IMG/VR virus record: IMGVR_UViG_3300026519_000011
Span: 3,783-67,782 of that record
Reading direction: 5' to 3' (one strand)
Source: a virus
Length of the DNA stretch: 64,000 nt
Shown: positions 1 to 64,000 of the stretch, one piece after another
How the letters are laid out: each line of letters begins with the position of its first letter
Position numbering within the stretch: position 1 is the stretch's first letter
Program-made: the position numbers and the translations under genes
Notes under the pieces: model-generated
The model's input: only the letters and a program-made list of their open reading frames with translations
Told to the model about the DNA's origin: nothing
Database searches by the model: none

Positions 1-2
1 AG

Positions 3-173
3 GCGGTTGATTTCGATGTTAAAGGTATGACGGCCAAGCAAGTGAGGGGTTGGATTCGGGCTAACGAGGAATTATTTCCTTTCAAAATACGATTAGAAGG
101 CGGGGTGTCTTGGTGCCATGTGGATACGAAGTGGATGGATAAAAACCCAAAAATATATACCTTTACGGTATGA
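3..173 (+). CDS. C-terminal part of an M15-family peptidase endolysin (5'-truncated by the window; not in the ORF track)
   Basis: Manual translation from nt 3 gives AVDFDVKGMTAKQVRGWIRANEELFPFKIRLEGGVSWCHVDTKW...FTV*. AxDF and WxHVD are M15-type Zn motifs. It lies upstream of the spanin and holin-like genes. Confidence 0.75.
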   Translation, partial: AVDFDVKGMTAKQVRGWIRANEELFPFKIRLEGGVSWCHVDTKWMDKNPKIYTFTV

Positions 174-180
174 TGTACGA

Positions 181-546
181 ATGATACTAGCTAGTGCGTT
201 CACTTGTCTCTTCTTAGGGTGTAAGACCCCTGAAACACCTCTACCAGATAGGCTAGTAGGGCAGTGGGTGGGATCGTACCAAGGATGCAAAGAGCGGTTG
301 CAGTTTAACCAGAACCATACCTGGGTCTCAGTATCTAAGAATGAACATCAGACAGGTACTTGGCGACTAAAAGGCATAGTACTCACTTTTCGAATCAGTA
401 AAGATGACGGAGGAGAGTCCTGTTTCGGGGAACGGATTGACGAAGCAGGTAAGGAAGTTAAGATCGAGGTGGATGAGCAGGATGATGTACTTATCTTTAG
501 TAATAAATATACATTAACTAGAGCCAGAAAGAAGGTTCATCTATGA
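181..546 (+). CDS. Putative lipoprotein (lipocalin-like beta barrel)
   Basis: From ATG 181: MILASAFTCLFLGC lipobox-like signal, then LVGQW and GTW motifs. The track start at 118 overlaps the endolysin and is unlikely. Confidence 0.55.
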   Translation: MILASAFTCLFLGCKTPETPLPDRLVGQWVGSYQGCKERLQFNQNHTWVSVSKNEHQTGTWRLKGIVLTFRISKDDGGESCFGERIDEAGKEVKIEVDEQDDVLIFSNKYTLTRARKKVHL

Positions 547-998
547 TTAAATTTATACTAACGGTAGTCATCGCAGTAATACTATCCGCGTTTATCTATT
601 CGTGGTTAGACGATAGCGCGGAGATTTTAACCGGAGCGAAGAATGCCACCACGCAGGCGCAGAAACTAAACCAAGAGGCAACTAAAAATGAAACCGAAGT
701 TATTATTGTTAAGCCTCTGCCTGAGTTCCCTGTGGTTGACGGGGTGCAGCAGTCAGAGGCAGAACGAGATCAACCGGTATCAAAACAAGGCGATAACCTT
801 GAACCAGACTACAATCTCGAAGATGAACCGCACTATGAAGACTATTATCCTGAATCAGAAGGAGTTATACGAGAATCAGAAGCGTCTTGGCAAGGTGGCA
901 CACAACCATGCCCGGTAATTATGCCTGCTGAATGTGGGTTATTTCTTTGTGAATGTGATACATTATTAGGGGTCTGGGGAATAGTAGGTGAAGAGTAG
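543..998 (+). CDS. Putative i-spanin (Rz-like)
   Basis: N-terminal TM helix and short coiled coil; a lipoprotein ORF is nested in the +1 frame. Confidence 0.6.
   Translation: MIKFILTVVIAVILSAFIYSWLDDSAEILTGAKNATTQAQKLNQEATKNETEVIIVKPLPEFPVVDGVQQSEAERDQPVSKQGDNLEPDYNLEDEPHYEDYYPESEGVIRESEASWQGGTQPCPVIMPAECGLFLCECDTLLGVWGIVGEE
688..918 (+). CDS. Putative o-spanin (Rz1-like lipoprotein) embedded in the i-spanin
   Basis: MKPKLLLLSLCLSSLWLTGC lipoprotein signal (LTGC); fully embedded in the +1 frame of 543..998. Confidence 0.65.
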   Translation: MKPKLLLLSLCLSSLWLTGCSSQRQNEINRYQNKAITLNQTTISKMNRTMKTIILNQKELYENQKRLGKVAHNHAR

Positions 999-1458
999 TG
1001 ATAACTGGCAGCTTACAGATCGCGCGGCAACTCTTATTAGATTGGTTGGGGCCAGCCTTGCTCTTGTGGCTGCTTCTTATGCCGTCAAACCCATCATTTA
1101 CAACTTTCTCGGCCTGTCCCGCGTGTCCGAAATCCGCAATGCCAACTTCCGTTATTCCCTTAGTTCCGGCAAGGGTGAATACACCGTGGAGGTCAGGAAG
1201 TTTAGACCAGAATGTCCTATCATTTCGCTACACCTTGGGGCGAATATTGAAGGAAGACCTTATCACGTCAAGCTATTCACAGAACCCTACCAGCTCAGTG
1301 GAGCAGAGGGATGGATCTATCTTCGCTTCGATGCAACTCTTGTTGGAGTCTCAGAGGTCAGTACAGGAAGACTATACGGAGTAGAAAACTACAAATGCCC
1401 TGAAGGTAAGGTGGTCATACAGTTACCCTTAACATCTACTGTGGAGGTAGTGAAGTGA
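988..1458 (+). CDS. Membrane-anchored hypothetical protein
   Basis: One N-terminal TM segment; overlaps both neighbours in operon fashion. Confidence 0.55.
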   Translation: MKSSDNWQLTDRAATLIRLVGASLALVAASYAVKPIIYNFLGLSRVSEIRNANFRYSLSSGKGEYTVEVRKFRPECPIISLHLGANIEGRPYHVKLFTEPYQLSGAEGWIYLRFDATLVGVSEVSTGRLYGVENYKCPEGKVVIQLPLTSTVEVVK

Positions 1459-1745
1459 TAGAAATAATATTAAAAGCCCCTTGGTGGGCACAAGTGGCTA
1501 CCGGTATATGGCTGTGGTCTGCGCTAATTTGGGTATTCATCTTAGCTAAGGCTTACCGTAGAATGTACATAGTAACAGAGCTAATCTTAGCTACCTTCGC
1601 GCAGTGGTTGATAGTGATTTCCATCCTAGAGCATAGAGGCTTTGCGCATGGGTGGATTACCCACATGGTGGATGAGCGGTTCATTATAGGGGTTGGTATA
1701 TTAGGGTTAGCTAACCTGTTTATGTATCGTCGGTACCTCAGATAA
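1455..1745 (+). CDS. Small multi-TM protein, holin candidate
   Basis: 96 aa, three hydrophobic segments, basic C-terminus, in the lysis cassette. Confidence 0.5.
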   Translation: MIEIILKAPWWAQVATGIWLWSALIWVFILAKAYRRMYIVTELILATFAQWLIVISILEHRGFAHGWITHMVDERFIIGVGILGLANLFMYRRYLR

Positions 1746-1749
1746 CGGT

Positions 1750-2139
1750 ATGGAAGCTAAGCAGTTGAATATGGAGGAGGTGCAGAACCTTATCGAGGAT
1801 GCCGTAGAGCGGGCGGTAGCCAGAACGCTCAAAGAAAATAAGGCAGTATCTCCCCCAGAGAAAAAAGGCAAATGGATTTATGGTATAGCCTACGCTTTCC
1901 TAGGCTTTCTAATAGTTGACTGGGTGTTCTTTAACCATTTCACACTAGACGGGTGGACACTTATACCTTCAATAGACCCCGACTATAAATCTATGATTAA
2001 CGTAATGATGTATTCAGTCATGGGTTCCTTGCTAACCTTAGCTGGAGTCATCATAAATAACAAAGATAAGAATGAACGGCTTCCAAAGATGTTGGAAGCC
2101 GGGTCACCAACCCCGTTAAAAGGACAGGAATATGACTAA
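1750..2139 (+). CDS. Two-TM protein, holin/antiholin candidate
   Basis: Two hydrophobic segments and charged termini; lysis context. Confidence 0.45.
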   Translation: MEAKQLNMEEVQNLIEDAVERAVARTLKENKAVSPPEKKGKWIYGIAYAFLGFLIVDWVFFNHFTLDGWTLIPSIDPDYKSMINVMMYSVMGSLLTLAGVIINNKDKNERLPKMLEAGSPTPLKGQEYD

Positions 2140-2500
2140 TAAAGTGGAAGTAGATTGGGGTTTGTTGGAGTGGCATCCTATAGTAAGAGTAGGTATAGAA
2201 TCAGGCTATTGTGGTAATGGTTGTGGCAATGCTTGGTGGAACAATCTACTGGCTAGATTCTTCATGTGGAGGCATGACGTAGACTTCAGACCTGCGTGCC
2301 TACTTCATGATGCAGGTATAGATCTACTTGATAAGTCAGAAGATAATAGAGTAGAGAACGACGAAATGTTTCACCGTAACTGCATGGCTTTGGTATGGGA
2401 TGGCGGGTTCAATGAAGACAAGCTGGCATTAGCGGAGAGGTTCTTCTCCATCGTAGCGTTCAATAGTTACAACAATTATTGGAAACATACTAATGAATGA
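2132..2500 (+). CDS. Phospholipase A2-like / DUF1353-like protein
   Basis: NGCG...ACLLHD...D..F pattern resembling the PLA2-fold His-Asp motif. Confidence 0.5.
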   Translation: MTNKVEVDWGLLEWHPIVRVGIESGYCGNGCGNAWWNNLLARFFMWRHDVDFRPACLLHDAGIDLLDKSEDNRVENDEMFHRNCMALVWDGGFNEDKLALAERFFSIVAFNSYNNYWKHTNE

Positions 2501-2612
2501 CCTAAACAGAACGGTAACTAAGACAGTGATTAAAGCGGTGGCGCTTGGCATTATCCTGTGGACCGTGGTATTGGTAGCAATTTGGGGGATTTCTAGCCTT
2601 GCGAGTGGCTAA
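2493..2612 (+). CDS. 39-aa single-TM peptide (not in the ORF track)
   Basis: Manual translation MNDLNRTVTKTVIKAVALGIILWTVVLVAIWGISSLASG*; the start overlaps the previous gene end. Confidence 0.5.
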   Translation: MNDLNRTVTKTVIKAVALGIILWTVVLVAIWGISSLASG

Positions 2613-2619
2613 TCAAAAG

Positions 2620-2649
2620 TTGCAAGTACGCCTATTGTTCGTGTATATT
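2620..2649 (+). promoter_or_regulatory. Possible sigma70 promoter for the HU/terminase genes
   Basis: TTGCAA-N18-TATATT in the intergenic gap. Confidence 0.4.
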
Positions 2650-2678
2650 CCTTACCTACTGTAATCAAGGGGCGTAAC

Positions 2679-2945
2679 ATGCAATATAAACAAGTGATAA
2701 GCAAGGTGGCTGACACCACCGGTCTAACTCAAAAAGAGGTTAAACTAGTGGTAACAGCTTTAGTAGGTGTAACTACTGAGGAACTCGCAAAAGGTGGCAC
2801 AGTGTGGCTACCCCAGCTAGGTACGTTGAAGGTGCGTGAAAATCGTCGCACCTCCTTCGTACTAAAAGGTAAAAGTTATCCAGTTAAGCATAAGAGAATA
2901 GCGGCCTTCAGCCCAGCGGCCACTCTTTTAGAAGCCTTAGTCTAA
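2679..2945 (+). CDS. HU/IHF-like DNA-binding protein
   Basis: 88 aa, basic; VADTTGLTQKEV...ELAKGGTVWLPQLGTLKV...AFSPAATL matches the HU fold pattern. Confidence 0.85.
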   Translation: MQYKQVISKVADTTGLTQKEVKLVVTALVGVTTEELAKGGTVWLPQLGTLKVRENRRTSFVLKGKSYPVKHKRIAAFSPAATLLEALV

Positions 2946-2950
2946 TACCC

Positions 2951-2969
2951 GTTCATCACCATGACGAAC
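2951..2969. repeat. 19-bp palindrome copy 1
   Basis: GTTCATCACCATGACGAAC; covers the ATG at 2961. Confidence 0.9.
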
Positions 2970-3455
2970 CGAACATCCTCTCTAGTAACTAGAACGGCAG
3001 ACCCTGTGTCACCTGATGGTATACGTCTATCCCAGCATGTAGAAATGCTGATAAGAAGTGTAGACTATGTATCGGAAGCTGATCGGGAGAAGCTGTTAAA
3101 GGTGCTGGGCGCTGAGACTTTACAGGATGGTGTTAATTATGAGATGGCCGAGGACCAGCTAGAGCACATCTCAGTATCTGAAGAGGTCCAGGCCACTGCC
3201 ACTCTATTGAAATTCCTTCGTAAGAATATCAATAGGCAGACAGATACCGTGGATATAGACACCATCAAAGCCATCCAATCCATTAACACCGCACTGAATA
3301 CTGTAGGTAAGATGTTGCCGCTATTGAATAGTGCCAGCAGGGTTATCCGTCTTGAGAACGCACTCATACAGTTCGGCAAGTCGCTACCAGAGGAGCAACG
3401 TGGGGAGTACATGGACAATATGAGAAGTGCCTTAACAGATAACATCGAGAGCTAG
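2961..3455 (+). CDS. Putative terminase small subunit
   Basis: Helical 164-aa protein directly upstream of the large terminase (position only). Confidence 0.5.
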   Translation: MTNRTSSLVTRTADPVSPDGIRLSQHVEMLIRSVDYVSEADREKLLKVLGAETLQDGVNYEMAEDQLEHISVSEEVQATATLLKFLRKNINRQTDTVDIDTIKAIQSINTALNTVGKMLPLLNSASRVIRLENALIQFGKSLPEEQRGEYMDNMRSALTDNIES

Positions 3456-3456
3456 A

Positions 3457-5202
3457 GTGGCTATTGACCACGGGCAATTTTCTGAGGAGGTACTGTCTCG
3501 GGTATCTGAGGGGATAGCCGAATCAGACAGTAACTTGCTCCGCAACAGTGAGTGGATGACTAAGTTCCTATCGCACCCACGAATACCCGACGTGCCTTGG
3601 TCCTTTGATGGGTATGAGTATCAAAAGGACATTGTAGATTCTACATCGCTTAAGCGTTCCGTAATTAAGTGTTCGCAGGTAGGTCTGTCTGAGATAGCCG
3701 TAGCGGTGATACTTACCATCCTATCAAGAGAGTCTCGTGTCAGGGCAATCTACACCTTGCCAACTAAAAAACTCGCTGAATTGTTCATGGCAGACCGGGT
3801 CAACTCAGCCATAGAGAATAGCTCTTACGTCTCAGGTATGATGGTACCTGAGGTGAATAACCTGACTGTGAAGAAATTCTCCAACGGTTCCTACCTGTAC
3901 GCAGATGGTACTGAGGGGTCCAGATCAGGTATCTCCATCCCTGCGCCTTACCTGTTTAAGGATGAGGTAGACTTCTCGAATCTTAAAATGCTCGATCGAC
4001 TTTCCTCCCGACAAGCTTCTTGGCCAGATGATGAGACCATCGACATGCAGTTCTCCACCCCCACGCTTCCTGGATACGGTATATCGGAGTCTTACGGTAA
4101 ATCATCTAAAGGTATTTACGCCTGTAAATGCCCTGCCTGTAACACCATCAGCCCTCTGGATTTCTTCACGGATGTAGTAGTGCCCGGTTACGATAGACCT
4201 TTGATCGAATGGACGGCTTCTGACTTGCTGAATGCTAAATACAAGGTTGACAAAGCGTACTTGAAGTGCCCTAGTTGTGGCAGGCCTATTCTTCCTCAGG
4301 CCCTTGCAGACCCTTCACATAGAGAATGGGTGCATGAATTTGACAGTCTACGGGAGAAGCATGAAGGCTTTAGGGTACAGCCTTTTGATGTCTACTCAAC
4401 AAACCCCCCGTCCAGAACCTTGAAGCAAGTAGAGGACTATGACGATAAACAGGAATGGGTCAACTTCCGAGTGGGTGCGCCCTATGTGGATGCCACCTCC
4501 AGAATAACACCGCCATTCGTAGTATCTAGTACGCCTACCGCCAGTGGCGGTAAGTACTTCTTAGGGTCTGACGTAGGTAAGACTTCATGGATTGTGGTGG
4601 GGTATGTAGAAGGTACTAAAGTAACGGTAGTACATAAAGAACAGCTACGGAATGAGCTTGACCCTGCCACTAAGCGGTCATCTGTAGCCGAAAGAATTGC
4701 GGTACTAAAAAACCGGTACAACATAATACGTATAGTGGTGGATGGAATGCCAGACCTGACGTTAGCCGCTACCATCGTGGATATGTTTCCCGATGGCTAC
4801 ATAGCTAGGTACGTTCAAAACGCCCCAGAGCCTGGTGAGTTTGTAAAATTCAAAGACTCTGGAGAAGTGGTCATTATGAGGACTGAGGCGTTTAATCTCC
4901 TTGCGGCAAAGTCTGGCATGAGTCATATAGCACAAGTGAACTGCCCTGAGACCCGTCTATTCAACTTACACGTAACCAACATGGCCAAAGTCTTTGATAG
5001 AGGTAAATCCGTGTGGAAAAATATAGGGGATGACCACTACGCTCATGCCCTACTTTACATGCTAATAGCGTCCAATACCCTATCAGTAAGGCGACGTAGA
5101 GAGGCGGATAGCCCTGATAAATTTTTTACAGGAGACATTACTTCCGTTAAACTAAAGCAAAATAACGACAAGCCTTTCAACCCTCTACCGAAATTATACT
5201 AA
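3457..5202 (+). CDS. terL: Terminase large subunit (GpA-like)
   Basis: KCSQVGLSE Walker A variant, FKDEVD Walker B, STPT motif III, CPAC/CPSC Zn finger, GSDVG and DDHYAHA nuclease motifs. Confidence 0.9.
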   Translation: MAIDHGQFSEEVLSRVSEGIAESDSNLLRNSEWMTKFLSHPRIPDVPWSFDGYEYQKDIVDSTSLKRSVIKCSQVGLSEIAVAVILTILSRESRVRAIYTLPTKKLAELFMADRVNSAIENSSYVSGMMVPEVNNLTVKKFSNGSYLYADGTEGSRSGISIPAPYLFKDEVDFSNLKMLDRLSSRQASWPDDETIDMQFSTPTLPGYGISESYGKSSKGIYACKCPACNTISPLDFFTDVVVPGYDRPLIEWTASDLLNAKYKVDKAYLKCPSCGRPILPQALADPSHREWVHEFDSLREKHEGFRVQPFDVYSTNPPSRTLKQVEDYDDKQEWVNFRVGAPYVDATSRITPPFVVSSTPTASGGKYFLGSDVGKTSWIVVGYVEGTKVTVVHKEQLRNELDPATKRSSVAERIAVLKNRYNIIRIVVDGMPDLTLAATIVDMFPDGYIARYVQNAPEPGEFVKFKDSGEVVIMRTEAFNLLAAKSGMSHIAQVNCPETRLFNLHVTNMAKVFDRGKSVWKNIGDDHYAHALLYMLIASNTLSVRRRREADSPDKFFTGDITSVKLKQNNDKPFNPLPKLY

Positions 5203-6641
5203 TGCCCTCACCTCTTTTTAAGGACACTACTAAATCCAGCAGGAAGAAGAAATCCCCTAATAAGCAGGTTACCGATACCCGACAGCACAGAAAACCGTTC
5301 GGCTGGTTACGGTCTGGAGGATCGGTAACCAGGAATGCACACGGGGTAGACATCCTAAATATATTGGGGTCTTGTCGGTCTGAGACAGAGGTTCTACGGA
5401 TATTGAACCGACATAGTCCGGTATTCTCCACCGCAGTATTCAACTTGGTGGAGATAGCGCTGGAGGATTTGAAGGTTAAGTGTACGCACGTAGACGGCAC
5501 GCACGATGCTGGGTCTACTACGTTATGTCGTCAGTTGTTACACAGATTAGACGAGCCAGCAGAAGCCCTCCAAGGGTTTAACATGCGTAAGTCTACTAAA
5601 AGCCTCACCGCTACGATGCTTCAAGAGGTGATACTTTCTGGCGGGGTGTTCAGCGAGGTCGTACTTAAAAACAAGGGACTGGACCGCGTGGTAGTAGTCC
5701 CCTTGGAAACTATAGATTTCAGAGAAGAGAAAAACGGGGTGGTGCCCTTCCAGTATGGTACGGCACTTAATTACCCTACCATGCTTTATGCGTCGCTACA
5801 TCAGCAGGCTACCACCCATAAAGCCTCCTCAATGATGTCCCCAGCAGTAGGTACTATCCTGTCGTTCACCGAGTTCGTAACCTCCATGGAGAAGGCGCTG
5901 GATAAGGCAGGACACGCAAGGTTAACGGTCACGCTTAACAAAGAATTATACGTGACAAACGCCCCTGATAACTGTAAAGACGACTCTAAGAAAATGTTAG
6001 AGTGGTTGGAGCTTAATCGCGCGGCCATAGCTAATACCGTATCTGAGACCAGCCCAGAAGACGTGTTGGTAATGTTCGATGATCAGGCGGTGGACATCGT
6101 TCAAGGTGAGAACGTAAAGGCGGACTACTCAGAATTACTTAACACTATGGCAGGCATACTTGCCCTATCCCTTAAATCGCACCCCTCGATATTAGGTCTA
6201 CGGTTGGAAGGCTCTCAATCCCTATCTAACATAGAGGCGCTAACTTACCTACATCTAGCCAAAGGGGTTCAGCGCCCCGTAGCAGAAGTGTGGAGTCGTA
6301 TACTGACGTTATACCTTAGACTCATGGGTATTGTAAGTATTGTAGAGGTTGAGTTTGAGCCTATAAACCTTAGACCTGAGACAGAATTAGAAACACACCT
6401 ACTCACTAGGCAGACACGATACATGCAGTTGCTGTCCTTGGGTATGATGACGGATGCAGAATTCAGATATAAGATGGGGTTGCCTGAGCCTGGTCCTGAG
6501 TATGTGAACCTCTCTGGGACGCGATTTATGTCAGTGACCTCAGACGTACAATCAACAGGCGGGGCTAGTAACCCTCAAAACGGGGGAGCAGAACAAACGC
6601 TTAACCCTGACTCTAAACGGAATAAAGTTAAAAAGGACTAG
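5202..6641 (+). CDS. Portal protein
   Basis: 479 aa between terminase and prohead protease; C-terminal EFRYKMGLP portal-like motif. Confidence 0.8.
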   Translation: MPSPLFKDTTKSSRKKKSPNKQVTDTRQHRKPFGWLRSGGSVTRNAHGVDILNILGSCRSETEVLRILNRHSPVFSTAVFNLVEIALEDLKVKCTHVDGTHDAGSTTLCRQLLHRLDEPAEALQGFNMRKSTKSLTATMLQEVILSGGVFSEVVLKNKGLDRVVVVPLETIDFREEKNGVVPFQYGTALNYPTMLYASLHQQATTHKASSMMSPAVGTILSFTEFVTSMEKALDKAGHARLTVTLNKELYVTNAPDNCKDDSKKMLEWLELNRAAIANTVSETSPEDVLVMFDDQAVDIVQGENVKADYSELLNTMAGILALSLKSHPSILGLRLEGSQSLSNIEALTYLHLAKGVQRPVAEVWSRILTLYLRLMGIVSIVEVEFEPINLRPETELETHLLTRQTRYMQLLSLGMMTDAEFRYKMGLPEPGPEYVNLSGTRFMSVTSDVQSTGGASNPQNGGAEQTLNPDSKRNKVKKD

Positions 6642-6643
6642 GT

Positions 6644-7486
6644 ATGTTTGCAAATGAACTAATGATGACAGGGGCCCCGGAACAAGCGGCGAAGATGCTT
6701 GAGCAGATGCAGACGTTAATGAATAACGCTGAGCACTACCCAGAGGCTCAAGCATCTAAAGACGTTGACGAGTTGTTAGGTTATGCAGAAACCTCGGCGA
6801 TCACCAGGATCACCCCTGAGTTTTCTCTCCTGACTATTTCAGGTATGTTAATACCTCAGTACTCATGGATGGAAGAATACCTTGACATAATATCTTACGA
6901 CACCATTCGTGCGGCGGTAGATATATTGATGAAGGACGAAGAGGTCACCAAAGTTATTACGGTGGTGAACTCTCCAGGTGGGTACGCGAGAGGATGTGGG
7001 ACAACTCACGATATTCTTTATGGACTAGCAGAAGCTAAAGAAATGTCAGCCTGTTTTACTGAGACTACGCTGGCATCGGCAGGGTATTGGTTAGGGTGCG
7101 CCATGCCTATGGTGGTAGGGTCTAAGTACGCGTTGGTGGGTTCGATAGGGTCGTACACTATCATAAGCTCACAGTACCGTAGGGCTGAAGAGGATGGCGT
7201 GGACTTCTTTGTAGCGCGATCAGGGGATAAGAAAGGGATACCCAGCGGGGTAGAACCCTTAACCGATCTTGATAAGGAAGCCGTAACTGCACTGAATGAC
7301 GCGCAGGCCGATTTATTTCTTGAGTCGGTAAGCGACTCTCGATCAGGTAAATTGACCTCAGATGAATGGATAGCTGGGGAAACTTTCCCAGCGTCTAAAG
7401 GACTGGAATTAGGGCTACTAGACAGCGTATCGTCCCTTCCAGAGTTAATAAACGTATTCAAAAACATTGAATTCAGACGTACATAG
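6644..7486 (+). CDS. Prohead protease, S49/SppA family
   Basis: NSPGG, ASAGYWL, VGSIG and SGDKK motifs. Confidence 0.9.
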   Translation: MFANELMMTGAPEQAAKMLEQMQTLMNNAEHYPEAQASKDVDELLGYAETSAITRITPEFSLLTISGMLIPQYSWMEEYLDIISYDTIRAAVDILMKDEEVTKVITVVNSPGGYARGCGTTHDILYGLAEAKEMSACFTETTLASAGYWLGCAMPMVVGSKYALVGSIGSYTIISSQYRRAEEDGVDFFVARSGDKKGIPSGVEPLTDLDKEAVTALNDAQADLFLESVSDSRSGKLTSDEWIAGETFPASKGLELGLLDSVSSLPELINVFKNIEFRRT

Positions 7487-7522
7487 ATATACACTTTCAA
7501 CTACTTTAAAAAGGTAAGAACC

Positions 7523-8191
7523 ATGAGCAATCGTACAAAAATAGCTGCAAGGCTGGCAGAAGCGTTAGCTAAGAGTCGAGAGACTAAGGCTTCTGGGAAC
7601 ATTTCTGCTGAAGACGAGGCTATAGATAAAGCTAAAGTGGATGCTGAGGCTAAAGCTAAAGCTAAAGTGGATGCTGAGGCTAAAGCCAAGGGTGACGCAG
7701 GAACAGCTGGTGACGCAGGAACAGCGGGTGACGCAGGAACAGCTGGTGAAGATGTCATGACCCAAGCGCTGTCTCGTATCGAGACCCAAGCGCTGTCTCG
7801 TATCGAGACCTTGGCTGGACAAGTGACTGCCGCTAACACCACAATCGCGGAGTTAAAAGCGGAGAAAGCAGAAGCAGAAGCAGCTGCTACTCAGACTGCC
7901 TTAGCATTAACCGATGCTGAAGCGGGTGCGGAAAGTCTGAAAGACATGGCATGTGCCTTACTTGCCACCTTCGATGTACGTCTAGGCATGACTATGAAAG
8001 ACCGCTCACAGATGAGCGCAGGAGAACTTGTTGAAGCCTTCAGCATAAGCGAAGCAGAATTCGATAAGAAGTTCCCTAGCTCTCAGGTTAGCGATACCCA
8101 AACATCAGACGATTCAACGGATACAGGAGCTAGTCACAGTCAAGCTACTGGATTCCCTATTAGTAGAAAGAACGCATCAAGGAGAACATAG
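7523..8191 (+). CDS. Capsid scaffolding protein
   Basis: Ala-rich coiled coil with internal tandem duplications, between protease and capsid genes. Confidence 0.6.
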   Translation: MSNRTKIAARLAEALAKSRETKASGNISAEDEAIDKAKVDAEAKAKAKVDAEAKAKGDAGTAGDAGTAGDAGTAGEDVMTQALSRIETQALSRIETLAGQVTAANTTIAELKAEKAEAEAAATQTALALTDAEAGAESLKDMACALLATFDVRLGMTMKDRSQMSAGELVEAFSISEAEFDKKFPSSQVSDTQTSDDSTDTGASHSQATGFPISRKNASRRT

Positions 8192-8192
8192 T

Positions 8193-8678
8193 ATGGCTGG
8201 TTTTGATACAGCAGGAATGCGAGTAGGTAAGCGTAAGCTACCAGTTCAGCTTCCTCAAGAAGCAGTACAGGACTTCATGGCTGTTGGTTCAGCAGTGAAA
8301 TCAACTTCTGATCGAGGCAAGCCATTAAAGTTTGCCGCAGGGTCGGACATGGAAATCTGTGCAGACGGCGATGAGATTATAGGTTTCATCGAAGGCGTAG
8401 AATTACCCAATGATTCAGGTAGAATCCCTATCGGCTGCCGAGACCGTGGAACGGTATTCGCTCTTGATGAGGCTGGTAGTTTAACAGTAGGTGATTTAGT
8501 GGTCTCTGGTACACAAACCCCAGCTGGTCAGCATCCTTTAGGGGCTGGGTCGAACAGCCTAGGCGGAGTAGATTCTGCGGGTCGCGTTAAGATAGGTACA
8601 CCAACTACTCATATGTGGGTGGTATGGGAAGTTTATGGGGCTGGTGCAGACCGCCCAGTTCTACTACGGAGAGCATAA
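8193..8678 (+). CDS. Head decoration/cement protein
   Basis: Small Gly-rich beta protein immediately before the major capsid gene. Confidence 0.6.
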   Translation: MAGFDTAGMRVGKRKLPVQLPQEAVQDFMAVGSAVKSTSDRGKPLKFAAGSDMEICADGDEIIGFIEGVELPNDSGRIPIGCRDRGTVFALDEAGSLTVGDLVVSGTQTPAGQHPLGAGSNSLGGVDSAGRVKIGTPTTHMWVVWEVYGAGADRPVLLRRA

Positions 8679-8682
8679 GTTT

Positions 8683-9915
8683 ATGTCGTTAGAAATACAA
8701 TACATCAAATCCAATGGCGACCAAGCCACGGGTGAGATCACGCTTGCGCAGGTTGCACAATGTAAAGCCACTGGCACTACACTGTCTGCCCGTTTAAACA
8801 GTGAGTTCTCTGACCATGACCCGGAGCGCGGGACCGTAGTAGAGCAAGCTATGAACTCTTTAGGGGTTTACCTAGAGGACGATCCGTCTATTGGCGTTAG
8901 AGCGTCATCTATGGCTAGTGCCTTAGGTGAGTCGCAGATGGCATCTGGCACAGCGGCAGGAGCACCTATCGTTTCTGCTACGCCTAGCACCGATAATGAT
9001 GCTGATGGCACTATCCGTCGCCTATTATTCGGTGAGACTATTTTAGGTCTTGTTGAAGACAGCTTACAAGGCAATAACGAAGAGCGCACTGAAGCCGCGT
9101 TCCGTCGTATGATTGCCACCAGCTATAGCATCCCCGGCGGCGTGTTCGTACAGCCTAAGATTAACTCATCAGCAGCACTTGATGATGAATACGAATCTTC
9201 CCCAGTAGAGAACACGTTACCTCCTCAAATGGTGGGTATCTCACTCTCTGCTAATACGCAATCTATTCCGGCTTATACTATCGGCTTAGAGATTACGGAC
9301 AAAGCACGTCAACAAGTCACACTACCTATGGTAGCTATGATTATTGCACAACACTCTCGTATCTTGCGTAACCGAGGCATCTGGCGTGACATCAGCCGAA
9401 TCTTCACAGGTAACCCTACGGTACCTTCTGAAGGCGCATTAACAGGGGTAACTGCTACATCTCTTGACGCGTCAATCGGTGGTACGGTTAACACCTTGAC
9501 CGAGAAGGCTTGGTTTACATTCCTTAATGACCCTAACGACCCGTACACACGCGACGTTGCGGTAATGGATTCAGCAGCTTACCTAGCGGTCGTTAATCGT
9601 TCTGGTAGAACTGAAATCCCAGCAGGTGGGTACGCAGTACACGGTATGACCGTAGACTCTAACCCTACCTTGCTTAACTGGATTAACGTAGGTGTTCCTG
9701 ACGTTATCGTGGTACCTACAGGCGTACTACCTGCTGGTACCATCTTAACTTTCGACAGCTCAAAAGCAATCGCTGAAGTTAGCGACGCTACTGCACAGTA
9801 TCAAGCAGAAGAGTCTAACGCTATGCGCAGAAACACCGCATTCCGTTGGGACTGGTCTCGCTTGTTATATCGCATGATGGGTGACGCACCGTTTAAAGTT
9901 CTTACGCTCGTATAA
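8683..9915 (+). CDS. Major capsid protein
   Basis: About 410 aa from ATG 8683 (SD GGAG); head-module position; followed by a terminator. Confidence 0.75.
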   Translation: MSLEIQYIKSNGDQATGEITLAQVAQCKATGTTLSARLNSEFSDHDPERGTVVEQAMNSLGVYLEDDPSIGVRASSMASALGESQMASGTAAGAPIVSATPSTDNDADGTIRRLLFGETILGLVEDSLQGNNEERTEAAFRRMIATSYSIPGGVFVQPKINSSAALDDEYESSPVENTLPPQMVGISLSANTQSIPAYTIGLEITDKARQQVTLPMVAMIIAQHSRILRNRGIWRDISRIFTGNPTVPSEGALTGVTATSLDASIGGTVNTLTEKAWFTFLNDPNDPYTRDVAVMDSAAYLAVVNRSGRTEIPAGGYAVHGMTVDSNPTLLNWINVGVPDVIVVPTGVLPAGTILTFDSSKAIAEVSDATAQYQAEESNAMRRNTAFRWDWSRLLYRMMGDAPFKVLTLV

Positions 9916-9936
9916 CCTAGTGCTGGTTTAGTAAGT

Positions 9937-9966
9937 AAAAGAGAAGCGTAATGCTTCTCTTTTTTT
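9937..9966 (+). terminator. Rho-independent terminator after the capsid gene
   Basis: AAAAGAGAAGCG-TAA-TGCTTCTCTTTTTTT stem plus U-run. Confidence 0.85.
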
Positions 9967-10031
9967 ATGGGCTGAAAATGTGCTAGTATGCTATGACGAA
10001 TTAACCATTCGGATAAATATCATTATAAATT

Positions 10032-10367
10032 TTGGAGAAAAATATGGACAAGGGAAAAACAGGTGCAACTAAAGACACTAAGGACAAAGTAACTACCGAC
10101 ACTAAGGACAAAGTAACTACCGACACTAAGGTTGACACTAAGGCTGATACAGCTGACCGCTTTGACATGGGTTCAACGCCTGCCGCTGTACCTTTAGAAG
10201 GTGAAGCCGAAGCAGGGGTGTATGTATCACAGTACCCTATCCCACACCCTACTGACCCTACTAAGGTTTATCCAGGTGGTGGCATATCTTTCACTATCGA
10301 CAAGGCTGCGATGGAAGACCCATGGGTAGTGATGCAGATAGAGGCTGGCGTGTTCATGGCACGTTAA
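10032..10367 (+). CDS. Hypothetical head-associated protein
   Basis: ORF with DTKDKVTT tandem repeat; start may be ATG 10043-10046 region. Confidence 0.55.
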   Translation: MEKNMDKGKTGATKDTKDKVTTDTKDKVTTDTKVDTKADTADRFDMGSTPAAVPLEGEAEAGVYVSQYPIPHPTDPTKVYPGGGISFTIDKAAMEDPWVVMQIEAGVFMAR

Positions 10368-10372
10368 TTGTT

Positions 10373-10840
10373 ATGCTTAATATCATCCCCGGATACTTAA
10401 TAGGAGAACAGCTCAGAGCAAATACTCTGGTACCTGTGATCCATTGCGACGACACCCTTAAACTTATGGGCGTGTCGAGTCTGGGGGTGTCTCAAACATT
10501 AACGTGTGCAGGGCTTCCTGACATTGACACTATTATAGCAGATCACCCGAATGCGATAGAGGTACTTACCTCTTGGGCTTTCTACTGGTCTTTGGATACA
10601 GTATTGTCGCTACAGGATACTAGCCTCACAGAAATAAATGACGGGCATGTGGTCACTAAGTTCAGCCCGAAGAATAAACAAGACCTTCCCTTGATGGTAA
10701 AGGGACAAATGAAAAAAGCTATGGCAGGCCTAAGTAATGCTCTGGGGGTAGTCCAAGAGCCACTAACTATAGGGATTGCGGTAGGTAAAAGCAGTAAGGT
10801 ACGCTGGGCACACCACGTCTGCGTAGAGAATGCGCTATAA
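10373..10840 (+). CDS. Putative head-tail adaptor
   Basis: Position after the capsid module; ATG 10373 just after the previous stop. Confidence 0.45.
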   Translation: MLNIIPGYLIGEQLRANTLVPVIHCDDTLKLMGVSSLGVSQTLTCAGLPDIDTIIADHPNAIEVLTSWAFYWSLDTVLSLQDTSLTEINDGHVVTKFSPKNKQDLPLMVKGQMKKAMAGLSNALGVVQEPLTIGIAVGKSSKVRWAHHVCVENAL

Positions 10841-11455
10841 ATGTATGCTCACCATCTTGCCCATTCAGTACGCTTTCACGCCAAGACACCTATACAGGTA
10901 TGGGATGGCGAACAATTCGTAAAACACTCTACCCTTGTTAATCTAAAGGCTGGGGCGCATAGCGCGGATGCTAAGGCTACCAATACTATGGGGGCATTAG
11001 GCAATGACCCTCTGAGTGGCGTCAATACCTTTAAAGACCCCGCAGGTCAGGTATATAATATCCTAGAGGATCAGGCCAACACTTACGAAGGCACTACCTA
11101 CGGTACCACGTACTATATACGAAGAGCACCTTTTCTTGCTGAGATAATCAGCAACCCGGTGAAGGATGTTAAGTCTGGGTCTGGATTCGCTTATAAGACT
11201 ACCGAAGGGGCTAAGTACAAAGACTGGGCATTGCTTGAGCATGACCGGTATTTTAACGCCCCAGCCCCTGTAGTCCGTCAAGGGGTTAATCAAATTTTCC
11301 TAGGCTACCTGCCGAGTAAACTAAAACCAGCGAAAGGGTTTGTCGTACATCTTGACAATGGATTTAGTTACGAAGTTGTTACCGCAGAACAGTCCACATC
11401 AAGAAGTACTAAGTGCTTCATGATGCTTTTGGAGGCTAATCATGAGCGTGCTTAA
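10841..11455 (+). CDS. Putative head closure/neck protein
   Basis: Gene order only. Confidence 0.45.
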   Translation: MYAHHLAHSVRFHAKTPIQVWDGEQFVKHSTLVNLKAGAHSADAKATNTMGALGNDPLSGVNTFKDPAGQVYNILEDQANTYEGTTYGTTYYIRRAPFLAEIISNPVKDVKSGSGFAYKTTEGAKYKDWALLEHDRYFNAPAPVVRQGVNQIFLGYLPSKLKPAKGFVVHLDNGFSYEVVTAEQSTSRSTKCFMMLLEANHERA

Positions 11456-11942
11456 CGACATAGCTGCTGTTAAATCAACGGTGGACAAGTGGGGGCTGTC
11501 TATCGCTCAGACAGCCCTAAACTCACAAGTGGCGCTAGACCTTGATGACCGCGCCTTGGTGCAGAGCGTGCTAATGGAAGGTTCTGAGGATGCGCTTGCG
11601 TGGAAACTGATGGATTTTTCATCTACCGAGCGACAAGGTATAAGCAATTTTGCTATCGCCATGGGCAGTGCAGTACAGCATGACGCAAACAACATAAAAG
11701 CCCTGACCATAGCCGGAGAGGTTAATAGTTTTTTCTGTGCAGGTAAAACCTTGCCCGTATTTAATTACTTGGCGGATGACACCACTAAGCAAGATCCTCC
11801 AGTGCCTGTGGAGTACCCTGAAGTAGGGCGGTTCGCTATACGCAACGTGGATATGAACCCGCAAGTATCTGACAGCCTAACCGGGTATCGCCTCGTGGTA
11901 GTAGAGGGCTTCCTTTACTTCCACCCATCATACTATGGCTAG
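11442..11942 (+). CDS. Putative tail terminator/neck protein
   Basis: Gene order and size. Confidence 0.45.
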   Translation: MSVLNDIAAVKSTVDKWGLSIAQTALNSQVALDLDDRALVQSVLMEGSEDALAWKLMDFSSTERQGISNFAIAMGSAVQHDANNIKALTIAGEVNSFFCAGKTLPVFNYLADDTTKQDPPVPVEYPEVGRFAIRNVDMNPQVSDSLTGYRLVVVEGFLYFHPSYYG

Positions 11943-12642
11943 GCTAAAACTATCCAGCGTAGCCTTGAACCAACTACGAAAGCAAGTGGTTGAAAAGGGT
12001 GGTGCCAGGTCTTCCCGCGTGGTGAAGAACGCACTCCATGTCCGAGGAAAGAAGATGGAGCGAAGGATAGAAAAAGCCTACGCCAGCGCCCTCAATGACA
12101 TGGTATCCACGCTTGCCACTAAGACCCGCTTACCTAGTAGCCCAAGCGTATCAGGACCTAAAAGCGTCTCCGTGAAACCTTACGGGAGTGCCACACGAGT
12201 TTCTGCACTGACCCCTTATTATGCCAAACTATCCTCAAGAACCTTGGAGATACATAAAAAGCGAGGGCATGGTACCAAAGTGTTCTGGCATGAATCAGGG
12301 TGGTACGCTAAACGTATGGCAGATAGGGTGGGAAGGGCATCGAAAGATTGGTCTATGAGGCAGGTACAATTTTCAGGTAGGTTAGGGCTACACGGAAAGA
12401 TGAAGATGCGCGCAAAAATACAAGCACCTTCCTTCTATTCCAGCACCTTAAATAAAATTATTATGGAACCTTTTTTCAATCCAAATATGGGAGATATTGA
12501 CGTCCCTTCTACCTCTTTAAGCGTAGCTAATAACGTAGTAGGAAGGACAGCCTTTCTTGAAAGCAGGCGACCGTTGCTATCTATTATCATGAGAAAGCAT
12601 GGCAGGGAGGCTTGGAAATACTTGAAAGCTGACGTGCTTTGA
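11935..12642 (+). CDS. Basic neck/tail-completion protein
   Basis: Highly basic; lies before the tail tube gene. Confidence 0.45.
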   Translation: MARLKLSSVALNQLRKQVVEKGGARSSRVVKNALHVRGKKMERRIEKAYASALNDMVSTLATKTRLPSSPSVSGPKSVSVKPYGSATRVSALTPYYAKLSSRTLEIHKKRGHGTKVFWHESGWYAKRMADRVGRASKDWSMRQVQFSGRLGLHGKMKMRAKIQAPSFYSSTLNKIIMEPFFNPNMGDIDVPSTSLSVANNVVGRTAFLESRRPLLSIIMRKHGREAWKYLKADVL

Positions 12643-12664
12643 CTTAAACTCAGGGCACAAAATG

Positions 12665-12683
12665 GTTCGTCACCGTGACGAAC
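12665..12683. repeat. 19-bp palindrome copy 2
   Basis: GTTCGTCACCGTGACGAAC, upstream of the tail tube gene. Confidence 0.9.
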
Positions 12684-12729
12684 CACACCTTATTCGTAGT
12701 ATCTTATTTATAAAGTTCAGGAGTTAGAC

Positions 12730-13557
12730 ATGGCGGGTTGTAGTTCAAAAATCGGAGCACCAAAAACGAACAAATATGTGTTCGGCTCGGCTGAAGTCCG
12801 CGTAGGCGTTCTAAGCAAAGTAAACAGGCTAAAGCACGAAGACTCTCTTGGTGTGTTATCGGATGTTACGCTATCCTTCACTAAGGAGTTCACAGAACTT
12901 CGTGGTGGACCAGGAAATGCTGTACTAGGTCGAGGACTTACAGGTACTGATTCTAAAATTACCGCCACGCTTTCTGAACATACGCACCGTAACTTAATGC
13001 TCATGGTAGGAAATGGTCTTACCACTGCTACCAAAGAACATGCAACTACCGTTAATGCTTCAGCGGCGGTTGGCGATACAAGTATCACCATCGCGGCAGA
13101 CGGTACAGGTCTTAACGCAATAGCGCAAGGCGACATCCTAAGTGTGTATAATCAAAGTAGACCTGAAGACGTTCAGATACTCCGTGTAGATTCTATTGCT
13201 GGAACTGCTGTGACGTTAGATGCCGGTACTCCATTACTCTTCGCGGTGGAGCCTTTGGACATTATTACCTTGGTAAATCCTGTTGGCGGTGGCGCTAACT
13301 GTGGAGAGCAATATCTCACGATACAAGTTGTTGCTGAGTCTAGCAACGGCGGAGCACCTACTGTTATCCAAGGCTGGTACGGGTCGGTTACTTCTGGTCT
13401 TGATTATTCACAGAACAATCAGGGCTTCTCTGAAGCTACTGTGGAGTTCAGTCTCTACCCTGTGCCTTCTAACTTAACTAAGACTGGCGCAATTATGGAA
13501 CACGCCGCTGAGTTAATCGCGGGCGCACCTACATTCCAGATGTATTCTGATGTGTAA
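12730..13557 (+). CDS. Major tail tube protein
   Basis: SD CAGGAG; YVFGSAEV...LGVLSDVTLSF tube-like N-terminus; two genes upstream of the tape measure. Confidence 0.75.
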   Translation: MAGCSSKIGAPKTNKYVFGSAEVRVGVLSKVNRLKHEDSLGVLSDVTLSFTKEFTELRGGPGNAVLGRGLTGTDSKITATLSEHTHRNLMLMVGNGLTTATKEHATTVNASAAVGDTSITIAADGTGLNAIAQGDILSVYNQSRPEDVQILRVDSIAGTAVTLDAGTPLLFAVEPLDIITLVNPVGGGANCGEQYLTIQVVAESSNGGAPTVIQGWYGSVTSGLDYSQNNQGFSEATVEFSLYPVPSNLTKTGAIMEHAAELIAGAPTFQMYSDV

Positions 13558-13562
13558 GCACC

Positions 13563-13643
13563 ATGAGTAAAAAAGATTCAAATCTTTTTTACTCATTACA
13601 GAACCAAACAAAAATAGCCTTGGCGAAAGTTGAGGCTATTTTT
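13563..13643 (+). terminator. Two tandem hairpins after the tail tube gene (terminator/attenuator)
   Basis: Perfect 16-bp inverted repeat 13563-13578/13581-13596, then AAAAATAGCCT(13610)...AGGCTATTTTT(13643). Confidence 0.6.
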
Positions 13644-14090
13644 ATGGCTATGGATACCTCCCCAGACACCTCTATGGAAGAGGTGCTTCTTTCGGTGGGT
13701 GTAGATGAAAGCGACCTAGAACAAACAGCTCTGGCGATTACCGACTGGTTCAACCCTGAAAATTCAGAAGACGTAAAGAGTAAATCAGCAAAGAATTCTG
13801 TAAAAATAGGAACAGCGTTTCACGACACCCTCTCGAAAGCGGGGTTCACCGATGTCTGCCTTTTAGTGGCTGACTACGACATAGCCCATGCCTTGCATCT
13901 TTATCATGAGGAAGATTTCAGGCTTGTGCTATACAGTTTCAAGTTAAAAACTAAGATGATAATGGCTGAGGCCACCACTACTTACGAGGCTATGGCCGCC
14001 GTATTTGGTGGCGGAGAAGGCGCATCCTCAGGGGAAGAGACTGTCATAGATATGTCTGAAGGTCTAAAAGGCGGTATGATCACCGGCTAG
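13563..14090 (+). CDS. Tail assembly chaperone (start uncertain: 13563, 13644 or 13650)
   Basis: Between tail tube and tape measure. Confidence 0.6.
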   Translation: MSKKDSNLFYSLQNQTKIALAKVEAIFMAMDTSPDTSMEEVLLSVGVDESDLEQTALAITDWFNPENSEDVKSKSAKNSVKIGTAFHDTLSKAGFTDVCLLVADYDIAHALHLYHEEDFRLVLYSFKLKTKMIMAEATTTYEAMAAVFGGGEGASSGEETVIDMSEGLKGGMITG

Positions 14091-14187
14091 TTTTGTACGT
14101 CAACCCCCTCAATGCAACATTCCCAAAAACTTCACCACCTGCTAGAATGCTGGGACATTTTACTGCATATTAAAGAGAGACATCCTC

Positions 14188-17100
14188 GTGGATAATAGCA
14201 TTCAGATAGAAGTTCTAGCCTTACTTGATCCTAAATCTGGTGGTGTGATAAACGAGGGAAAGTTCGCCAAAGAACTCACTAAAGACCTCAAGAAACTCAT
14301 AGCGGATACCGAGAAGACACTTAAACAGCTTTCGGTAAACCCCACTCTAGCCGTACACCCTAAGTACGCAGGTATGCGTGACAAGTCCAAGTTCTTGGCG
14401 GCCATTAAAGCAGATGCAGGCAAGTTACAGAAGGAAGCCAAGGCAGTCTTCGAGAAGATGCCTATCCACGCTAAAATGGCGGTTGCTCTTGATATAGACG
14501 GGGCTACCAGAGAGTTCTCTAGACAGCTAGATACCTTGCAAAGAAGCTTGGTTGCCGTGGCGAATAGTCGTGGTGGGCGGATAAGTAAAGAAGTATCCAA
14601 GGCGCTCAACCTAAACCCGAAGGCGTTAGTTAATCTTGGTACCTTAACTAAAGGACAGAACGCTACCGTGTCGAGACGTGTCCAGCAGTCGTCCACTGCC
14701 ACGTCAAAAATAGCGGAGGTTGGTAATAGCGCCGCATTAGGTAAGCAGGTACTGAAGTCTGTCTCAGGAAATATCGACAGGGTGGCTGAGAAACATCTTG
14801 CCGCAGTGAACACCTTCCTTAAAAGTGAGCAGAAGAAACTAACAAAACTCCTCGCCACCTCTAAGACCACCAGTGACAAGGTAATAAGCAACAGAGAGGC
14901 GCGCCTTGATGCTATCAATGACAGCCTACAGCAAAACAATAAACGCTATAGTACTTACGTTCGTAACCTTGAGGCTGCTGAGGCTCACAGAGCGCGTATA
15001 CGACGCACTGCTGATCGAATCAACCAACAAGGTGCTGGGTCATCTTTACGTCCAGACAACCTTCGACTAGGTAAGGATAAGTTAGACGCGGAATTAATCC
15101 GGGAGCGAGCCGAGTACCGAAAAGAAAGACAGACATTATCCAGCAGGGAACGAAGTGACCGACTTGCTTATCAAAAGAGTATTTCCAATGCCAGCAGGGA
15201 GATACAGAAGAGTCTCCGATCAGCACAGAACCACCAAGATCTGCTAAGAAAAAGAGAAGGAATAAATAAAGTAATAGGATCTACTAACCCTATTAAGCAA
15301 CTCACCTCGTACACCAGAGGGCAGGCTAGAACCATTAACCAGATGTATAAATTGGTTAATGATAGTGATGTTATACGAAAAGGTAAGGTGGTAACGGTAG
15401 ATAGCTCACACGCTACCAGAAGCCGTAAGGCGCTACTCACAGCGTTCAATGATGGGCAGGCAGAAAGTCTGTTCGAGAACCGCAAGCAGACCCGTGTATT
15501 TAAAGACTTGCACAAAGCCGTCAGCAGGACGGACAATAAGCGTGGTAAAGAAAAAGAGGATGCCGTCCTTAGAACCATAGCGGATACCCAAAAGAAGTTA
15601 GATACCTTCTTGGCCAACCCCAACAAGTTGGATGAAGATGGCAGAAGGGCGTTACTAAAAGATACCAGAGACGCCGCTAGAGCGGCGAAACGTCTGCGCC
15701 AGACCTCCTCAATAGGTAGTGAGGCTAACGCGTCATATCGTAGACAGGAGCAGTTACTTGATAAAGGGGTGAGACAGCTCACTAAATCCATAGATAACAA
15801 CTTGTCTAACGACGTTAAGCAAAGGGTAGCAGATCGAATCTCGAAAGGACTTACGGGCAGTAAAGGCCACGTAACCGTACCGGATAACGTAACCCCTGCA
15901 CAGGCTTCGTTTATAAAAGACCTATCCAACTCCTTCAAGGATACCTCCCTCGTGGAGTCGGTTGGAAAGAAATTCGAGGACATGACTCGGGACGATTTCC
16001 GTCGGCTAAACAAGTGGAAGGATGATGTAACCAAGGCACAAAGGTTAGGTCTTATTAACGAAGCCACCGCTAGGACCGCTCACGAGCGCCTGACCTTAGC
16101 AGGGGCTAGACCAACAATAGGTGGCACTGGCAACCTTGCCTACTCGCGTCAGTTCCAGTCAGATTACACCGCTGGAAAATTATCGGGGGCTAACACCGCT
16201 TCAGGGCTGGTTCAGAGTAAGGAACTGTTAGGGGCGCTTAACAAAGAGATAAACGCGACCACCAAGGCTCAAAGAGAAGCCCGAGTAATACAGGGTCAGC
16301 TTTCTGATCGTCTGCGTACTGATAATTCCCTCGATGACGCTCAACGTAAGCAATTACGGGATACCATAGGGGTATTAGATAAGGCGTATAAGAAGCACGG
16401 GGAGCGCTTAGGTAATCTCACCCGCCATTATGAGAAAGTCGGAGGCATTCGGGGCGCACTTCGAGACTCCACCGATGGCAGAAGAATCCCTACGGGGTTA
16501 GGTGGTGGAGGCGGTCGTGGAGGTAGTGGTAGCGGAAGTAACAGCAGTATCGGGTTACTGCTACGACAGTTCGCCAGATTGTATTTAGGTTTTGCCGTAT
16601 TGGGAACTGCCGTTAGCGGGGTAGTCGCGCTAGTAGGTGAACTGGCTACCTTAGACACCAATATGAAATCGGTGCAAGCGGCCGCACTTGGCACCACCGA
16701 GCAGATGCACGGCATACGTTCAGCCATAAAAGCTGTAGGTATCACCACTAAATTTACCATCGGGGAAATCTCTGATGCGGCAAGAGTGCTGGTACAGGCT
16801 GATGTTCCGTTAAGTGAAGTACCGGCCACCTTGCGAGCCACTGCTAACCTAGCGGCGGCAACGGACTCCGATGTAGGTATATCCGCTGACTTGCTGACCT
16901 CTTTCTCTAAAGTGTACTCAGAGTACAGTCCAGATCAAGTGGCGAGCTTGCTGACCAAGACGTTCAACTTGTCTAAACTAAACGCTGAAGACCTGCAAAC
17001 TATTCTAGGAATATCCACACAAACCGCTAAGACTATGAACCTGTCTGGCGAGCAGTTCTTGGCCGCCGTATCCGTGTTGAGAAACCAAGGTCTTAAAGCC

Positions 17101-20100
17101 TCAACCGCAGCCACTGGTTTACGTCAAGGATTGAATGAGGTCTTCACGCCTAACACTAAGACTACGGAGAGACTAGGGGAACGATATGCAGCCATAGGTG
17201 AGAACCGATCAGCCGAAGAAATTCGCAGACGTTTCGCTGATTTCAGAGATGGCATGTCACCCTTGGTCGAGGTAATTTCAGAGCTTCGTCGTTTAGGTTT
17301 CGGAGGATCGGCGAAGAAAGAATTCAGTCGCTTCATAAACATTCGAGGTGAGAACGCCCTAAACGCCTTAGCGCGTGGACAGGACGACTTGGCCACCAAA
17401 GAGTTCCAATTACCTTTTGGTGACTCTGCTACCCGTGCGTCGGAAATTCAATTACAAGGTATCACAGCCACTATTAAAAACTTAGGGGCAGCTATTACGG
17501 TACTGTCTGATTCGGCGTTAGAACCGTTAATCTCCTTAGTTAAGGACGGGGCGAGGTATATGACCACCTCCCTCACCGACTTGGATAAAGCCAATACGAA
17601 AGCACTTGCTGAAGGTAGGTCAGGCATAGGTAGTACCGTCCTCACCTCCTTGATAGGGGGTGCGGCAGGTAACGCTCTGACCAGAGGAAGATCCTTAGGG
17701 ACTCGTGTGGGGGCTATAGCAGGAGGCGCAGTAGCCGGTGGCGCATTGGGTGGGGCTACCTTATCGTCTGACAGGGATGTAGCACAGGTTAACGCAGGGC
17801 TAGTAGCTTTAGTCACTGCGTATGAAGCCTACAGCCTGTTCGCTAGGAGAAGCACGGCAGTATTGTCTAAACAAAGTGCTATGACCTTGCCAGCCCTTAA
17901 CACCGCGTCTAAAAGCGTCGGTAAGATCGGTTCTGGTATCTCAAAGTTAAGAAGTGTTTCAGGCGCATTGGTCACGGGAATCCGTAGTTTCTTTGGGCCG
18001 GTAGCGTGGTTAGTCACTTTCGCCCTGCCGACTATTCTAGATATATTCAGTAGCACTGGAGTAGAGGAGCAAGCCGTAGCCTTAGACAAAGCATTATTGG
18101 ATTCACAGGCGAAGATACAGGCGGCCAAACAGGCGGCTGAACAGTTCACGGACACCCAAGGTGCTACTGCTGCCTCGGTGTATGAGAAACATGCCACGGC
18201 TGTTACTGAATTCAATAAGACGATGCACGACGCTGGGCTTAAAGTAGAGGACCGCACTACCTTGGTGGAGAAGGTAGGTGCTGTTATCGAGGAGGGTCTT
18301 GATGCGAATAATGAAAATTACAAACAGCTGGCCACCTACTTAACGAGTAACTCTACGCTGGATAAGGACACCGTAGGTGACTACATACGCACGTTCCATA
18401 ACCTACAACAGGCGTCGAACAATTCACTGAAAGCCGCAGTAACAGAAACCAAAAACGTTATAGCGGGAATCGAGGATAAGGTTAAAGACGGGCAAGCTGT
18501 CTCAGAAGTTGAGACAGAAATGCTGGCTGCGTGGGAGTCCATGATCTACTCCAACGCAGATGTGTACGCCTTGTTCATGGGGGACATAGGTAACCTCAGC
18601 GCTGACGCCATACAAAAGGCTACTGGGTTACTAAAGAACGTGCAGGCGCAGTTTAACGCGAGGATTGCTAAAGCCTATAAAGGGGTGTTGACCGCCGAGC
18701 AGGAGACCATAGACAAAACCTCCAGAGAACAATCTAAACTGTTCTTGGATAGGTTAGGTAAAGCCAGTGCGAAGCTAACCAATGCAGATGCCTACGATGA
18801 CCCAGGAGGAAGCAAGGAGGACAAGGCTCGGTCTAAGAAGGAGTACGTTAGTTACCTTACCAACAAAGGTAAGGAGATATACTCCGTTTACCTGAAAGAG
18901 ATCCTAAACCTTAACACCCGCTTAAAGGCTAACCCTACCACCGAAAACATAGCGAACGTACAGGCTGAGAAGGAAGAGCTGTACAAAACTGTGTCTAAGC
19001 TCCTTAAACGATCCTCGGACGGCCTGAGGTTCTCCGGAGGTTTCATCCGAGATGCTAAGCAGACAGCTGAGTTGAGAAAGGTCTACAGCCAGACCCTTAC
19101 CAACATCTCCCAGCTCGCTCTGGAGGATCATAAGAGCACTGTAGGTAAGGTGGCAGGGGCAGAGAAGTTAGCCATAAATAAGGCAGGATCACTAAAGGCT
19201 ACCCTCGGCACCTTGATAAGCACGTTCGAGAAAGAGCGTAGCGCTGAAGGTAGTAAAAGTCTCCAGACCTTAGAAGATGTGATGTTAAAGCTCACAGACT
19301 CTCAGCGGGAAATGATCAAGACCGTAGGTTCTGGGTCTGCCGAAGATTTTGCTAGACAGTACTTGATAGCAAAGGATGGCGTACTTACCGATGATGCCAG
19401 CGTTAAACATAACAAAGCGCAGACTGAGAAATTATTCAACCTGCTAAAAACCTACTTGGTCTCTTCTGAGAGGTATCAAAAGGAGGTTGCCAAAGGGCTT
19501 GGAGGTTCTGATGAGTCCCTTAAATATGAAAGCGATGCGGTAGCGCTGAAACTAAAAACCCGTAAAGATGGGGCTACCAAAGAGAATAAAGCCCTTGTAG
19601 ATCACTCCATATCGCTTAGAAGAAAAGCCCTAGAGTCCCAGCTTGCTAAGGCTAAGGCTACCTTACGCGCCACCCCTAAAAGTAGCGATAGAAATAATTA
19701 CGTCTACGATGACTTGGGAAAGGCGAAGGCGGCTGTAGCTAAAATAGTAGCTGAGATAGGTATGTTAGGTGACCAGCGGAAACTACTGATACAGGGCCTG
19801 GAGAAGCGCAAACCTAGGGCGAAGCGTGACACTACCAAAAAGGACAAGGCTAAGAAGCAACGGGAGAAGGATAAAAAGAAACGGGAAGCTGACCGGAAGA
19901 AAGAACAAATCCAAGCGGCGATAGAGGCTGACCAGAAGAAACGGGCAGCAGATGCCTTGAATACGCTGAAGAAACGCTTACAAGGTCTCACGTTTGATGA
20001 CACCTTGAACTCTGACGAACTCAAGAAGGTTATGCAGGATCGCGCAAACCTCATGGCTATTATCAACGCCAAAGAGTTGGAGAAGGCTAACTTAGAGGCT

Positions 20101-21684
20101 ATCGCTTCTGAGAAATACCTCGACGGTAAACGTAAAGCGGCGGCGCTTGAGCGACGTAAGAACCAATCTACCCTCCGCTTAACAGAGGCGCAGAACCAGA
20201 ATATTGAAGCGTATGAGACCGCTAAGGCCGCCCTATTCTCTGAGAACATTACGGAAGCCATCACTAAGATAGAGAGAGAAGCATCGCCAAAGCCTTCTTT
20301 CTTACGACCTACCGATCAGAAGAAAGACAGTCGTGACAACCTGCTTGCCTCCGCAGTAGCCTCAAAGAAATTGCTGGCGTTACTGAATACGATAGATCCT
20401 AACGATGGAAAATTGAAAGCCACTAGAGAGAACTTACTGGCAAAAATTTCTCAGTCCTCTCAGACCATGGCAAACAATCTACAGGTGTTCGTTAGCGGTA
20501 GTAGTTTTGGTAAACAACTAGAACTCATGGACACCTTGATAGCCATTCAGGAGTCTAGCCCAATATGGGACACCGTGGCTAGACTGCCTGACCTTCTATC
20601 TACCGCCATCATATCGCCATTCTTTGAGAGCAAGCAGGACTCAGAAGGCAATGACATAGATTTAGCAGATCGCATCCTGTCTGCACTTGAGCAAGGCTTC
20701 AAAGCTGAGGTCCAGAACATTGCTACGGAGTACTTCAAACAAGGTATTGCTGGAGGTATAGGGGCGATTCTCGAGGACCTCCTCCCAGAAGATGGGGCGA
20801 TAGAGGTTCAGAAAGACCTTAAACTTGCCAATGAGAAAAACACCGCTGCACTTATTAGGCTCACTACGCTTTATCAGAAATTAGCCGAAGGTAAAGACGT
20901 TACTAAGGCTTTCGAGGATTATAAGGGGGATGGTACTACACCGCCTCCTGAGGCAGGAGACAAACCTCCGTACTCAATGGAAGAAGTAGTAGGAGGCGAC
21001 AAACCTCCGTACTCAATGGAAGAAGTAGTAGGAGGTGAGGACGGTGAGGACGGTGAGGACGGTGGCGTTATGTCGGGTGTCCTTGAGGATTTCAAGGACG
21101 GCTTCTCAGCGCTGTTTAATAAAGATGGTTCCTTATTTGAGAACATTGGGTCGTTCTTCTCGGAGATATTTGGTAAAGGCTCTGGCCTAGATGGGGCGTT
21201 ATCCGGACTACTAGGTAATATCTTTGGTAATGACGCAGGTGGAAAAGGGGAAGGTGATTTCTTTTCTTCTGTGGTTAAAGGTATATTTGGTGCCGCTAGT
21301 GGGGGCGCTAAATTTGCTAAAGGCGTAGCTGGATACGGTAAGATTTCAGGAGCTAAGGGACGAGACAGAATTCCTGGTCTAGGGGTTAGTGGTGGCGTGG
21401 TAGCCCCTATTATGGTTAGCGATGGTGAGTCTATCCTTACTCGATCTGCCTCTGAGTTGTTAGGATATAACCACATAGATGATTTAAACGCTGGGCGGTT
21501 CACTTCCGCTCCCTTGTCGGTGGAGAGCGCCGCTGGGTCAGGTGGGACATCCCAAGCCCCTGTTAACGTTTCTGTTGAGCCAGGAGTAACACAGGTGTTT
21601 GTGGGTAACGACGAAATAGAACGAGCTATGAACACGCGAGCAGGAAGGCAGGTCATTAGTCGTATCGCTAAGGAGTCCAAGTAA
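14188..21684 (+). CDS. Tail tape measure protein (2498 aa)
   Basis: Longest ORF, helical, with a TP901-like core (TTKFTIGEISDAARVL...ATANLAAAT) and the conserved C-terminal G..DRIP..VSDGE motif. Confidence 0.92.
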   Translation: MDNSIQIEVLALLDPKSGGVINEGKFAKELTKDLKKLIADTEKTLKQLSVNPTLAVHPKYAGMRDKSKFLAAIKADAGKLQKEAKAVFEKMPIHAKMAVALDIDGATREFSRQLDTLQRSLVAVANSRGGRISKEVSKALNLNPKALVNLGTLTKGQNATVSRRVQQSSTATSKIAEVGNSAALGKQVLKSVSGNIDRVAEKHLAAVNTFLKSEQKKLTKLLATSKTTSDKVISNREARLDAINDSLQQNNKRYSTYVRNLEAAEAHRARIRRTADRINQQGAGSSLRPDNLRLGKDKLDAELIRERAEYRKERQTLSSRERSDRLAYQKSISNASREIQKSLRSAQNHQDLLRKREGINKVIGSTNPIKQLTSYTRGQARTINQMYKLVNDSDVIRKGKVVTVDSSHATRSRKALLTAFNDGQAESLFENRKQTRVFKDLHKAVSRTDNKRGKEKEDAVLRTIADTQKKLDTFLANPNKLDEDGRRALLKDTRDAARAAKRLRQTSSIGSEANASYRRQEQLLDKGVRQLTKSIDNNLSNDVKQRVADRISKGLTGSKGHVTVPDNVTPAQASFIKDLSNSFKDTSLVESVGKKFEDMTRDDFRRLNKWKDDVTKAQRLGLINEATARTAHERLTLAGARPTIGGTGNLAYSRQFQSDYTAGKLSGANTASGLVQSKELLGALNKEINATTKAQREARVIQGQLSDRLRTDNSLDDAQRKQLRDTIGVLDKAYKKHGERLGNLTRHYEKVGGIRGALRDSTDGRRIPTGLGGGGGRGGSGSGSNSSIGLLLRQFARLYLGFAVLGTAVSGVVALVGELATLDTNMKSVQAAALGTTEQMHGIRSAIKAVGITTKFTIGEISDAARVLVQADVPLSEVPATLRATANLAAATDSDVGISADLLTSFSKVYSEYSPDQVASLLTKTFNLSKLNAEDLQTILGISTQTAKTMNLSGEQFLAAVSVLRNQGLKASTAATGLRQGLNEVFTPNTKTTERLGERYAAIGENRSAEEIRRRFADFRDGMSPLVEVISELRRLGFGGSAKKEFSRFINIRGENALNALARGQDDLATKEFQLPFGDSATRASEIQLQGITATIKNLGAAITVLSDSALEPLISLVKDGARYMTTSLTDLDKANTKALAEGRSGIGSTVLTSLIGGAAGNALTRGRSLGTRVGAIAGGAVAGGALGGATLSSDRDVAQVNAGLVALVTAYEAYSLFARRSTAVLSKQSAMTLPALNTASKSVGKIGSGISKLRSVSGALVTGIRSFFGPVAWLVTFALPTILDIFSSTGVEEQAVALDKALLDSQAKIQAAKQAAEQFTDTQGATAASVYEKHATAVTEFNKTMHDAGLKVEDRTTLVEKVGAVIEEGLDANNENYKQLATYLTSNSTLDKDTVGDYIRTFHNLQQASNNSLKAAVTETKNVIAGIEDKVKDGQAVSEVETEMLAAWESMIYSNADVYALFMGDIGNLSADAIQKATGLLKNVQAQFNARIAKAYKGVLTAEQETIDKTSREQSKLFLDRLGKASAKLTNADAYDDPGGSKEDKARSKKEYVSYLTNKGKEIYSVYLKEILNLNTRLKANPTTENIANVQAEKEELYKTVSKLLKRSSDGLRFSGGFIRDAKQTAELRKVYSQTLTNISQLALEDHKSTVGKVAGAEKLAINKAGSLKATLGTLISTFEKERSAEGSKSLQTLEDVMLKLTDSQREMIKTVGSGSAEDFARQYLIAKDGVLTDDASVKHNKAQTEKLFNLLKTYLVSSERYQKEVAKGLGGSDESLKYESDAVALKLKTRKDGATKENKALVDHSISLRRKALESQLAKAKATLRATPKSSDRNNYVYDDLGKAKAAVAKIVAEIGMLGDQRKLLIQGLEKRKPRAKRDTTKKDKAKKQREKDKKKREADRKKEQIQAAIEADQKKRAADALNTLKKRLQGLTFDDTLNSDELKKVMQDRANLMAIINAKELEKANLEAIASEKYLDGKRKAAALERRKNQSTLRLTEAQNQNIEAYETAKAALFSENITEAITKIEREASPKPSFLRPTDQKKDSRDNLLASAVASKKLLALLNTIDPNDGKLKATRENLLAKISQSSQTMANNLQVFVSGSSFGKQLELMDTLIAIQESSPIWDTVARLPDLLSTAIISPFFESKQDSEGNDIDLADRILSALEQGFKAEVQNIATEYFKQGIAGGIGAILEDLLPEDGAIEVQKDLKLANEKNTAALIRLTTLYQKLAEGKDVTKAFEDYKGDGTTPPPEAGDKPPYSMEEVVGGDKPPYSMEEVVGGEDGEDGEDGGVMSGVLEDFKDGFSALFNKDGSLFENIGSFFSEIFGKGSGLDGALSGLLGNIFGNDAGGKGEGDFFSSVVKGIFGAASGGAKFAKGVAGYGKISGAKGRDRIPGLGVSGGVVAPIMVSDGESILTRSASELLGYNHIDDLNAGRFTSAPLSVESAAGSGGTSQAPVNVSVEPGVTQVFVGNDEIERAMNTRAGRQVISRIAKESK

Positions 21685-24600
21685 TGCCCACGCAGTACGC
21701 CTTTAATAGGCTGGAGGAATTACGACCTTCTCAACCTGAACCAGATATAATAGTAGCCTTAGCCAGTAGCTCCGTGGCTAGAGCGGAATCGCAGGTAGTT
21801 ACTGTGGTTGACTTAGGACTGGTATCCGAGGAGGTAAGCTTCACGGCTGTTGCTTACGTCTCAGAAGCGGGAATTCCCGTATCGCACATAAACACCTTTG
21901 ACATACCTAAACCACTAGTTCTGCTCCACAGAACCCCGGTTGCTGTGAGAAACGACCTACCTACTCTGTATGCTATTAACTCCCCAGAACTTGAGCAGGT
22001 ACTTGATGGGGCGGTCTTTGGTTACAGCGCCAGTGCGGTAAAGAACGCAACTAAACAAGAGGCGTATGTGGATACGCCTAAGCTAGATTTTAAGACCACC
22101 TTTAAGACGGACATCTATAAGCCTGCTACATTTATCCCACCCTCTAATGGCACACTATCTCACCCAGTAGGTGAAGCGGTGTATGGCGCAGGGCTTAAAC
22201 TGAAATGGGATGGGAATATACCCGCGCCAGAGTCTTGGGCTATCTGGATAGGGACACAGCCCTTACAACGTGACCTAGAAAGCCGAGAAGTACCACTCAC
22301 CCCTGCGGTAGGAGGTAAGTACGTTTATGACCTTTCAGGGTATACGCTTACGGGCGATGATTTTTACGTCACGCTGTATGCCGTGAACGCAGGTGTGCCT
22401 ACTTATGTTGATTTCAGGAAATTCCACTTCGATACGTTAAACAGTATTAGTCTGGTGTCACATCCTCTTGATACGGTTAAGATCCTCGATGATGATGAGG
22501 TGCTACAGTTCCGAGCCATGCCAACTGTGGCAGACACCTTTACCATGAGCGCCACTGATAACACCGGTACGGTACTAGCCACCGATGCCACGTTACTGCC
22601 GGACAGTAACTACCAGTTCTCTAATCTTGATAGTACGCTCACCTCGGTGTCGATACGCGCTACACTAAAGCTTACTGGAGACCCAGATAGTGAATACTAT
22701 ACGGAGTTCACGAGACAGTACGACCCATTTGCCCCTGTCACTTTACTTCCTATCACGCTAACAGGTAACAGTGGAATAGTGCAGTGGGTATCGCCAGGCT
22801 GGTCTGATGATCTTTCTTGGGATATAGCAGCAGGAACACCGGCTAACCCTACCAGTGCAGTGAACCTGACAGGGCTTCCTGCTGGGGCTAGACAAGTATC
22901 TGGCATTAACTTCCGACCAGAGCAAGGTCCGCTTGTGCTTACCGTCACTTGGACAAGAGAAGGCAATCAGCCTCAGTCCATTGTCGGGGCTGTGGACTCC
23001 CCTTCTCTTGGGTTGACTAAAGCTAGTGAAGGTACCACGCTCGGGGGCATCACGGAGGTAGTATCGTGGACTGAGATGCCTTTCACCGATAACTACAAGG
23101 TGGTGGCTACTCAAAATGGGGCGGTACTGTTCGACAGCGGAGAGTTAGTAGGGGTCACCAGCACCACGATGACTAACCTGCCGTTAGGTTCTCCAGACCT
23201 CATTACCGTCACCCTGTATCACACCTACCAAGGGGTAGTCACAGAAACACAAAAAGTATGGGCACCCTCCTCCTCTCTCTTTCAAAATGACTTAGACAAG
23301 CCGTTATTGGGCAATGCTTTGTTGCTGAAGTGGCTACCTATCTCAGGCGACCACGACAGCCTACGCGTGTACGTGGCTGGAAGGTCTGGAGGTACGGAGC
23401 TACCGGCTAACGCCACCGAGTCTTGGGTATACGACATCCCTCTAAACCTAGACCCAGCAAGGTTCCACTTGGTATCAGTTAAGGCGGACGTAGAGACCAT
23501 CATTCAGACGATGCCTCTCACTATAAGCAATCAAGCACCGGTACTTACCGCCCCTGCCCTGGCCATTACCAGTAATACTACACAGGTGGCGTGGACACGG
23601 TCGGTACAAAGCGTAGCCTTCCAGAAAGCTATCCTACTTGCCACAGACAACTCCGTAATAGCTTCAACAGGTCCGCTATCTAACCTTGACTCATCCGCAC
23701 TGCTGACAGGGATACCAGATGTACCTAACCCTATTCGTATCTTGCTGTCTGTAGGTTTTGGTGGGGCTGAACACGGATCTACCTTTGCGCTTGAGAATAC
23801 CCGACTATTCCAGAATCTCACCTTTCCTGATGACGCTTTCTACGCAGATTCCGAGCAGATCACGTGGGATATAATAACGTTAAAGACGTTGGAGAACGTA
23901 AACGTACAAGTAAAGAGCAAAGCCTCTGGGCTTATCTATTACACCTCTGGTCCTCTAGCGCCTGAGATTAGGGAAGCACCTGCTACTGGGTTACCTACCG
24001 ATGGAAGTGATTTAGTAGTTACCCTGTATGCCAAGGCAGTAGGCGATGACTGGGTGGCTAAGGAATTCCCAGTAAAGGCATACGACCAAGCGTTAGTAAC
24101 GCCTTACATTGTATCCCCGAATGCCAGCGATACATTGCCTGTAGGTCCTAATACCTTCAGACTGTCCACTAATGGGCTACCTATAGCGTATTGGAGGTTC
24201 GTCATGGTGACGAACCAAGATGACCTGTCAAACCCCATTTATGACAGCGGGAATGTGCCTCCCAGTACGGTACTTTTTCCTGTACCTGCTATAGGCACAG
24301 GAGCACCCGTATACGCGGTGATAACGTACACGGACGGTACGATAATTAAGAAGATAGTTAAGCGGTTCACTGCCCCTTTGACCGTACCAGAACTGACTAC
24401 CCCAATAATTTATGACAGTGAGGACTTTACCTACACTTGGGGTACTATGGGTGCTATCGTGACTGCGTGGAGATTTACCGCAGAGCAAGGTGGAGGTGAG
24501 TTCTACGACTCAGGGGTGCTGGCTGCGGGGACGTACAATGCTTTCGTGACAGGGCACAATGTTGTGGGGTTACCTGTTACGGCGAAACTACATTATCAAT

Positions 24601-26033
24601 TAACAGATGGAAGCTGGCACGTTGTGACCGAAATTAATACCGGATTTACGCGACGTCCTACACTGGTGTCACCTACCTCAGGAACTTTGCTCACTACGGA
24701 TTCACCGCTATTCACTTGGGACTCTAATGGTGTTGTGGCTGAGTCTTGGGTACTCAAGATGGCAGGAACGGGGGATATACCTGAAGTAATCTACGAAGGT
24801 ATTCCTACAGGCACGCTACAGAAGACCTTGTACGGTATTACCCCTGATGGTACGCCGCGTAACGTATGGCTTGGATTCAGAGAGACTGTTGATGCGCCTT
24901 ACAAGATGGAACTCTACACGTTCCCTACGTTAGGTTCTCCGGTGTTCATTAATAGTTACCCTCCTGTGGAGAGCTTCACGGCTAATTGGGATAACCGAGG
25001 TACTCAGGTGAATTACTACACAGTTAGGCTTGGTAGCACTGCGGGAGCACAAGATTTAGGAATATCTCCGTCCCTGCCTAATGCTAGAAGGGCGTTCAGT
25101 TTCTTCAACCTTCCTAGAGACGGCAGAGTTATGTATGTAACACTAGAGTGGGTTAAGGTAGGGGGTACTGCCCCTTCTTCGGTAAGTAAACAAGTAAGGG
25201 CCCAGCTTTACGCCCCTAGTATTATCCCTGTAGAAGCGCCGTTGGTGGGGTCTAAAATAATCTCTTGGCAGGCAGGCGGGGTGGCGGTTTCAGAGTGGGG
25301 CTTAGAGGTTGGTACCTCTTATGGTGGTTCTGATGTGTTTAGCATACCTACAGGAATTCCCGCAGATGACACTACGGAAGCCGTAGACCTGCCAGTGATA
25401 CAAGGTACAGCATATTACACCTTGCATTATAAGCGGGCTGATGACGGGACATGGCACACCTCTGAGTACTCTCATCCCTTGGTGCAAGCGCCTTACCTAA
25501 TAGCGCCTAGTGAAGGTACGGTACTTGCGGGGGATAAGGTTACAGTGTCATGGGGTCCAGGAACTGACAACAAACTGGACAGATGGCAGGTGCTTGCAGG
25601 TCCTGTGGCTGGCGCTAACACCTTCTATGACTCGGGTGAGCTACTCACCTTCAGGCCTCATGAAGAGGTCACAGGGCTTCCTATTGACGGTTCTGAGGTG
25701 TGGGTGACGTTACGGTATCACGATGGTGTGGCGGACACATGGGACGAAATAACCGCACGGTACATTGCCTTCTTGAAGTTACCTGAGTTTTCCAATACGG
25801 TACTAGGGCAGAACGGTTTGATAAAGGAGCGCCTACACGACTTCGAGCACACCTTCCAGTGGGACTTCTTTAACCTACCTATAACCTCCTTCGAGCTTCT
25901 TATGGGGTCTACTCCCGGAGCGGATGATGTCTATCATTCTGCGGTATTGTCTGGGAGCGCAACTTCAGATACCGTTACGGGCATCCCGTCAGACGGCAGG
26001 GATTTGTACTTAACCTTACGATGGACCTTCTAA
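21684..26033 (+). CDS. Large virion protein with tandem Ig/FN3-like repeats
   Basis: Roughly a dozen ~95-aa repeats of type SP..G..L....FTW......W.L..GT..G..D.YDSG.L....LP.DG...YVTL.Y. Confidence 0.7.
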   Translation: MPTQYAFNRLEELRPSQPEPDIIVALASSSVARAESQVVTVVDLGLVSEEVSFTAVAYVSEAGIPVSHINTFDIPKPLVLLHRTPVAVRNDLPTLYAINSPELEQVLDGAVFGYSASAVKNATKQEAYVDTPKLDFKTTFKTDIYKPATFIPPSNGTLSHPVGEAVYGAGLKLKWDGNIPAPESWAIWIGTQPLQRDLESREVPLTPAVGGKYVYDLSGYTLTGDDFYVTLYAVNAGVPTYVDFRKFHFDTLNSISLVSHPLDTVKILDDDEVLQFRAMPTVADTFTMSATDNTGTVLATDATLLPDSNYQFSNLDSTLTSVSIRATLKLTGDPDSEYYTEFTRQYDPFAPVTLLPITLTGNSGIVQWVSPGWSDDLSWDIAAGTPANPTSAVNLTGLPAGARQVSGINFRPEQGPLVLTVTWTREGNQPQSIVGAVDSPSLGLTKASEGTTLGGITEVVSWTEMPFTDNYKVVATQNGAVLFDSGELVGVTSTTMTNLPLGSPDLITVTLYHTYQGVVTETQKVWAPSSSLFQNDLDKPLLGNALLLKWLPISGDHDSLRVYVAGRSGGTELPANATESWVYDIPLNLDPARFHLVSVKADVETIIQTMPLTISNQAPVLTAPALAITSNTTQVAWTRSVQSVAFQKAILLATDNSVIASTGPLSNLDSSALLTGIPDVPNPIRILLSVGFGGAEHGSTFALENTRLFQNLTFPDDAFYADSEQITWDIITLKTLENVNVQVKSKASGLIYYTSGPLAPEIREAPATGLPTDGSDLVVTLYAKAVGDDWVAKEFPVKAYDQALVTPYIVSPNASDTLPVGPNTFRLSTNGLPIAYWRFVMVTNQDDLSNPIYDSGNVPPSTVLFPVPAIGTGAPVYAVITYTDGTIIKKIVKRFTAPLTVPELTTPIIYDSEDFTYTWGTMGAIVTAWRFTAEQGGGEFYDSGVLAAGTYNAFVTGHNVVGLPVTAKLHYQLTDGSWHVVTEINTGFTRRPTLVSPTSGTLLTTDSPLFTWDSNGVVAESWVLKMAGTGDIPEVIYEGIPTGTLQKTLYGITPDGTPRNVWLGFRETVDAPYKMELYTFPTLGSPVFINSYPPVESFTANWDNRGTQVNYYTVRLGSTAGAQDLGISPSLPNARRAFSFFNLPRDGRVMYVTLEWVKVGGTAPSSVSKQVRAQLYAPSIIPVEAPLVGSKIISWQAGGVAVSEWGLEVGTSYGGSDVFSIPTGIPADDTTEAVDLPVIQGTAYYTLHYKRADDGTWHTSEYSHPLVQAPYLIAPSEGTVLAGDKVTVSWGPGTDNKLDRWQVLAGPVAGANTFYDSGELLTFRPHEEVTGLPIDGSEVWVTLRYHDGVADTWDEITARYIAFLKLPEFSNTVLGQNGLIKERLHDFEHTFQWDFFNLPITSFELLMGSTPGADDVYHSAVLSGSATSDTVTGIPSDGRDLYLTLRWTF
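24197..24215. repeat. 19-bp palindrome copy 3 (intragenic)
   Basis: GTTCGTCATGGTGACGAAC, encodes FVMVTN. Confidence 0.9.
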
Positions 26034-26037
26034 CACC

Positions 26038-27837
26038 ATGCCAACTTTCATTCAACAAGAGTACTTAGCGCCTGACGCACCTAAGGTGGTAAGCCCTGGA
26101 CCTGGCTCAGGGATAGGGGGTAGTTCCGTCGTATTTACGTGGGTTTCCCCTACGCTTAACGTGGATAGCTATCGACTTACGTTAGGATCTACGCAGGACG
26201 GTACTAACTATCACGATTCCGGTGCGCTTAATCAGACTACGGATGTGGTTACAGGCATCCCCTATGACGCAGGGGCTATACACGCGACGCTGTACTTCAC
26301 TAACTCCGGTGTCACGCGTTTCGTTCGTTACCAGTACACGGAGTCCCACCCTAGGATACGCACCCCTGTGGCCTATTCTGAACAGCCTATTGGCAACATC
26401 CCAATAAAATGGGCACCAGCAGATGCAGACCTAGGGTGTGATGTAACCATCACAGGTAAGCAGTCAGGGGTAGTGTATTTCCTGAGCTCGGCCAATAAAG
26501 GTAAATCAGCGTTTTGGCGGGTATCAGCAAGCGACTTGAACGCCCAAGATACACAGTTTGTAACTACCGTTAAGTGGCTGTCAGGTCCACTGACATTGAC
26601 TAAGGAATTCATACTGCACTCCTTACCTGCGTTGAATACCCCATATGACGTGGTTACCCCAGACCCTAGCGCCTTTAGTATCCTTGGTACCTTGGTAGGC
26701 AGTACGGACACCCTGAGCTTCCCTACTACGGTAAATCTGTTTAGGGATGGAAAGGAGACACGCTTCACTACCTCTGAGACACCGCTGTATTCTCAGCAAG
26801 CCACAGTAGCCTTGCCAGGCATAAAGCAAAATGAATTTATGCACTATGTGCGCAAGGTGGGAAGAAATTACACATGGCTACCAGCCCCTGCTCATACGCT
26901 TTGGGGTTCATTGCTTGGTGACCTTTTCACATTAGGTACTGGCGTAGAGTTCTCTTGGATGTGGACGATAGCTTCGCATGTAATGGTGGTAGTACCTACT
27001 ACGGATCAGTTCATGGTAATACCACTTGTTACGCTTAATAGTAGTAGGGTGGCTAGACTAGGATTCACAGGATTCTCGGATGCAGAGTCTGGCGAGGTAT
27101 CAGTGCAGGTGTGCCCTTGCATACCTCAAGTGCCTGACTTCTTGGAAGTGACTCATGCTGGCAGGAGAAGCGCTTCGGCTAAGGTTAAAGGGCTACCCAC
27201 CGCCTTACCTGTGAATAGCCAGAGACCGTTGTCTGAACTCAGCCTTGCCCATGACGTAAACGGTAAGAAGGTGCTTCCTGTGCTGTCACCGTTCTCCTCC
27301 AGAAAGTTTACCCAGCTCATAGAGAGCACTACCGCTACGCACAACCCTGAGTATTTCCCTATAGGGAAACAAGCCATAGATTTGTCGGCGTACACGTTTG
27401 CATGGACTGACAGCCAGCAACTTATTGGGCTGGTTAATTTTTTCCTAGACATAAAAGGGGCGCAAGAGTCTTTCATCTTGACAGATTATATGTCCACGCT
27501 TCCCGTGGTGGCATCCCCTACCGTTAACTCCGTGAGGCTATCCTACGCCTCAGATAAACAGAGACCGGTCACGGGGGATTTCAGGTATCTCGTCGTGCTT
27601 AAAGGACAGAATCCGGTATCCATCCATAAAGTTACTGGCTTTACCTTTGAGGATTACGATATGATAGTCACTCTTGATGAGCCGTTATCTTCAGATGCAC
27701 AGAGTAAACTCACCGATTGCTCCTATTCACTTTGTGAAGGGGTTATGGCTAGAGTTACCGACAGCACCATAACTATGACGCATCAAGGCATGGGCAAAGG
27801 GTCTTGCAGTTTATCTTTTACGGAGGTGGTTGAGTGA
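26038..27837 (+). CDS. Tail protein with N-terminal Ig-like repeats and a distal-tail-like C-terminus
   Basis: Same repeat at the N-terminus; FFLDIKGAQESF resembles distal tail proteins; precedes the BR0599-like gene. Confidence 0.6.
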   Translation: MPTFIQQEYLAPDAPKVVSPGPGSGIGGSSVVFTWVSPTLNVDSYRLTLGSTQDGTNYHDSGALNQTTDVVTGIPYDAGAIHATLYFTNSGVTRFVRYQYTESHPRIRTPVAYSEQPIGNIPIKWAPADADLGCDVTITGKQSGVVYFLSSANKGKSAFWRVSASDLNAQDTQFVTTVKWLSGPLTLTKEFILHSLPALNTPYDVVTPDPSAFSILGTLVGSTDTLSFPTTVNLFRDGKETRFTTSETPLYSQQATVALPGIKQNEFMHYVRKVGRNYTWLPAPAHTLWGSLLGDLFTLGTGVEFSWMWTIASHVMVVVPTTDQFMVIPLVTLNSSRVARLGFTGFSDAESGEVSVQVCPCIPQVPDFLEVTHAGRRSASAKVKGLPTALPVNSQRPLSELSLAHDVNGKKVLPVLSPFSSRKFTQLIESTTATHNPEYFPIGKQAIDLSAYTFAWTDSQQLIGLVNFFLDIKGAQESFILTDYMSTLPVVASPTVNSVRLSYASDKQRPVTGDFRYLVVLKGQNPVSIHKVTGFTFEDYDMIVTLDEPLSSDAQSKLTDCSYSLCEGVMARVTDSTITMTHQGMGKGSCSLSFTEVVE

Positions 27838-28652
27838 GTGACGCTACAGTAGGAACCTACCTATTACTGGTAGACATATTCAGAGGGGCTGAACACTTCG
27901 CTATGGTGGCTTCTGGTCGCCCCTTTAGTTTCCAAGGCACTACTTACGAACCCGCTGACATGAAGTTTAGAGAAGCTAATATGCGCTCGTCAGGAAAGGC
28001 TTCTTCGCAAGGGTTTAACTTCTCCATCCCTGCTTCTTCCGATGCGGGTAAGTTCTTAAAATTACCCGTGGATTCCGACGCTACAAAGGTCATCATGCGG
28101 ATGGTGTCCACGGGAGGAGAGCAGGTGTTCTTGTTGCGGGGTGTCGTTCAGAATGTCTCTGATGAAGTCCGTATGATTGGGCTTGAGATAGGTACGCTAC
28201 GCGTCAGCCTAGGGCACGTAGGACTTAACCTAAAGTATGCGAATACGTGTAGCCACTCCCTGTATAATTCCAGATGCAAAGTTCCTAAACAAGGATTCCC
28301 TCAACAGATATTAGGTGGCTTTAAGGCTACTACCGGAGGCGGGTATGTCATCCACCTCTCGGTAGCTGTGACTGACCAAGAGCATTACGACGAAGGATTT
28401 CTCACGATAGACCATCAAGGTGTTAAGCTGTACTCACCTATCACCAAGATAGTGTCCTACGGGACGGGTAGTTTAGTTTTCTTGCCTCGATGGTTGGGCG
28501 TTGACCTACAGAATGGGGTGGCGATATTATACAAAGGGTGCGACCTAACTTTCACTACCTGCAAAACAAGATTCAATAATACGGAAAACTTTGGCGGGTT
28601 TCCGTTCTTTACAGGGTCTGAAAACCCTTTCAATAACCACGTCTTGGATTAA
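27834..28652 (+). CDS. Tail hub protein, DUF2163/BR0599 (GTA gp13-like)
   Basis: C.HSLY..RC and GCD.TFTTCK.RFNN..NFGGFPF signature. Confidence 0.88.
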   Translation: MSDATVGTYLLLVDIFRGAEHFAMVASGRPFSFQGTTYEPADMKFREANMRSSGKASSQGFNFSIPASSDAGKFLKLPVDSDATKVIMRMVSTGGEQVFLLRGVVQNVSDEVRMIGLEIGTLRVSLGHVGLNLKYANTCSHSLYNSRCKVPKQGFPQQILGGFKATTGGGYVIHLSVAVTDQEHYDEGFLTIDHQGVKLYSPITKIVSYGTGSLVFLPRWLGVDLQNGVAILYKGCDLTFTTCKTRFNNTENFGGFPFFTGSENPFNNHVLD

Positions 28653-28657
28653 TCGTT

Positions 28658-31396
28658 ATGTTCTGGCTCACCAAATTAGCAATATCGCTTGTCATATCCT
28701 ACCTGTCCTCAGAATTTTTCGGTCCATCAGAACAGAAGCGAAGTGGTTCTGAGGATGCTAACTCACTCGATCAGAGCGAAGTACCCACCGCAGAAATGGG
28801 CAAGACTATCCCTGTGGTGTTCGGTAGTCGCTGGATAACCTCGCCTAACGTAGTGTTCTGGCGTAAGTCAAAGACGGAGAATGTAGGGGCTTACCGAAAG
28901 CATTTTGTGGATATGCACATGGCGGTGTGCCACGGTCCCGTAGATGCCGTAAGGAATATAGGCATAGACAAGAAGCTACCTGTGATGACAGCTCCTGTCA
29001 CGCCTCAGGAGTTATTGGCTAAGCCTTCTAAGCTAAGCGTTACCATGTCTTACGTTGCTGAAGATAATTCAATATCAAAAACTACCTTGGCTACATGGGC
29101 TGAACCTACGTTTAAAGAGGTTGCAGGTCCTTTAGTAAATGATGGAGGTGGAAATAATTCCCGTACTTACCTCGTAAGCCTTCATGACCTAGCTACTTCC
29201 GAAGGTTATACCTTCCAGAAACTCCCTATCTCAACTACCCCTTATTCAGTAACAGTTGATGGGGCGTTCACCATTTTCAGTGCGTTCTCTAGGGTACTTA
29301 CCGAAGACGAGTGGGATTCTATAGCAAACGACTCTTCAGGCAGTCTGCCTTTGGGTTTAACCTTGGACGCACCCGGTGCTATACAATCGGCGCTTAACCT
29401 TCCTGCGATTAAAGGGGGCAAGGACGGGGAGATAACGATAAAAGTAGAGGTAGACGGTAAGACTGTAGCGTCTAAAGCCATATTCGTAAGGGATGCTTAT
29501 CTGCCTGGTTTTTTAACCGAAGATCTGATGCCTTCAGACGTTATCCACGCACTGACCAGAGCTGGAGCAAGTATAAGACACGTAGGTGAAACTTACCCAG
29601 ACGGTACTGTTAACCCTCTATTCACCATAAAGGCTCAGCTGGTGTTCGACGCCCCAGGAGTAGTGAGAAAAATAAGCTCCGGAAGCGAAGCGGAGTATGC
29701 TCACGTCACCCAGATCCTTGATTACCAGTTCGAGGAACTAGCGATGTTCCTATCCAGCAACACCCTTGAAGACGTTAGTGGTGTAGTCCCTTTGGGTATG
29801 CCTACGCTGTTCGGTGGGTATAAAGAGGGAGGAGGAATAGAAGGGGAGTTGTGCGTAGTAAACGGGGATCAAGATACCAGCACAGAGGTCTCCAACACCT
29901 TGGATTGGTTGCACCTTACTTCCACCCAGTTTGGCGGTAAGCTACTTGACGACCGGTACGCTGCGGATTACGCCTCATTCCCTGCTTGCCGCTATCGCTC
30001 TGTGGTTAGCGCGATACTCAAAGACACCTACGTTGTGGCTAATGCAGGTAGCATACGTCCGTGGCATTTCGGGATAATGAGAAGCCCTAACACCTTGCCT
30101 GGTGCTGGAAACTACTCAAGAATAGGCATGAATGCTAATGCCGCTTGTGTGCTATATGAGGTGCTGACTAACAAAGATTGGGGAAAGGGATTTGATCCTA
30201 AGGACATACAAACCGATACCTTTGTGGCTGCCGCTAGGACGCTCCATGGGGAAGGGTTGGGAATATCCATTGTATGGAACAAGGCTACAACGGTAGATGA
30301 CTTCCTAGGAATCATAGCCAAGCACGCCTTTGGTACTTGGCGTGTGGATATTTTCGGCACAGGTAAAGTACAGTTCCATTTATTCCGAGACTATCAAGGG
30401 GACATATCAGACCTGCATGTTATCAACCCATTAAAAGTAGGTGTGTTTAAGCGAAAGGCATCCCATGAAGTAACTAATGAAGTACAGGTGAAGTGGAAAG
30501 AATACACCGACGTAGGTGATGTTGATCGAGTAGCGTATGCCAGAAACATGGCACATATTCATAGAAATAATGGGGCAGTCAATGCGACCACTATGGTGTT
30601 GGGAGGCATAGCGGATGAGAAATCTGCGAAGTACTTGGCGCAACTTAATTTAGACAGCGACGGATACCCTCTTGCTGTAATAGATTTTACAGAAGACCTT
30701 ATGTCAGGTAATTATCTTGTTGGTGACCATATCGTGGTTGACATACCTAAATATGTGAGTAAGCCTACCATATTCCGAGTTACCGACATCCGTACCGTGG
30801 ATACCCACAAGTCTGTGATAGCCATAGAGGACGTTTTCGTCTACACCTCTGGAGGTGTTTCAGGAGATCTTCAGGTAGTGCCTGTCGGTATTCTAGTAGG
30901 GGTAAAACCCACCACCTTCCGCATTAACCCTTTCAGAGGGTCTAAAGGGGAGTTCTTCCTGACATCAGTAAGTGGTGCAGACATATTTGCTTCTCTTGAG
31001 GACGGAATAATTTCGGTCACAGCCTCGATAAATAATATCGGGGATAAGCTAATCTCGTACCAAGGGGTAAACGCAGCAGGACTTGTGACAAGTGGGTATT
31101 TCACCGTGAATGTTCGCGACACTGCTTCGCATAATTTCTCTGTAACCCCTGAGTCAGTGTCGCTACCATCTGGAGGTTCCACTACCTTGTTGTTACCTGA
31201 TCCATCTACCGTTAGGGCGGTCAGGGTACATAAAGAAGTGCCAGAGGTGTCTTTGTCAATTCATGAAGAGGGCAGTGGAGTTAGTATATTTTCAGAGACC
31301 TCTGACTACAGCCAGTGGTCACCTCCTTACCAAGTATCCGTAGTGGTTAAGGACGTTTACAACGCCGAAGCAATCCTTAATATAACAATCAACTAA
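28658..31396 (+). CDS. Tail tip / central fibre protein (GTA-like)
   Basis: PTAEMGKTIPVVFGS...SPNVV...CHGPVD and MNANAACVLYEVLTNKDWG motifs. Confidence 0.82.
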   Translation: MFWLTKLAISLVISYLSSEFFGPSEQKRSGSEDANSLDQSEVPTAEMGKTIPVVFGSRWITSPNVVFWRKSKTENVGAYRKHFVDMHMAVCHGPVDAVRNIGIDKKLPVMTAPVTPQELLAKPSKLSVTMSYVAEDNSISKTTLATWAEPTFKEVAGPLVNDGGGNNSRTYLVSLHDLATSEGYTFQKLPISTTPYSVTVDGAFTIFSAFSRVLTEDEWDSIANDSSGSLPLGLTLDAPGAIQSALNLPAIKGGKDGEITIKVEVDGKTVASKAIFVRDAYLPGFLTEDLMPSDVIHALTRAGASIRHVGETYPDGTVNPLFTIKAQLVFDAPGVVRKISSGSEAEYAHVTQILDYQFEELAMFLSSNTLEDVSGVVPLGMPTLFGGYKEGGGIEGELCVVNGDQDTSTEVSNTLDWLHLTSTQFGGKLLDDRYAADYASFPACRYRSVVSAILKDTYVVANAGSIRPWHFGIMRSPNTLPGAGNYSRIGMNANAACVLYEVLTNKDWGKGFDPKDIQTDTFVAAARTLHGEGLGISIVWNKATTVDDFLGIIAKHAFGTWRVDIFGTGKVQFHLFRDYQGDISDLHVINPLKVGVFKRKASHEVTNEVQVKWKEYTDVGDVDRVAYARNMAHIHRNNGAVNATTMVLGGIADEKSAKYLAQLNLDSDGYPLAVIDFTEDLMSGNYLVGDHIVVDIPKYVSKPTIFRVTDIRTVDTHKSVIAIEDVFVYTSGGVSGDLQVVPVGILVGVKPTTFRINPFRGSKGEFFLTSVSGADIFASLEDGIISVTASINNIGDKLISYQGVNAAGLVTSGYFTVNVRDTASHNFSVTPESVSLPSGGSTTLLLPDPSTVRAVRVHKEVPEVSLSIHEEGSGVSIFSETSDYSQWSPPYQVSVVVKDVYNAEAILNITIN

Positions 31397-31401
31397 GAAC
31401 C

Positions 31402-31420
31402 GTTCATCACGGTGATGAAC
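31402..31420. repeat. 19-bp palindrome copy 4
   Basis: GTTCATCACGGTGATGAAC. Confidence 0.9.
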
Positions 31421-31514
31421 GGGATACTCACACACATTTGACTAATATTCGCTTTGCGAATGTAGCTTATATCCGCCATTTTCAAGAGGTGGATATAAGC
31501 TAAGAAATAAGTCC

Positions 31515-31533
31515 GTTCATCATGATGATGAAC
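31515..31533. repeat. 19-bp palindrome copy 5
   Basis: GTTCATCATGATGATGAAC. Confidence 0.9.
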
Positions 31534-31774
31534 GGAAAGAAGGGTAGAAAGATGAGTAAATACCCTTCGATGCGTTAGATTGGGAGCCTTAACGACTAAA
31601 AGGCGTTCCTACCTAAAACAGTTTAACGTGGGTAACTATTAATATACCTGTGCCCACGGCATGAACAACGGATGAGACCTCTACTGGGGGTGTCGGTATC
31701 CGAGATGAACCCGATCCCGTACAGTGAAACCCGCTTTCATGCTGTCAGTGTTTTTACCCACCGCTGACTGGGGC

Positions 31775-31800
31775 GACTATCGCGCCTCGGCGCGATAGTC
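31775..31800. terminator. Perfect GC-rich hairpin, probable terminator for one or both arms
   Basis: GACTATCGCGCC-TC-GGCGCGATAGTC, 10 nt from the helicase stop. Confidence 0.55.
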
Positions 31801-31809
31801 TTCACAACA

Positions 31810-33132
31810 TTATCTTTGAGCAATCACCACGTCTTTCCTTGACCGTGTTATGGCTACGTTTAACAAGTTTATCATATCAGGTGCGCGATGTTTAGGGTTC
31901 TGAATATCCACGCAATCCACGTACACCGTATGGTTATAGCTTTTACCTTGTGACTTGTGCGCGGTAATAGCATAGGTGTGTCTTAGGTTAGCCACACTGA
32001 GTCTGAACTGGTGGTACTTACGCCAATCGTAGCTACTTCCAGAGGATCTAGCGGTAGCCCTTAATACCGATAGCGCGGTCTCATAAGCCTTAACCCCTTC
32101 CTCATTAGGGACTAGACACACATAAGTCATCCCATCAAAATCAACATGGAGTGACCAGCATTTTATAGGGTGTTCCGGCATAATATCCATAGCCTGCTGA
32201 CTGTACTCAGAGTCACCTATTACTCGTATAATCCCTGTGGCGTTGGTGTTTACCTCAGTAAACCCATCACGTTGAAGAGGGCTTAACAGGGTAACCTCCT
32301 CACCTTCTAACCAATCAGGGCAATCCACACCGTGTAAGCCTCGTCTAGCTAAAGCATTCAACTGTCTGACTCTCACATTCGTGTAGGCTATAGCCACTAT
32401 GTTATGAGGCGTATACTCAGCACTAGACACGGCTCTTGCAAATGACTCATTAAATTTTTTCAAGCCCGTCACATAGATGTTCCCATGCTCGCTACGCTCC
32501 GGCTGAAATTCTATCGTGCCTCGATACCCCTCATCAATAAGCTCACGCAACTCTAAAGCTGTGGATAACACAGGAGAGTCCTTGTGCATCCTCATACTCT
32601 CCCTGAGTTCAAAACTAGGGTTAGTCAGGTACTCTTGAAAGAACGAAGAAATAGGGTTCTTAGGAGGTCGTAGCTGGTATCGGTCTCCCACCAATATGAA
32701 TAGTATATCGGGGAATAGCGACCGCATTTCTTGGAATCGCTTATACAGCCCATCCCCACACATCGACACTTCGTCAATAACTACTACCTTGTATTTTGCT
32801 AAAGACAGGGCGGAAGCAGCCACCGCAAACTGTTCCTCTCCTGAGTCCGTGACACGCATACCCGCTAGCTTGTAGATGGTCTGTACGTCTGACTTCTTGG
32901 GCAAGTCTAATGCCAACTGCTTACAAGCCTCATGCGTGGGTGCAGTGAAGACCGTGGAAGATAGTAACCCTAAACGTAATAGCAAGGTTTTAAGGCAGAA
33001 AGTCTTACCGAACCCTGCCGCCCCCTGTATGCCTACCACGCGAGACCCCTCATAATACGCCTCTACCGTGCCCTCCACGGCCTCTCGTTGAGATGGAGTT
33101 AATTTACTGATTAAGTCTTCAAGAGGTTCCAC
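31810..33132 (-). CDS. SF1B DNA helicase, Dda/RecD-like
   Basis: GAAGFGKT, TAPTH, DEVSM, GDRYQLRP, YAITAHKSQG and VAITR motifs. Confidence 0.93.
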   Translation of the reverse strand: MEPLEDLISKLTPSQREAVEGTVEAYYEGSRVVGIQGAAGFGKTFCLKTLLLRLGLLSSTVFTAPTHEACKQLALDLPKKSDVQTIYKLAGMRVTDSGEEQFAVAASALSLAKYKVVVIDEVSMCGDGLYKRFQEMRSLFPDILFILVGDRYQLRPPKNPISSFFQEYLTNPSFELRESMRMHKDSPVLSTALELRELIDEGYRGTIEFQPERSEHGNIYVTGLKKFNESFARAVSSAEYTPHNIVAIAYTNVRVRQLNALARRGLHGVDCPDWLEGEEVTLLSPLQRDGFTEVNTNATGIIRVIGDSEYSQQAMDIMPEHPIKCWSLHVDFDGMTYVCLVPNEEGVKAYETALSVLRATARSSGSSYDWRKYHQFRLSVANLRHTYAITAHKSQGKSYNHTVYVDCVDIQNPKHRAPDMINLLNVAITRSRKDVVIAQR

Positions 33133-36100
33133 GTAGTACCTCCTCCATTTTATCTTCTGAAACCTCAGCTATAACACCCAACTCCGTGCCTGTCTCCAGA
33201 CGGTTTTGGTGTAGAGTAAACTCAGCCACTTGGGGTATCTCATGACCCGGCGGGATTATGCTCATGCACTCGTCAATCTCTTTACAAAGAGGCATAAGTA
33301 TCTTTGGATCAGCGGGGCAGTTTACTACTATTTCATCGTAGATAGGGTAAAACACTTTACAGTTGTATCGCTCCCTAATGTCCCGTGCGTTAAAGTTATC
33401 GAGCGTCTCGTAAAGCACATGAGCGGCGGTACCTTGCATCTTAAAATTAAACGCAGTTCTGCCTGCTTTTCCCCGCAAGAACCTTGAGTTAAGTGTCCGT
33501 CTGCTGGGACGATATATAGCCCCATAAGCGTTTCTGACGTACCCTTTTTTATCTAGTTCAGCAACACATGCTTCCTGTCCTTCTCGTATTCTAGGGTACA
33601 TGGTATGCAGGTCATCGATGTACTCCTCAGCCTCCTCCAGAGGTACCAAGATATTACCTGATAAGGCGTGACCCGTACCCCCGAAAGCCACCGTAAAATT
33701 ACACGCCTTAGCTCGCTTCGAGCGACAGAATTGTGCGGCCTTTAGGTGTTCCTCCCCTGCCTCACCACTAGACCAAGCAAGGAATTGTGCGTAGTCCTGT
33801 ACCGATCTGACCACCCCTCCCCGCTTCATTTCCGTGAAGGTAATATCCTTCTCTACCTGTGGAAAGTACCCTCGATACACTTTTTCAGCAATGGCGGTAG
33901 CTGTTAAGGTGTGTACGTTCTTTTGGTCGTCCCCAAGGTAACAGGATTTTAGCCCTTCGTCACCTGTAACGTCCGCCATGATGCGTAACTCTTGATTGGC
34001 AAAGTCGATACTTAAAAAACACCTACCCTCTCCTGCGTAAAAAACATTACGAACCCCGCCCTTTCCTGGTAACTGTAAGAAGTTAGGGCTAGATCCTCCT
34101 GGTCTTCTTGTTACGGTATGGTTCACTCTGAACTGGGGGCGCATCCTATCGTCATGGTGTCGCCAATTCTTCCATGGGTGATAAAATAAGGAGAGCTTTG
34201 TGCTAGAAGTAGTATAGGTTAGAACGTCCTGTAACACCTCAGCCTTGCCACTCTCGTCGTCTTTTAAATCTACCGCAAGTGCTAGGGAGATGGCCTTGTC
34301 GTCAGTGGCAGGTGAGCCTGGTATCCTTGCCTTTTGACGGGATGAACCAGCACTAGGTTTTGACCTCATTCGTATAGGCAGACCTAGCATTCCGTACAGT
34401 AGATGTTGCTTTTGGGTAGGGCTAGCTAGAGAGCACTCAAAGCCTGACGTTCGTTTTGTAGGGGTTTTTGTGGTGTATTTTAGGCACAGCTCCTTGAATG
34501 TTTCCCACTCCTCTCCTGCCCGTTTCGCTGAGGCAAAGAAAGGAATGGCGGCAAGCATAGCTTCCACAAATTTGCTTTGCTCCTCTGTGTAAGTCTTCCC
34601 AAAGTATGTCCCATATAAATAAGTCTTAGTCATCTTTTCTGGCAGAGGTAAGGATAGGGCAGGCATAACGGTAGCCATAAATGTGGGTGAAGGGGTTACC
34701 GCCACCGGTATATCCTCCTCCACATATTCCACGTATTGCGTGTTGGTGAGGATTCCATCGTAAACCCTATCCATCTGGTCTGACAACTTCATCGGGTCAA
34801 TTTTCTTGTACTGACCTAGTTGTATCAGGTCGTCACGGATGGTGTCGAAGAAAGCGGATGCCCTTTTCTCATCCTGTTCAGTAGCGATACTTGCTAAGCC
34901 TTTGCGTATTTTAGGTAAGGTTTCTGCTAACACCTCTTCCGCTTCTTTAGTGAGCTTTTCCAGCATATTCCAGTCGGTTAACGTGCCCTCAATGTAAGCT
35001 TCGGCTAATTCTATCTGGGCTGATACAGTGTCTTGTAACAGGTGGTCCACATTCATGACTGCCGCTTTTATGCGTTGAAGAGCGAACAGGTGGGCGGTAA
35101 CCAGCGCATCATCTATACCGTATTGGAACACTTGATGGGCGGTAAGCTCTGCCATGTTGCTTACCCCTGCATGTTCCAGGGTCTCGGCGTAACTTGCTTG
35201 GTGATACCTAAGATGAGTCTTGGATTGGTGTTTAAGCCCAGAGGGTTCAGGGTGATCGAGTAAAGAGCAGACGGCGGCGGTGTCGTACAGCTTTTGCACG
35301 GGGAATAGTTTTGCGGGAATACCTACAGAGTTCCTGCTGACGACGTATTCAAAGGTGAGGTTGTGCGCCACTGATTTTTTGGTTTGGATATGATGGGATG
35401 CGAAGTCCCTGAACTCCTCAGCACTCCAGTTGTCGCTATCCTTGTGGTCAGTTGGAATATATACCACCCGATTGAGGTTGTACCCAGAACACCAAGACCC
35501 TCCCGTGATCTCTGAATCTATGGCTGATACAAAATTATCTACATGCCACTTGATGTCCGTTCGGTTAGTGGTCTCATAGTCGAATGCTACTAGATCTTCA
35601 GTATTTCCCGATAAGAATTTCAAGGTTTTTGCTTTCTGACCCCGCGAAGGTAAAACTGCTACTGTCAGCAATTTTACCTTCTCCTCCTTACCCATACGGA
35701 TGTTTAGTGACGCAAGATACTCGTCGGTTGATTCTCCTAGGGGAAGCGGTACACGTTTATCCCAAGCTATTCCTGCCGCGGCTCCTTCAGTTAGCCATTC
35801 TGGGTGCATTGAGGCTACCGTGTATGCAGTACGCCACCCCATGTAGTTATTGAATAGCGGCAGGAGTGAGTTATCCCCTGCGTTAGCTTCGACAGCTTCG
35901 GCGAAGTCTGCCTTAGATGTGACGCCCTTGGCGATGTCCTCCAGCTCTTCCAAGCCGTCCTCTCCAAAGTTCTTTAGCAAGTTAGCGAAAGCCTTAGCGC
36001 CCATACGAGGTACACCTTTTGTCTCGTTAGGTTTCCCTACGATAGACTTCCGTAACGTGGTGAACCTTGTGGGGAAATCTATACGCTCTTCCAATGGCGT

Positions 36101-36547
36101 ACCGTCAATATCCAGCACGGCGCAAGAGGCTGACTGTAGTTGGAGTAAGTCAGAGTCTTGCGTGTAGATCACACAAGTCCCTAGGTTGTTAGCGAGCAGG
36201 GAGATCAAGTCATCCGCGTCAGCTTTTAATTTTTCTGGTGAGCAAGTAACATACCCTAAGTTAGCCATAAGGTCTTGGCACTTGCGCAGGAATCTGTATC
36301 TGACAACTTTCTCGGCTTTCTTTACCGGGTCATCTGAAACGGGTTTGTAATCTGAAGATAACTTACGTCTACCCATGCCATTACCTTCCTTGTCGAAAAC
36401 TAGGATAGTGTTGTAAGGTGGTGCGTGGTTAAATTGTTTTAGTACTTCTAGGCAGTTGTTGAGACCGTCTTTCTTTACGTCCTCCGTGCCCTTCATTACT
36501 CTGGTGAATATGGCGGAGCCATCTACCACTTGGTACAGTGTGTCCAT
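33119..36547 (-). CDS. polA: Family A DNA polymerase with 5'-3' and 3'-5' exonuclease domains
   Basis: ADDLI/DSDLLQL (5' nuclease), FDYETT/HNLTFE/YGIDD (3' exo), DFANQELR motif A, KACNF motif B, IYDE motif C. Confidence 0.93.
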   Translation of the reverse strand: MDTLYQVVDGSAIFTRVMKGTEDVKKDGLNNCLEVLKQFNHAPPYNTILVFDKEGNGMGRRKLSSDYKPVSDDPVKKAEKVVRYRFLRKCQDLMANLGYVTCSPEKLKADADDLISLLANNLGTCVIYTQDSDLLQLQSASCAVLDIDGTPLEERIDFPTRFTTLRKSIVGKPNETKGVPRMGAKAFANLLKNFGEDGLEELEDIAKGVTSKADFAEAVEANAGDNSLLPLFNNYMGWRTAYTVASMHPEWLTEGAAAGIAWDKRVPLPLGESTDEYLASLNIRMGKEEKVKLLTVAVLPSRGQKAKTLKFLSGNTEDLVAFDYETTNRTDIKWHVDNFVSAIDSEITGGSWCSGYNLNRVVYIPTDHKDSDNWSAEEFRDFASHHIQTKKSVAHNLTFEYVVSRNSVGIPAKLFPVQKLYDTAAVCSLLDHPEPSGLKHQSKTHLRYHQASYAETLEHAGVSNMAELTAHQVFQYGIDDALVTAHLFALQRIKAAVMNVDHLLQDTVSAQIELAEAYIEGTLTDWNMLEKLTKEAEEVLAETLPKIRKGLASIATEQDEKRASAFFDTIRDDLIQLGQYKKIDPMKLSDQMDRVYDGILTNTQYVEYVEEDIPVAVTPSPTFMATVMPALSLPLPEKMTKTYLYGTYFGKTYTEEQSKFVEAMLAAIPFFASAKRAGEEWETFKELCLKYTTKTPTKRTSGFECSLASPTQKQHLLYGMLGLPIRMRSKPSAGSSRQKARIPGSPATDDKAISLALAVDLKDDESGKAEVLQDVLTYTTSSTKLSLFYHPWKNWRHHDDRMRPQFRVNHTVTRRPGGSSPNFLQLPGKGGVRNVFYAGEGRCFLSIDFANQELRIMADVTGDEGLKSCYLGDDQKNVHTLTATAIAEKVYRGYFPQVEKDITFTEMKRGGVVRSVQDYAQFLAWSSGEAGEEHLKAAQFCRSKRAKACNFTVAFGGTGHALSGNILVPLEEAEEYIDDLHTMYPRIREGQEACVAELDKKGYVRNAYGAIYRPSRRTLNSRFLRGKAGRTAFNFKMQGTAAHVLYETLDNFNARDIRERYNCKVFYPIYDEIVVNCPADPKILMPLCKEIDECMSIIPPGHEIPQVAEFTLHQNRLETGTELGVIAEVSEDKMEEVLRGTS

Positions 36548-36569
36548 CTTTATGTCCTCGGATAATTTG

Positions 36570-36612
36570 GTTCGTCAGGATGACGAGCGACCCGTTCATC
36601 ACCATGATGAAC
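36570..36612. repeat. 19-bp palindrome copies 6 and 7 (tandem, upstream of polA)
   Basis: GTTCGTCAGGATGACGAGC (36570) and GTTCATCACCATGATGAAC (36594). Confidence 0.9.
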
Positions 36613-36632
36613 GGGGCGGTACTACTTACTAC

Positions 36633-37385
36633 TTACTCAGCTCTAGGGCCAATAACTTTAAATGCCCAAGGGTAATAAGATATTCTGTCTTTATTAATCT
36701 TATCCCCTACAAACGCCTCTAGTAACACCTCAGAAGGGTGGTTTACAGTTACCTTCTTAGTGACTTGGTACATCATCAATGCACCTGCTACCTTACCTTT
36801 ACTAGCAGGAGGCACACTCAATGAAGCCATGCCAAGAGGCTTCTCGCCTTCTGTATCATTCTTGGTGTAGAGTACTACAGTGTAATCTGTGTACTCCTTA
36901 CGCTGGTGAGTCGCTCCATCCGCTTCGGCTAACGCAAGAATGTCGGCGATCTTATCCCCTGTGTGCGTAGTCTCAGCATCAACCATCACGTAGTAATCAC
37001 CTTCGTTATCCTTCGCACCTTCTGGTGTTATGGTGTACGACACACGACCTTTGTACGCTATGATGTTAAAGATGAACCCTTTAGATAGGTCTGCACCTTC
37101 CATTTCAAACGCCTGCTTTGAGATACCGTCCACAAACTCACTACCATCTAACACGATAACGGGGAACGACGTTCGGTCTAAGGTCATACCATCATTGCCA
37201 GTGTCTTCCCCGGCAGTTAGGAATGAGGTCATGTTCAAGTTAGAAATGTCCGAGGCGGCAGCAATACTTCTTGCCTCAGCTTCTGCGATAGCGACCGTTT
37301 GGTCCTGCTCTTCAGCAGCACCACCTGCTGGCGCTGGTCCTGATTTACTGCTTGTTTTTGGTGTGTCTTTCTTAGCTAAAGCCAT
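36633..37385 (-). CDS. Putative ssDNA-binding/replication protein
   Basis: Acidic 250-aa protein next to the polymerase, with its own strong promoter. Confidence 0.45.
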   Translation of the reverse strand: MALAKKDTPKTSSKSGPAPAGGAAEEQDQTVAIAEAEARSIAAASDISNLNMTSFLTAGEDTGNDGMTLDRTSFPVIVLDGSEFVDGISKQAFEMEGADLSKGFIFNIIAYKGRVSYTITPEGAKDNEGDYYVMVDAETTHTGDKIADILALAEADGATHQRKEYTDYTVVLYTKNDTEGEKPLGMASLSVPPASKGKVAGALMMYQVTKKVTVNHPSEVLLEAFVGDKINKDRISYYPWAFKVIGPRAE

Positions 37386-37439
37386 TATATTTTCCTTTAC
37401 AATTTACGTTATATTTTAAGTTAAGTTTATAGCCAGACC

Positions 37440-37458
37440 GTTCATCACGGTGACGAAC
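37440..37458. repeat. 19-bp palindrome copy 8
   Basis: GTTCATCACGGTGACGAAC, downstream of P3. Confidence 0.9.
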
Positions 37459-37503
37459 GAACAAGGTATGCCAATACCAAATCCTTTCTTCTAACTACCC
37501 CAC

Positions 37504-37539
37504 ATTATACCACATATTTAGTCAAATGTCAACCCCTAG
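37504..37539 (-). promoter_or_regulatory. Consensus sigma70 promoter P3
   Basis: Minus strand CTAGGGG-TTGACA-N17-TATAAT with extended -10 TG. Confidence 0.9.
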
Positions 37540-37891
37540 CGCCGTAGTTACGGTGATTAGAGGCTTTGATCAAGAACGTAGCTCGCGCTTCTATTCCCGC
37601 CAAAACCTCGGAAGCGTAGGTGTACTTGTCGTCATTAATGGCCTCGTAGAACAAGACGCCTAGCCTGAATAGTTCTTCGTCAGCAGGTCTTCTACCACCT
37701 TCTACCTTTTCTATCCCACTCTGAGACTCGCCACACGCACAAGAGACCCAATTACCGGACGCGCCTTTCTCCTCTGGGGTGAACCCGCCTACCTTACTCG
37801 CATTTAGTATTCTCAACCCCCATACGGTTTTGCTCAGCCCGTGGTTTGCTAGGGTTTTAATTACTTCATTGGTTTCGTCGGTGCGTAACAT
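37529..37891 (-). CDS. Hypothetical protein, 'WVxCACG' paralog family
   Basis: Clear similarity to 58602..59000. Confidence 0.7.
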   Translation of the reverse strand: MLRTDETNEVIKTLANHGLSKTVWGLRILNASKVGGFTPEEKGASGNWVSCACGESQSGIEKVEGGRRPADEELFRLGVLFYEAINDDKYTYASEVLAGIEARATFLIKASNHRNYGARG

Positions 37892-37901
37892 GACTATGTC
37901 T

Positions 37902-39278
37902 CTATCCTAGTGAAAAATCAGTGGGTACTACTTTACAATTACTCTCGTGCCGGTCTCTGGATTTCTTTAACAAAGAAGTCACGTACAGGGTGTCCTTTAC
38001 GTGCGGGAGGTAAAGAGTGGCCCGCCCTAGCTGACCAGGACGGTACACGCGGTTAGCTGCCTGCTCCAGCCAGCCAGGTACAGGCATATATTCCGCTAAG
38101 TAGATGTGGCTACTGACCTTCTGAAAGGAGTACCCCTCAGCCCCAGCGCCTAGCGTAGATACTAATATCCTACAACTGTCATCCTCTTTAAATTTCACGT
38201 CCTGTTTAATACTTCCAGTAATTAATGCAGGGTTGTACTGCTCTAACTGCTCGGCATAATACGTCGCCGTGGTGTCAAACAAGGTGAAGATGATTAGTTT
38301 GTTATCTTCGGTAACACTATCAGACACTAACAAGATGTCTTCCAGTACACAGGACTCAGTACCCCTCTCGAACATAGCAGGATTAGTTATGGACATGATG
38401 CCCTTGGAGAACTTGAGTGTAGGGGAGTACGAGGCATCAAAAAGCTCACCGTCGGTACTCTCGTAAATTAGGTACTCTTGAAAATCCTCGTACACCTGCT
38501 TTTGGGAGTCCGTTAGACTCAGGTAACGGGTGGACACCATGGGGGCTTCCAACGCAGGCCACACGTCCGCCTTCATTAATCGTCTACTCTTCACGCCTAA
38601 CCGTTTCCTGAGTAGCTTCTCGTTCTTAAAGCCAGAGGTTAGTCGGATGGTTGAGGTGCTACCTCTTCTTTGCATATCCCGATAGGTTACGTGCAACTTG
38701 CAGAAGGCGTAAAAGGACTTGTATGCAGTAGGGTTGGTGATGGATACACAGGAGTAGGAGTCCCTGAGGTCTTTGGTTATAGGTGTACCAGTGGCTATCA
38801 TTACTGCCATTTCCTGCCGACTGGTTAACGCTTTTAGCGTTTTAAACCTACGGCCTTCAGGGTTTCTAAACTTATGGTACTCGTCTATTACCAGTACGTC
38901 ATACTCTTTCATTATCGCCTTGGTGTATCTGGATATGGTGATCCCAGCGTGCGTCATCAGCAATATTCCCGAACCTATTCTCAGACTAGGTCTCTCAGAA
39001 AGCCCTATGAATATCTCGTCCCACTCAGACAGTAATTGGTTGAAGAGACCTGGCTTAGTCATGAGCACTACTTTATTACCTAACAAGCGCCACGCCAGCA
39101 CGGATAAAAACAAGGTCAAGGTCTTGCCTACGCCTGTTTGATCGTACAGCCCGTAAACCACGTTATCCACAAAGGCTTTAGCCCCTGCTATCTGAAAGTC
39201 TCTAGGCTGAAAACCACCAAAGGTTGCTCCAGTGTTGGCTTCTACGCCTATTTCTGCTAATGCTTCGTCAACGGTCAT
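37902..39278 (-). CDS. SF2 (SNF2-like) helicase
   Basis: DQTGVGKT, DEYH, TGTP, GAEGYSF and QAANRVYRPGQ motifs. Confidence 0.9.
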   Translation of the reverse strand: MTVDEALAEIGVEANTGATFGGFQPRDFQIAGAKAFVDNVVYGLYDQTGVGKTLTLFLSVLAWRLLGNKVVLMTKPGLFNQLLSEWDEIFIGLSERPSLRIGSGILLMTHAGITISRYTKAIMKEYDVLVIDEYHKFRNPEGRRFKTLKALTSRQEMAVMIATGTPITKDLRDSYSCVSITNPTAYKSFYAFCKLHVTYRDMQRRGSTSTIRLTSGFKNEKLLRKRLGVKSRRLMKADVWPALEAPMVSTRYLSLTDSQKQVYEDFQEYLIYESTDGELFDASYSPTLKFSKGIMSITNPAMFERGTESCVLEDILLVSDSVTEDNKLIIFTLFDTTATYYAEQLEQYNPALITGSIKQDVKFKEDDSCRILVSTLGAGAEGYSFQKVSSHIYLAEYMPVPGWLEQAANRVYRPGQLGRATLYLPHVKDTLYVTSLLKKSRDRHESNCKVVPTDFSLG

Positions 39279-39281
39279 AGG

Positions 39282-42200
39282 TCACGCGTAAGGGGAAATG
39301 TCAGGGTTATAAGCATACAACTTGTCCAAGTACTTAGAGCAAATCATCTCGAAAGAATCTAGGTCAACCACGCCTCGCTTGTCTAGCATCTCTAGGTTCA
39401 ATGCTATCTCGTTACGCGTGGTCTCCACCGCAGGGCTTCCTTTGTCTCGCAACTGCCACAGTCTGGCACGGAAATCAGGCAAAGATGCGGCGGCAAAGTT
39501 AAGTGAGTCCTTGCCTCCCACTTTCTTAGCGAGGGAAAACCCTAGCGTGGCATTTATCACTAAGTAACCAGACTCCCGAGTAAACAACCCTCGCTCTCCC
39601 GTATCACAAGGTCTAAAATTGTCGCGATTAAGTAACATCTGCTTTCTCATATCTTGTTCAGCCACACCAAGCAGTAGATGTACCAGCTGTTCTCCATCTG
39701 TTAGACGAATCTTACCTGCCTGCTCTTTACTGGTTATAGCGGAATCAGGTTGTTCCTTTTCCCCGTCATTCCCTATCTTCACACCTAGTTGATAATGAAT
39801 GACCTTGTCCTTGAGTTCTGCCATCTTAGATACCGCTAGGGCAGGGGCTAACTGGTACGTCAACATCACCTCTATAAGTAAGTCTATGCCTTGCAGTACT
39901 ACCGCTATGGCGGTACGTTTTCTCGCATCTAACGTGATGCCATTCTCTATGCAGACCGCCTCCACGTGAGCTAGGCTCTCTTTCCTGCCCTCTAATATCA
40001 TACGTCTCACCTCGTTCTCATCTTTACTTGCCAGAAAGAAGAACATGAAATCGGCTATTCCTGAAAGTGCCTGATGGTACGTCTGATCCTCTTCTCCTTT
40101 GTAAGAGGTTATGTCCTCATAAGCCTTCACATACTGTGCTGAATGGGCGTTATCTAAGCGATCTAAGTAAAGCCAAATACAGCGATGGTTTAAGGACTCG
40201 GTGCTGGCATCAACCTCCCCCAGTAGAACTACAGGGTTGGTCATAGCGTAGGCGGTAATACCAGTAGTGCCAACCCCTGTACTCTTCACCACTTGGTCGC
40301 CATTCCAGCTATTCTTAACCGCCTCCAAGAAATCTTTAAGCTTGTTATGGTACCCAGACTCTGTTCCCGTAGCATTAACCTCCTCCCATATTATCGGCAA
40401 GGATTTTGAAGAGGCCATGGCATGGCTTCCCCCTACGATACTAGAGCCTCCTCCAGCCCCTCCGAACATTAAAGAGATACGGTCAGTCAGTCCTGTAAGT
40501 TTTACGAAGTGCTGTATGAGCGTAGATTTACCTGTCCCTGTAGTGCCCGTCATGCGCAGAATAGGAAATTCAGGTGGGATATGTTTCAAGGTCTTTAGAT
40601 AAGGGTTGAGCCAACAACTCATCATCCACCCTAATAACGTCCCTGAGATATGCTGGTCTCGAATAGTTAAGCTGGCTAGGATTGCCCTACCCAGTAGCTC
40701 CTTATCTTTTACGGATACACTGTTAGGGTGCTTGAGGTCGGACCATATGCTCCCTCTGAAGAGTTTGGCTTGAGGCAAGTGCAGATGCACCGTGTCGGTC
40801 ATTCCGTTGCTCTCCCATGTCTTCTCTGGTGTTATCCAGTAACCTTTTCCTGTGGTACCAATGTATAGTCCTAACTGCTCCACTACGTCTATCATTTTAA
40901 TTTCCTGATTACTGCGTATCTCCACTTGAAACCAAGCTAGAATATCTGCTTGGCATTTTAGTATGTTAGCTCCACACACTACCCCTTTAGCTCTTAGCGC
41001 CCGTATGAATTGCGTCGGACCTACATACTCCTCAGCCTCTAGGCTCACTTGATAGGTGCGGTTACTGCGTAAATCTCTTACGGACAAATTCATCCCCACA
41101 ATGTCACCAGTTACGTCGGTAAGCTCAGACTCAGGGGTAATGTGCGCACCGGGGAATACTATCATCCGATTGTTCGTATCAAAGTTGACGAGGTATGTCC
41201 CTTCTTTACCTAGTTCTAATTGATTGTTAAGTCCTGAACTCCCCCTACGACTCTCGGTTAAAGCACACCCTTTGCACATATTCCTAGGTACGGTAAAGGT
41301 GGATCGAATGTAGCTACAGCCGAAGCGTTTGTTACTTCGCTTAACGCTACTGTAGATATGTTTTAAGGACTTCTTAGCCTCCATAGCCGAGCCGAACCTA
41401 CTGCTCGCTCGATTATCCACGAAACGCGTTATGGTGTTAGCCACCACGTTATCGTTCTGACCGGTTCTGGCTAAGTAGATCATCACCTGCATAGCAGAAC
41501 CGTTAAAGCTTCTTACCTTTAAGTCTTTGTTGCTTATTAGCTGAGTAACGCAAGGTGGTCGATCCTTTATGACCTCCATTTCGTCGTCAGTTAAGGGTTC
41601 CTGCTCCTCAGCCTCCCGATCCTCTTTAACTAATAATCTAGCACGCTCAAAGTGCTGTTTGAATCGCCTACATACGTTATGAGGTCCTGGGGGGTGCTGG
41701 TAAGTGCTGGGGAGTCTCACTAATTTCTGATAAATCTCAGGAGTCAAGGTTTTCAGGTCTTCCAGACTGATACGGGTGCGCTTAATGTCCGTGCCTTCCC
41801 GAATGATCTCGGTAAGTCTCCAGCTAACCCCCTTACCTGACGAGTACACCTGATAATCTACACCAGGCATCATGAAGTAGGAGACCATGTGGTTGTATAT
41901 TCTTGGTAGGTCTGCACAAGGTTCCACTAAGCCGAAAACTTCGTTAGGTATCGTTAGGTGGAATCCTTTCTTGCCTGACAGAAACACATGGATGCTTTTT
42001 TTAGGTACGCTGAAGTTAGATACCAGTTCATTAACCACAGAGGTTACCGACTGTATCCCTACCTCTAAAGCGCGGTCAATATCCCCTTGCACTTCCTCAG
42101 GCTTAACATCTATATCCATATAAAACGGACCGATGTAACGTAAGGATGCGAAGTCAGAATCAAAGTCATCTACGGGTCGTGTCAAGGCTAAGATGGTAGC

Positions 42201-42311
42201 CTTCTTAGCCCCTTTGTCCCTAACCAGCGTCTCCCAGTCAACCCCTTCGGTATACGTGAACGGTATCCACTTGGTAGTCTCCCCTGTTTGGTAGTATCTA
42301 ACTAATTCCAT
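39282..42311 (-). CDS. AEP-type primase fused to a P-loop helicase
   Basis: FYMDID and SGKKGFH AEP motifs; Cys cluster; GTTGTGKS Walker A in the C-terminal half. Confidence 0.85.
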   Translation of the reverse strand: MELVRYYQTGETTKWIPFTYTEGVDWETLVRDKGAKKATILALTRPVDDFDSDFASLRYIGPFYMDIDVKPEEVQGDIDRALEVGIQSVTSVVNELVSNFSVPKKSIHVFLSGKKGFHLTIPNEVFGLVEPCADLPRIYNHMVSYFMMPGVDYQVYSSGKGVSWRLTEIIREGTDIKRTRISLEDLKTLTPEIYQKLVRLPSTYQHPPGPHNVCRRFKQHFERARLLVKEDREAEEQEPLTDDEMEVIKDRPPCVTQLISNKDLKVRSFNGSAMQVMIYLARTGQNDNVVANTITRFVDNRASSRFGSAMEAKKSLKHIYSSVKRSNKRFGCSYIRSTFTVPRNMCKGCALTESRRGSSGLNNQLELGKEGTYLVNFDTNNRMIVFPGAHITPESELTDVTGDIVGMNLSVRDLRSNRTYQVSLEAEEYVGPTQFIRALRAKGVVCGANILKCQADILAWFQVEIRSNQEIKMIDVVEQLGLYIGTTGKGYWITPEKTWESNGMTDTVHLHLPQAKLFRGSIWSDLKHPNSVSVKDKELLGRAILASLTIRDQHISGTLLGWMMSCWLNPYLKTLKHIPPEFPILRMTGTTGTGKSTLIQHFVKLTGLTDRISLMFGGAGGGSSIVGGSHAMASSKSLPIIWEEVNATGTESGYHNKLKDFLEAVKNSWNGDQVVKSTGVGTTGITAYAMTNPVVLLGEVDASTESLNHRCIWLYLDRLDNAHSAQYVKAYEDITSYKGEEDQTYHQALSGIADFMFFFLASKDENEVRRMILEGRKESLAHVEAVCIENGITLDARKRTAIAVVLQGIDLLIEVMLTYQLAPALAVSKMAELKDKVIHYQLGVKIGNDGEKEQPDSAITSKEQAGKIRLTDGEQLVHLLLGVAEQDMRKQMLLNRDNFRPCDTGERGLFTRESGYLVINATLGFSLAKKVGGKDSLNFAAASLPDFRARLWQLRDKGSPAVETTRNEIALNLEMLDKRGVVDLDSFEMICSKYLDKLYAYNPDISPYA

Positions 42312-42317
42312 TATCCG

Positions 42318-42566
42318 TTATTTCTCTAAAGAAGGGTCTAACTCAAGAATGTCATCGAAGTCCGGTACGGATAGCACTACGGTGAGTGTTCCTTGCACTT
42401 TATCTATGTGCTGGAAGTCCGCGCCTAAGTCTTCTATCGAGTCCAGTTCCTCTTCAGTCAGAGAGGATACGTCCAGCACGGTGCGTACTGAAGCCGAGGT
42501 CTCTAACACAGGGTAAGGTAGATCGAGCAGTAGGTCATTTAATAGTGTGTGGTCAGGGTTGCTCAC
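42318..42566 (-). CDS. Hypothetical acidic protein
   Basis: ORF in operon register. Confidence 0.55.
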   Translation of the reverse strand: MSNPDHTLLNDLLLDLPYPVLETSASVRTVLDVSSLTEEELDSIEDLGADFQHIDKVQGTLTVVLSVPDFDDILELDPSLEK

Positions 42567-43117
42567 GCTTTAACCTCCGCTAGGTCTTCACCTATGCATG
42601 AGGTACAGTAAGCGGTGAACCCTTTATCAGCAGGGTGCTCCTTAACCGGTATTGTAAACACCGCCTCCCAGACCGCCTCATCCTCGGTTACTTTAAGTAG
42701 CTCATCTTGAGAATAGACGTATGCCTTCCGGCGCTTTTTGAGGATACGATAGAGGGGCGCAAATAACCCATCATACGGTAGTTGGATGGAATCCAAAGGA
42801 ACTCTTGTTGGCTCCTGCGAGAACTCAACGGCATGTATACAGAAAGGGGTAAGGATTGTCTCTGGTATCACTTGCTCACTTAGTCCTCTCAAACAGGATT
42901 GCAGAGATTGCACACCTGCTACCGCATATTCAGTGACGTCGGTAGAGAACACCCCATTAAACGGTTCACACACTATCGCCTCGGATATAACATCCCAAGA
43001 ACCTAGGGGGAGTGTCTTCATATCCTGAATAACCAAGGTAAGTTTCCCTTGGTTATTCAAGGTCACTCTTATTATGTCGAAATAGTAAGGGTCGTGAGGT
43101 AATAGTCTTGCTTTCAT
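42563..43117 (-). CDS. Hypothetical protein
   Basis: ORF 42563..43174; likely start at MKARLL just after the upstream stop. Confidence 0.55.
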   Translation of the reverse strand: MKARLLPHDPYYFDIIRVTLNNQGKLTLVIQDMKTLPLGSWDVISEAIVCEPFNGVFSTDVTEYAVAGVQSLQSCLRGLSEQVIPETILTPFCIHAVEFSQEPTRVPLDSIQLPYDGLFAPLYRILKKRRKAYVYSQDELLKVTEDEAVWEAVFTIPVKEHPADKGFTAYCTSCIGEDLAEVKA

Positions 43118-43122
43118 GGTGG

Positions 43123-43587
43123 TTACTCGAATAAGTTTAAAAAATCTTCCACAAATTTCTCCCTCTCCGACCACGATCTATGAAGGATCGGGGCGGGGAA
43201 ATTTGTGGATTTCCTGTGGTAACAACGGACAACGTCCCCCCCTTCATACAGGTACAACTCATGATCTACTCTGGATAAGAAGGGGAAGACGTACTGCCCT
43301 TTGTAATGCGTAATCATCCTACAAGCCGCCGCTTGCTCCTTCCTTATGTGTGTGCGGTAACATGCTGAAAAATCAGAAAAATCAGTAGAGGTTTTACACT
43401 CCTGATATACCGGTCTGCCGTTGATAACGGACAATATGTCACTGGGTTGTGGGTTGACGATGTTACCTGCTGAACGGGTATCAAGTAAAGGATGGGAGTA
43501 ACATCTTTTACTTTTTCTTAGTAAAGATAACCACTGTCCCTCGAACCAGAACCCGAATTCTTGCGGTGATAGCTCAGGTTGTAGCAT
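43123..43587 (-). CDS. PD-(D/E)xK nuclease, RecU-like Holliday junction resolvase
   Basis: PSD...YQECK motif; replication context. Confidence 0.7.
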   Translation of the reverse strand: MLQPELSPQEFGFWFEGQWLSLLRKSKRCYSHPLLDTRSAGNIVNPQPSDILSVINGRPVYQECKTSTDFSDFSACYRTHIRKEQAAACRMITHYKGQYVFPFLSRVDHELYLYEGGDVVRCYHRKSTNFPAPILHRSWSEREKFVEDFLNLFE

Positions 43588-43865
43588 TACGGTTTGTGGT
43601 AAAAACTAATTAAAGATACTTTTTTATACCAGCTGTCCACATAGTAAATCACTTCGTCATAAGGGGCTTCTCGATCAGTTGAGGCTCGGCATCCTACCAC
43701 GCCAAAATAATCAGTCGTGGCACTTATACTTGATAAGGTGAGGTTGATATGTAGTTTCTTACGCAAGGTGCTCTCCACTTGATGCGTCACTCCGGAAGAT
43801 GCGCACAAGTTTTTCTGGTTGTTTAGGGGTAGCGCTAAGGTTATTGAAAGTAGAAGTATGTTCAT
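43587..43865 (-). CDS. Hypothetical protein with hydrophobic N-terminus
   Basis: ORF with SD-like GAAGG. Confidence 0.45.
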   Translation of the reverse strand: MNILLLSITLALPLNNQKNLCASSGVTHQVESTLRKKLHINLTLSSISATTDYFGVVGCRASTDREAPYDEVIYYVDSWYKKVSLISFYHKP

Positions 43866-43892
43866 GGTCTTACCTTCTTCGTTGATAGTTAA

Positions 43893-46064
43893 TTAATCGT
43901 CGTTCGTCATGGTGATGGACGAGAAATCTATGGTGTCCAACATAACATCTTCGGAGTCGCTGTGACTCACCAGAATTTTTTGATACCCCTGAGAAGACAT
44001 CTCTGAGATAAAGTTAGCCCTGTAGGTGTGGCTCAGTCGTCCAGTAACCTCATCAAGCAGTAAAGGTAGGGGGTCATTCTGTAGTTGTTTTCTGGCTAGG
44101 CGTAACGCTAAACCTATGACGGTTCGCTGTAGCCCACTGCCAGCAGCCACGGAGCGTATCACCCCGCCCTCGGTGTATGTGAAGCCTTTATCCCCTCGGT
44201 TAAGTTCGTATATCTTCCCCCCAGTTACAGCCTCACAGAAAGCGGAAGCACCCTGCAATAGTTTTGACCACAGTTCGGTACGAACTTTCGCTGTAGCCTT
44301 CCTAAGCGCTGACTGGAATGCCTTTAACTCGTCATAACGTTCTCTAGCAGATTGTACTTCTGCATTATGTGCCTTGTGCCTCTCGTCCTCCTTAACCATC
44401 TGTGGATAATCCACAAAAGTTAATTCAGGGGGGTTTTCCCTAAGTTTATTGAGTCCCTCCTCGGCCAGTTTTATGGACTCCAAGCTAGGCAAGTTAGTCT
44501 TTTCTATTAGTAGCTTATCCCGTATTCTGCAGTGCTCCAGATATGCTGATCTACTCTCTATTAGCGCCCTAACTTCCTCCTCGCTAACCTCTTTCTCCAC
44601 AGGTTCTTTAAGATCCCCCATAAGCGTTAACTGTTCGTTGTGATCCCGTATCCACTTACTGTCCGCATTTCGTGGAAGGAATCCTTCTATTATTTCATTT
44701 ATCTTGAACGTGTTTTCTCGGTACTTCTCGTCCTCCACACCTGCCAGCGCTTTCTGGGCATCGGCATACTGTTTAGTGGTGTCATACCTCTTCTTGGCTT
44801 CGACGTAATCCTCCTCAACGAAATTTGGTTCAGGTGGGTATTTCTCCAGCTCCAACTCAGCTTCGTAGTGGTGTTTAGTTCTTGCGGCAGTGCTGTTGAG
44901 GCCCGCTGGTAAGTTAGCTAACGTATTCTTAGCGTCCTCCACCGCCTCTTCAGAAAGTACTGTGCCACACTTATCACAAACCCCTTGCTCTATGATCCCA
45001 TCGGCGGTCTCTTTCAGTTTATATTGGTTTACTAGCGCCAATAGCTCCTCCGAGTTTAGCCCTGTACCAGAGCCACTTGGTTTTGCATCACGCCAAAGTC
45101 GCAAGGCAGTTCTAGCTTCGCTAAGGGTCTCTAACGTCTCTTTTATTTGTTCATGAACTGCTGACCAATCACCTTTTGGTATTTCCAGCCACTCCTTTTT
45201 TCTCTCTTTTAGAGAGGCATTGTACTTCTGATCCTCCTCATACCTCTCACGTTCCTCAAGATAGTTTTCTGGTACGGCACAAGGGTGAGAATCAAGGTAG
45301 GCTGATACATCCTGTTGGACCTGCCACCGTTCCCTAAGATTCTTGGCGTGGGCTATCTGTGATCCTGTCACCTCCATAGGGGCTGGCATAGTTAGTGCGT
45401 GCTTCACCTCCAATGCCCTAGCCTTATGTGCTACTAGCGTTATCAGGTCGGCTACCTTTGCATCATGTGCTTGTTTTACTTTTACAGAGTTGTCGTACTG
45501 TTCCTTATATACCGACAGCTCATCCTTTGACAAGACATCGTAGGTGGGAGTCTGTACAAGGTACGCGTTCAGTTCCTTCAGCTCATCCTTAACCTCGGAA
45601 TCCACCGCAGAGAGGCGATCGAACCCTGCTATACCTACCACGTTTTCTTCCAGCACCAGAGGGTTAATTAGGTCCACTATTGACGAGGCAGTAACCAGCA
45701 TTTCTGCTGATGTTGTCACCCCTAGTAGTCTGGTTATGTAGTCCGTGGTGGCCGACTTACCATTGGCTAACCTATCCCCTCCAGAACTTATCGTGGCGGT
45801 AGTCTTAGTTCTCACCACCAAGTACTTTTTTCCTTGGTAGGTGAACGCTACGACTACTTGGCTAGACTCTGTACCGGTACGGTATAAGTCCTCTCCCGTT
45901 ACCCCTGTGCCTGAAAGACCGAATAACGCAAACTGTATGGCATAAAATAACGAGGTCTTACCAGTCATGTTCTCCCCTTTTATTTGCGTAAAATCCTCGG
46001 TAAAGTTAATCGTTAGCTTTTCTATTTCTCGTATATTGGTTACTTCTACTTTTCGTATAAACAT
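43893..46064 (-). CDS. SbcC/Rad50-like ATPase (T4 gp46-like)
   Basis: GENMTGKT, coiled coil with CDKC hook, GSGLQ signature, LLLDE and VSH motifs. Confidence 0.92.
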   Translation of the reverse strand: MFIRKVEVTNIREIEKLTINFTEDFTQIKGENMTGKTSLFYAIQFALFGLSGTGVTGEDLYRTGTESSQVVVAFTYQGKKYLVVRTKTTATISSGGDRLANGKSATTDYITRLLGVTTSAEMLVTASSIVDLINPLVLEENVVGIAGFDRLSAVDSEVKDELKELNAYLVQTPTYDVLSKDELSVYKEQYDNSVKVKQAHDAKVADLITLVAHKARALEVKHALTMPAPMEVTGSQIAHAKNLRERWQVQQDVSAYLDSHPCAVPENYLEERERYEEDQKYNASLKERKKEWLEIPKGDWSAVHEQIKETLETLSEARTALRLWRDAKPSGSGTGLNSEELLALVNQYKLKETADGIIEQGVCDKCGTVLSEEAVEDAKNTLANLPAGLNSTAARTKHHYEAELELEKYPPEPNFVEEDYVEAKKRYDTTKQYADAQKALAGVEDEKYRENTFKINEIIEGFLPRNADSKWIRDHNEQLTLMGDLKEPVEKEVSEEEVRALIESRSAYLEHCRIRDKLLIEKTNLPSLESIKLAEEGLNKLRENPPELTFVDYPQMVKEDERHKAHNAEVQSARERYDELKAFQSALRKATAKVRTELWSKLLQGASAFCEAVTGGKIYELNRGDKGFTYTEGGVIRSVAAGSGLQRTVIGLALRLARKQLQNDPLPLLLDEVTGRLSHTYRANFISEMSSQGYQKILVSHSDSEDVMLDTIDFSSITMTNDD
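43902..43920. repeat. 19-bp palindrome copy 9 (3' end of the SbcC-like gene)
   Basis: GTTCGTCATGGTGATGGAC. Confidence 0.85.
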
Positions 46065-46066
46065 AC

Positions 46067-46357
46067 TTAGACTTCCAATGTTGGGGTTACTTTTTTAAAC
46101 GTCTTTTTAAGTTGGTCATACGCCCGTACCAACGCCAAGCCTTGTCCTGTGGCTACCACTTCCTTTTGGATAACTTCTACCAACGCCACACCTGCACATT
46201 TTTCCAGCTTGCGTACTTTATAACGACAGTAGGATTTATGCTGGTCTAACGCCTCACTCGCCTTAATAAACGATCCTTTCTTTATAGTCATCCGAAGGCT
46301 TTCTAGCCCGGTGTCCTCAAAAAGCATGTCATGCACTCCTCTACTATCCACGGTCAA
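46067..46357 (-). CDS. Hypothetical protein
   Basis: ORF between the SbcD-like and SbcC-like genes. Confidence 0.5.
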   Translation of the reverse strand: MTVDSRGVHDMLFEDTGLESLRMTIKKGSFIKASEALDQHKSYCRYKVRKLEKCAGVALVEVIQKEVVATGQGLALVRAYDQLKKTFKKVTPTLEV

Positions 46358-47408
46358 GGTACCTCCCTAGAGTTTCATTATGTGCTTCACTGAGGTGGGT
46401 CTTCACCCGCTCCACTACATCAAAGGAGTCTTCCTCCCTTACCTCTTTTCGATCGGCATGAGGGGTGAGCATCAAGTCACTTTCCAGTTTCCAAGAGATC
46501 GCCAGCGCCCCTTTCCCATAGCATGTCTTAGCTATTTTTACTAAGTCCGCTCCAGTCTGACGTTCCCCAGCTATTCTTACTAACTGAGGGAGGGCGTTCG
46601 TCATCATGACGAATGATGCCTCGTTAGCAAAATCAGCTATATCCACCTCCATAAAGCATTGTTCCTTTTTTAGCATGGGTACGTGCGTAACCTCCCCAGT
46701 ATCGGTGTCGTAAGACACGTACCCAAACCCTTTAGCCCCGCCTACATCAGAAAAACTAAGCGGGAACGGGGTACCTATACTGACGATCTTCCCTCCATTA
46801 AACGTCCTATGCTGGTGGTTATGCCCTACAAAGGTTACCTTGAAGGTGTCTGACACACACTTCATTAGTTCTTCTGTAAGGTTCAGGCTGGTCTCATCCT
46901 CCATGTGCTCAGCCATGCGTATGTTGCAGTGTAGGAGTAGCGTCTTATCCTTCCCTGCGTACTCGATACAGAGTTCCTTTATCTTGGTCTCAAATAACGC
47001 TTGGTCTGCTACGTGTGGGAGACATACCAACCCTAAGCCAGGTATCTCAATATGTTCAGTGTCCCCGTACCTCGTGGTGATTAGCTTAGGGGCAAGCTCC
47101 TTCACTTGCTTCATCACCTCGAAAGCTGAGTCCTCTCGGTGGGTGTTAGTTACGTCATGGTTACCAGCCAGTACCCAGTCACACGCGGACGCTTGCTGAA
47201 GGGCGAATCCTAAACCTTCAGAATCCTTAGGGTTTTTCCCATGGAATAGATCCCCCGCGTGTATCTTTACACTGTCTGGTGAGGCATTTTTTAAGCACTC
47301 AATGGTAGCCCAGTGCCGTAACCGTCTTAATTCTAGGCGGTTGGCTGGTGATGTACCTGACATTAGTAAGTGGTCTGCGTGTGTGTCTGATATAAAGTTT
47401 ATGATCAA
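46344..47408 (-). CDS. SbcD/Mre11-like metallophosphoesterase nuclease
   Basis: SDTH, GDLFH, GNHD and GHNH motifs. Confidence 0.92.
   Translation of the reverse strand: MIINFISDTHADHLLMSGTSPANRLELRRLRHWATIECLKNASPDSVKIHAGDLFHGKNPKDSEGLGFALQQASACDWVLAGNHDVTNTHREDSAFEVMKQVKELAPKLITTRYGDTEHIEIPGLGLVCLPHVADQALFETKIKELCIEYAGKDKTLLLHCNIRMAEHMEDETSLNLTEELMKCVSDTFKVTFVGHNHQHRTFNGGKIVSIGTPFPLSFSDVGGAKGFGYVSYDTDTGEVTHVPMLKKEQCFMEVDIADFANEASFVMMTNALPQLVRIAGERQTGADLVKIAKTCYGKGALAISWKLESDLMLTPHADRKEVREEDSFDVVERVKTHLSEAHNETLGRYLDRG
46596..46614. repeat. 19-bp palindrome copy 10 (inside the SbcD-like gene)
   Basis: GTTCGTCATCATGACGAAT. Confidence 0.85.
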
Positions 47409-48733
47409 AATATCGCCCCTCCTCGGGCGGCTAGAAATACTAGAGGTGAAAGAACCCTAACCCATAGAGGGCGGTCCTTGAAAGCCTTATCTTTTTCTGT
47501 CCTAGCGACTGTGTTGGTGTAAGTTACGGGACAAGATAACGCATCACCTTGGGTAGTGTCCACTCTTAGTCGTTTAAATGGAGTCAAAACTATCTCCACT
47601 ATTTCCGGTGAAGAGGCAGGCTTCATTACCAGATCCACTAACTGTTCTGCTACGCCCTCCACATCCTCGATGCCACCCACCCCTCTCAACATAGCGCGGT
47701 AAAGCGCCCTAGTTCTCCGCGTCTTTTCTGCCTTTAACCTCTGTTTAATTTCCTTTTGGGTCGGCTTATGTAAGCGAGGCTTCGCATACCGTCCTAAATC
47801 CATCGGCCGATCATGCACCCCAAACCTAGGAGGTACGGCATAGAAAGGTGAACGCTTAGGTCGGTACGACTCGGGATTACTCACTAGCAAACTAAGCACC
47901 TCGTACAGGTTGACCATGCCTCCCTTACGCAGCGCGTTCCATGGTCTCGCTTTTAGTCGAAGGGGAGGGCGCACGTCTTTCAGTATCGCAGCTAAGCCTC
48001 CAGTACCTATCCAAGGCACGCCATCCTTAATCTCCCTAACACTTACCACCCCTTGATAAAACGTGCCGTCTAGGTACATATTCATAACGGATGGCAGTTC
48101 CTTATTAAACTTCTGGAAGGTCAGCCTGTCCGTAGAGAACACATCCCACGGCTGTACGCTACATTCCTCTGGTACACCTACATGGTGTGATGGGGTCTTA
48201 CCAAGGAATATTTCCAGCGCCTGTTTATCCGTATAGTCTCTGGCTTCTGACCAGCCTACGTTAGCACTGTCGTAAGCGTATGCAGCAGGGAACTTAATCT
48301 GACGGGTTGGAATCAACTCTTTAGAGTACAAATAAGAAGGCAGGGAGAATACGCGGTAAGGTTCCGCTATGACCCTTCTCTTAGGTATGCCCGTTGCTCT
48401 CTGAAAACACTCAGAAAATCGAGACCACCACAAGGAAAGTAACGGGCGCTGGACCTCTACCGCCACGTTATATTCCCAAGACCCTCTTGCTTTAGCTATT
48501 AGCGCCTTCCATACAATGTCGTGCTGGTATATCTCCTCCTCGGTTAGAAAACAATTAAGCCCCACCTCGGTTAAAGGTAAAGGAAGGAAATCGTCTTGCC
48601 CCGCTGGAGGGGTCATGAATTGGGCTTCCATCCTTTTTGCTGTGTACCCCTCTACAGAAAACATTTCCCATAAGGGGGCAGGAAACAGCTCCTCTACATC
48701 CAGAGGGTCTCGTCCGTTAGGTAGATAGATCAT
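47405..48733 (-). CDS. Hypothetical protein (442 aa)
   Basis: Long ORF in operon register; no motif recognised. Confidence 0.6.
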   Translation of the reverse strand: MIYLPNGRDPLDVEELFPAPLWEMFSVEGYTAKRMEAQFMTPPAGQDDFLPLPLTEVGLNCFLTEEEIYQHDIVWKALIAKARGSWEYNVAVEVQRPLLSLWWSRFSECFQRATGIPKRRVIAEPYRVFSLPSYLYSKELIPTRQIKFPAAYAYDSANVGWSEARDYTDKQALEIFLGKTPSHHVGVPEECSVQPWDVFSTDRLTFQKFNKELPSVMNMYLDGTFYQGVVSVREIKDGVPWIGTGGLAAILKDVRPPLRLKARPWNALRKGGMVNLYEVLSLLVSNPESYRPKRSPFYAVPPRFGVHDRPMDLGRYAKPRLHKPTQKEIKQRLKAEKTRRTRALYRAMLRGVGGIEDVEGVAEQLVDLVMKPASSPEIVEIVLTPFKRLRVDTTQGDALSCPVTYTNTVARTEKDKAFKDRPLWVRVLSPLVFLAARGGAIF

Positions 48734-49137
48734 GTTATTTTAAGGTAGGTCCGTCCGGGTGGTATACTTTCCACGGGCTTAGTGCTGATTTCCTCTGCTA
48801 TTTTAATTGCGTCGAGAAGTCCGGTAAGTCCGTGATCTTCCACGTAAGCAGGTAGGCATGCCACCAAACAGGCTGGCAAATGTGCCTCCTCCACGGGTAT
48901 ATGAGGGTGATACTCCCGTGTTACCTTATCCTCTAATAGCGACGTAACGAACCCAGACATGCTAATACCCATGGCGCAACACAGGGACGTGAAAACCTCG
49001 TAACTGCGTATCCCTTCGTGTAGTATCTGGTACACCCTTTGCCTAGACACCCCCATGTTACTGGCCACCGTCTTCATAGGTATCCTAGGCTCTTGGTTAA
49101 GGAGTGGCATAATTCTACCCTGTATTACTATACTCAA
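48730..49137 (-). CDS. HTH DNA-binding protein
   Basis: MKTVASNMGVSRQRVYQIL helix-turn-helix. Confidence 0.7.
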   Translation of the reverse strand: MSIVIQGRIMPLLNQEPRIPMKTVASNMGVSRQRVYQILHEGIRSYEVFTSLCCAMGISMSGFVTSLLEDKVTREYHPHIPVEEAHLPACLVACLPAYVEDHGLTGLLDAIKIAEEISTKPVESIPPGRTYLKIT

Positions 49138-49148
49138 AACCCTACCCC

Positions 49149-49433
49149 TTACGCCGTGCGTTCAAGATAATGAAGCAGTAGCGTTAGGTGTGGGTTAGGT
49201 CCTTCGCACACGTCTCGCATGGTTTTGTAATACTGACATGGCGATAAGGCCTTCTTTAGCCATGCTGACAATAGTATCTCGTCATTCTTCTTTATAGCCA
49301 GCGTTAGCGCGTATTTAGTAGCCAGAGAAATACTACCACTGCGGTCTAATTCGATAAGACACTTTTCTTGTAAACCTCTTGTGTCTTCCCCTTCGATAAT
49401 TTCTTCCATACTGTTTCCTTTTATTGACATCAT
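49149..49433 (-). CDS. Hypothetical protein
   Basis: ORF directly downstream of the E1 gene. Confidence 0.5.
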   Translation of the reverse strand: MMSIKGNSMEEIIEGEDTRGLQEKCLIELDRSGSISLATKYALTLAIKKNDEILLSAWLKKALSPCQYYKTMRDVCEGPNPHLTLLLHYLERTA

Positions 49434-50155
49434 AATATTTTCGCCTCACTCTGAAGTAATGGAGGGGTCACCCCTCCAGCTCCGTCTCTAAAGCTATACT
49501 TTCTAGCAAAATCCACTTCCTGTGGGCCATTAAGCGCGTGAACCATTTGCCATAAGGCTGTACATGCTAAACTGTCCGCTGTAGCGCCTACACTTAACGC
49601 GCTACCACAAGCACTCACTTCCTCGTAAACGTCCTCTGCGGGGAGACTAGCCTCCCACGCCTCTACTTCCACAGGGTTGTCTGGTCTTACCACATAAGTC
49701 TCATGGTGAGATACCGCCATGCGAGTCTCCACTACTAAAGCAACCATTCCTGAAAGCACCAGCTCATCCATGATCTCCTGTCTTGCCTTGATGGTATCGA
49801 CAAGAAGAAAAACTATGTCTCGCTGTTCGGTTAGCTCCAAGTCTTCTGAGGTGGTTACCCACCCCTCCACCGCTGTAACAAGTTGCTGTTCCATGTTCTC
49901 ATTCACGAACTCAGCGATCTGGGTAGCTTTCTTTCCTCCCACATGCCGAGGGAAAAACAACTGGTTGGCTAGGTTGTGCGCCTCCACGGAATCGTCGTCA
50001 TAGACGAATATATCGGACATACCGAGTTTGGCTAGATGGTATACCACATGGGAGCCTACTGCACCTGCTCCTATGACATGCACCCTGCGGTCATTCATTA
50101 TTGGATTAAACACCTCTTGGTGTCTTGCTATATCTATCGTGTTACGTTTTTTCAT
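49430..50155 (-). CDS. E1-like ThiF/MoeB adenylating enzyme
   Basis: VIGAGAVGS, YDDDSVEAHNLANQ, LVD..KAR; candidate catalytic Cys in EEVSACG. Confidence 0.92.
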   Translation of the reverse strand: MKKRNTIDIARHQEVFNPIMNDRRVHVIGAGAVGSHVVYHLAKLGMSDIFVYDDDSVEAHNLANQLFFPRHVGGKKATQIAEFVNENMEQQLVTAVEGWVTTSEDLELTEQRDIVFLLVDTIKARQEIMDELVLSGMVALVVETRMAVSHHETYVVRPDNPVEVEAWEASLPAEDVYEEVSACGSALSVGATADSLACTALWQMVHALNGPQEVDFARKYSFRDGAGGVTPPLLQSEAKIL

Positions 50156-51480
50156 GGTCTGTATTCCTCGGAGGATCTGTATTCCTCGGATGGTGTGGTT
50201 GCTGTTGATTCATTAGTGGTTGCGGGTTCTGGTTCTGGTTCTGGTTCTTGTTCTGGTTCGTCATGGTGATGAACGACTACTTTTCTCTGGTATTTCTCGA
50301 CATCGTATAAGCTATCCAACTTATACCCATCCCAGTTACTGGCGGTAAAGTTAGCGAAGTCATAAAAATCCGTTACACCTTCGTCTGCCGCTTCATCAAG
50401 CATATTAGTGTTAGATAAAAATAGGATAAGGTGGTCTACCAGAGACTCGTAATTCCCTGTCTCAAGACAATCCATCACCACGCCCTCATAAGAGCCGAGA
50501 CAAGGCTGAGTTGCAGCTTCCCAGGAGTTTGTGTCCAACTTCTCAGAAAAAGGCATAATGCCCCATACGACGTGCGGGTGCGGTATAAGGGCGGAATCTA
50601 GTAGTCCTGCCTCATACCGTGACAGATTATAAATCCGTATGGCATCCCGAACGTATCTCATGCGTGTCGCTCCTTTAGTTAGGTCTACGTGGACAAGGAA
50701 CTTGCCGCAATATATATCACGATCATGATCAGACTGCCCTTCTTGATATTCATCATCGTGAGGATCGAACGTAGCCCTGCCTTGGATATACTCAGTCTCA
50801 AAGATTAGCTTCCCATCTACCGTACAATAATTCATCACCTTTGGGTGCGTTATTACTGGAATAGAGTCTGCTGGGGGAGACTCTTCAAGCAGAAGTAACT
50901 CGGCTTGAAGAGTCTTATACGTATCAACCTGAGCGGCAAGACGCGTCTGCAAATTACTTAGCATTTCCTGCGCATCCACTATCTCTGCGCGAATTCTAGC
51001 AGTCCGATCTAGGTTCACGATACGCAAGGATTCTGGTATGTTCATGGGGTTAGCGAGAGTAGCGTTCTGCTTCTCTACCCCGTATTTTTGGTACGCGTCT
51101 ATCACCATGTTCTCAAAGTGGACATGTGCTTCTGGGTCTCGTTCAAAACTACGGAAATCTGACTCCTCCACCGCTAGGAACAGCCCACCGTCGTAGACGA
51201 AGACCGCCCCAGATACCTGATCCCCTAAGTAAAGTGGTGCGTAAGGGATACCCACCACACCCCAAGAAGACCCAGCCATTGCGTGGCTAAGACCTCTGTA
51301 CAGAAATATCCCTGCTGGTATCGCCCCCTTTGCTCCGTTAAATTTCGCATAAACCTGTGCATTACCTATAAATTCAGAGAATAATGCACGTCTCCGGCCT
51401 TTGCCGGTGTCGTAATGCTCATCTATGAATACCGGTAGGCTATACGTCTCTAGAGGCATTCGTCCTATGTATCTAAGCAT
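50152..51480 (-). CDS. Prokaryotic E2-like (UBC-fold) protein with N-terminal coiled coil
   Basis: PHPHV...QPCLGSY...LILFL pattern typical of prokaryotic E2; likely start ATG 51480 (SD GGAGG). Confidence 0.7.
   Translation of the reverse strand: MLRYIGRMPLETYSLPVFIDEHYDTGKGRRRALFSEFIGNAQVYAKFNGAKGAIPAGIFLYRGLSHAMAGSSWGVVGIPYAPLYLGDQVSGAVFVYDGGLFLAVEESDFRSFERDPEAHVHFENMVIDAYQKYGVEKQNATLANPMNIPESLRIVNLDRTARIRAEIVDAQEMLSNLQTRLAAQVDTYKTLQAELLLLEESPPADSIPVITHPKVMNYCTVDGKLIFETEYIQGRATFDPHDDEYQEGQSDHDRDIYCGKFLVHVDLTKGATRMRYVRDAIRIYNLSRYEAGLLDSALIPHPHVVWGIMPFSEKLDTNSWEAATQPCLGSYEGVVMDCLETGNYESLVDHLILFLSNTNMLDEAADEGVTDFYDFANFTASNWDGYKLDSLYDVEKYQRKVVVHHHDEPEQEPEPEPEPATTNESTATTPSEEYRSSEEYRP
50256..50274. 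repeat. 19-bp palindrome copy 11 (inside the E2-like gene tail)
   Basis: GTTCGTCATGGTGATGAAC, abutted by (GGTTCT)n. Confidence 0.9.
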
Positions 51481-52867
51481 TACGCGCCTCCTCGTCCTCA
51501 GACACTGCTCTGGCACTCTCACTACCTGCTGATGGTAATAGGTCAGAGCCTCTCTGCCAGCACGCTATCGCCTCGTTACTCATTCCGTATAGATTTGTGA
51601 ATTCTCTCTCTAATATCTGTGCCATTTTCTTGACATCCCCCGCTATGAAGGCTTGGTACAGTTGACCGTACAGCATGGATGGTGGCGGTGAGTCTACTAT
51701 AATTATATTGCTTATGCTGTCTACGCCAACATATACCTTAGACAGTATTTCCTTTAAAAACTCGCTGTTACTATCTTCTGTTGACCTTGTGGGTAACGTC
51801 GTGGAATACTTATAAGGATCCTCGAATAACGGGGACACCATAGTGCAAGGATGTATGTGGATTTTTACGTCATTACCTCTATTACTAATGTACATGGAGG
51901 ATAGGGGTGCAACTCTCTCCAGCCTTAGAGAGGTGGAGTAGGTCTTAGTACTATTATGGATATGCACCACCACCTCTGGAGCCTTTACCTCCTTGCCTCG
52001 CACCTTTATGGTTAGTTCTGGTATCCGTATGGCCCAAGTGTAATCATCATACACGGTGAATACACTGCCCTTTTTAGTTGTTATCGAACCTACTTCTAGT
52101 GTTGGTGATACACCATCAGCCCTCGCTCTGAGAGCTGCCATTTCATCCTCAGTCTCTTGCACTTCCTGCCCTAGCTTAGCAATATTTTCCCATTCCCTAC
52201 TCAGAGCGTGCTTCTTATCGTGTAAAACGTAGGTAAGCTCTGTTAACCTACCGTTAACCGTGTCGGAATTTTTAGCAGGAATTACTATTCTAGTACTTCC
52301 CTGAGGTAAATCTCCATCAGAAATCTCGCCAAATATTCGTTCGACGAGTGGCTCCAGAACCTTGATCGAGCCTGATGATGAGAAAATATCCCGCGAGGAT
52401 ATTAGCACCTTCTCGCCTCCTTCTAGCTGTACCGCGATGGCTACTATCTTATTCTCATACTGGAAAAGTATATTATTCACTTTGTCCAGTCCTTCTGCGA
52501 CGTACACGACACTATTTAACGAGGTATACTCAGTCTGGAATATGTGCAGGGATTTAGGGTCTTTCAGGCTGAACACCGCTTCGGTCTCTACTAGACCTTC
52601 AGCCTCCACCGTGTTATTTAAGTAATTCCCTAAGCCAATTCTCTTGGAGTATACAAAAGGTATTGGCGGGTGGTTCAAACACCAAGGTAATATATCGGCA
52701 TCGGATACTATCGTTCGTCGGTTTCCTTGCTCGTTTACATCATTAGGGCCTGCCATCCAGCCCCAAATATGCGGGTAATTAGGTATCCTTTCTGGTGTGA
52801 CCACCAAAGCACCTTTGACTACTGCTTCGTAAAGGTTTCCCTCAAAAGGTATTATGTTGTCGTTCAT
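51473..52867 (-). CDS. Divergent E2-like paralog (possibly inactive)
   Basis: Same layout as its neighbour (N-domain, coiled coil, beta strands, HIHP, terminal helices) but no CLG motif. Confidence 0.45.
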   Translation of the reverse strand: MNDNIIPFEGNLYEAVVKGALVVTPERIPNYPHIWGWMAGPNDVNEQGNRRTIVSDADILPWCLNHPPIPFVYSKRIGLGNYLNNTVEAEGLVETEAVFSLKDPKSLHIFQTEYTSLNSVVYVAEGLDKVNNILFQYENKIVAIAVQLEGGEKVLISSRDIFSSSGSIKVLEPLVERIFGEISDGDLPQGSTRIVIPAKNSDTVNGRLTELTYVLHDKKHALSREWENIAKLGQEVQETEDEMAALRARADGVSPTLEVGSITTKKGSVFTVYDDYTWAIRIPELTIKVRGKEVKAPEVVVHIHNSTKTYSTSLRLERVAPLSSMYISNRGNDVKIHIHPCTMVSPLFEDPYKYSTTLPTRSTEDSNSEFLKEILSKVYVGVDSISNIIIVDSPPPSMLYGQLYQAFIAGDVKKMAQILEREFTNLYGMSNEAIACWQRGSDLLPSAGSESARAVSEDEEARNA

Positions 52868-52907
52868 AATTAGTTCTCTCTCTCTCGTTGTGTTTCTAAA
52901 AAATATC

Positions 52908-52926
52908 GTTCATCATCGTGATGAAC
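52908..52926. repeat. 19-bp palindrome copy 12
   Basis: GTTCATCATCGTGATGAAC. Confidence 0.9.
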
Positions 52927-52957
52927 GGACGTCCGTTAAATTGAGGTTTGTACGCTC

Positions 52958-54316
52958 CTAAGTAGCTTTACATTCGTTAAACCTAAGCACCTCAAACCCA
53001 GTAAATAGCCACCCAGCCCCGTCTTCTGATGATGCCTCTAGTAGCGTTTTAGTGGGTGTTAAGTCACCCATAACACCCTTCTCGTTTAATCTCTTATAGG
53101 CCTCCTCGTGCTCAACCAGCACGCCTGTACCTATTACCTCTCCGAATAGGAGAATAGGTATCTCATGTCTGAGATTTCTTAATCCTTTCTCAGCCAAAAC
53201 ATCCACCGAACCACCTTCTGCTATAGTCTTACCGCAGTCCCTCCCTAAGCTAAACCCATAATCCCATACAGACCTTATACGGGCGATATTTTTCTCGTAC
53301 CCAGCGAACTCTATGTGAGTCTCCACCACGGATAATAACCCGTCTCCTACTACCGTGAGCTGGCTGTCCTCCAGCACTTCGTCCAGCCATGTCTTACATC
53401 TTGATTCAGGGTCCACATCATGTATGCCTACCACAATGCCTTGTGCAATACCTAACAAGGCTACCTCGCTTAGCTCTTGATAAGCATCCAAAAATAGGGA
53501 ATCACCTCTCGCCAGCCCCTTCCCAAGAGAGATCAGATCACTGTCAAATGCCGCTAGATGTTCACCCCATAGTTCGAGTTCGCTAAGTGAGTGGGTTATC
53601 CCCAACTCCAGATAGCTAATAGCTTCTGCATATTCTTCATCCATATCCTCATCATAAATTTCATCTACGAAAGGGTCTGGAGAGGTGTCCACTTGACCTA
53701 TATACCCTGACAAACCCCTTCCTCTCCCTTGCCAACCCCCTACTCTGGAACCTTGCCACCCGTATTGGGTTGAATTTGTAGCCACTTTGACATGCTTCAA
53801 CTGCTTTTTGAGCGCCTTTATTCTGTCTGTATTGGTATAGACAATCGCCACCGAGAGGTTCTCCCATACAAGGTTAAGCCCTAGGTCGATAGCATCGAAG
53901 CGTATTTCCTGCTTCTTATTTATAATTATCCTTACCATCTTTTCTCCGTCGGAATAGTTAGACAGAAATTTCTGAATAGTTACCTCATCGTCCGCTGATG
54001 GCTTTACCGGCATGTCCACATGGGAGTGGCAGTGAACCAGTAGGTCTGATAATTCCTCATCTTCGTCCATCATGTCTTCCCGCATCTTTGCCTCTTGCTC
54101 AGGCTCGATGTCGGCATCCACGGAGGTTACCGTCTGCTCTGGTATTCGTATTGGTCCATGCACTAGCCACACGTTGTCCTCGCTTACGGATAGGTGGGCA
54201 TAGAATGCTACCTCGGTAGCTACGGCATTTATTGCGTATAGCATTTCATTGTAGGTGTCATAGGCTATTTGACCTATAGGTGGGGTTTTCTCGTGTAGCA
54301 CTCTCAGCTTACTCAT
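52958..54316 (-). CDS. JAB/JAMM metalloprotease with acidic C-terminal extension
   Basis: Upstream Glu (TEVAF) plus HSH-x7-S-x2-D (HSHVDMPVKPSADD); likely start ATG 54316 (SD GAGGA). Confidence 0.88.
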   Translation of the reverse strand: MSKLRVLHEKTPPIGQIAYDTYNEMLYAINAVATEVAFYAHLSVSEDNVWLVHGPIRIPEQTVTSVDADIEPEQEAKMREDMMDEDEELSDLLVHCHSHVDMPVKPSADDEVTIQKFLSNYSDGEKMVRIIINKKQEIRFDAIDLGLNLVWENLSVAIVYTNTDRIKALKKQLKHVKVATNSTQYGWQGSRVGGWQGRGRGLSGYIGQVDTSPDPFVDEIYDEDMDEEYAEAISYLELGITHSLSELELWGEHLAAFDSDLISLGKGLARGDSLFLDAYQELSEVALLGIAQGIVVGIHDVDPESRCKTWLDEVLEDSQLTVVGDGLLSVVETHIEFAGYEKNIARIRSVWDYGFSLGRDCGKTIAEGGSVDVLAEKGLRNLRHEIPILLFGEVIGTGVLVEHEEAYKRLNEKGVMGDLTPTKTLLEASSEDGAGWLFTGFEVLRFNECKAT

Positions 54317-54456
54317 ATCATTTCCTCGGATGTATAACGTAAAATTACCAGCCACCATTGGCCTGTAATTGTTGAATTTAAAATAGAGGTCGGAACACGA
54401 CTATCGACCTCTAGCCTACTTAGTAGGGCTTGGTGCTACTGACTACAACATTAAAC

Positions 54457-55179
54457 TTAGTCTTGTGCTTTGTCATCGACATGCTCTGATTCAACATTTT
54501 TAGTTCCAGTAAGGTCTATGGCACAGGCTTCAACCTCTTCAGGTAGTTCCTTACTCACGGCGTTTATCGCTTCTACACGACGTGCTAACTCTATCGTCTG
54601 CTCAGCACATGAGGTAGCTACCTCAAGGCGTATGTTCCAGTCCTTGACCGTGTTATCCATTTCTGTAGCATTAAGTACGCTAATGACTAGCGGGTAATCC
54701 GTGTCATCAGCTTGCGCCTCCTGTACGCTCATTGCACGCTTCTTGGTAACTACTCCTATCATGCCTGGGTTACCTGTTATAACTAGAGAACCTACCTCCA
54801 CTTTGTTCTTAGCTACGACAGGTGAGAGTATGCAAGGCGTGCTCAAACCTTCTGGATTACTACGACGTTTAATCGCCTTCTTGTTACCGAACTCCAAAGG
54901 GTCTGATAAAGCTACCTCACACACCGTCAATCCCTCAGTCATTAGTAACGCTAACTGGGTAGCTCTGTTAGATGACTTAGAGCCTCCTGCAAAAGAGATT
55001 CTAGTGTAGGTATGTGCCAGCGCTGACCCAGATAACTCCACCCCTCCAGATGATGGCTTTAAACCTGAATCAAGCCCTAGTTTTTCTTTAAGACCATCAA
55101 TAGTCAGGGTGTCGTCGATGGTGACTGGTCCCGTAGTAGACATTGATGGGGTTATTACTCGTATAGTTGTAGTACTCAT
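54457..55179 (-). CDS. Ubiquitin-like (beta-grasp) domain fused to a C-terminal phage protein
   Basis: First ~70 aa follow the beta-beta-alpha-beta-beta pattern and end in RISFAGG(66)SKSSN; first gene of the JAB-E2-E1 cluster. Confidence 0.6.
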   Translation of the reverse strand: MSTTTIRVITPSMSTTGPVTIDDTLTIDGLKEKLGLDSGLKPSSGGVELSGSALAHTYTRISFAGGSKSSNRATQLALLMTEGLTVCEVALSDPLEFGNKKAIKRRSNPEGLSTPCILSPVVAKNKVEVGSLVITGNPGMIGVVTKKRAMSVQEAQADDTDYPLVISVLNATEMDNTVKDWNIRLEVATSCAEQTIELARRVEAINAVSKELPEEVEACAIDLTGTKNVESEHVDDKAQD

Positions 55180-55217
55180 TTATTTTTCCTTACGTTAAGT
55201 TTTAGTTAAATGGCTTC

Positions 55218-55236
55218 GTTCATCGCCATGATGAAC
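55218..55236. repeat. 19-bp palindrome copy 13
   Basis: GTTCATCGCCATGATGAAC, upstream of the Ubl gene. Confidence 0.88.
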
Positions 55237-55279
55237 GGAGGTTAAGAGGCTGAAGCCGTGCCTCTGTCGTTACTTCTTA

Positions 55280-55741
55280 CTAAAAAATATGTTTACCTAA
55301 TGTAATACTTCCCATAAGTCCGCTATCGACTTCGCGACCTTCACCGTCACCGTCCCCATTAAAACTACTCTGTCGCTCCTCTAGGCAAGACTTACACAAG
55401 GCTGTCGGTAGTGGGTCATCTTCGTTATAACTAATGCCATACTCGTTGTAGTCATATTCACTATCTAGTACGACCTCGCCTAGGTCACTCAACGTAGCCG
55501 CCAACTGCTCTTGTTCTCCTTCAGACCAAGAATGCTCCTCTATCTGAGTAAGTACCGAGTAGTCGTCCCCATTATCAAGGTCATATGTACATCCTTGTAT
55601 TCTTGATACTAGGCCACCACAGTCCTCACAGGTCACCTCTATCGTATAGGTAACGGTTGAGTCAATGTCTTGAATACTGGTACTAAACATCTTTTGGTAC
55701 CACCTTGAAGGTTCTTGATAGGTTGTCGTAATCCACCTCAC
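55280..55741 (-). CDS. Acidic Zn-binding hypothetical protein
   Basis: CEDC...CKSC pair. Confidence 0.55.
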   Translation of the reverse strand: MRWITTTYQEPSRWYQKMFSTSIQDIDSTVTYTIEVTCEDCGGLVSRIQGCTYDLDNGDDYSVLTQIEEHSWSEGEQEQLAATLSDLGEVVLDSEYDYNEYGISYNEDDPLPTALCKSCLEERQSSFNGDGDGEGREVDSGLMGSITLGKHIF

Positions 55742-55907
55742 AACCTGTAAGATGCTTGAGGTTTCCTATTATCAGTTCGTCTCTCATATCTACATCAACC
55801 CCGCCCACTAAGGCTTGGATGATTATGGATCTAGCCTCCCATACAGGAAGCTCCTCTTCGTCTATATCGAACTTTGCTGATAGCGTTCGTTTCTTTGGTA
55901 TTGTCAT
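55683..55907 (-). CDS. Hypothetical protein
   Basis: First ORF after promoter P2. Confidence 0.55.
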   Translation of the reverse strand: MTIPKKRTLSAKFDIDEEELPVWEARSIIIQALVGGVDVDMRDELIIGNLKHLTGCEVDYDNLSRTFKVVPKDV

Positions 55908-55941
55908 GTTAATCTCTTGTTACGTTAAGTTAATGTTCAGC

Positions 55942-55960
55942 GTTCATCACCATGATGAAC
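55942..55960. repeat. 19-bp palindrome copy 14
   Basis: GTTCATCACCATGATGAAC, downstream of P2. Confidence 0.9.
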
Positions 55961-56005
55961 GGAGGTTAAAACAGATGAAATCTCTCTCATTTGTATATAG
56001 CACCC

Positions 56006-56041
56006 ATTATAGCACACTTTAAGGCGTTTGTCAACCCCTAG
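56006..56041 (-). promoter_or_regulatory. Consensus sigma70 promoter P2, upstream of the ubiquitin-like cluster
   Basis: CTAGGGG-TTGACA-N17-TATAAT with extended -10 TG. Confidence 0.9.
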
Positions 56042-56119
56042 CATTGTCATTTTCAGCTAGGGTCACTAAATGCGCTACTCTTCTCAGATACTCAAAACAC
56101 TCAGTGTGTGCGTATGTCC

Positions 56120-56605
56120 CTAACCCTCTGAGTAGGTCGCCACCGTAATGTTACTCATATCCAACTTATTTCCTGTTATGGTTTCGTAAGCCGTCCCTAT
56201 ATCGGCGTGATCGGATATTATCTTCGTTGATTTTGGTCCTTTCATACCGTCAGCTATACCCGCTATCACCAGCTCTGCCTTCCCGCTATTCTCTAGGAAT
56301 AATAGCGTCATCACACCCTGCTTATTTCCCACTATGTGTCGCCCTATTAGGGCGTTCTTCTCTGAATGGTATAGGGCGTCCAATACTGGATTCCCTCCTT
56401 CATTCAGGATGTGCGCAAGGCAGGCTGCGTGGATAGATACCCCTAACGCTTGATACACTAGTTGTCCTAATTCCACCACTTCCTCGTTGGTCTTTGCTAT
56501 CGGCATCTTAACCTTAATCTCCTTTAACCGTGCGTTAGCCTCTTTATATAGTCCAACTACTGTGTCTACGCCTATCCCTGTACTAGGGTACTCTGATTCA
56601 CTCAT
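56120..56605 (-). CDS. Hypothetical protein
   Basis: ORF with AG-rich leader. Confidence 0.6.
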   Translation of the reverse strand: MSESEYPSTGIGVDTVVGLYKEANARLKEIKVKMPIAKTNEEVVELGQLVYQALGVSIHAACLAHILNEGGNPVLDALYHSEKNALIGRHIVGNKQGVMTLLFLENSGKAELVIAGIADGMKGPKSTKIISDHADIGTAYETITGNKLDMSNITVATYSEG

Positions 56606-56631
56606 ATTTCTTTCTCTCTCTCTTTGTTTTG

Positions 56632-56650
56632 GTTCGTCATGGTGACGAAC
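56632..56650. repeat. 19-bp palindrome copy 15
   Basis: GTTCGTCATGGTGACGAAC. Confidence 0.9.
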
Positions 56651-56658
56651 CGATAATA

Positions 56659-57183
56659 TTACGTATTATTGGGGTCTAATGGCGTACCGTTTTTAGTAAA
56701 CAGCCTACCATCATTAACATCTACACCAGCCTTCAAGGATAGGGCGGTGTTGTCTCCTTCTGCTAAGTCTTTTAGTACACTTGATAGTGCTACTTTCTTC
56801 GCGGTTCTACCAAGACTTGAGAACACATACGCTCTAGGTTTATTTGGGTTGTCCGCTGAAGACAGCTTATGTCGACGGTACTCTTCTGAAGCTCTCACAA
56901 ACTCCTCCAAACCCTCTATCAACTCCATAAGCACATCCCCAGCATAGGTTGGTTCGCACCCTGTTTTCGTCCGAGTCATAAGCCGTACACCCATGATCTT
57001 TTCCACCTTAACTATCTTTAGGCTTACCGCGGGCTGAGAAACCCCAAGCGCAAGGGCTGCCCCAGTGAAACTCTCCGCCTCGTAGACCGCTTTGAATACT
57101 CTCAGCTCGTTACTCATGAAGAGTTCATCCATAATAGACCCCCGTATCACTGGGGGTTTCTTGGTGTCGTGCTTACTTTTCAT
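56659..57183 (-). CDS. LysR-type winged HTH protein lacking the effector domain
   Basis: ELRVFKAVYEAESFTGAALALGVSQPAVSLKIVKVEKIMGVRLMTR is the LysR HTH signature; only 174 aa. Confidence 0.85.
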   Translation of the reverse strand: MKSKHDTKKPPVIRGSIMDELFMSNELRVFKAVYEAESFTGAALALGVSQPAVSLKIVKVEKIMGVRLMTRTKTGCEPTYAGDVLMELIEGLEEFVRASEEYRRHKLSSADNPNKPRAYVFSSLGRTAKKVALSSVLKDLAEGDNTALSLKAGVDVNDGRLFTKNGTPLDPNNT

Positions 57184-57343
57184 TTTCTTTCTCCTTCGTT
57201 GATAACTTTACGGTCATATTACAAACAACCGCTTGTTCGACTTCACCTGTTGATACGTCCTGCATCCTATAGTGTACGCCCAACGCGGTGTCCTTAACCT
57301 CGCCGATATCTGCGTAATGCAAGACGTATCTACGATCAGCCAT
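57173..57343 (-). CDS. 56-aa hypothetical protein (not in the ORF track)
   Basis: MADRRYVLHYADIGEVKDTALG...KEKENEK* fills the gap and overlaps both neighbours. Confidence 0.55.
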   Translation of the reverse strand: MADRRYVLHYADIGEVKDTALGVHYRMQDVSTGEVEQAVVCNMTVKLSTKEKENEK

Positions 57344-57788
57344 TATCGGGTCTCTCCAATGTCATTAAATCCGACAGAGATTTGATAGATGCCCCACTCG
57401 CTGTTTTTACTTCTTCACTAAGCCCTTCTATAAGGCTGTTTGCATACTGACGATGCTCAGCTGGCACATACTTAAGCAAGGCCAGGACCAGTCCTCTGCA
57501 GATTTTGAACGGCTCCTGCTCCTTCTCACAATGATCTACTAATTGCTCCACCCCTGAGTTGATGCTCCCACTTATTGGGGCAAGTTCTGCAGGGCAAGGG
57601 TGAAGGTACTTAATATCCACCATAGCTTTCAAGGTCACCGTTAGGTGACTTTTTGAGCCTTTAACATACGCACAATTATTGCAAAATTTTTCACGCACTT
57701 GGATTAGTTCCTGTATGGTCTTATTACTATTTTTCATTGTGAAATCTCTCCCAGCACTGCGCTTTATTGGGTTGGTTAGAGCAATCAT
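57336..57788 (-). CDS. Cys-containing hypothetical protein
   Basis: CNNC...HPC...ICRG; true start probably near 57737. Confidence 0.55.
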   Translation of the reverse strand: MIALTNPIKRSAGRDFTMKNSNKTIQELIQVREKFCNNCAYVKGSKSHLTVTLKAMVDIKYLHPCPAELAPISGSINSGVEQLVDHCEKEQEPFKICRGLVLALLKYVPAEHRQYANSLIEGLSEEVKTASGASIKSLSDLMTLERPDNG

Positions 57789-58206
57789 CTACCATCTTCC
57801 CCAGTAAGCTACCCCCATCAAGTTTGTCGCACTCGACCATAAAGCCTTTTATCTCTAAGCAGTCATCTGTCCGTGCCTTAAAAGGGCAAACCAACTCCTC
57901 TATGTGCCCTGGCTTCTCTCCTTGTAGGAATGCACTGTAAGCAACTCCTTTGGTGTCCATGTCTATCACTCTATTGCCATAGTTGTTCTTACCTGTGGCG
58001 ATTACTAAACCGTAGTTGTCACGGTACACCCGCTTAACCCCAGTAGCTTCTAGTCTTCCTGAGAACCGTTCAAATATTTTGTGTTGAGCGCCTGTTCCTT
58101 CACACTGATAACACATTATAGCAGCTCCGTTACGTTCTAATGGGCTGGCAAGTACGCCAGTACCGTTACATTTTTCGCAATTTATCGTTAATTCAATCGT
58201 TTCCAT
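57727..58206 (-). CDS. DnaJ-type zinc-finger protein
   Basis: CEKCNGTG and CYQCEGTG (CxxCxGxG) repeats. Confidence 0.75.
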   Translation of the reverse strand: METIELTINCEKCNGTGVLASPLERNGAAIMCYQCEGTGAQHKIFERFSGRLEATGVKRVYRDNYGLVIATGKNNYGNRVIDMDTKGVAYSAFLQGEKPGHIEELVCPFKARTDDCLEIKGFMVECDKLDGGSLLGKMVDDCSNQPNKAQCWERFHNEK

Positions 58207-58223
58207 GTTGTCGTCCTCTTACG

Positions 58224-58337
58224 TTATTTATAGGTTGGTTCGTCGCCATGACGAGCCGACCACCTTACCCCTACTTCTATAGCCCGTGCCTCTATTTCTA
58301 CAAGACATTTCGTAGTCATCGTCGTCATCGTCGTCAT
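58224..58337 (-). pseudogene. 37-codon remnant of the CACG-family C-terminus
   Basis: MTTMTTMTTKCLVEIEARAIEV... matches TKTLVEIEERALEV of 58602..59000. Confidence 0.45.
58238..58256. repeat. 19-bp palindrome copy 16
   Basis: GTTCGTCGCCATGACGAGC. Confidence 0.8.
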
Positions 58338-58360
58338 CGTCGTGTTCCTCTATTAAAAAT

Positions 58361-58615
58361 TTACAGCAAGGGTGATCCCATGCCTTCCGCATACGCTTCT
58401 GGACACTGCTCTTTTGAGGGGTAATAAGGTGACCCTCTATCCCATGCTATGTCCTTACTAAGTACCGATACCACGCCTGGCGTTATTACCCACGAATTGC
58501 TAATCCTCCAGCACGCTTGCCACGTCTCCGTGGGATTCGGGTTCTGCTCTACCGGCACGACGAACCCGTCTCCACCTCCTACCAGCGGGTACTTAGTGTT
58601 ACTAATGCGTATCAC
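58361..58615 (-). CDS. Hypothetical protein
   Basis: ORF in operon register. Confidence 0.5.
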   Translation of the reverse strand: MIRISNTKYPLVGGGDGFVVPVEQNPNPTETWQACWRISNSWVITPGVVSVLSKDIAWDRGSPYYPSKEQCPEAYAEGMGSPLL

Positions 58616-59000
58616 AAGAGGTACCTCTGAGGCGGTGTTCTTTTGCCACTTCTAGGGCGCGTTCTTCTATTTCTACCAAGGTCTTAGTGGCTAATAAAAA
58701 CTTATTCTCCTCAACCTCGGTAGCAAAACTGTTTCCAAGACTGACCAAGGTTTCATCGTGCGGGATGTGCATATTAACCTCGTCTCCTCGTGGTATGTCT
58801 GTGGTGGTCTTACCACAGGCACAAGTTACCCACGAGCCTGCATCCATATAATCCTGAAGGGTGAACCCTCTAACGATCCTAGCTTTATCCGCATCCCAAG
58901 TACCTTTAATAGCCGTTAGAATGCGCTGACCCCATACGGAGTTCTGTAAACCTGCTTCCGTCAGTATTTTAGTTACTTCGCTTAGCTCTTTACTTCCCAT
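58602..59000 (-). CDS. Hypothetical protein, 'WVxCACG' paralog family
   Basis: Similar to 37529..37891. Confidence 0.7.
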   Translation of the reverse strand: MGSKELSEVTKILTEAGLQNSVWGQRILTAIKGTWDADKARIVRGFTLQDYMDAGSWVTCACGKTTTDIPRGDEVNMHIPHDETLVSLGNSFATEVEENKFLLATKTLVEIEERALEVAKEHRLRGTSCDTH

Positions 59001-59508
59001 GACGGGTCTCCTTCGCCACTTCTATGGCGAACTCAAGTCCGAGGTTACGAAGCCTATGATCGAGAGGCGCGCCTTCGCCGCCCTTCCTAGGCACCCCTAT
59101 TGCCTCCCCACAGGCGCAGGGTTCCTCGTCAGGGTAACGAACGAAGTTTTCCTTGCAAGGTTCAAACATCCGCATCATCAGCCACTGACTATCCGTCATT
59201 TCAGCAGCTTCAGCATGGGGGCTTTTGTACTTCGTCCACCCACAAAGCGGTAATCCTGTGATTTCCCACGCCTTCGCTATTTCCGCCACCTCATCAAGCG
59301 TGAACCTATCGTTAGGATAGCAAAACCTGTGATAGAACATCCTACCTAGCGGGTTGGGTTCAACATGAGTTATTAATCCCCATGTGAATATGAACTTTTT
59401 CACCCCGTATATTACACCACCAACGATCTTTACCAGAGTTATATCGTTGGCGATTAAAAATTCACGGTCTGCTTCAGTTAATTCTATTACTTCTATTACT
59501 TCTGGCAT
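58990..59508 (-). CDS. Hypothetical protein with a partial C-terminal CACG domain
   Basis: PCACGE...LRNLGLEFAIEVAKE. Confidence 0.6.
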   Translation of the reverse strand: MPEVIEVIELTEADREFLIANDITLVKIVGGVIYGVKKFIFTWGLITHVEPNPLGRMFYHRFCYPNDRFTLDEVAEIAKAWEITGLPLCGWTKYKSPHAEAAEMTDSQWLMMRMFEPCKENFVRYPDEEPCACGEAIGVPRKGGEGAPLDHRLRNLGLEFAIEVAKETRHGK

Positions 59509-59717
59509 GTCGGTATCTCATTCTGGTTTTGGTTTTGGTTCTCCGTTACACTGATAACCTCTAGTACCCCTATTGTCAGGAAGCAGGAGAACCATATTAG
59601 GGCCAGGAGGTAGCGTAAGTCTAAAGAAGTGAACTTCATCTCTAGGAGTCCGTAGATGGCGATGCACCCAAATAGGATGGTCATTATGATTTTCAGGTCT
59701 GTTATATCTATATCCAT
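59496..59717 (-). CDS. Small two-TM membrane protein
   Basis: Two hydrophobic segments. Confidence 0.55.
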   Translation of the reverse strand: MDIDITDLKIIMTILFGCIAIYGLLEMKFTSLDLRYLLALIWFSCFLTIGVLEVISVTENQNQNQNEIPTCQK

Positions 59718-59757
59718 GTCGTGTTTTCTCTTGGTTGGTTGGTTGGTTGGTTGGTTG

Positions 59758-59776
59758 GTTCATCACCATGACGAAC
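59758..59776. repeat. 19-bp palindrome copy 17
   Basis: GTTCATCACCATGACGAAC, abutted by (TTGG)7. Confidence 0.9.
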
Positions 59777-60183
59777 CGATGGTTAAAGGATGTGCGCCAC
59801 CGTCTTTGAAGTCCTGATACACAGGGCATAAGTCGATTGATTCTGCACCTTGCGACACCGCGCAATTCAGGTTGCCCGTACCGTCTAGATTCTCTATACA
59901 GTTCTGGCACAATCTGTGGTACGGCATGTCACACAATGTCGCTAGAGTTATCTTATTAAGGGTTAAATACTTCGCGTTCCTTAGCGACTGCTCATAGCGC
60001 CCCTTAACAGAGTTACGGTAACGGCGGTGCATCGCTTCCCCTTGTGCCGATGCTCGGTATGCTCGTTGCCTGGCACGGGTACAAGCCACGCACCGAAGCC
60101 TCCTTGAATCCTGGTAGAACTCTGGGAATGCTTCCTTGCAAGTGTGAGAGGAACATTTCTGCTGTGGTTGTGTTTTGTTCATA
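59763..60183 (-). CDS. Cys-rich basic protein, first gene after promoter P1
   Basis: C..H.C, CVAC, CQNC and CP motifs; likely start MNKTQ. Confidence 0.55.
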
Positions 60184-60200
60184 ATGTTGTCGTGTTTGTC

Positions 60201-60219
60201 GTTCGTCAGGGTGATGAAC
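60201..60219. repeat. 19-bp palindrome copy 18
   Basis: GTTCGTCAGGGTGATGAAC, downstream of P1. Confidence 0.88.
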
Positions 60220-60257
60220 AAGAGGGCTAATCGAGTCTCTCATCCATTACAACCCCC

Positions 60258-60293
60258 ATTATAGCAGGATTATAGGTGTTTGTCAACCCCTAG
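60258..60293 (-). promoter_or_regulatory. Consensus sigma70 promoter P1
   Basis: CTAGGGG-TTGACA-N17-TATAAT with extended -10 TG. Confidence 0.9.
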
Positions 60294-61383
60294 ACTTGTC
60301 CTAATCCCACAGCCTTTTGAAGGTATCTGAAGCCGTCCAACACCTTTTCCTCGCGTCGTAACGCATGTTGCCAGGCGCAAGCGTCTCATACTTACGCTAC
60401 ATTAGTGCTATGGGTAGGTACTAAGGAATGAATGAGGCAAGAATAGGGGCTTCAGGAAGGGAGGTGGGCAGGAAGGGAGGCGGGGGCGGATTTTCCTTTA
60501 ATTACCCCATTTCTAGTACGTGTATTAACTCTGTTGCAGGGTAGGTTAATTGCATGTGAATAGTTTGCATGCAACATACTTTCTACACTTCGCTTTTTGA
60601 CCCATTTTTTCTGAAAAAAGTGGTCAAAATTTAACCAATTCAGTGTAATTATTATGTGTGTTTATGTAGGTATTACCTAACCTCATATGTTCACCTTTTG
60701 TAAGTTTTATGCTCAATCTTCTGTAGCCCTTACAGAGTGCAGGTTTCCAAGGATTTACTGGTTTTCGTCTTTTATTATGAAACTTTTTTATAGGGGTATG
60801 ACCAATTAAATTAGGGGCCATTTTCAGACTTTTTTTAATTTGTCAACTACATTAGTTTATTAGCAAAAACTTATATACTGCATTAACCTGGCTCTTTGTG
60901 TGGGTATGTGGGTAAATAATCCCATTTGCGATAAACGTTTGTTATTTTGTAGGGAGTTTTTGCTGTTTTTTAGCCTCTAGGTCATAAAACTTGTTTATTC
61001 GGAGTGGATTTCACTACTTTGTACTTTTATTATTAAATGCATTAATACTAAGTTCTTAGGTTTGCTAAGAGCAAGACAGGTACAGGGCTATACGCTGATT
61101 TTAAGCTAAAAATCACGAATTAGAGTTTATTGGTCGGGTGTAGTGCACTAAATCAGGGTTTCCTAATATACTGATTTAGTGTGGTCAAAAAATATACACA
61201 GCCTTACAGGACGCGCTCAATTCACCGTATTGTTTGTGTGGTATTTGATTTTGATAAGTTTAGTTAATCAAGTTGATTCTCATTTTGCGACTGTACGTAG
61301 ATTTAAAGGGTGTTTGTTGGTTGTTGACTGGGTAGGTACTTGGAAACTTTTTTCGTTGGTCAGGGGATGTTGTAGGTGGGTCA

Positions 61384-61502
61384 TGGAAGGGGGATGGGAA
61401 GGGGGATGGGAAGGGGGATGGACGGAAATAGGGGCGATTTTGGGGGTTCTGAAGGGGTTGGGTAGGGGGATGGGTAGGACGGAAATAGGGGCGATTTTGG
61501 GG
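61384..61502. repeat. G-rich direct repeats
   Basis: (GGAAGGGGGATG) x3 and GGACGGAAATAGGGGCGATTTTGGGG x2 (61420, 61477). Confidence 0.8.
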
Positions 61503-63372
61503 ATTTTTTCAGGAGGTCGTCTGGGAGGCGCACTGCATAGGGGCTGGCTTTGACGAGGGTTTTTATTGTGCAAGGACGTTGGGCACTATATACTATGGAT
61601 ATGGGCGCAATGCTCTGACATTTTACTTCAGGTTTCGGGAACGGGTCAGGTGAAAATGGGTGGGATTTTGATTTCCCCCAAAGGTCCGGTTTTGAAGCAA
61701 AATTTTTTTCTAAAAATTTTCCACACTTTTTTTTCTTAAAAATCGCAAATTTATTTTTTAAGTATATCCAAAATCTAAAACCCATCAATTATTTTCGTAG
61801 TAATCCTCAAAAAGCGCTGTAAGCAAAGCACCAAGTTGGTTTAGACCATCACCAAGCTGGTATAGACCATCCCCAAAAAGCACCAAAAGCACTAAAGAAA
61901 TATCTGCCGTCTAAAACCGCCACTTCCATCAAGAAAGATAAGTACTTGTTCTATATATATATTCTTTTAATAAATAATAAATATATATATAAGATGTTAT
62001 TACGTATGTTCTTCATTTCTTGTTAATTAGTGGCGGAGTTTTCGTTTTTCATAAATTATCGTATTTTTCCTTGTTGATTCAGACGCTTGCAAGTAACAGT
62101 TAAAAACTTATTAATGAATTTCTTGATGCATTGCATGCAACATTTGTGTCAAGTTTTCAGAATAGACACCGCTGAAAGGCATTGTATAAGGCTTCTTTCC
62201 TTGTTTGACAATCCTAGTTTTTTGTGAAAGCCTATTATTTTCACTTTTTACCTAGATTTTCCGAAAAAATCCTGCTCTGTTTCCTGCATATTCCGCAAAA
62301 CCTATACGCTGTCCGATCTCCAGCCCTATTGATTTTCCCTTGCAATTCATGTAAACACCCTTGATTTTGCCTTTAAAAAAACTTCATGGGAAAAAAATCC
62401 CAAAACCTTAATCTGACTTCCTTAAAAAAACCCGACTTGAATTCTAATCGTATTCCCTTGCCTCCCCCTTGCCTCCCCCTTGCCTCAGAAACCGCGTCAT
62501 CCTTTAGTTGTGTGGTGTTTGCTTGTGTTCGGTTCTGCCTGCGGTTCTGCCTGCATCCTTCTACCCTCCATTGCTTGATCTAAAGATTATATATGACGTT
62601 ACCAGATATTATTATATTAAAAATCAAAACCCCTAAATTCGGCCTTATTTTGGGGCCCTTTAAATCTATTTTTTAGATCATTATCGCTTTATCATTCGGA
62701 AAATAGGTTTGCACATTCTGCTTGATTCGTGTAAGAAAACGTAAAAAATCGTGTTTCAAATAGATATACATTATAAAGGTCATAAGTTTTAGGGCAATTT
62801 TTGGCATCAAAATAGGTAATGTGGGTATCAGCCAAATAAAATAAAGAAAATCTATTAGGTTTTGGTTTTTCGGTAAAAATTTTATTCATACTATTCAAAG
62901 GGTTACAGCTGATAAGTAAGGTAAAATTCCCATACCAGTCGGTATGTAATTTCCAACACCCCCTCGAAACCCTGCTATAGAGGGAAATTAATAGCTTCGT
63001 AAAAATAATGAAAATAATTTTCGATTTTTAAAAACTGCTGAAAATAAAAAATTTTTATTTGCAGATTTTTTCAGATTTCAAAATTTGACATAAAATAAAT
63101 AATGTGTTAGGAAATTAAAATCACACCAAGATTTTTAGGTAAAATCGCTGTGGTGGCGGTAATTACAGGGCTAAAAAAGGTGCATAAAATGGTTGCGGTG
63201 TTGTGTGAAATGTGCTAGGAAAAGCTAGGAAAAACGGGAAAAGAGGGAAAAGTTGGGCAGGTTGAATTTCCTTCGAACGACTTGTTAGTTTTTTCGAAAA
63301 AGAATAGTTATTGGTTGCTTTATCGGCAAAAGTGTGAATGAGATTACTCTTGGTATCAAGGCTGGATAGCGC

Positions 63373-63391
63373 GTTCATCACCGTGATGAAC
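63373..63391. repeat. 19-bp palindrome copy 19
   Basis: GTTCATCACCGTGATGAAC. Confidence 0.9.
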
Positions 63392-63597
63392 GAATTTCTT
63401 GCATAAAAATCAACTCAGGTTATACGTTGATAAAAATTTCTTTGGTAAAAATAGACTGGGAAAAAATTCACATAAAAAAGTTGCCGGTAAAAATTCAGGC
63501 AGTACTAAAAAAGTGGGTGAAGTTTCTCGCGCTGATAACAAGTGAAAAAGGTTTTTTGTGTTTTGGTTTTTTATTGGTTTTTTATTGGTTCGTCATG

Positions 63598-63616
63598 GTT
63601 CGTCATGGTGATGAAC
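63598..63616. repeat. 19-bp palindrome copy 20
   Basis: GTTCGTCATGGTGATGAAC, preceded by a duplicated half-site GGTTCGTCAT. Confidence 0.9.
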
Positions 63617-63624
63617 GGGTTTTT

Positions 63625-63726
63625 GGTCTTGGTCTTGGTCTTGGTCTTGGTCTTGGTCTTGGTCTTGGTCTTGGTCTTGGTCTTGGTCTTGGTCTTGGTC
63701 TTGGTCTTGGTCTTGGTCTTGGTCTT
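63625..63726. repeat. (GGTCTT)17 microsatellite
   Basis: 17 perfect hexamers counted. Confidence 0.95.
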
Positions 63727-63742
63727 GTGTTGAACGGACTTA

Positions 63743-63798
63743 ATCTGATTTTCCTTGACTACCGTTCATCTGATTTTCCTTGACTACCGTTCATCTGA
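63743..63798. repeat. 25-bp tandem duplication
   Basis: ATCTGATTTTCCTTGACTACCGTTC x2; the junction creates a CCGTTCATC half-site of the palindrome. Confidence 0.9.
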
Positions 63799-63911
63799 AA
63801 CATGGTCGTTCGCCTGAGAAAAATTGACTCACTGAGAACGCTTGTGAGGCGTTTAAACTGAAAGGGAATAGTAAGGGTGCTTAGACAGTGGATCGCTTGT
63901 GATAGCTTAAA

Positions 63912-64000
63912 TGGCGCTCAAAGGGCGTTTATAACTGGCGCTCAAAGGGCGTTTATAACTGGGGGTGTGGGGTGTGGTGTGGGGTGTGGTGTGGGGTGTG
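63912..64000. repeat. 24-bp tandem duplication followed by a GT-rich repeat
   Basis: TGGCGCTCAAAGGGCGTTTATAAC x2, then (GGGGTGT/GGTGT)n to the window end. Confidence 0.9.

What the first reader, a model, noticed from the sequence alone, without database searches (positions are those of the whole stretch)
49430..55179. Phage-encoded ubiquitin-like conjugation cluster: Ubl-fusion, JAB protease, two E2-like proteins, E1
Seen: five consecutive minus-strand genes downstream of promoter P2. They are a beta-grasp-like N-terminus ending FAGG (54457..55179), a protein with an intact JAMM motif HSH-x7-S-x2-D (52958..54316), two coiled-coil proteins of which one has the prokaryotic E2 pattern HPHV...CLG (50152..51480), and a ThiF/E1 with GxGxxG and a free Cys (49430..50155). 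Established: E1+E2+JAB+Ubl is the minimal set for ubiquitin-like protein conjugation; bacteria use such sets in antiphage defence (CBASS Cap2/Cap3, Bil). No thiamine or molybdopterin genes are nearby, so sulfur transfer is unlikely. Inference: the phage runs its own protein-tagging pathway early in infection, to modify host proteins, counter host Ubl defences or control its own proteins. The target is unknown.
Basis: partly seen in the sequence, partly recalled or inferred. Interest (0 to 1): 0.9.

Follow-up and report, generated by a model that had tools for sequence, protein, structure and literature searches.

The report
Phage ubiquitin-like tagging gene cluster
A phage carries, in its early genes, what looks like a complete small kit for attaching a ubiquitin-like tag to proteins, and similar undescribed kits sit in several unrelated phages, crAss-like gut phages among them.

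Summary
The window is part of a 67.8-kb IMG/VR phage record.

Strength of each assignment:
- **E1 (49430-50155):** firm. Pfam ThiF scores 86 bits against a cut-off of 28.
- **JAMM peptidase (52958-54316):** good. The E...HSHx7Sx2D motif is invariant in 9 aligned sequences and occurs once in the six-frame translation.
- **Ubl (residues 1-66 of 54457-55179):** moderate. It ends in GG, and all 10 structural neighbours of the ESM Atlas model are beta-grasp/Ubl families.
- **E2-like protein (50152-51480):** moderate. Its AF2 model (mean pLDDT 57.5) matches only E2 enzymes over the globular domain (22 top rows, Z 6.4-5.1). The motif PxPH...C is invariant.
- **Second ~460-aa protein (51473-52867):** no support as an E2.

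Sets with the same four kinds of component lie in gut phages (42 loci), Flavobacterium phage FpV4, crAss-like phage DAC15 and Xanthomonas jumbo phages (no JAB seen there). PHROGs lists the FpV4 and DAC15 genes it recognises as function unknown and has no family for one DAC15 and two gut-phage proteins. The closest described system is the uncharacterised PRTRC / class 6d cassette of plasmids, but membership tests fail.

Best reading (0.58): JAB-matured Ubl, E1 adenylation, thioester on E2 Cys341, transfer to an unknown target. No biochemistry exists. I rate it a new variant of a known kind.

The parts
56006..56034 (-). Perfect extended sigma-70 promoter ('P2') heading the operon that holds the cluster
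   Evidence: TTGACA, 17-nt spacer, TATAAT, 12 of 12 matches, with TG. Consensus match only; function not shown.
54982..55179 (-). Ubl domain of the Ubl-fusion protein (residues 1-66, ending ISFAGG)
   Evidence: One search gives the sequence; the ESM Atlas model of this protein has residues 2-67 aligned to SAMP2 (TM by row 0.77), to viral 74-aa and 79-aa clusters (0.73, 0.70) and to ubiquitin, ThiS/MoaD, EccD and parkin families. All 10 of 10 rows hold a beta-grasp family (EccD's and parkin's Ubl domains from recall). Pfam, NCBIfam, PHROGs and PADLOC give no hit.
54457..54981 (-). C-terminal 174-residue extension of the Ubl-fusion, fold unknown. Presumed to be released by JAB cleavage after Gly66.
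   Evidence: No family or PDB match. The AF2 single-sequence model is unusable (pLDDT 32.6). The same layout, a Ubl ending in a small residue followed by a long tail, occurs in FpV4 gp53 and DAC15_91.
52958..54316 (-). JAMM/MPN+ peptidase: N-terminal ~175 residues are the JAB domain, followed by a ~280-residue C-terminal region of unknown fold. The HSHx7Sx2D motif lies at 53987-54028.
   Evidence: Prok-JAB E 4.6e-4, 20.5 bits, below the cut-off of 25. blastp 7e-8 and hhalign 7.8e-9 to the JAB next to ThiF in gut phages. H97, S98, H99, S107 and D110 are invariant in 9 sequences that include PRTRC_A. The motif is unique in the six-frame window.
52908..52926 (.). Conserved hairpin between JAB and CC2, followed by a T-run on the minus strand (terminator-like). 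Further copies at 55218-55236 and 55942-55960.
   Evidence: 7 copies in the window against 0 in 100 shuffles..
51473..52867 (-). CC2, a 464-aa protein of unknown function. Possible partner or adaptor; not shown to be E2-like.
   Evidence: No hit in Pfam, PHROGs, PADLOC, NCBIfam or PDB. hhalign P >= 0.064 against every module protein tested.
50152..51480 (-). E2-like protein (E2L). In the 456-aa numbering from GTG 51522: N-terminal domain, long helix (residues ~164-214), then a UBC-like domain (residues ~213-402; nt 50317-50886) with HPH315-317 and Cys341 (nt 50494-50580).
   Evidence: Only 2 relatives among 1.84 billion representatives. P314, H315, P316, H317, P340, C341, L342, G343 and Y345 are invariant in all 3. 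P314, P316, H317, C341, Y345, N373 and D376 are invariant when 6 gut-phage proteins are added. AF2 model pLDDT 57.5. VIA-align: E2S Z 6.0 in the wide search, and the top 22 rows are all E2s at Z 6.4-5.1, rmsd 3.7-4.6, 114-133 residues aligned. ESM Atlas structure rows 4 and 5: Prok-E2_D clusters, TM 0.42.
49430..50155 (-). Minimal ThiF-type E1 (241 aa, a single adenylation domain)
   Evidence: Pfam ThiF 2.2e-24. NCBIfam best hits: 6A-MBL cap2_3 8.5e-19, PRTRC_ThiF 1.2e-14. PADLOC E1-E2 models down to 6e-13, over the E1 part only. PDB: UBA3 2.6e-7, MccB, UBA5, ThiF. G29, G31, G34, D53, N61, Q65, K76, D120, R125 and C183 are invariant in 20 sequences.
47405..49433 (-). p94 (49149-49433), HTH protein p135 (48730-49137) and p442 (47405-48733). 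p94 and p442 travel with E2L and E1 in the one related contig, so they may belong to the module.
   Evidence: L009 carries E2L, E1, p94 and p442 homologues in the same order. Identities: 57% (E1), 36% (p94), 33% (p442). No family hits.

Best explanation
The cluster encodes a phage-borne ubiquitin-like activation and conjugation pathway.

Proposed steps (all inferred from homology and motifs; none shown biochemically):
1. The 240-aa precursor is cut after Gly66 by the JAMM peptidase. This frees a 66-residue beta-grasp Ubl with a C-terminal Gly-Gly and a 174-residue tail protein.
2. The minimal ThiF-type E1, probably a homodimer, adenylates the Ubl C-terminus with ATP.
3. The activated Ubl passes to Cys341 of the UBC-like domain of E2L. 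It may pass directly from the adenylate, because the E1 has no crossover-loop Cys domain.
4. E2L transfers the Ubl to a lysine of an unknown phage or host protein. E2L may act with CC2 and/or the long C-terminal region of the JAB protein as adaptors. The JAB could also reverse the modification.

The genes lie behind a consensus sigma-70 promoter within the early replication and repair operon. This suggests action early in infection.
For: **E1.** Pfam ThiF 86.3 bits against a cut-off of 28.1. PDB matches to UBA3, UBA1, UBA5, ThiF, MoeB and Cap2. The GxGxxG glycines, D53, K76, D120 and R125 are invariant in 20 of 20 aligned E1s.

**JAB.** The E...HSHx7Sx2D motif is invariant in 9 of 9 sequences and occurs once in the six-frame window. 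hhalign gives 7.8e-9 to the gut-phage JAB, 0.0017 to PRTRC_A and 0.0015 to the FpV4/DAC15 JAB.

**Ubl.** All 10 of 10 ESM Atlas structural neighbours are beta-grasp/Ubl families. The aligned range, residues 2-67, ends at the GG.

**E2L.**
- Two differently made predicted models point to UBC. The ESMFold model has Prok-E2_D rows. The AF2 model matches E2S, UbcH8, UbcH7 and Ubc13: the top 22 rows of 41 listed, from 185 chains re-aligned, are all E2s at Z 6.4-5.1. The next non-UBC rows are Csm1 at Z 4.8 or less with rmsd 12-14, then Z 2.8 or less.
- In the Foldseek-independent search of 48,161 chains, 7 of the 50 rows are E2s and one is the Knl1 RWD domain (UBC-like by recall). Three more rows have rmsd above 20 and the rest match only the long helix.
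- The PxPH...C motif is invariant across two families.

**Context.**
- E2L-E1-p94-p442 synteny in L009.
- Ubl, E2L-like, JAB and ThiF in that order in 42 gut-phage loci, in FpV4 and in crAss-like DAC15.
- Ubl-GG, a protein carrying the motif, and ThiF in a Xanthomonas jumbo phage.
- hhalign of E2L against the jumbo-phage protein gives P 0.0012 over 160 columns, and against gut E2L P 0.0023. The minimum among 72 unrelated control comparisons is P 0.064.
- Candidate Ubls end in GG, GA or NA followed by tails of 0 to about 200 residues, as expected if a peptidase matures them.
- No ThiG, MoaE or rhodanese in the record.
Against: - The Ubl, E2L and CC2 match no curated family (Pfam, NCBIfam, PHROGs, PADLOC).
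- The fold evidence rests on low-confidence predictions. The Ubl-fusion AF2 model failed (pLDDT 32.6) and the Atlas model has pLDDT 0.51. The E2L AF2 model has mean pLDDT 57.5, with the HPH...Cys loop below 50.
- Z 6.4 is below the tool's caution line of 8, and no Foldseek hit has E <= 0.001.
- hhalign of E2L against PRTRC_B is P 0.18 and against the FpV4/DAC15 protein P 0.15. All 13 Ubl-versus-Ubl comparisons are P >= 0.016.
- The E1 has Asn where E1s, ThiF and MoeB have the Arg of NLxRQ, and it has essentially no crossover loop. Its chemistry may therefore differ.
- The Prok-JAB score is below Pfam's cut-off.
- The spacing from His317 to Cys341 is 23 residues here, against 5 in the gut family.
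- No E3 and no target are known.
- The E2L family has only 3 members in all databases searched.
Confidence: 0.58

Rival explanations
1. The Ubl, E1 and JAB work as a carrier or C-terminal-activation pathway rather than a protein-tagging one. Examples would be a thiocarboxylate sulfur carrier of the ThiS/MoaD/CysO type, or C-terminal adenylate chemistry of the MccB type. It would feed a phage-specific small-molecule, nucleotide or DNA modification. E2L would be an accessory acyl carrier or transferase.
For: - E1 hits include ThiF (TIGR02356, 2.5e-17), MoeB and MccB.
- The Ubl model's neighbours include ThiS/MoaD and SAMP2, which also carry sulfur.
- JAB plus ThiS/MoaD plus E1 operons for sulfur transfer are known (Iyer et al. 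2006, table rows 4a-4e; passages seen).
- The modules lie among DNA-metabolism genes in every phage examined.
- The E1 lacks a catalytic-Cys domain.
Against: - No rhodanese, ThiG or MoaE in the 67.8-kb record.
- No cysteine desulfurase or synthase turned up among the 10 cluster proteins scanned.
- The E1 has no N-terminal peptide-clamp domain of the kind MccB has (recalled).
- A conserved UBC-like protein with an invariant Cys sits next to the E1 in each family, which sulfur-carrier operons do not need.
Confidence: 0.13
2. The chemistry is the same (Ubl conjugation), but the cassette is cargo. It would be a Bil/CBASS-like defence or superinfection-exclusion system carried by the phage to block competing phages or plasmids, not a tool for its own infection cycle.
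For: - Every experimentally characterised bacterial Ubl-conjugation set to date is antiphage: Bil and CBASS, and Bub by context (PMC11601596, Results section part 1, read).
- PADLOC E1-E2 models and the NCBIfam '6A-MBL cap2_3' model are the best E1 hits.
- PRTRC/6d cassettes are highly mobile (passages).
Against: - The genes are coupled, with 4-nt overlaps, to SbcCD-like and replication genes in one early operon.
- The module sits at the equivalent place in FpV4 and the crAss-like phage DAC15. I recall both as virulent phages.
- PADLOC recognises only the E1 domain and no other component.
- No CD-NTase in the record.
Confidence: 0.12
3. Only the E1 and the JAB are real assignments. The 'Ubl' and 'E2' are over-read from short motifs and weak models, and the five genes are not one functional unit.
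For: - No curated family hit for the Ubl, E2L or CC2.
- All fold evidence is sub-threshold (Foldseek E > 1, Z < 8, Atlas 'under the bar').
- A terminator-like hairpin separates Ubl-fusion and JAB from CC2, E2L and E1.
Against: - The same four kinds of component recur together in three other unrelated phage groups and in PRTRC, and three of the four in a fourth group.
- The GG falls exactly at the edge of the predicted beta-grasp.
- The His and Cys are invariant.
- E2s are the only globular fold matched, in two differently made models.
Confidence: 0.12

Closest known systems
PRTRC system (NCBIfam TIGR03735-03742), which is class 6d of Iyer, Burroughs and Aravind 2006 (PMC1779556). It lies on plasmids and ICEs and its function is uncharacterised.
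   Same: The component set is the same: a small Ubl ending in Gly with a short or long tail, an E2-like protein with the Cys motif GS[IV]C.G, a JAB, and a short ThiF-type E1. It is carried on mobile elements. The PRTRC gene order C-(F)-B-A-ThiF equals the Ubl-E2L-JAB-ThiF order of FpV4, DAC15 and the gut phages. The E1 profile match is P 4e-15 and the JAB match is P 0.0017.
   Different: - The window's E1 scores 54 bits against a cut-off of 145.
- E2L is not detectably related to PRTRC_B (P 0.18).
- E2L has its conserved His before the Cys, like classical E2s. Class 6d E2s lack that His and have one after the Cys.
- E2L carries an N-terminal domain and a long helix.
- The Ubl is fused to a 174-residue tail.
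- The gene order in the window is Ubl-JAB-CC2-E2L-E1.
- No ParB in the record.
- The E1 has Asn instead of the Arg of GRQ.
Type I Bub (6E.1) operons (Ye et al. 2024 preprint, PMC11601596; Results section part 1 read)
   Same: The Ubl is made as the N-terminal part of a fusion protein and is released by a JAB/JAMM peptidase that cuts after a conserved Gly. The E1 is minimal and homodimer-type, with no obvious catalytic Cys in the crossover loop.
   Different: - In Bub the fusion partner is the E2 itself, and JAB is fused to E1. Here JAB and E1 are separate genes and the tail domain is of unknown fold.
- Bub E2 uses an invariant Ser (oxyester), whereas E2L has an invariant Cys.
- No DUF6527-type protease was found among the 10 proteins scanned.
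Bil (BilABCD) antiphage system
   Same: Separate Ubl, E2, JAB and E1 genes that conjugate a Ubl to a protein lysine.
   Different: [quoted passage not shown] Here the E1 is a single 241-aa domain. Bil is encoded by bacteria against phages, whereas this set is encoded by the phage.
CBASS type II Cap2/Cap3
   Same: The E1 domain is the best PADLOC match (E1-E2 models, 6e-13 to 5e-6). A JAB peptidase acts as antagonist or maturase.
   Different: Cap2 is an E2-E1 fusion whose 'Ubl' is the C-terminus of a CD-NTase. Here there is no CD-NTase, no fusion, and a true beta-grasp candidate is present.
Lambda/T1 tail-assembly Ubl (TAPI) with JAB-NlpC/P60 (TAPK)
   Same: It is the only previously described phage-encoded Ubl plus JAB pair, and TAPI also has a Ubl followed by a C-terminal domain (passages of PMC1779556).
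   Different: That pair lies in the tail module and has no E1 or E2. The cluster here lies in the early replication region, far from the tail genes at 10-31 kb.
Archaeal SAMP / UbaA / HvJAMM1 sampylation
   Same: The nearest named structural neighbour of the Ubl is SAMP2 (TM 0.77). It uses a single short E1 and a JAMM protease.
   Different: Sampylation needs no E2 (recalled). Here an E2-like protein is conserved next to the E1.

Membership tests
ThiF/MoeB/E1 adenylating superfamily | Pfam ThiF (PF00899) above the gathering score | tested here: met
   86.3 bits against a cut-off of 28.1, covering residues 22-224.
ThiF/MoeB/E1 adenylating superfamily | Nucleotide-binding GxGxxG, and the conserved Lys and Mg-binding Asp | tested here: met
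   G29, G31, G34, K76 and D120 are invariant in 20 of 20 sequences. The residue roles are recalled from MoeB/ThiF.
ThiF/MoeB/E1 adenylating superfamily | Arg of the N-L-x-R-Q motif | tested here: not met
   The window has HNLANQ, with Asn aligned to the Arg of UBA3. The phage E1s have N or G there, and PRTRC has R.
Canonical E1 (thioester-forming) | Catalytic Cys in the crossover loop or in an inserted Cys domain | tested here: inconclusive
   C183 is invariant but is followed at once by the next helix, with no loop or inserted domain. Whether it is catalytic cannot be told from sequence.
JAMM/MPN+ metallopeptidase | E...HxHx7Sx2D metal and catalytic motif | tested here: met
   H97, S98, H99, S107 and D110 are invariant in 9 of 9 sequences, with an upstream Glu in TEVAF.
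JAMM/MPN+ metallopeptidase | Pfam Prok-JAB (PF14464) above the gathering score | tested here: not met
   20.5 bits against a cut-off of 25, E 4.6e-4. PADLOC JAB E 0.017.
Beta-grasp ubiquitin-like modifier | Beta-grasp fold | tested here: inconclusive
   All 10 of 10 ESM Atlas structural neighbours are Ubl families (TM by row up to 0.77), but every row is 'under the bar' and the model's pLDDT is 0.51. My own AF2 model failed. No Pfam hit.
Beta-grasp ubiquitin-like modifier | C-terminal Gly(-Gly) at the end of the fold, exposed or exposable | tested here: met
   G65-G66 lie at the boundary of the aligned range 2-67.
E2/UBC superfamily | UBC fold (helix, four-strand meander, active-site loop, C-terminal helices) | tested here: met
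   At modest confidence. The top 22 rows are all E2s, Z 6.4-5.1, with 114-133 of about 150 residues aligned. E2S reaches Z 6.0 in the search of 48,161 chains. The model's mean pLDDT is 57.5.
E2/UBC superfamily | Invariant catalytic Cys preceded by an HPN-like motif | tested here: met
   HPH315-317 and C341 are invariant in 3 of 3 sequences. P316, H317 and C341 are invariant in 9 of 9. Structural equivalence with the E2 catalytic Cys could not be checked, because that loop has pLDDT below 50.
E2/UBC superfamily | Match to a Pfam E2 model (UQ_con, Prok-E2_A to E) | tested here: not met
   None at E <= 5 for any of the 3 family members.
PRTRC / class 6d | E1 above the TIGR03736 cut-off | tested here: not met
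   54.3 bits against 144.75.
PRTRC / class 6d | PRTRC_B-type E2 (TIGR03737): no His before the Cys, conserved His after it | tested here: not met
   No NCBIfam hit. hhalign P 0.18. The His lies before the Cys (the definition comes from passages).
PRTRC / class 6d | ParB-family partner gene | tested here: not met
   No ParB_N in the 67.8-kb record. The record is only about 57% complete.
Type I Bub (6E.1) | Ubl-E2 fusion, JAB-E1 fusion, and an E2 active-site Ser | tested here: not met
   JAB and E1 are separate genes. E2L has an invariant Cys. The fold of the Ubl tail domain is unknown.
Bil | E1 with inactive plus active adenylation domains and a Cys domain | tested here: not met
   The E1 is 241 aa with one ThiF domain.
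CBASS type II | CD-NTase and a Cap2 E2-E1 fusion | tested here: not met
   No SMODS domain in the record. PADLOC E1-E2 models align only to their E1 part.

The most novel reading that the evidence does not exclude
Many unrelated tailed phages carry a previously unrecognised, self-contained ubiquitin-like conjugation cassette. These include crAss-like Crassvirales, Flavobacterium Fipvunavirus, ~140-kb gut phages, Xanthomonas/Erwinia jumbo phages and this phage.

The cassette would consist of a Ubl precursor with a cleavable tail, a new family of UBC-like E2s marked by xPH...C[LI]G, a JAMM maturase, and a stripped-down E1 that lacks the Arg finger and the Cys domain. It would be distantly akin to the plasmid PRTRC/6d cassettes.

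Phages would use it early in infection to tag host or phage proteins, for example to disarm defence or DNA-repair factors, or to control their own replication machinery. That would make it the viral counterpart of the bacterial Bil, CBASS and Bub systems.
Probability: 0.4. Interest if true: 0.88.

Novelty: new variant of a known kind. Interest (0 to 1): 0.74.

Why it matters
Ubiquitin-like conjugation in bacteria has so far been shown only as a defence against phages (Bil, CBASS Cap2/Cap3) or inferred to be one (Bub). A complete set encoded by phages themselves, in their early replication regions, would put the same chemistry on the viral side of the conflict.

It would also give a first functional handle on the long-uncharacterised PRTRC/6d cassettes of plasmids.

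Look-alike modules occur in cultured phages (FpV4; crAss-like DAC15 on Bacteroides thetaiotaomicron), so the idea can be tested directly.

I found no paper describing such a phage module. The searches were made, in a library that lacks most subscription journals. PHROGs lists the FpV4 and DAC15 components it recognises as 'unknown function' and has no family for DAC15_91 or the two gut-phage proteins scanned.

Tried and rejected
- **Complex prediction**, E1 (2 copies, 20-row alignment) with Ubl 1-66: verdict 'no answer', score 0.00 against a mark of 0.32, controls not run. This is not evidence either way.
- **AF2 of the whole Ubl-fusion without an alignment:** pLDDT 32.6, unusable.
- **The search for related loci in viral contigs** with E2L, E1, JAB, alignment A1 and the jumbo-phage 892-aa protein: no confirmed relatives.
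- **Word-index searches of 5.8 billion proteins:** with E2L and with the Ubl-fusion, only the window's own proteins came back. With alignment A1, only the window's own protein and the input sequence P0004 came back.
- **tblastn of JAB and E2L against 50,697 phage records:** no match.
- **blastn of the region against phages:** one 43-bp hit only.
- **Profile of A1 and the Ubl-fusion against PDB sequences:** nothing below E 0.18. The JAB protein gave none at E <= 10, and CC2 only an SMC coiled coil at E 0.8.
- **Foldseek of the E2L model:** against PDB no E <= 0.001, although 18 of the 50 rows shown are E2s at E 3.6-5.9. Against BFVD the best hit is E 0.016, to uncharacterised phage proteins of 420-592 aa.
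- **hhalign tests that did not support homology**:
  - Ubl tail, JAB C-terminal region, CC2, p94, p135 and p442 against every accessory protein of the other modules and PRTRC_E/F: 72 comparisons, minimum P 0.064.
  - CC2 against E2L: P 0.39.
  - E2L against PRTRC_B: P 0.18.
  - E2L against FpV4/DAC15 gp52-like: P 0.15.
- **Idea that the Ubl tail is a Bub-like E2:** no evidence for it.
- **One script timed out** and was rerun in smaller pieces.

Full report
**What the window is.** The window is bases 3783-67782 of a 67,782-bp IMG/VR virus record, estimated to be 57% complete. On the plus strand it carries terminase, portal, major head and tail genes. On the minus strand it carries DNA polymerase, helicases, primase and an SbcC-like gene; NCBIfam gives only a weak SbcD match to 46344-47408. 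It has no tRNA genes. It is a tailed phage with no close relative among 50,697 phage records.

**The observation.**
- A perfect extended sigma-70 promoter at 56034-56006 heads the operon.
- Gene junctions at E2L/E1, E1/p94 and p135/p442 overlap by 4 nt, and the operon runs on into SbcD/SbcC-like genes.
- The JAMM pattern HxHx7Sx2D occurs once in all six frames of the window, in the JAB ORF.

**E1 (49430-50155).**
- This assignment is firm. Pfam ThiF scores 86.3 bits against a cut-off of 28.1.
- PDB sequence matches include UBA3 (2.6e-7), MccB, UBA1, UBA5, ThiF, Cap2 and MoeB.
- The best NCBIfam models are the E1 part of '6A-MBL cap2_3' (8.5e-19), ThiF, and PRTRC_ThiF (1.2e-14). All are far below their cut-offs.
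- PADLOC E1-E2 (Cap2) models match only over their E1 part.
- In a 20-sequence alignment of phage and PRTRC E1s, G29, G31, G34, D53, N61, Q65, K76, D120, R125 and C183 are invariant.
- Two features are unusual. First, the Arg of the NLxRQ motif is Asn here and in the other phage E1s, whereas PRTRC keeps Arg. Second, the invariant Cys183 is followed directly by the next helix, so there is practically no crossover loop and no Cys domain.
- By recall, C183 corresponds to the PxCT / first zinc-ligand position of E1s, not to their catalytic Cys.

**JAB (52958-54316).**
- Prok-JAB is just below Pfam's cut-off (20.5 against 25 bits, E 4.6e-4).
- The N-terminal 175 residues are clearly homologous to the protein encoded next to ThiF in gut phages (blastp 7e-8; hhalign 7.8e-9). 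They are weakly related to PRTRC_A (P 0.0017) and to the FpV4/DAC15 JABs (P 0.0015).
- H97, S98, H99, S107 and D110 are invariant in 9 of 9 sequences.
- About 280 further residues have no match to anything.

**Ubl (54457-55179).**
- Sequence methods find nothing, and my AF2 run without an alignment failed (pLDDT 32.6).
- The ESM Atlas holds this exact protein. The structural neighbours of its model are all Ubl-bearing families, 10 of 10 rows. They are SAMP2 (TM by row 0.77, residues 2-67), two viral clusters of 74 and 79 aa (0.73, 0.70), ubiquitin/Rad60-SLD, ThiS-MoaE, EccD, parkin, and a viral ThiS/SAMP2-like cluster. That EccD and parkin carry a Ubl domain is from recall.
- The aligned range ends at Gly66 of FAGG.
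- Each row is 'under the bar' and short-domain TM scores are weak evidence, so I rate the beta-grasp as probable, not shown.
- The 174-residue tail has no known fold.

**E2-like protein (50152-51480).**
- It is nearly an orphan. The word-index search found only itself. An exhaustive HMMER scan of 1.84 billion representatives found two relatives, P0003 (36% identity) and P0004 (30%).
- In the three sequences L312, P314, H315, P316, H317, P340, C341, L342, G343 and Y345 are invariant.
- No member hits any Pfam E2 model.
- An AF2 model of residues 129-410 was built with a 9-row alignment: the three relatives plus six gut-phage C-terminal regions. MAFFT aligned these on the motif. The model has mean pLDDT 57.5. 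The long helix and the strands and helices of the globular part score 63-85. The HPH...Cys loop scores below 50.
- Its order of elements (helix, strands, long loop with HPH and Cys, then helices) is that of a UBC domain.
- In the Foldseek-independent search of 48,161 chains, the top row is E2S (Z 6.0, rmsd 4.2, 129 of 151 residues aligned). Of the 50 rows, 7 are E2s and one is the Knl1 RWD domain, a UBC-like fold by recall. Three more rows have rmsd above 20 and the rest match only the long helix.
- When Foldseek's 185 candidates were re-aligned, the top 22 rows of the 41 listed were all E2s (Z 6.4-5.1, rmsd 3.7-4.6, 114-133 residues aligned). The remaining UBC-fold rows, Knl1 and five further E2 entries, are interleaved from rank 23 to rank 31. 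The best non-UBC rows (Csm1) reach Z 4.8 with rmsd 12-14, and the rest are at or below 2.8.
- From a differently made model, the Atlas's own ESMFold model of the protein has Prok-E2_D clusters among its neighbours over residues 215-417 (TM by row 0.42).
- All of these scores are below the tools' confidence lines. The agreement of two models, the invariant His/Cys motif and the position next to an E1 make a UBC-like E2 the most likely reading, at about 0.75.

**CC2 (51473-52867).**
- Nothing relates it to E2s or to any protein tested.
- It resembles E2L only in size, in a central helical stretch, and in a 'HIHPC' motif whose Cys is also residue 341. That is a curiosity, not evidence.

**Related modules elsewhere.** This is the main new result.
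- *L009.* A 2.8-kb metagenome contig carries homologues of E2L, E1, p94 and p442 in the window's order.
- *Starting point.* tblastn with the E1 finds ThiF-like genes in 65 phage records. I inspected four of these groups.
- *Gut phages.* In ~140-kb gut phages (record MT835544 and 42 IMG/VR loci) the order is: a 78-aa Ubl-like protein, a 491-aa protein, a JAB, a ThiF, then a reverse transcriptase. The Ubl-like protein ends ...QKMDNA plus a variable 1-3-residue tail. The 491-aa protein carries IPQPHI...C[FY][RG]GY. The JAB carries HSHx7Sx2D.
- *Flavobacterium phage FpV4.* gp53 is a Ubl-like N-terminus ending ...KSGG, followed by a ~205-residue tail. gp52 carries MHSHL...FCIGS. gp51 is a JAB with an extension, and gp50 is the ThiF.
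- *crAss-like phage DAC15.* Genes 91 to 88 have the same layout (...KIKSGA plus a tail; YMHSHV...DPCLGEG; JAB; ThiF).
- *Xanthomonas jumbo phage PhiXhv-12.* It has a 140-aa protein ending ASGG*, an 892-aa protein with IHPHMAV...GSLCLGSF, and a ThiF.
- *Profile comparisons.* They tie the window's E2L to the jumbo-phage protein (P 0.0012 over 160 columns) and to the gut family (P 0.0023-0.0038, exactly over the motif). Among 72 comparisons of unrelated parts the minimum was P 0.064. The link to the FpV4/DAC15 proteins rests on motif and gene position only (P 0.15).
- *Annotation.* PHROGs gives 'unknown function' for the FpV4 and DAC15 components it recognises. It has no family for DAC15_91 or the two gut-phage proteins scanned.

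**Comparison with known systems.**
- The plasmid/ICE PRTRC cassettes have the order C (Ubl ...GAKGG plus a tail), F, B (E2-like...GSICIGS), A (JAB), ThiF. They correspond to class 6d of Iyer et al. [quoted passage not shown]
- This is the closest described system. However, the window fails its membership tests: the E1 is below the cut-off, E2L is unrelated to PRTRC_B, the conserved His lies on the other side of the Cys, there is no ParB, and the gene order differs.
- Bub type I shares the idea of a Ubl made as a fusion and freed by a JAB (PMC11601596, Results section part 1). It differs in its fusions and in using Ser.
- Bil has a large three-part E1. CBASS needs a CD-NTase, which is absent here.
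- I found no PRTRC function in print: 45 papers mention the name, and the 20 listed are genome or transcriptome annotations or unrelated uses of the string.
- I found no paper on a phage-encoded E1/E2/JAB/Ubl set. The preprint of the Bil paper has none of five phage-related phrases. The library lacks most subscription journals, and supplements were closed.

**Mechanism and verdict.**
- The best-supported reading (0.58) is JAB maturation of the precursor, E1 adenylation, a thioester on E2L Cys341, and transfer to an unknown target. Every step is inferred.
- The stripped-down E1 leaves room for unusual chemistry: direct transfer from adenylate to E2, or a carrier-type pathway (rival, 0.13).
- A defence-cargo role (0.12) is less likely because of the operon coupling and the module's presence in FpV4 and crAss-like DAC15, which I recall as virulent phages.
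- I class it as a new variant of a known kind, with high interest because it sits on the viral side and recurs widely.

Noticed in passing
window 31402-31420, 31515-31533, 36594-36612, 52908-52926, 55218-55236, 55942-55960, 63373-63391: A conserved hairpin, (C)CGTTCATCA-N3-TGATGAACG(G), occurs 7 times against 0 in 100 shuffles. By the ORF coordinates the six copies up to 55960 lie outside listed ORFs; 63373 lies beyond the listed ORFs. Three copies lie in the P2 leader, just upstream of the Ubl-fusion, and between JAB and CC2. Only the 52908 copy has a T-run. It may be a phage-specific terminator/attenuator or a protein-binding RNA or DNA site.
   Followed up: partly
window 60258-60286 and 56006-56034 (minus strand): Two perfect extended sigma-70 consensus promoters (12 of 12 matches, with TG) head the minus-strand early region.
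   Followed up: no
L008 6954-8291 and the matching ORF in the gut-phage loci L010-L051: In the gut-phage family the Ubl-E2L-JAB-ThiF block is followed directly by a reverse transcriptase gene (RVT_1 2.3e-15). In some loci an LPD18-domain protein follows that.
   Followed up: no
window 51473-52867 against 50152-51522: CC2 and E2L are both about 460 aa, each with a central helical stretch and a Cys at residue 341 ('HIHPC' against 'HPH...PC'). They could be very diverged paralogues, possibly an E2 and E2-variant pair, but hhalign gives P 0.39.
   Followed up: partly
window 55280-55741 and 56659-57183: Between P2 and the cluster lies a 153-aa protein with two CxxC pairs (zinc-ribbon-like; no significant family). 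Upstream of P2 lies a truncated LysR-type HTH protein of 174 aa (NCBIfam LysR models, 2e-14).
   Followed up: no
window 14188-21684 and 21684-26033: Two very large plus-strand ORFs (2498 aa and 1449 aa) lie in the structural block. They were not annotated here.
   Followed up: no
L053 4022-4462 (Polaromonas plasmid PRTRC protein C): This PRTRC Ubl carries a ~70-residue tail after its ...GTKGAG motif, whereas the Paraburkholderia one ends ...GAKGGDA. Variable cleavable tails are thus also a PRTRC feature.
   Followed up: no

Follow-up and report, generated by a model that had tools for sequence, protein, structure and literature searches.

A candidate ubiquitin-like domain fused to a second domain and encoded beside a JAMM protease and a ThiF-type E1 in a tailed phage: a possible proteolytic precursor

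A 240-residue protein of a tailed phage carries a ubiquitin-like (Ubl) candidate domain, a linker and a C-terminal domain in one reading frame, and its gene shares an operon with a JAMM protease candidate and a ThiF-type E1 adenylating enzyme. This study is based on the open reading frame (ORF) and the order of the genes around it, on a fusion that proved to be conserved, and on the assignment of the JAMM motif and of the E1 family. From these we infer a cut and its position, activation by E1, conjugation and a role for the released C-terminal protein. The chances were judged to be about even that the fusion is a precursor from which a JAMM cut at or near G66 frees the Ubl for E1. In this precursor model, the N-terminal ~66 residues would form a ThiS/SAMP-type modifier, the reactive F-A-G-G66 end of which would be buried in front of a 10-residue linker and a 164-residue domain. 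The cut at or near G66 would leave the Ubl (~6.7 kDa) with its carboxylate exposed and separate it from a C-terminal protein of ~18.7 kDa. The ThiF-type E1 would adenylate the freed Ubl tail, and the Ubl would be passed to its targets by E1 alone or with the help of two ~460-aa proteins that would serve as adaptors or in an E2-like role. Deconjugation could likewise be carried out by this JAMM enzyme.

The window, i.e., the whole 64,000-nt stretch of DNA that was analysed, covers most of a 67.8-kb IMG/VR virus record, which is classed as linear and has an estimated completeness of 57%. The PHROG matches were those of a tailed phage. The large terminase, portal, head protease, major head protein, a 2498-aa tape measure protein and tail proteins were assigned by PHROG on the + strand, and a Dda-like helicase, DNA polymerase, helicase, primase and SbcCD-like nuclease on the - strand. 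The fusion gene lies on the - strand, upstream of the replication block and outside the tail module (14188-31396, + strand). A DNA-level search of 50,697 phage records returned just one match, which was 43 nt long and of a size expected by chance. The order of the operon on the - strand, from 5' to 3', is promoter, 74-aa ORF, 153-aa ORF, fusion gene, JAMM protease, 464-aa protein, 456-aa protein and E1. The sigma-70 promoter (TTGACA-17-TATAAT with TG; 56006..56034, - strand) is located upstream of the two small ORFs and the fusion gene and agrees perfectly with the consensus at 12/12 positions; overall, however many promoter-like sites the region contains, they were no more numerous than in shuffled sequences. 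Directly 3' of the fusion stop, in the 140-nt gap between the fusion gene and the JAMM gene, a hairpin (54384..54413, - strand) with a 9-bp stem (UAGAGGUCG/CGACCUCUA) and a 12-nt loop is followed by UUUU, and it may act as a partial terminator. A terminator scan with a loop limit of 3-8 nt did not list this 12-nt-loop hairpin, and the 106-nt stretch containing it had a z-score of only -0.81.

The fusion ORF (54457..55179, - strand) is intact, comprises 240 codons and a stop, starts with ATG and is preceded by an AAGGA Shine-Dalgarno sequence 8-12 nt 5' of the start. The original prediction that the Ubl part has no stop of its own was borne out: the chain runs through Y58-T-R-I-S-F-A-G-G66-S-K-S-S-N71, as had been quoted, and then into a different-looking part. 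When 1.84 billion representatives were searched exhaustively with phmmer, a single relative came up, termed P0002 (225 aa, E 2.4e-10, 26% identity), and the alignment of fusion residues 4-209 with P0002 residues 3-204 covered both halves; the pairwise BLASTP E value was 2e-17. Identity was 19/63 over aa 1-66 (30%), 2/10 over aa 67-76, 24/91 over aa 77-170 (26%) and 9/43 over aa 171-214. Since P0002 spans both halves, the fusion is a conserved protein and no assembly artefact. A sequencing artefact that merged two genes was likewise ruled out because P0002 spans the junction, and the fusion is thus confirmed as real. P0002 lies on a 1313-nt contig without context; hence, in this two-member family, the combination of fusion, JAB and E1 was seen once. 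No relative of the fusion protein or of P0002 was obtained with tblastn in the 50,697 phage records, and pattern scans of viral, metagenome and genome contigs gave no further fusion relatives. The word-indexed protein search returned only the query itself for the single sequence and only the two known members for their alignment (A1). Sequence searches of solved structures with the fusion or A1 gave nothing informative, with no PDB relative of the C-terminal part, and the 240-aa protein had no match in Pfam, NCBIfam, PHROG or PADLOC.

The gene that follows the fusion encodes a JAMM/MPN+ protease candidate of 452 aa (52958..54316, - strand), with an ATG at 54316 and a GAGGAA Shine-Dalgarno sequence; the gene caller gave the same form, and an alternative ATG at 54358 would give 466 aa. 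The N-terminal part is the protease domain; the remaining ~270 aa, at the C-terminus, have no known family. The HSH motif that had been cited for the adjacent gene is indeed there: HSHVDMPVKPSADD is encoded at 53987-54028 and corresponds to aa 97-110 of the 452-aa form. The full JAMM pattern H.H.{7}S..D turned up a single time when all six reading frames of the window were scanned (127,996 codons), in this gene beside the fusion. Glu35 lies 62 residues N-terminal of the motif and completes the zinc-site pattern E...HxHx7Sx2D. The profile matches were an E value of 4.6e-4 to Pfam Prok-JAB (20.5 bits, under the 25-bit cut-off) and 0.017 to PADLOC JAB. The JAMM protein had no tblastn match in the phages and none in viral contigs, matched only itself in the word search, and gave nothing informative in the sequence search of solved structures.

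Two proteins of unknown family are encoded between the protease and E1. The 464-aa protein (51473..52867, - strand) had no family and no phage tblastn match. The 456-aa protein (50152..51522, - strand) had no match in Pfam, NCBIfam or PADLOC, including E2 models, and no phage tblastn match; it contains an I-P-H-P-H...Q-P-C-L-G-S-Y motif (DNA 50497-50580) with the spacing IPHPH-x22-PCLGSY as read by eye. The active site of UBC E2 enzymes is HPN...Cys, which this motif recalls, and by eye the 456-aa protein may be E2-like. The two proteins were also considered as paralogues of each other, which was rejected at BLASTP E values of at least 3.3.

The E1 (241 aa; 49430..50155, - strand) was assigned by PF00899 with an E value of 2.2e-24. 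Its gene lies on the same strand as the fusion, four genes downstream of it and three genes on from the JAMM gene. The NCBIfam matches were TIGR02356 (E 2.5e-17) and, both partial, 6A-MBL cap2_3 (E 8.5e-19) and PRTRC ThiF (E 1.2e-14); of the 665 positions in the cap2_3 model, the protein covers no more than ~287-398. The PADLOC E1-E2 models were matched over the E1 part only, and no E2 family was detected in the operon with Pfam, NCBIfam or PADLOC. An E1 requires a free carboxylate on its substrate. The operon proteins end in ...KAQD, ...CKAT, ...ARNA, ...EYRP and ...AKIL, none of which is Gly. No small Gly-ended ORF adjoins the operon, and the nearest Gly-ended ORFs (161 and 150 aa) lie further upstream. 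The A-G-G66 tail of the fusion is internal as encoded, with 174 residues following it; hence, a free tail for E1 would need proteolysis. Because the sole Ubl candidate is internal, processing is the economical reading, and with no other Ubl candidate nearby, E1 would require the fusion to be cut. Processing of the fusion is plausible.

The position of the cut was evaluated at the junction. G66 is followed in both known members by a small-residue linker, which reads SKSSNRATQL in the fusion (aa 67-76; 54952..54981, - strand) and TKGAGKAQKM in P0002, with only K68 and A73 conserved in the alignment. Around the junction, P0002 reads ISFSAATKGAGKAQ and the fusion protein ISFAGGSKSSNRATQ. P0002 has S-A-A at the position of A-G-G, so that G65-G66 corresponds to A-A in the sole homologue and a cut after G66 does not fall at a conserved Gly-Gly site. 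Possible readings of this difference are that the scissile position tolerates Ala, that the site differs between the two proteins, or that there is no cut. The claim that the adjacent JAB cuts after G66 stood in part: it is consistent with the operon context, the structural matches that end at residue 67, the linker and the precedents for JAB enzymes, but the Gly-Gly is absent from P0002. A cut by the JAB at or near G66 was given roughly equal chances of being right or wrong. The predicted complex of JAB aa 1-190 with fusion aa 1-95, run without controls, had ipSAE values of 0.27, 0.51 and 0.24 and counts neither way. An internal start that would make the C-terminal part separately was considered and rejected. 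The codons of A64-G65-G66 (GCAGGAGGC) contain AGGAGG, but the start codon is missing: there is no in-frame ATG, GTG or TTG between AGGAGG and M80, which lies 36 nt downstream.

An alternative that is doubtful but carries some weight is that the two-domain protein stays uncleaved, with the beta-grasp serving as a docking or adaptor domain (UBX/UBL-like, maybe as in lambda TAPI) and E1 using another C-terminus. The beta-grasp would bring the C-terminal domain to E1, the JAB or the 460-aa proteins, and E1 would act in a Cap2-like manner. The loss of G-G in P0002 is in line with this, as are the similar conservation on both sides of the junction and the fact that the best defence-system matches of E1 are Cap2-type modules, the substrate of which is no beta-grasp. 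However, no other protein of the operon is Gly-ended or resembles a known E1 substrate, no small Gly-ended ORF is adjacent, and JAB enzymes cut linkers of small residues such as the one at the junction.

The exact fusion sequence is present in the ESM Atlas, where its own model has a mean pLDDT of 0.51. In this model, a ThiS/SAMP2-like beta-grasp candidate was located at aa 1-66, ending in F63-A-G-G66 (54982..55179, - strand). By row, residues 2-67 matched a 70-aa archaeal SAMP2/ThiS cluster with a TM of 0.77, residues 3-67 a 74-aa viral cluster with a TM of 0.73, and residues 1-73 a 79-aa viral cluster (10% ThiS) with a TM of 0.70. The nearest structural clusters are thus free small proteins that match the same N-terminal residues. 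The ubiquitin-containing and MoaD-MoaE fusion clusters appeared in rows with lower TM (0.32-0.33 for MoaD-MoaE). In the Atlas superposition, the 70-aa and 74-aa free modifiers end at the position of A-G-G66. AlphaFold2 gave no usable model with the 2-row alignment A1 (pLDDT 36) or for aa 1-72 alone (pLDDT 49). In the DSSP assignment of the former, the elements E4-6, E19-21, H27-33, H51-55 and E59-61 followed an order compatible with a beta-grasp. The Pfam ThiS, SAMP2 and ubiquitin models had no match to the fusion protein, and the sole weak Pfam match of the isolated aa 1-72 was OTU1 UBX-like (E 0.064, insignificant). The ThiS HMM found nothing in the phage genome at E<=10, and it was positive in 13/14 control genomes. 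The proposed Ubl at aa 1-~70 has the Atlas matches to Ubl clusters in its favour, but no family profile and no usable AlphaFold2 model. On one kind of model together with the gene context, the N-terminus is quite probably a Ubl/beta-grasp domain.

It is unlikely that the N-terminus is no Ubl at all, which would make the fusion an unrelated phage protein beside a JAB/E1 pair with an incidental A-G-G. The lack of Ubl support from sequence profiles would fit such a protein, and so would the absence of a fold from AlphaFold2, the low overall confidence of the Atlas model and the profile comparison with a crAss-like protein described below, which was not significant. On the other hand, the top structural matches come from several independent Ubl-type clusters, all over residues 1-73, and the operon context includes E1 and JAB. 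A ThiS/MoaD-like sulfur carrier, JAB-processed and thiocarboxylated, that feeds sulfur insertion by the 460-aa proteins with no conjugation is very improbable: E1 scores as ThiF/MoeB-type with TIGR02356, the structural matches fall in the ThiS/SAMP2/MoaD-MoaE classes and JAB-ThiS-E1 sulfur-transfer operons are described in PMC1779556, but no rhodanese, cysteine desulfurase, PP-loop or other sulfur family was found in the operon with Pfam and NCBIfam, the ThiS HMM was empty in the genome, and the surrounding genes serve DNA replication and repair.

The C-terminal part, or cargo (aa 77-240; 54460..54951, - strand), is predicted by the low-confidence model and the searches to start with a core rich in beta-strands (~84-170), continue as a long helix (~171-209) and end in an acidic tail. 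A coiled coil had been proposed for this part; in the low-confidence model it is only a long predicted helix at 171-209. The cargo had also been likened to stand-alone small phage proteins, and this resemblance did not hold. The exhaustive phmmer search would have picked up stand-alone proteins of whatever length by a local match, and it detected no unfused homologue of the cargo among the 1.84 billion representatives. In the Atlas, aa 72-240 had no usable feature match, and the structural rows were all below a TM of 0.5 and came from unrelated families. No family was assigned to aa 77-240 in the Pfam, NCBIfam, PHROG and PADLOC searches, nor in Pfam at E<=10 when the C-terminal half of the fusion was searched alone. 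Residues 114-185 of P0002 weakly matched phrog_13551 (136 positions, function unknown) with an E value of 0.0012; the window fusion protein did not match it, and no match to it was present in the phage genome at E<=10.

Related E1 genes were sought in other phages. With the E1 as query, tblastn matched 12 phage records at 21-31% identity, six of which were examined. MT835544 (35 kb, unannotated) encodes a 78-aa ORF, a 491-aa protein, a 303-aa protein with HSHVNMATNPSGVD and E1; among the records compared, its JAB and E1 were the closest (BLASTP E 3e-8 and 4e-21, respectively, in a 37-protein database). Three crAss-like or related genomes (cr85_1, cr128_1 and bajarodcaudo virus 1) share the order primase, 201-253-aa protein, 371-435-aa protein, 366-401-aa protein, E1, 214-255-aa protein and uracil-DNA glycosylase. 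In two of these three records, a metalloprotease domain is annotated in the 366-401-aa protein, which matched Prok-JAB with E values from 6e-5 to 3e-3; that of cr85_1 (the sole one of the three scanned) carries the JAMM motif. The gene string of the window operon recurs in phage operons with related E1s, which was counted in favour of the precursor model.

The 201-253-aa protein was then used to scan viral contigs, and 58 crAss-like loci were found, each with a full ORF of 201-267 aa. A JAMM motif was present 2.1-2.7 kb downstream on the same strand in 54/58 loci, and two of the four misses were cut contigs. One duplicate and one locus whose match began within the ORF were left out, and the alignment thus held 56 distinct sequences. 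The conserved N-terminal ~90 residues end in K84-x-I-x-S88-G89, after which conservation falls; G89 is invariant and S88 is conserved in at least 90% of the 56 sequences. Judged by eye, the crAss-like protein may consist of a Ubl-like domain ending in Gly and a C-terminal region. Pfam assigned no Ubl family to any of the 56 members, and the sequence searches of solved structures with the crAss-like alignments A2, A3 and A4 gave nothing informative. The comparison of the fusion with the crAss-like profile (E 0.018, probability 2.6%) placed 34 columns in equivalent positions and was not significant. Across the profile comparisons of Ubl parts and whole fusions with their counterparts in other phages, the best E values were 0.018-0.057 over 16-34 columns, which were not significant; those of the large proteins were 0.09-0.7, with 0.09-0.3 by hhalign for the 456-aa protein over the motif alone.

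The Xanthomonas jumbo phage PhiXhv-12 has a 140-aa ORF ending in ...KASGG-stop two genes before E1, and no JAMM motif was present within the 10.5 kb examined. The motif H-x-H...C-[LF]-x-G is common to large E1-neighbouring proteins of several phages: it reads IPHPH...PCLGSY in the 456-aa protein of the window phage, IHPH...SLCLGSF in an 892-aa protein of PhiXhv-12 and HSH...PCLGSGP in the crAss-like proteins, where it is invariant in the three aligned. We tentatively suggest that unrelated tailed phages (siphovirus-like, crAss-like and Xanthomonas/Erwinia jumbo phages) could carry an unrecognised, replication-adjacent Ubl cassette in which, in several lineages, the Ubl is fused and JAMM-cut. 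The parts of such a cassette would be a Ubl, a JAMM protease, a large H-x-H...C-L-x-G protein and E1. If this holds, one cleavage would arm a modifier and release a second protein. Among crAss-like gut phages the cassette is apparently widespread, and its annotations there go no further than 'ThiF' and 'metalloprotease'. A full-text literature search, from the scope of which most subscription journals and supplements fell out, found no paper on a crAss-like ThiF/ubiquitin system.

The operon was compared with the known systems. Prokaryotic Ubl systems with E1 and JAB are bacterial anti-phage defences, and to our knowledge the bacterial defence Ubls carry a few extra C-terminal residues at most. 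Lambda_tail_I, which we take to be the Pfam family name of lambda tail assembly protein I (TAPI), with TAPI presumably positioned between tail genes K and J, had no Pfam match when the whole protein was searched at E<=1 or its halves at E<=10. The lambda/T1 TAPI resembles the fusion in layout: it is a phage protein of similar size that begins with a ThiS/MoaD-like Ubl and continues through a Gly-rich linker into a small C-domain, and a JAB is encoded alongside. According to Iyer, Burroughs and Aravind 2006 (PMC1779556), the adjoining JAB is TAPK (JAB + NlpC/P60), and release by the JAB was predicted at the last Gly of the Ubl. In contrast, the fusion gene lies off the tail module, on the opposite strand, among early and replication genes, and it has an E1 in its operon, whereas TAPI operons are without E1.

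BilABCD (bacterial ISG15-like) and Bub resemble the phage operon in that Ubl, JAB-type DUB and E1 are in one operon and the DUB pre-processes the Ubl so that its reactive Gly is exposed (PMC10557695; PMC11601603). BilC cuts BilA between G97 and A98 and also cuts an engineered BilA-GFP fusion (PMC10557695). The natural extension of BilA is one residue (G97|A98), in contrast to 174 residues in the phage fusion; moreover, in the Bil/Bub Ubls described in PMC11601603 the additional domains precede the beta-grasp and do not follow it. BilABCD/Bub belong to a bacterial defence island, whereas the window system is encoded by a phage, in which PADLOC finds the E1 part and a weak JAB and leaves the fusion and the 460-aa proteins unmatched. 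For type II CBASS, the likeness lies in the E1, which best matches Cap2-type E1 modules, and in the cutting of a linear fusion by Cap3, which cleaves cGAS-GFP exactly after the last cGAS residue (10.1101/2022.03.31.486616). The window substrate, however, is a beta-grasp candidate and not a disordered tail, the E2 part of Cap2 is unmatched, and searches of the operon with Pfam, NCBIfam and PADLOC gave no CD-NTase family. The archaeal SAMP1-MoaE/HvJAMM1, MoaD-MoaE and ThiS-ThiG likewise place a ThiS/MoaD-class Ubl head-to-tail with a partner, and separation by JAMM is reported as proposed or shown (PMC4443979; PMC1779556); the window cargo, however, is neither MoaE nor ThiG.

In the eukaryotic ubiquitin-ribosomal protein fusions (UBA52 and RPS27A), the modifier is the N-terminal part and is freed by a protease. 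They differ from the phage fusion in protease class, their cargo is unrelated to that of the phage and nothing points to common descent, and the likeness is one of analogy only. The Ubl-JAB-E1 operons and pre-processing by JAB have already been published, as has a phage protein of Ubl, linker and domain encoded next to a JAB (PMC1779556; PMC10557695). What is new here is a phage E1/JAB cassette off the tail module, the sole Ubl candidate of which is natively fused to a 174-residue domain. If the cleavage is real, the fusion would be a natural prokaryotic-virus counterpart of the ubiquitin-fusion precursors and a one-step switch that gives two products in equal amounts, and it would point to replication control or counter-defence as the function of the cassette.

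The gene string containing the Ubl fusion (54457-55179, minus strand) was headed by a predicted sigma-70 promoter at 56006-56034 on the minus strand. The promoter matched the consensus perfectly (12 of 12 positions), with TTGACA and TATAAT separated by 17 nt carrying TG. Directly after the stop of the fusion gene, a hairpin with a 9-bp stem and a 12-nt loop was followed by UUUU (54384-54413, minus strand), and it was located within the 140-nt gap between the fusion gene and the gene of the JAMM protease candidate, JAB. This hairpin may be a partial terminator, in which case the fusion gene would be expressed above the enzyme genes. The gene immediately upstream of the promoter region (56659-57183, minus strand) encoded a 174-aa LysR-type HTH protein (PF00126, E 1.4e-17), from which the LysR effector domain was absent.

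A 19-nt palindrome, GTTCRTC-N5-GAYGAAC, with a 7-bp stem and a 5-nt loop, was repeated across the window. Seven exact copies were present against 0 expected, and 17 sites were present against 0.24 expected when up to two mismatches were allowed. One copy was immediately upstream of the fusion gene (55218-55236), another was between the JAB gene and the gene of the 464-aa protein (52908-52926), and a further copy was immediately downstream of the consensus promoter (55942-55960); other examples were 31402-31420, 36594-36612, 50256-50274 and 63373-63391. The stem was preserved because changes in the arms were paired, A/G in one and T/C in the other. The palindrome probably forms a phage-specific hairpin that serves as a regulatory element or as a terminator. 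Elsewhere in the window, a very long tape measure protein of 2498 aa was encoded at 14188-21684 (plus strand), which implies an unusually long tail.

The large proteins adjoining the E1 shared an H-x-H...C-L-x-G motif in this phage (50497-50580, minus strand, inside the 456-aa ORF), in Xanthomonas phage PhiXhv-12 (locus L002, 4185-4238) and in crAss-like phages (locus L003, 2673-3788). The motif recalls the HPN...Cys site of E2 enzymes; no profile match supported an E2 assignment of these proteins.

In PhiXhv-12, a 140-aa ORF was located two genes before the related E1 (L002, 1736-2158). Its N-terminal half was of low complexity and its C-terminus read ...LKLTAIAKASGG-stop. By appearance, the encoded protein resembles a Ubl whose Gly-Gly end is free. 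The JAMM motif was not found within the 10.5 kb of PhiXhv-12 examined. In crAss-like phages, a 201-267-aa protein was encoded between the primase and the JAMM/ThiF pair (L003, 1942-2598; L005, 2523-3284; L006, 2602-3207; and viral-contig loci L008-L065, with the match at about 5001-5750), and the JAMM motif lay downstream of its gene in 54 of the 58 viral-contig loci. The first ~90 residues were conserved and ended in K-x-I-x-S-G with an invariant Gly, and the region beyond this Gly was less conserved. Judged from sequence, the crAss-like protein appears to be built like the Ubl fusion, with an N-terminal part, a junction Gly and then a second region.
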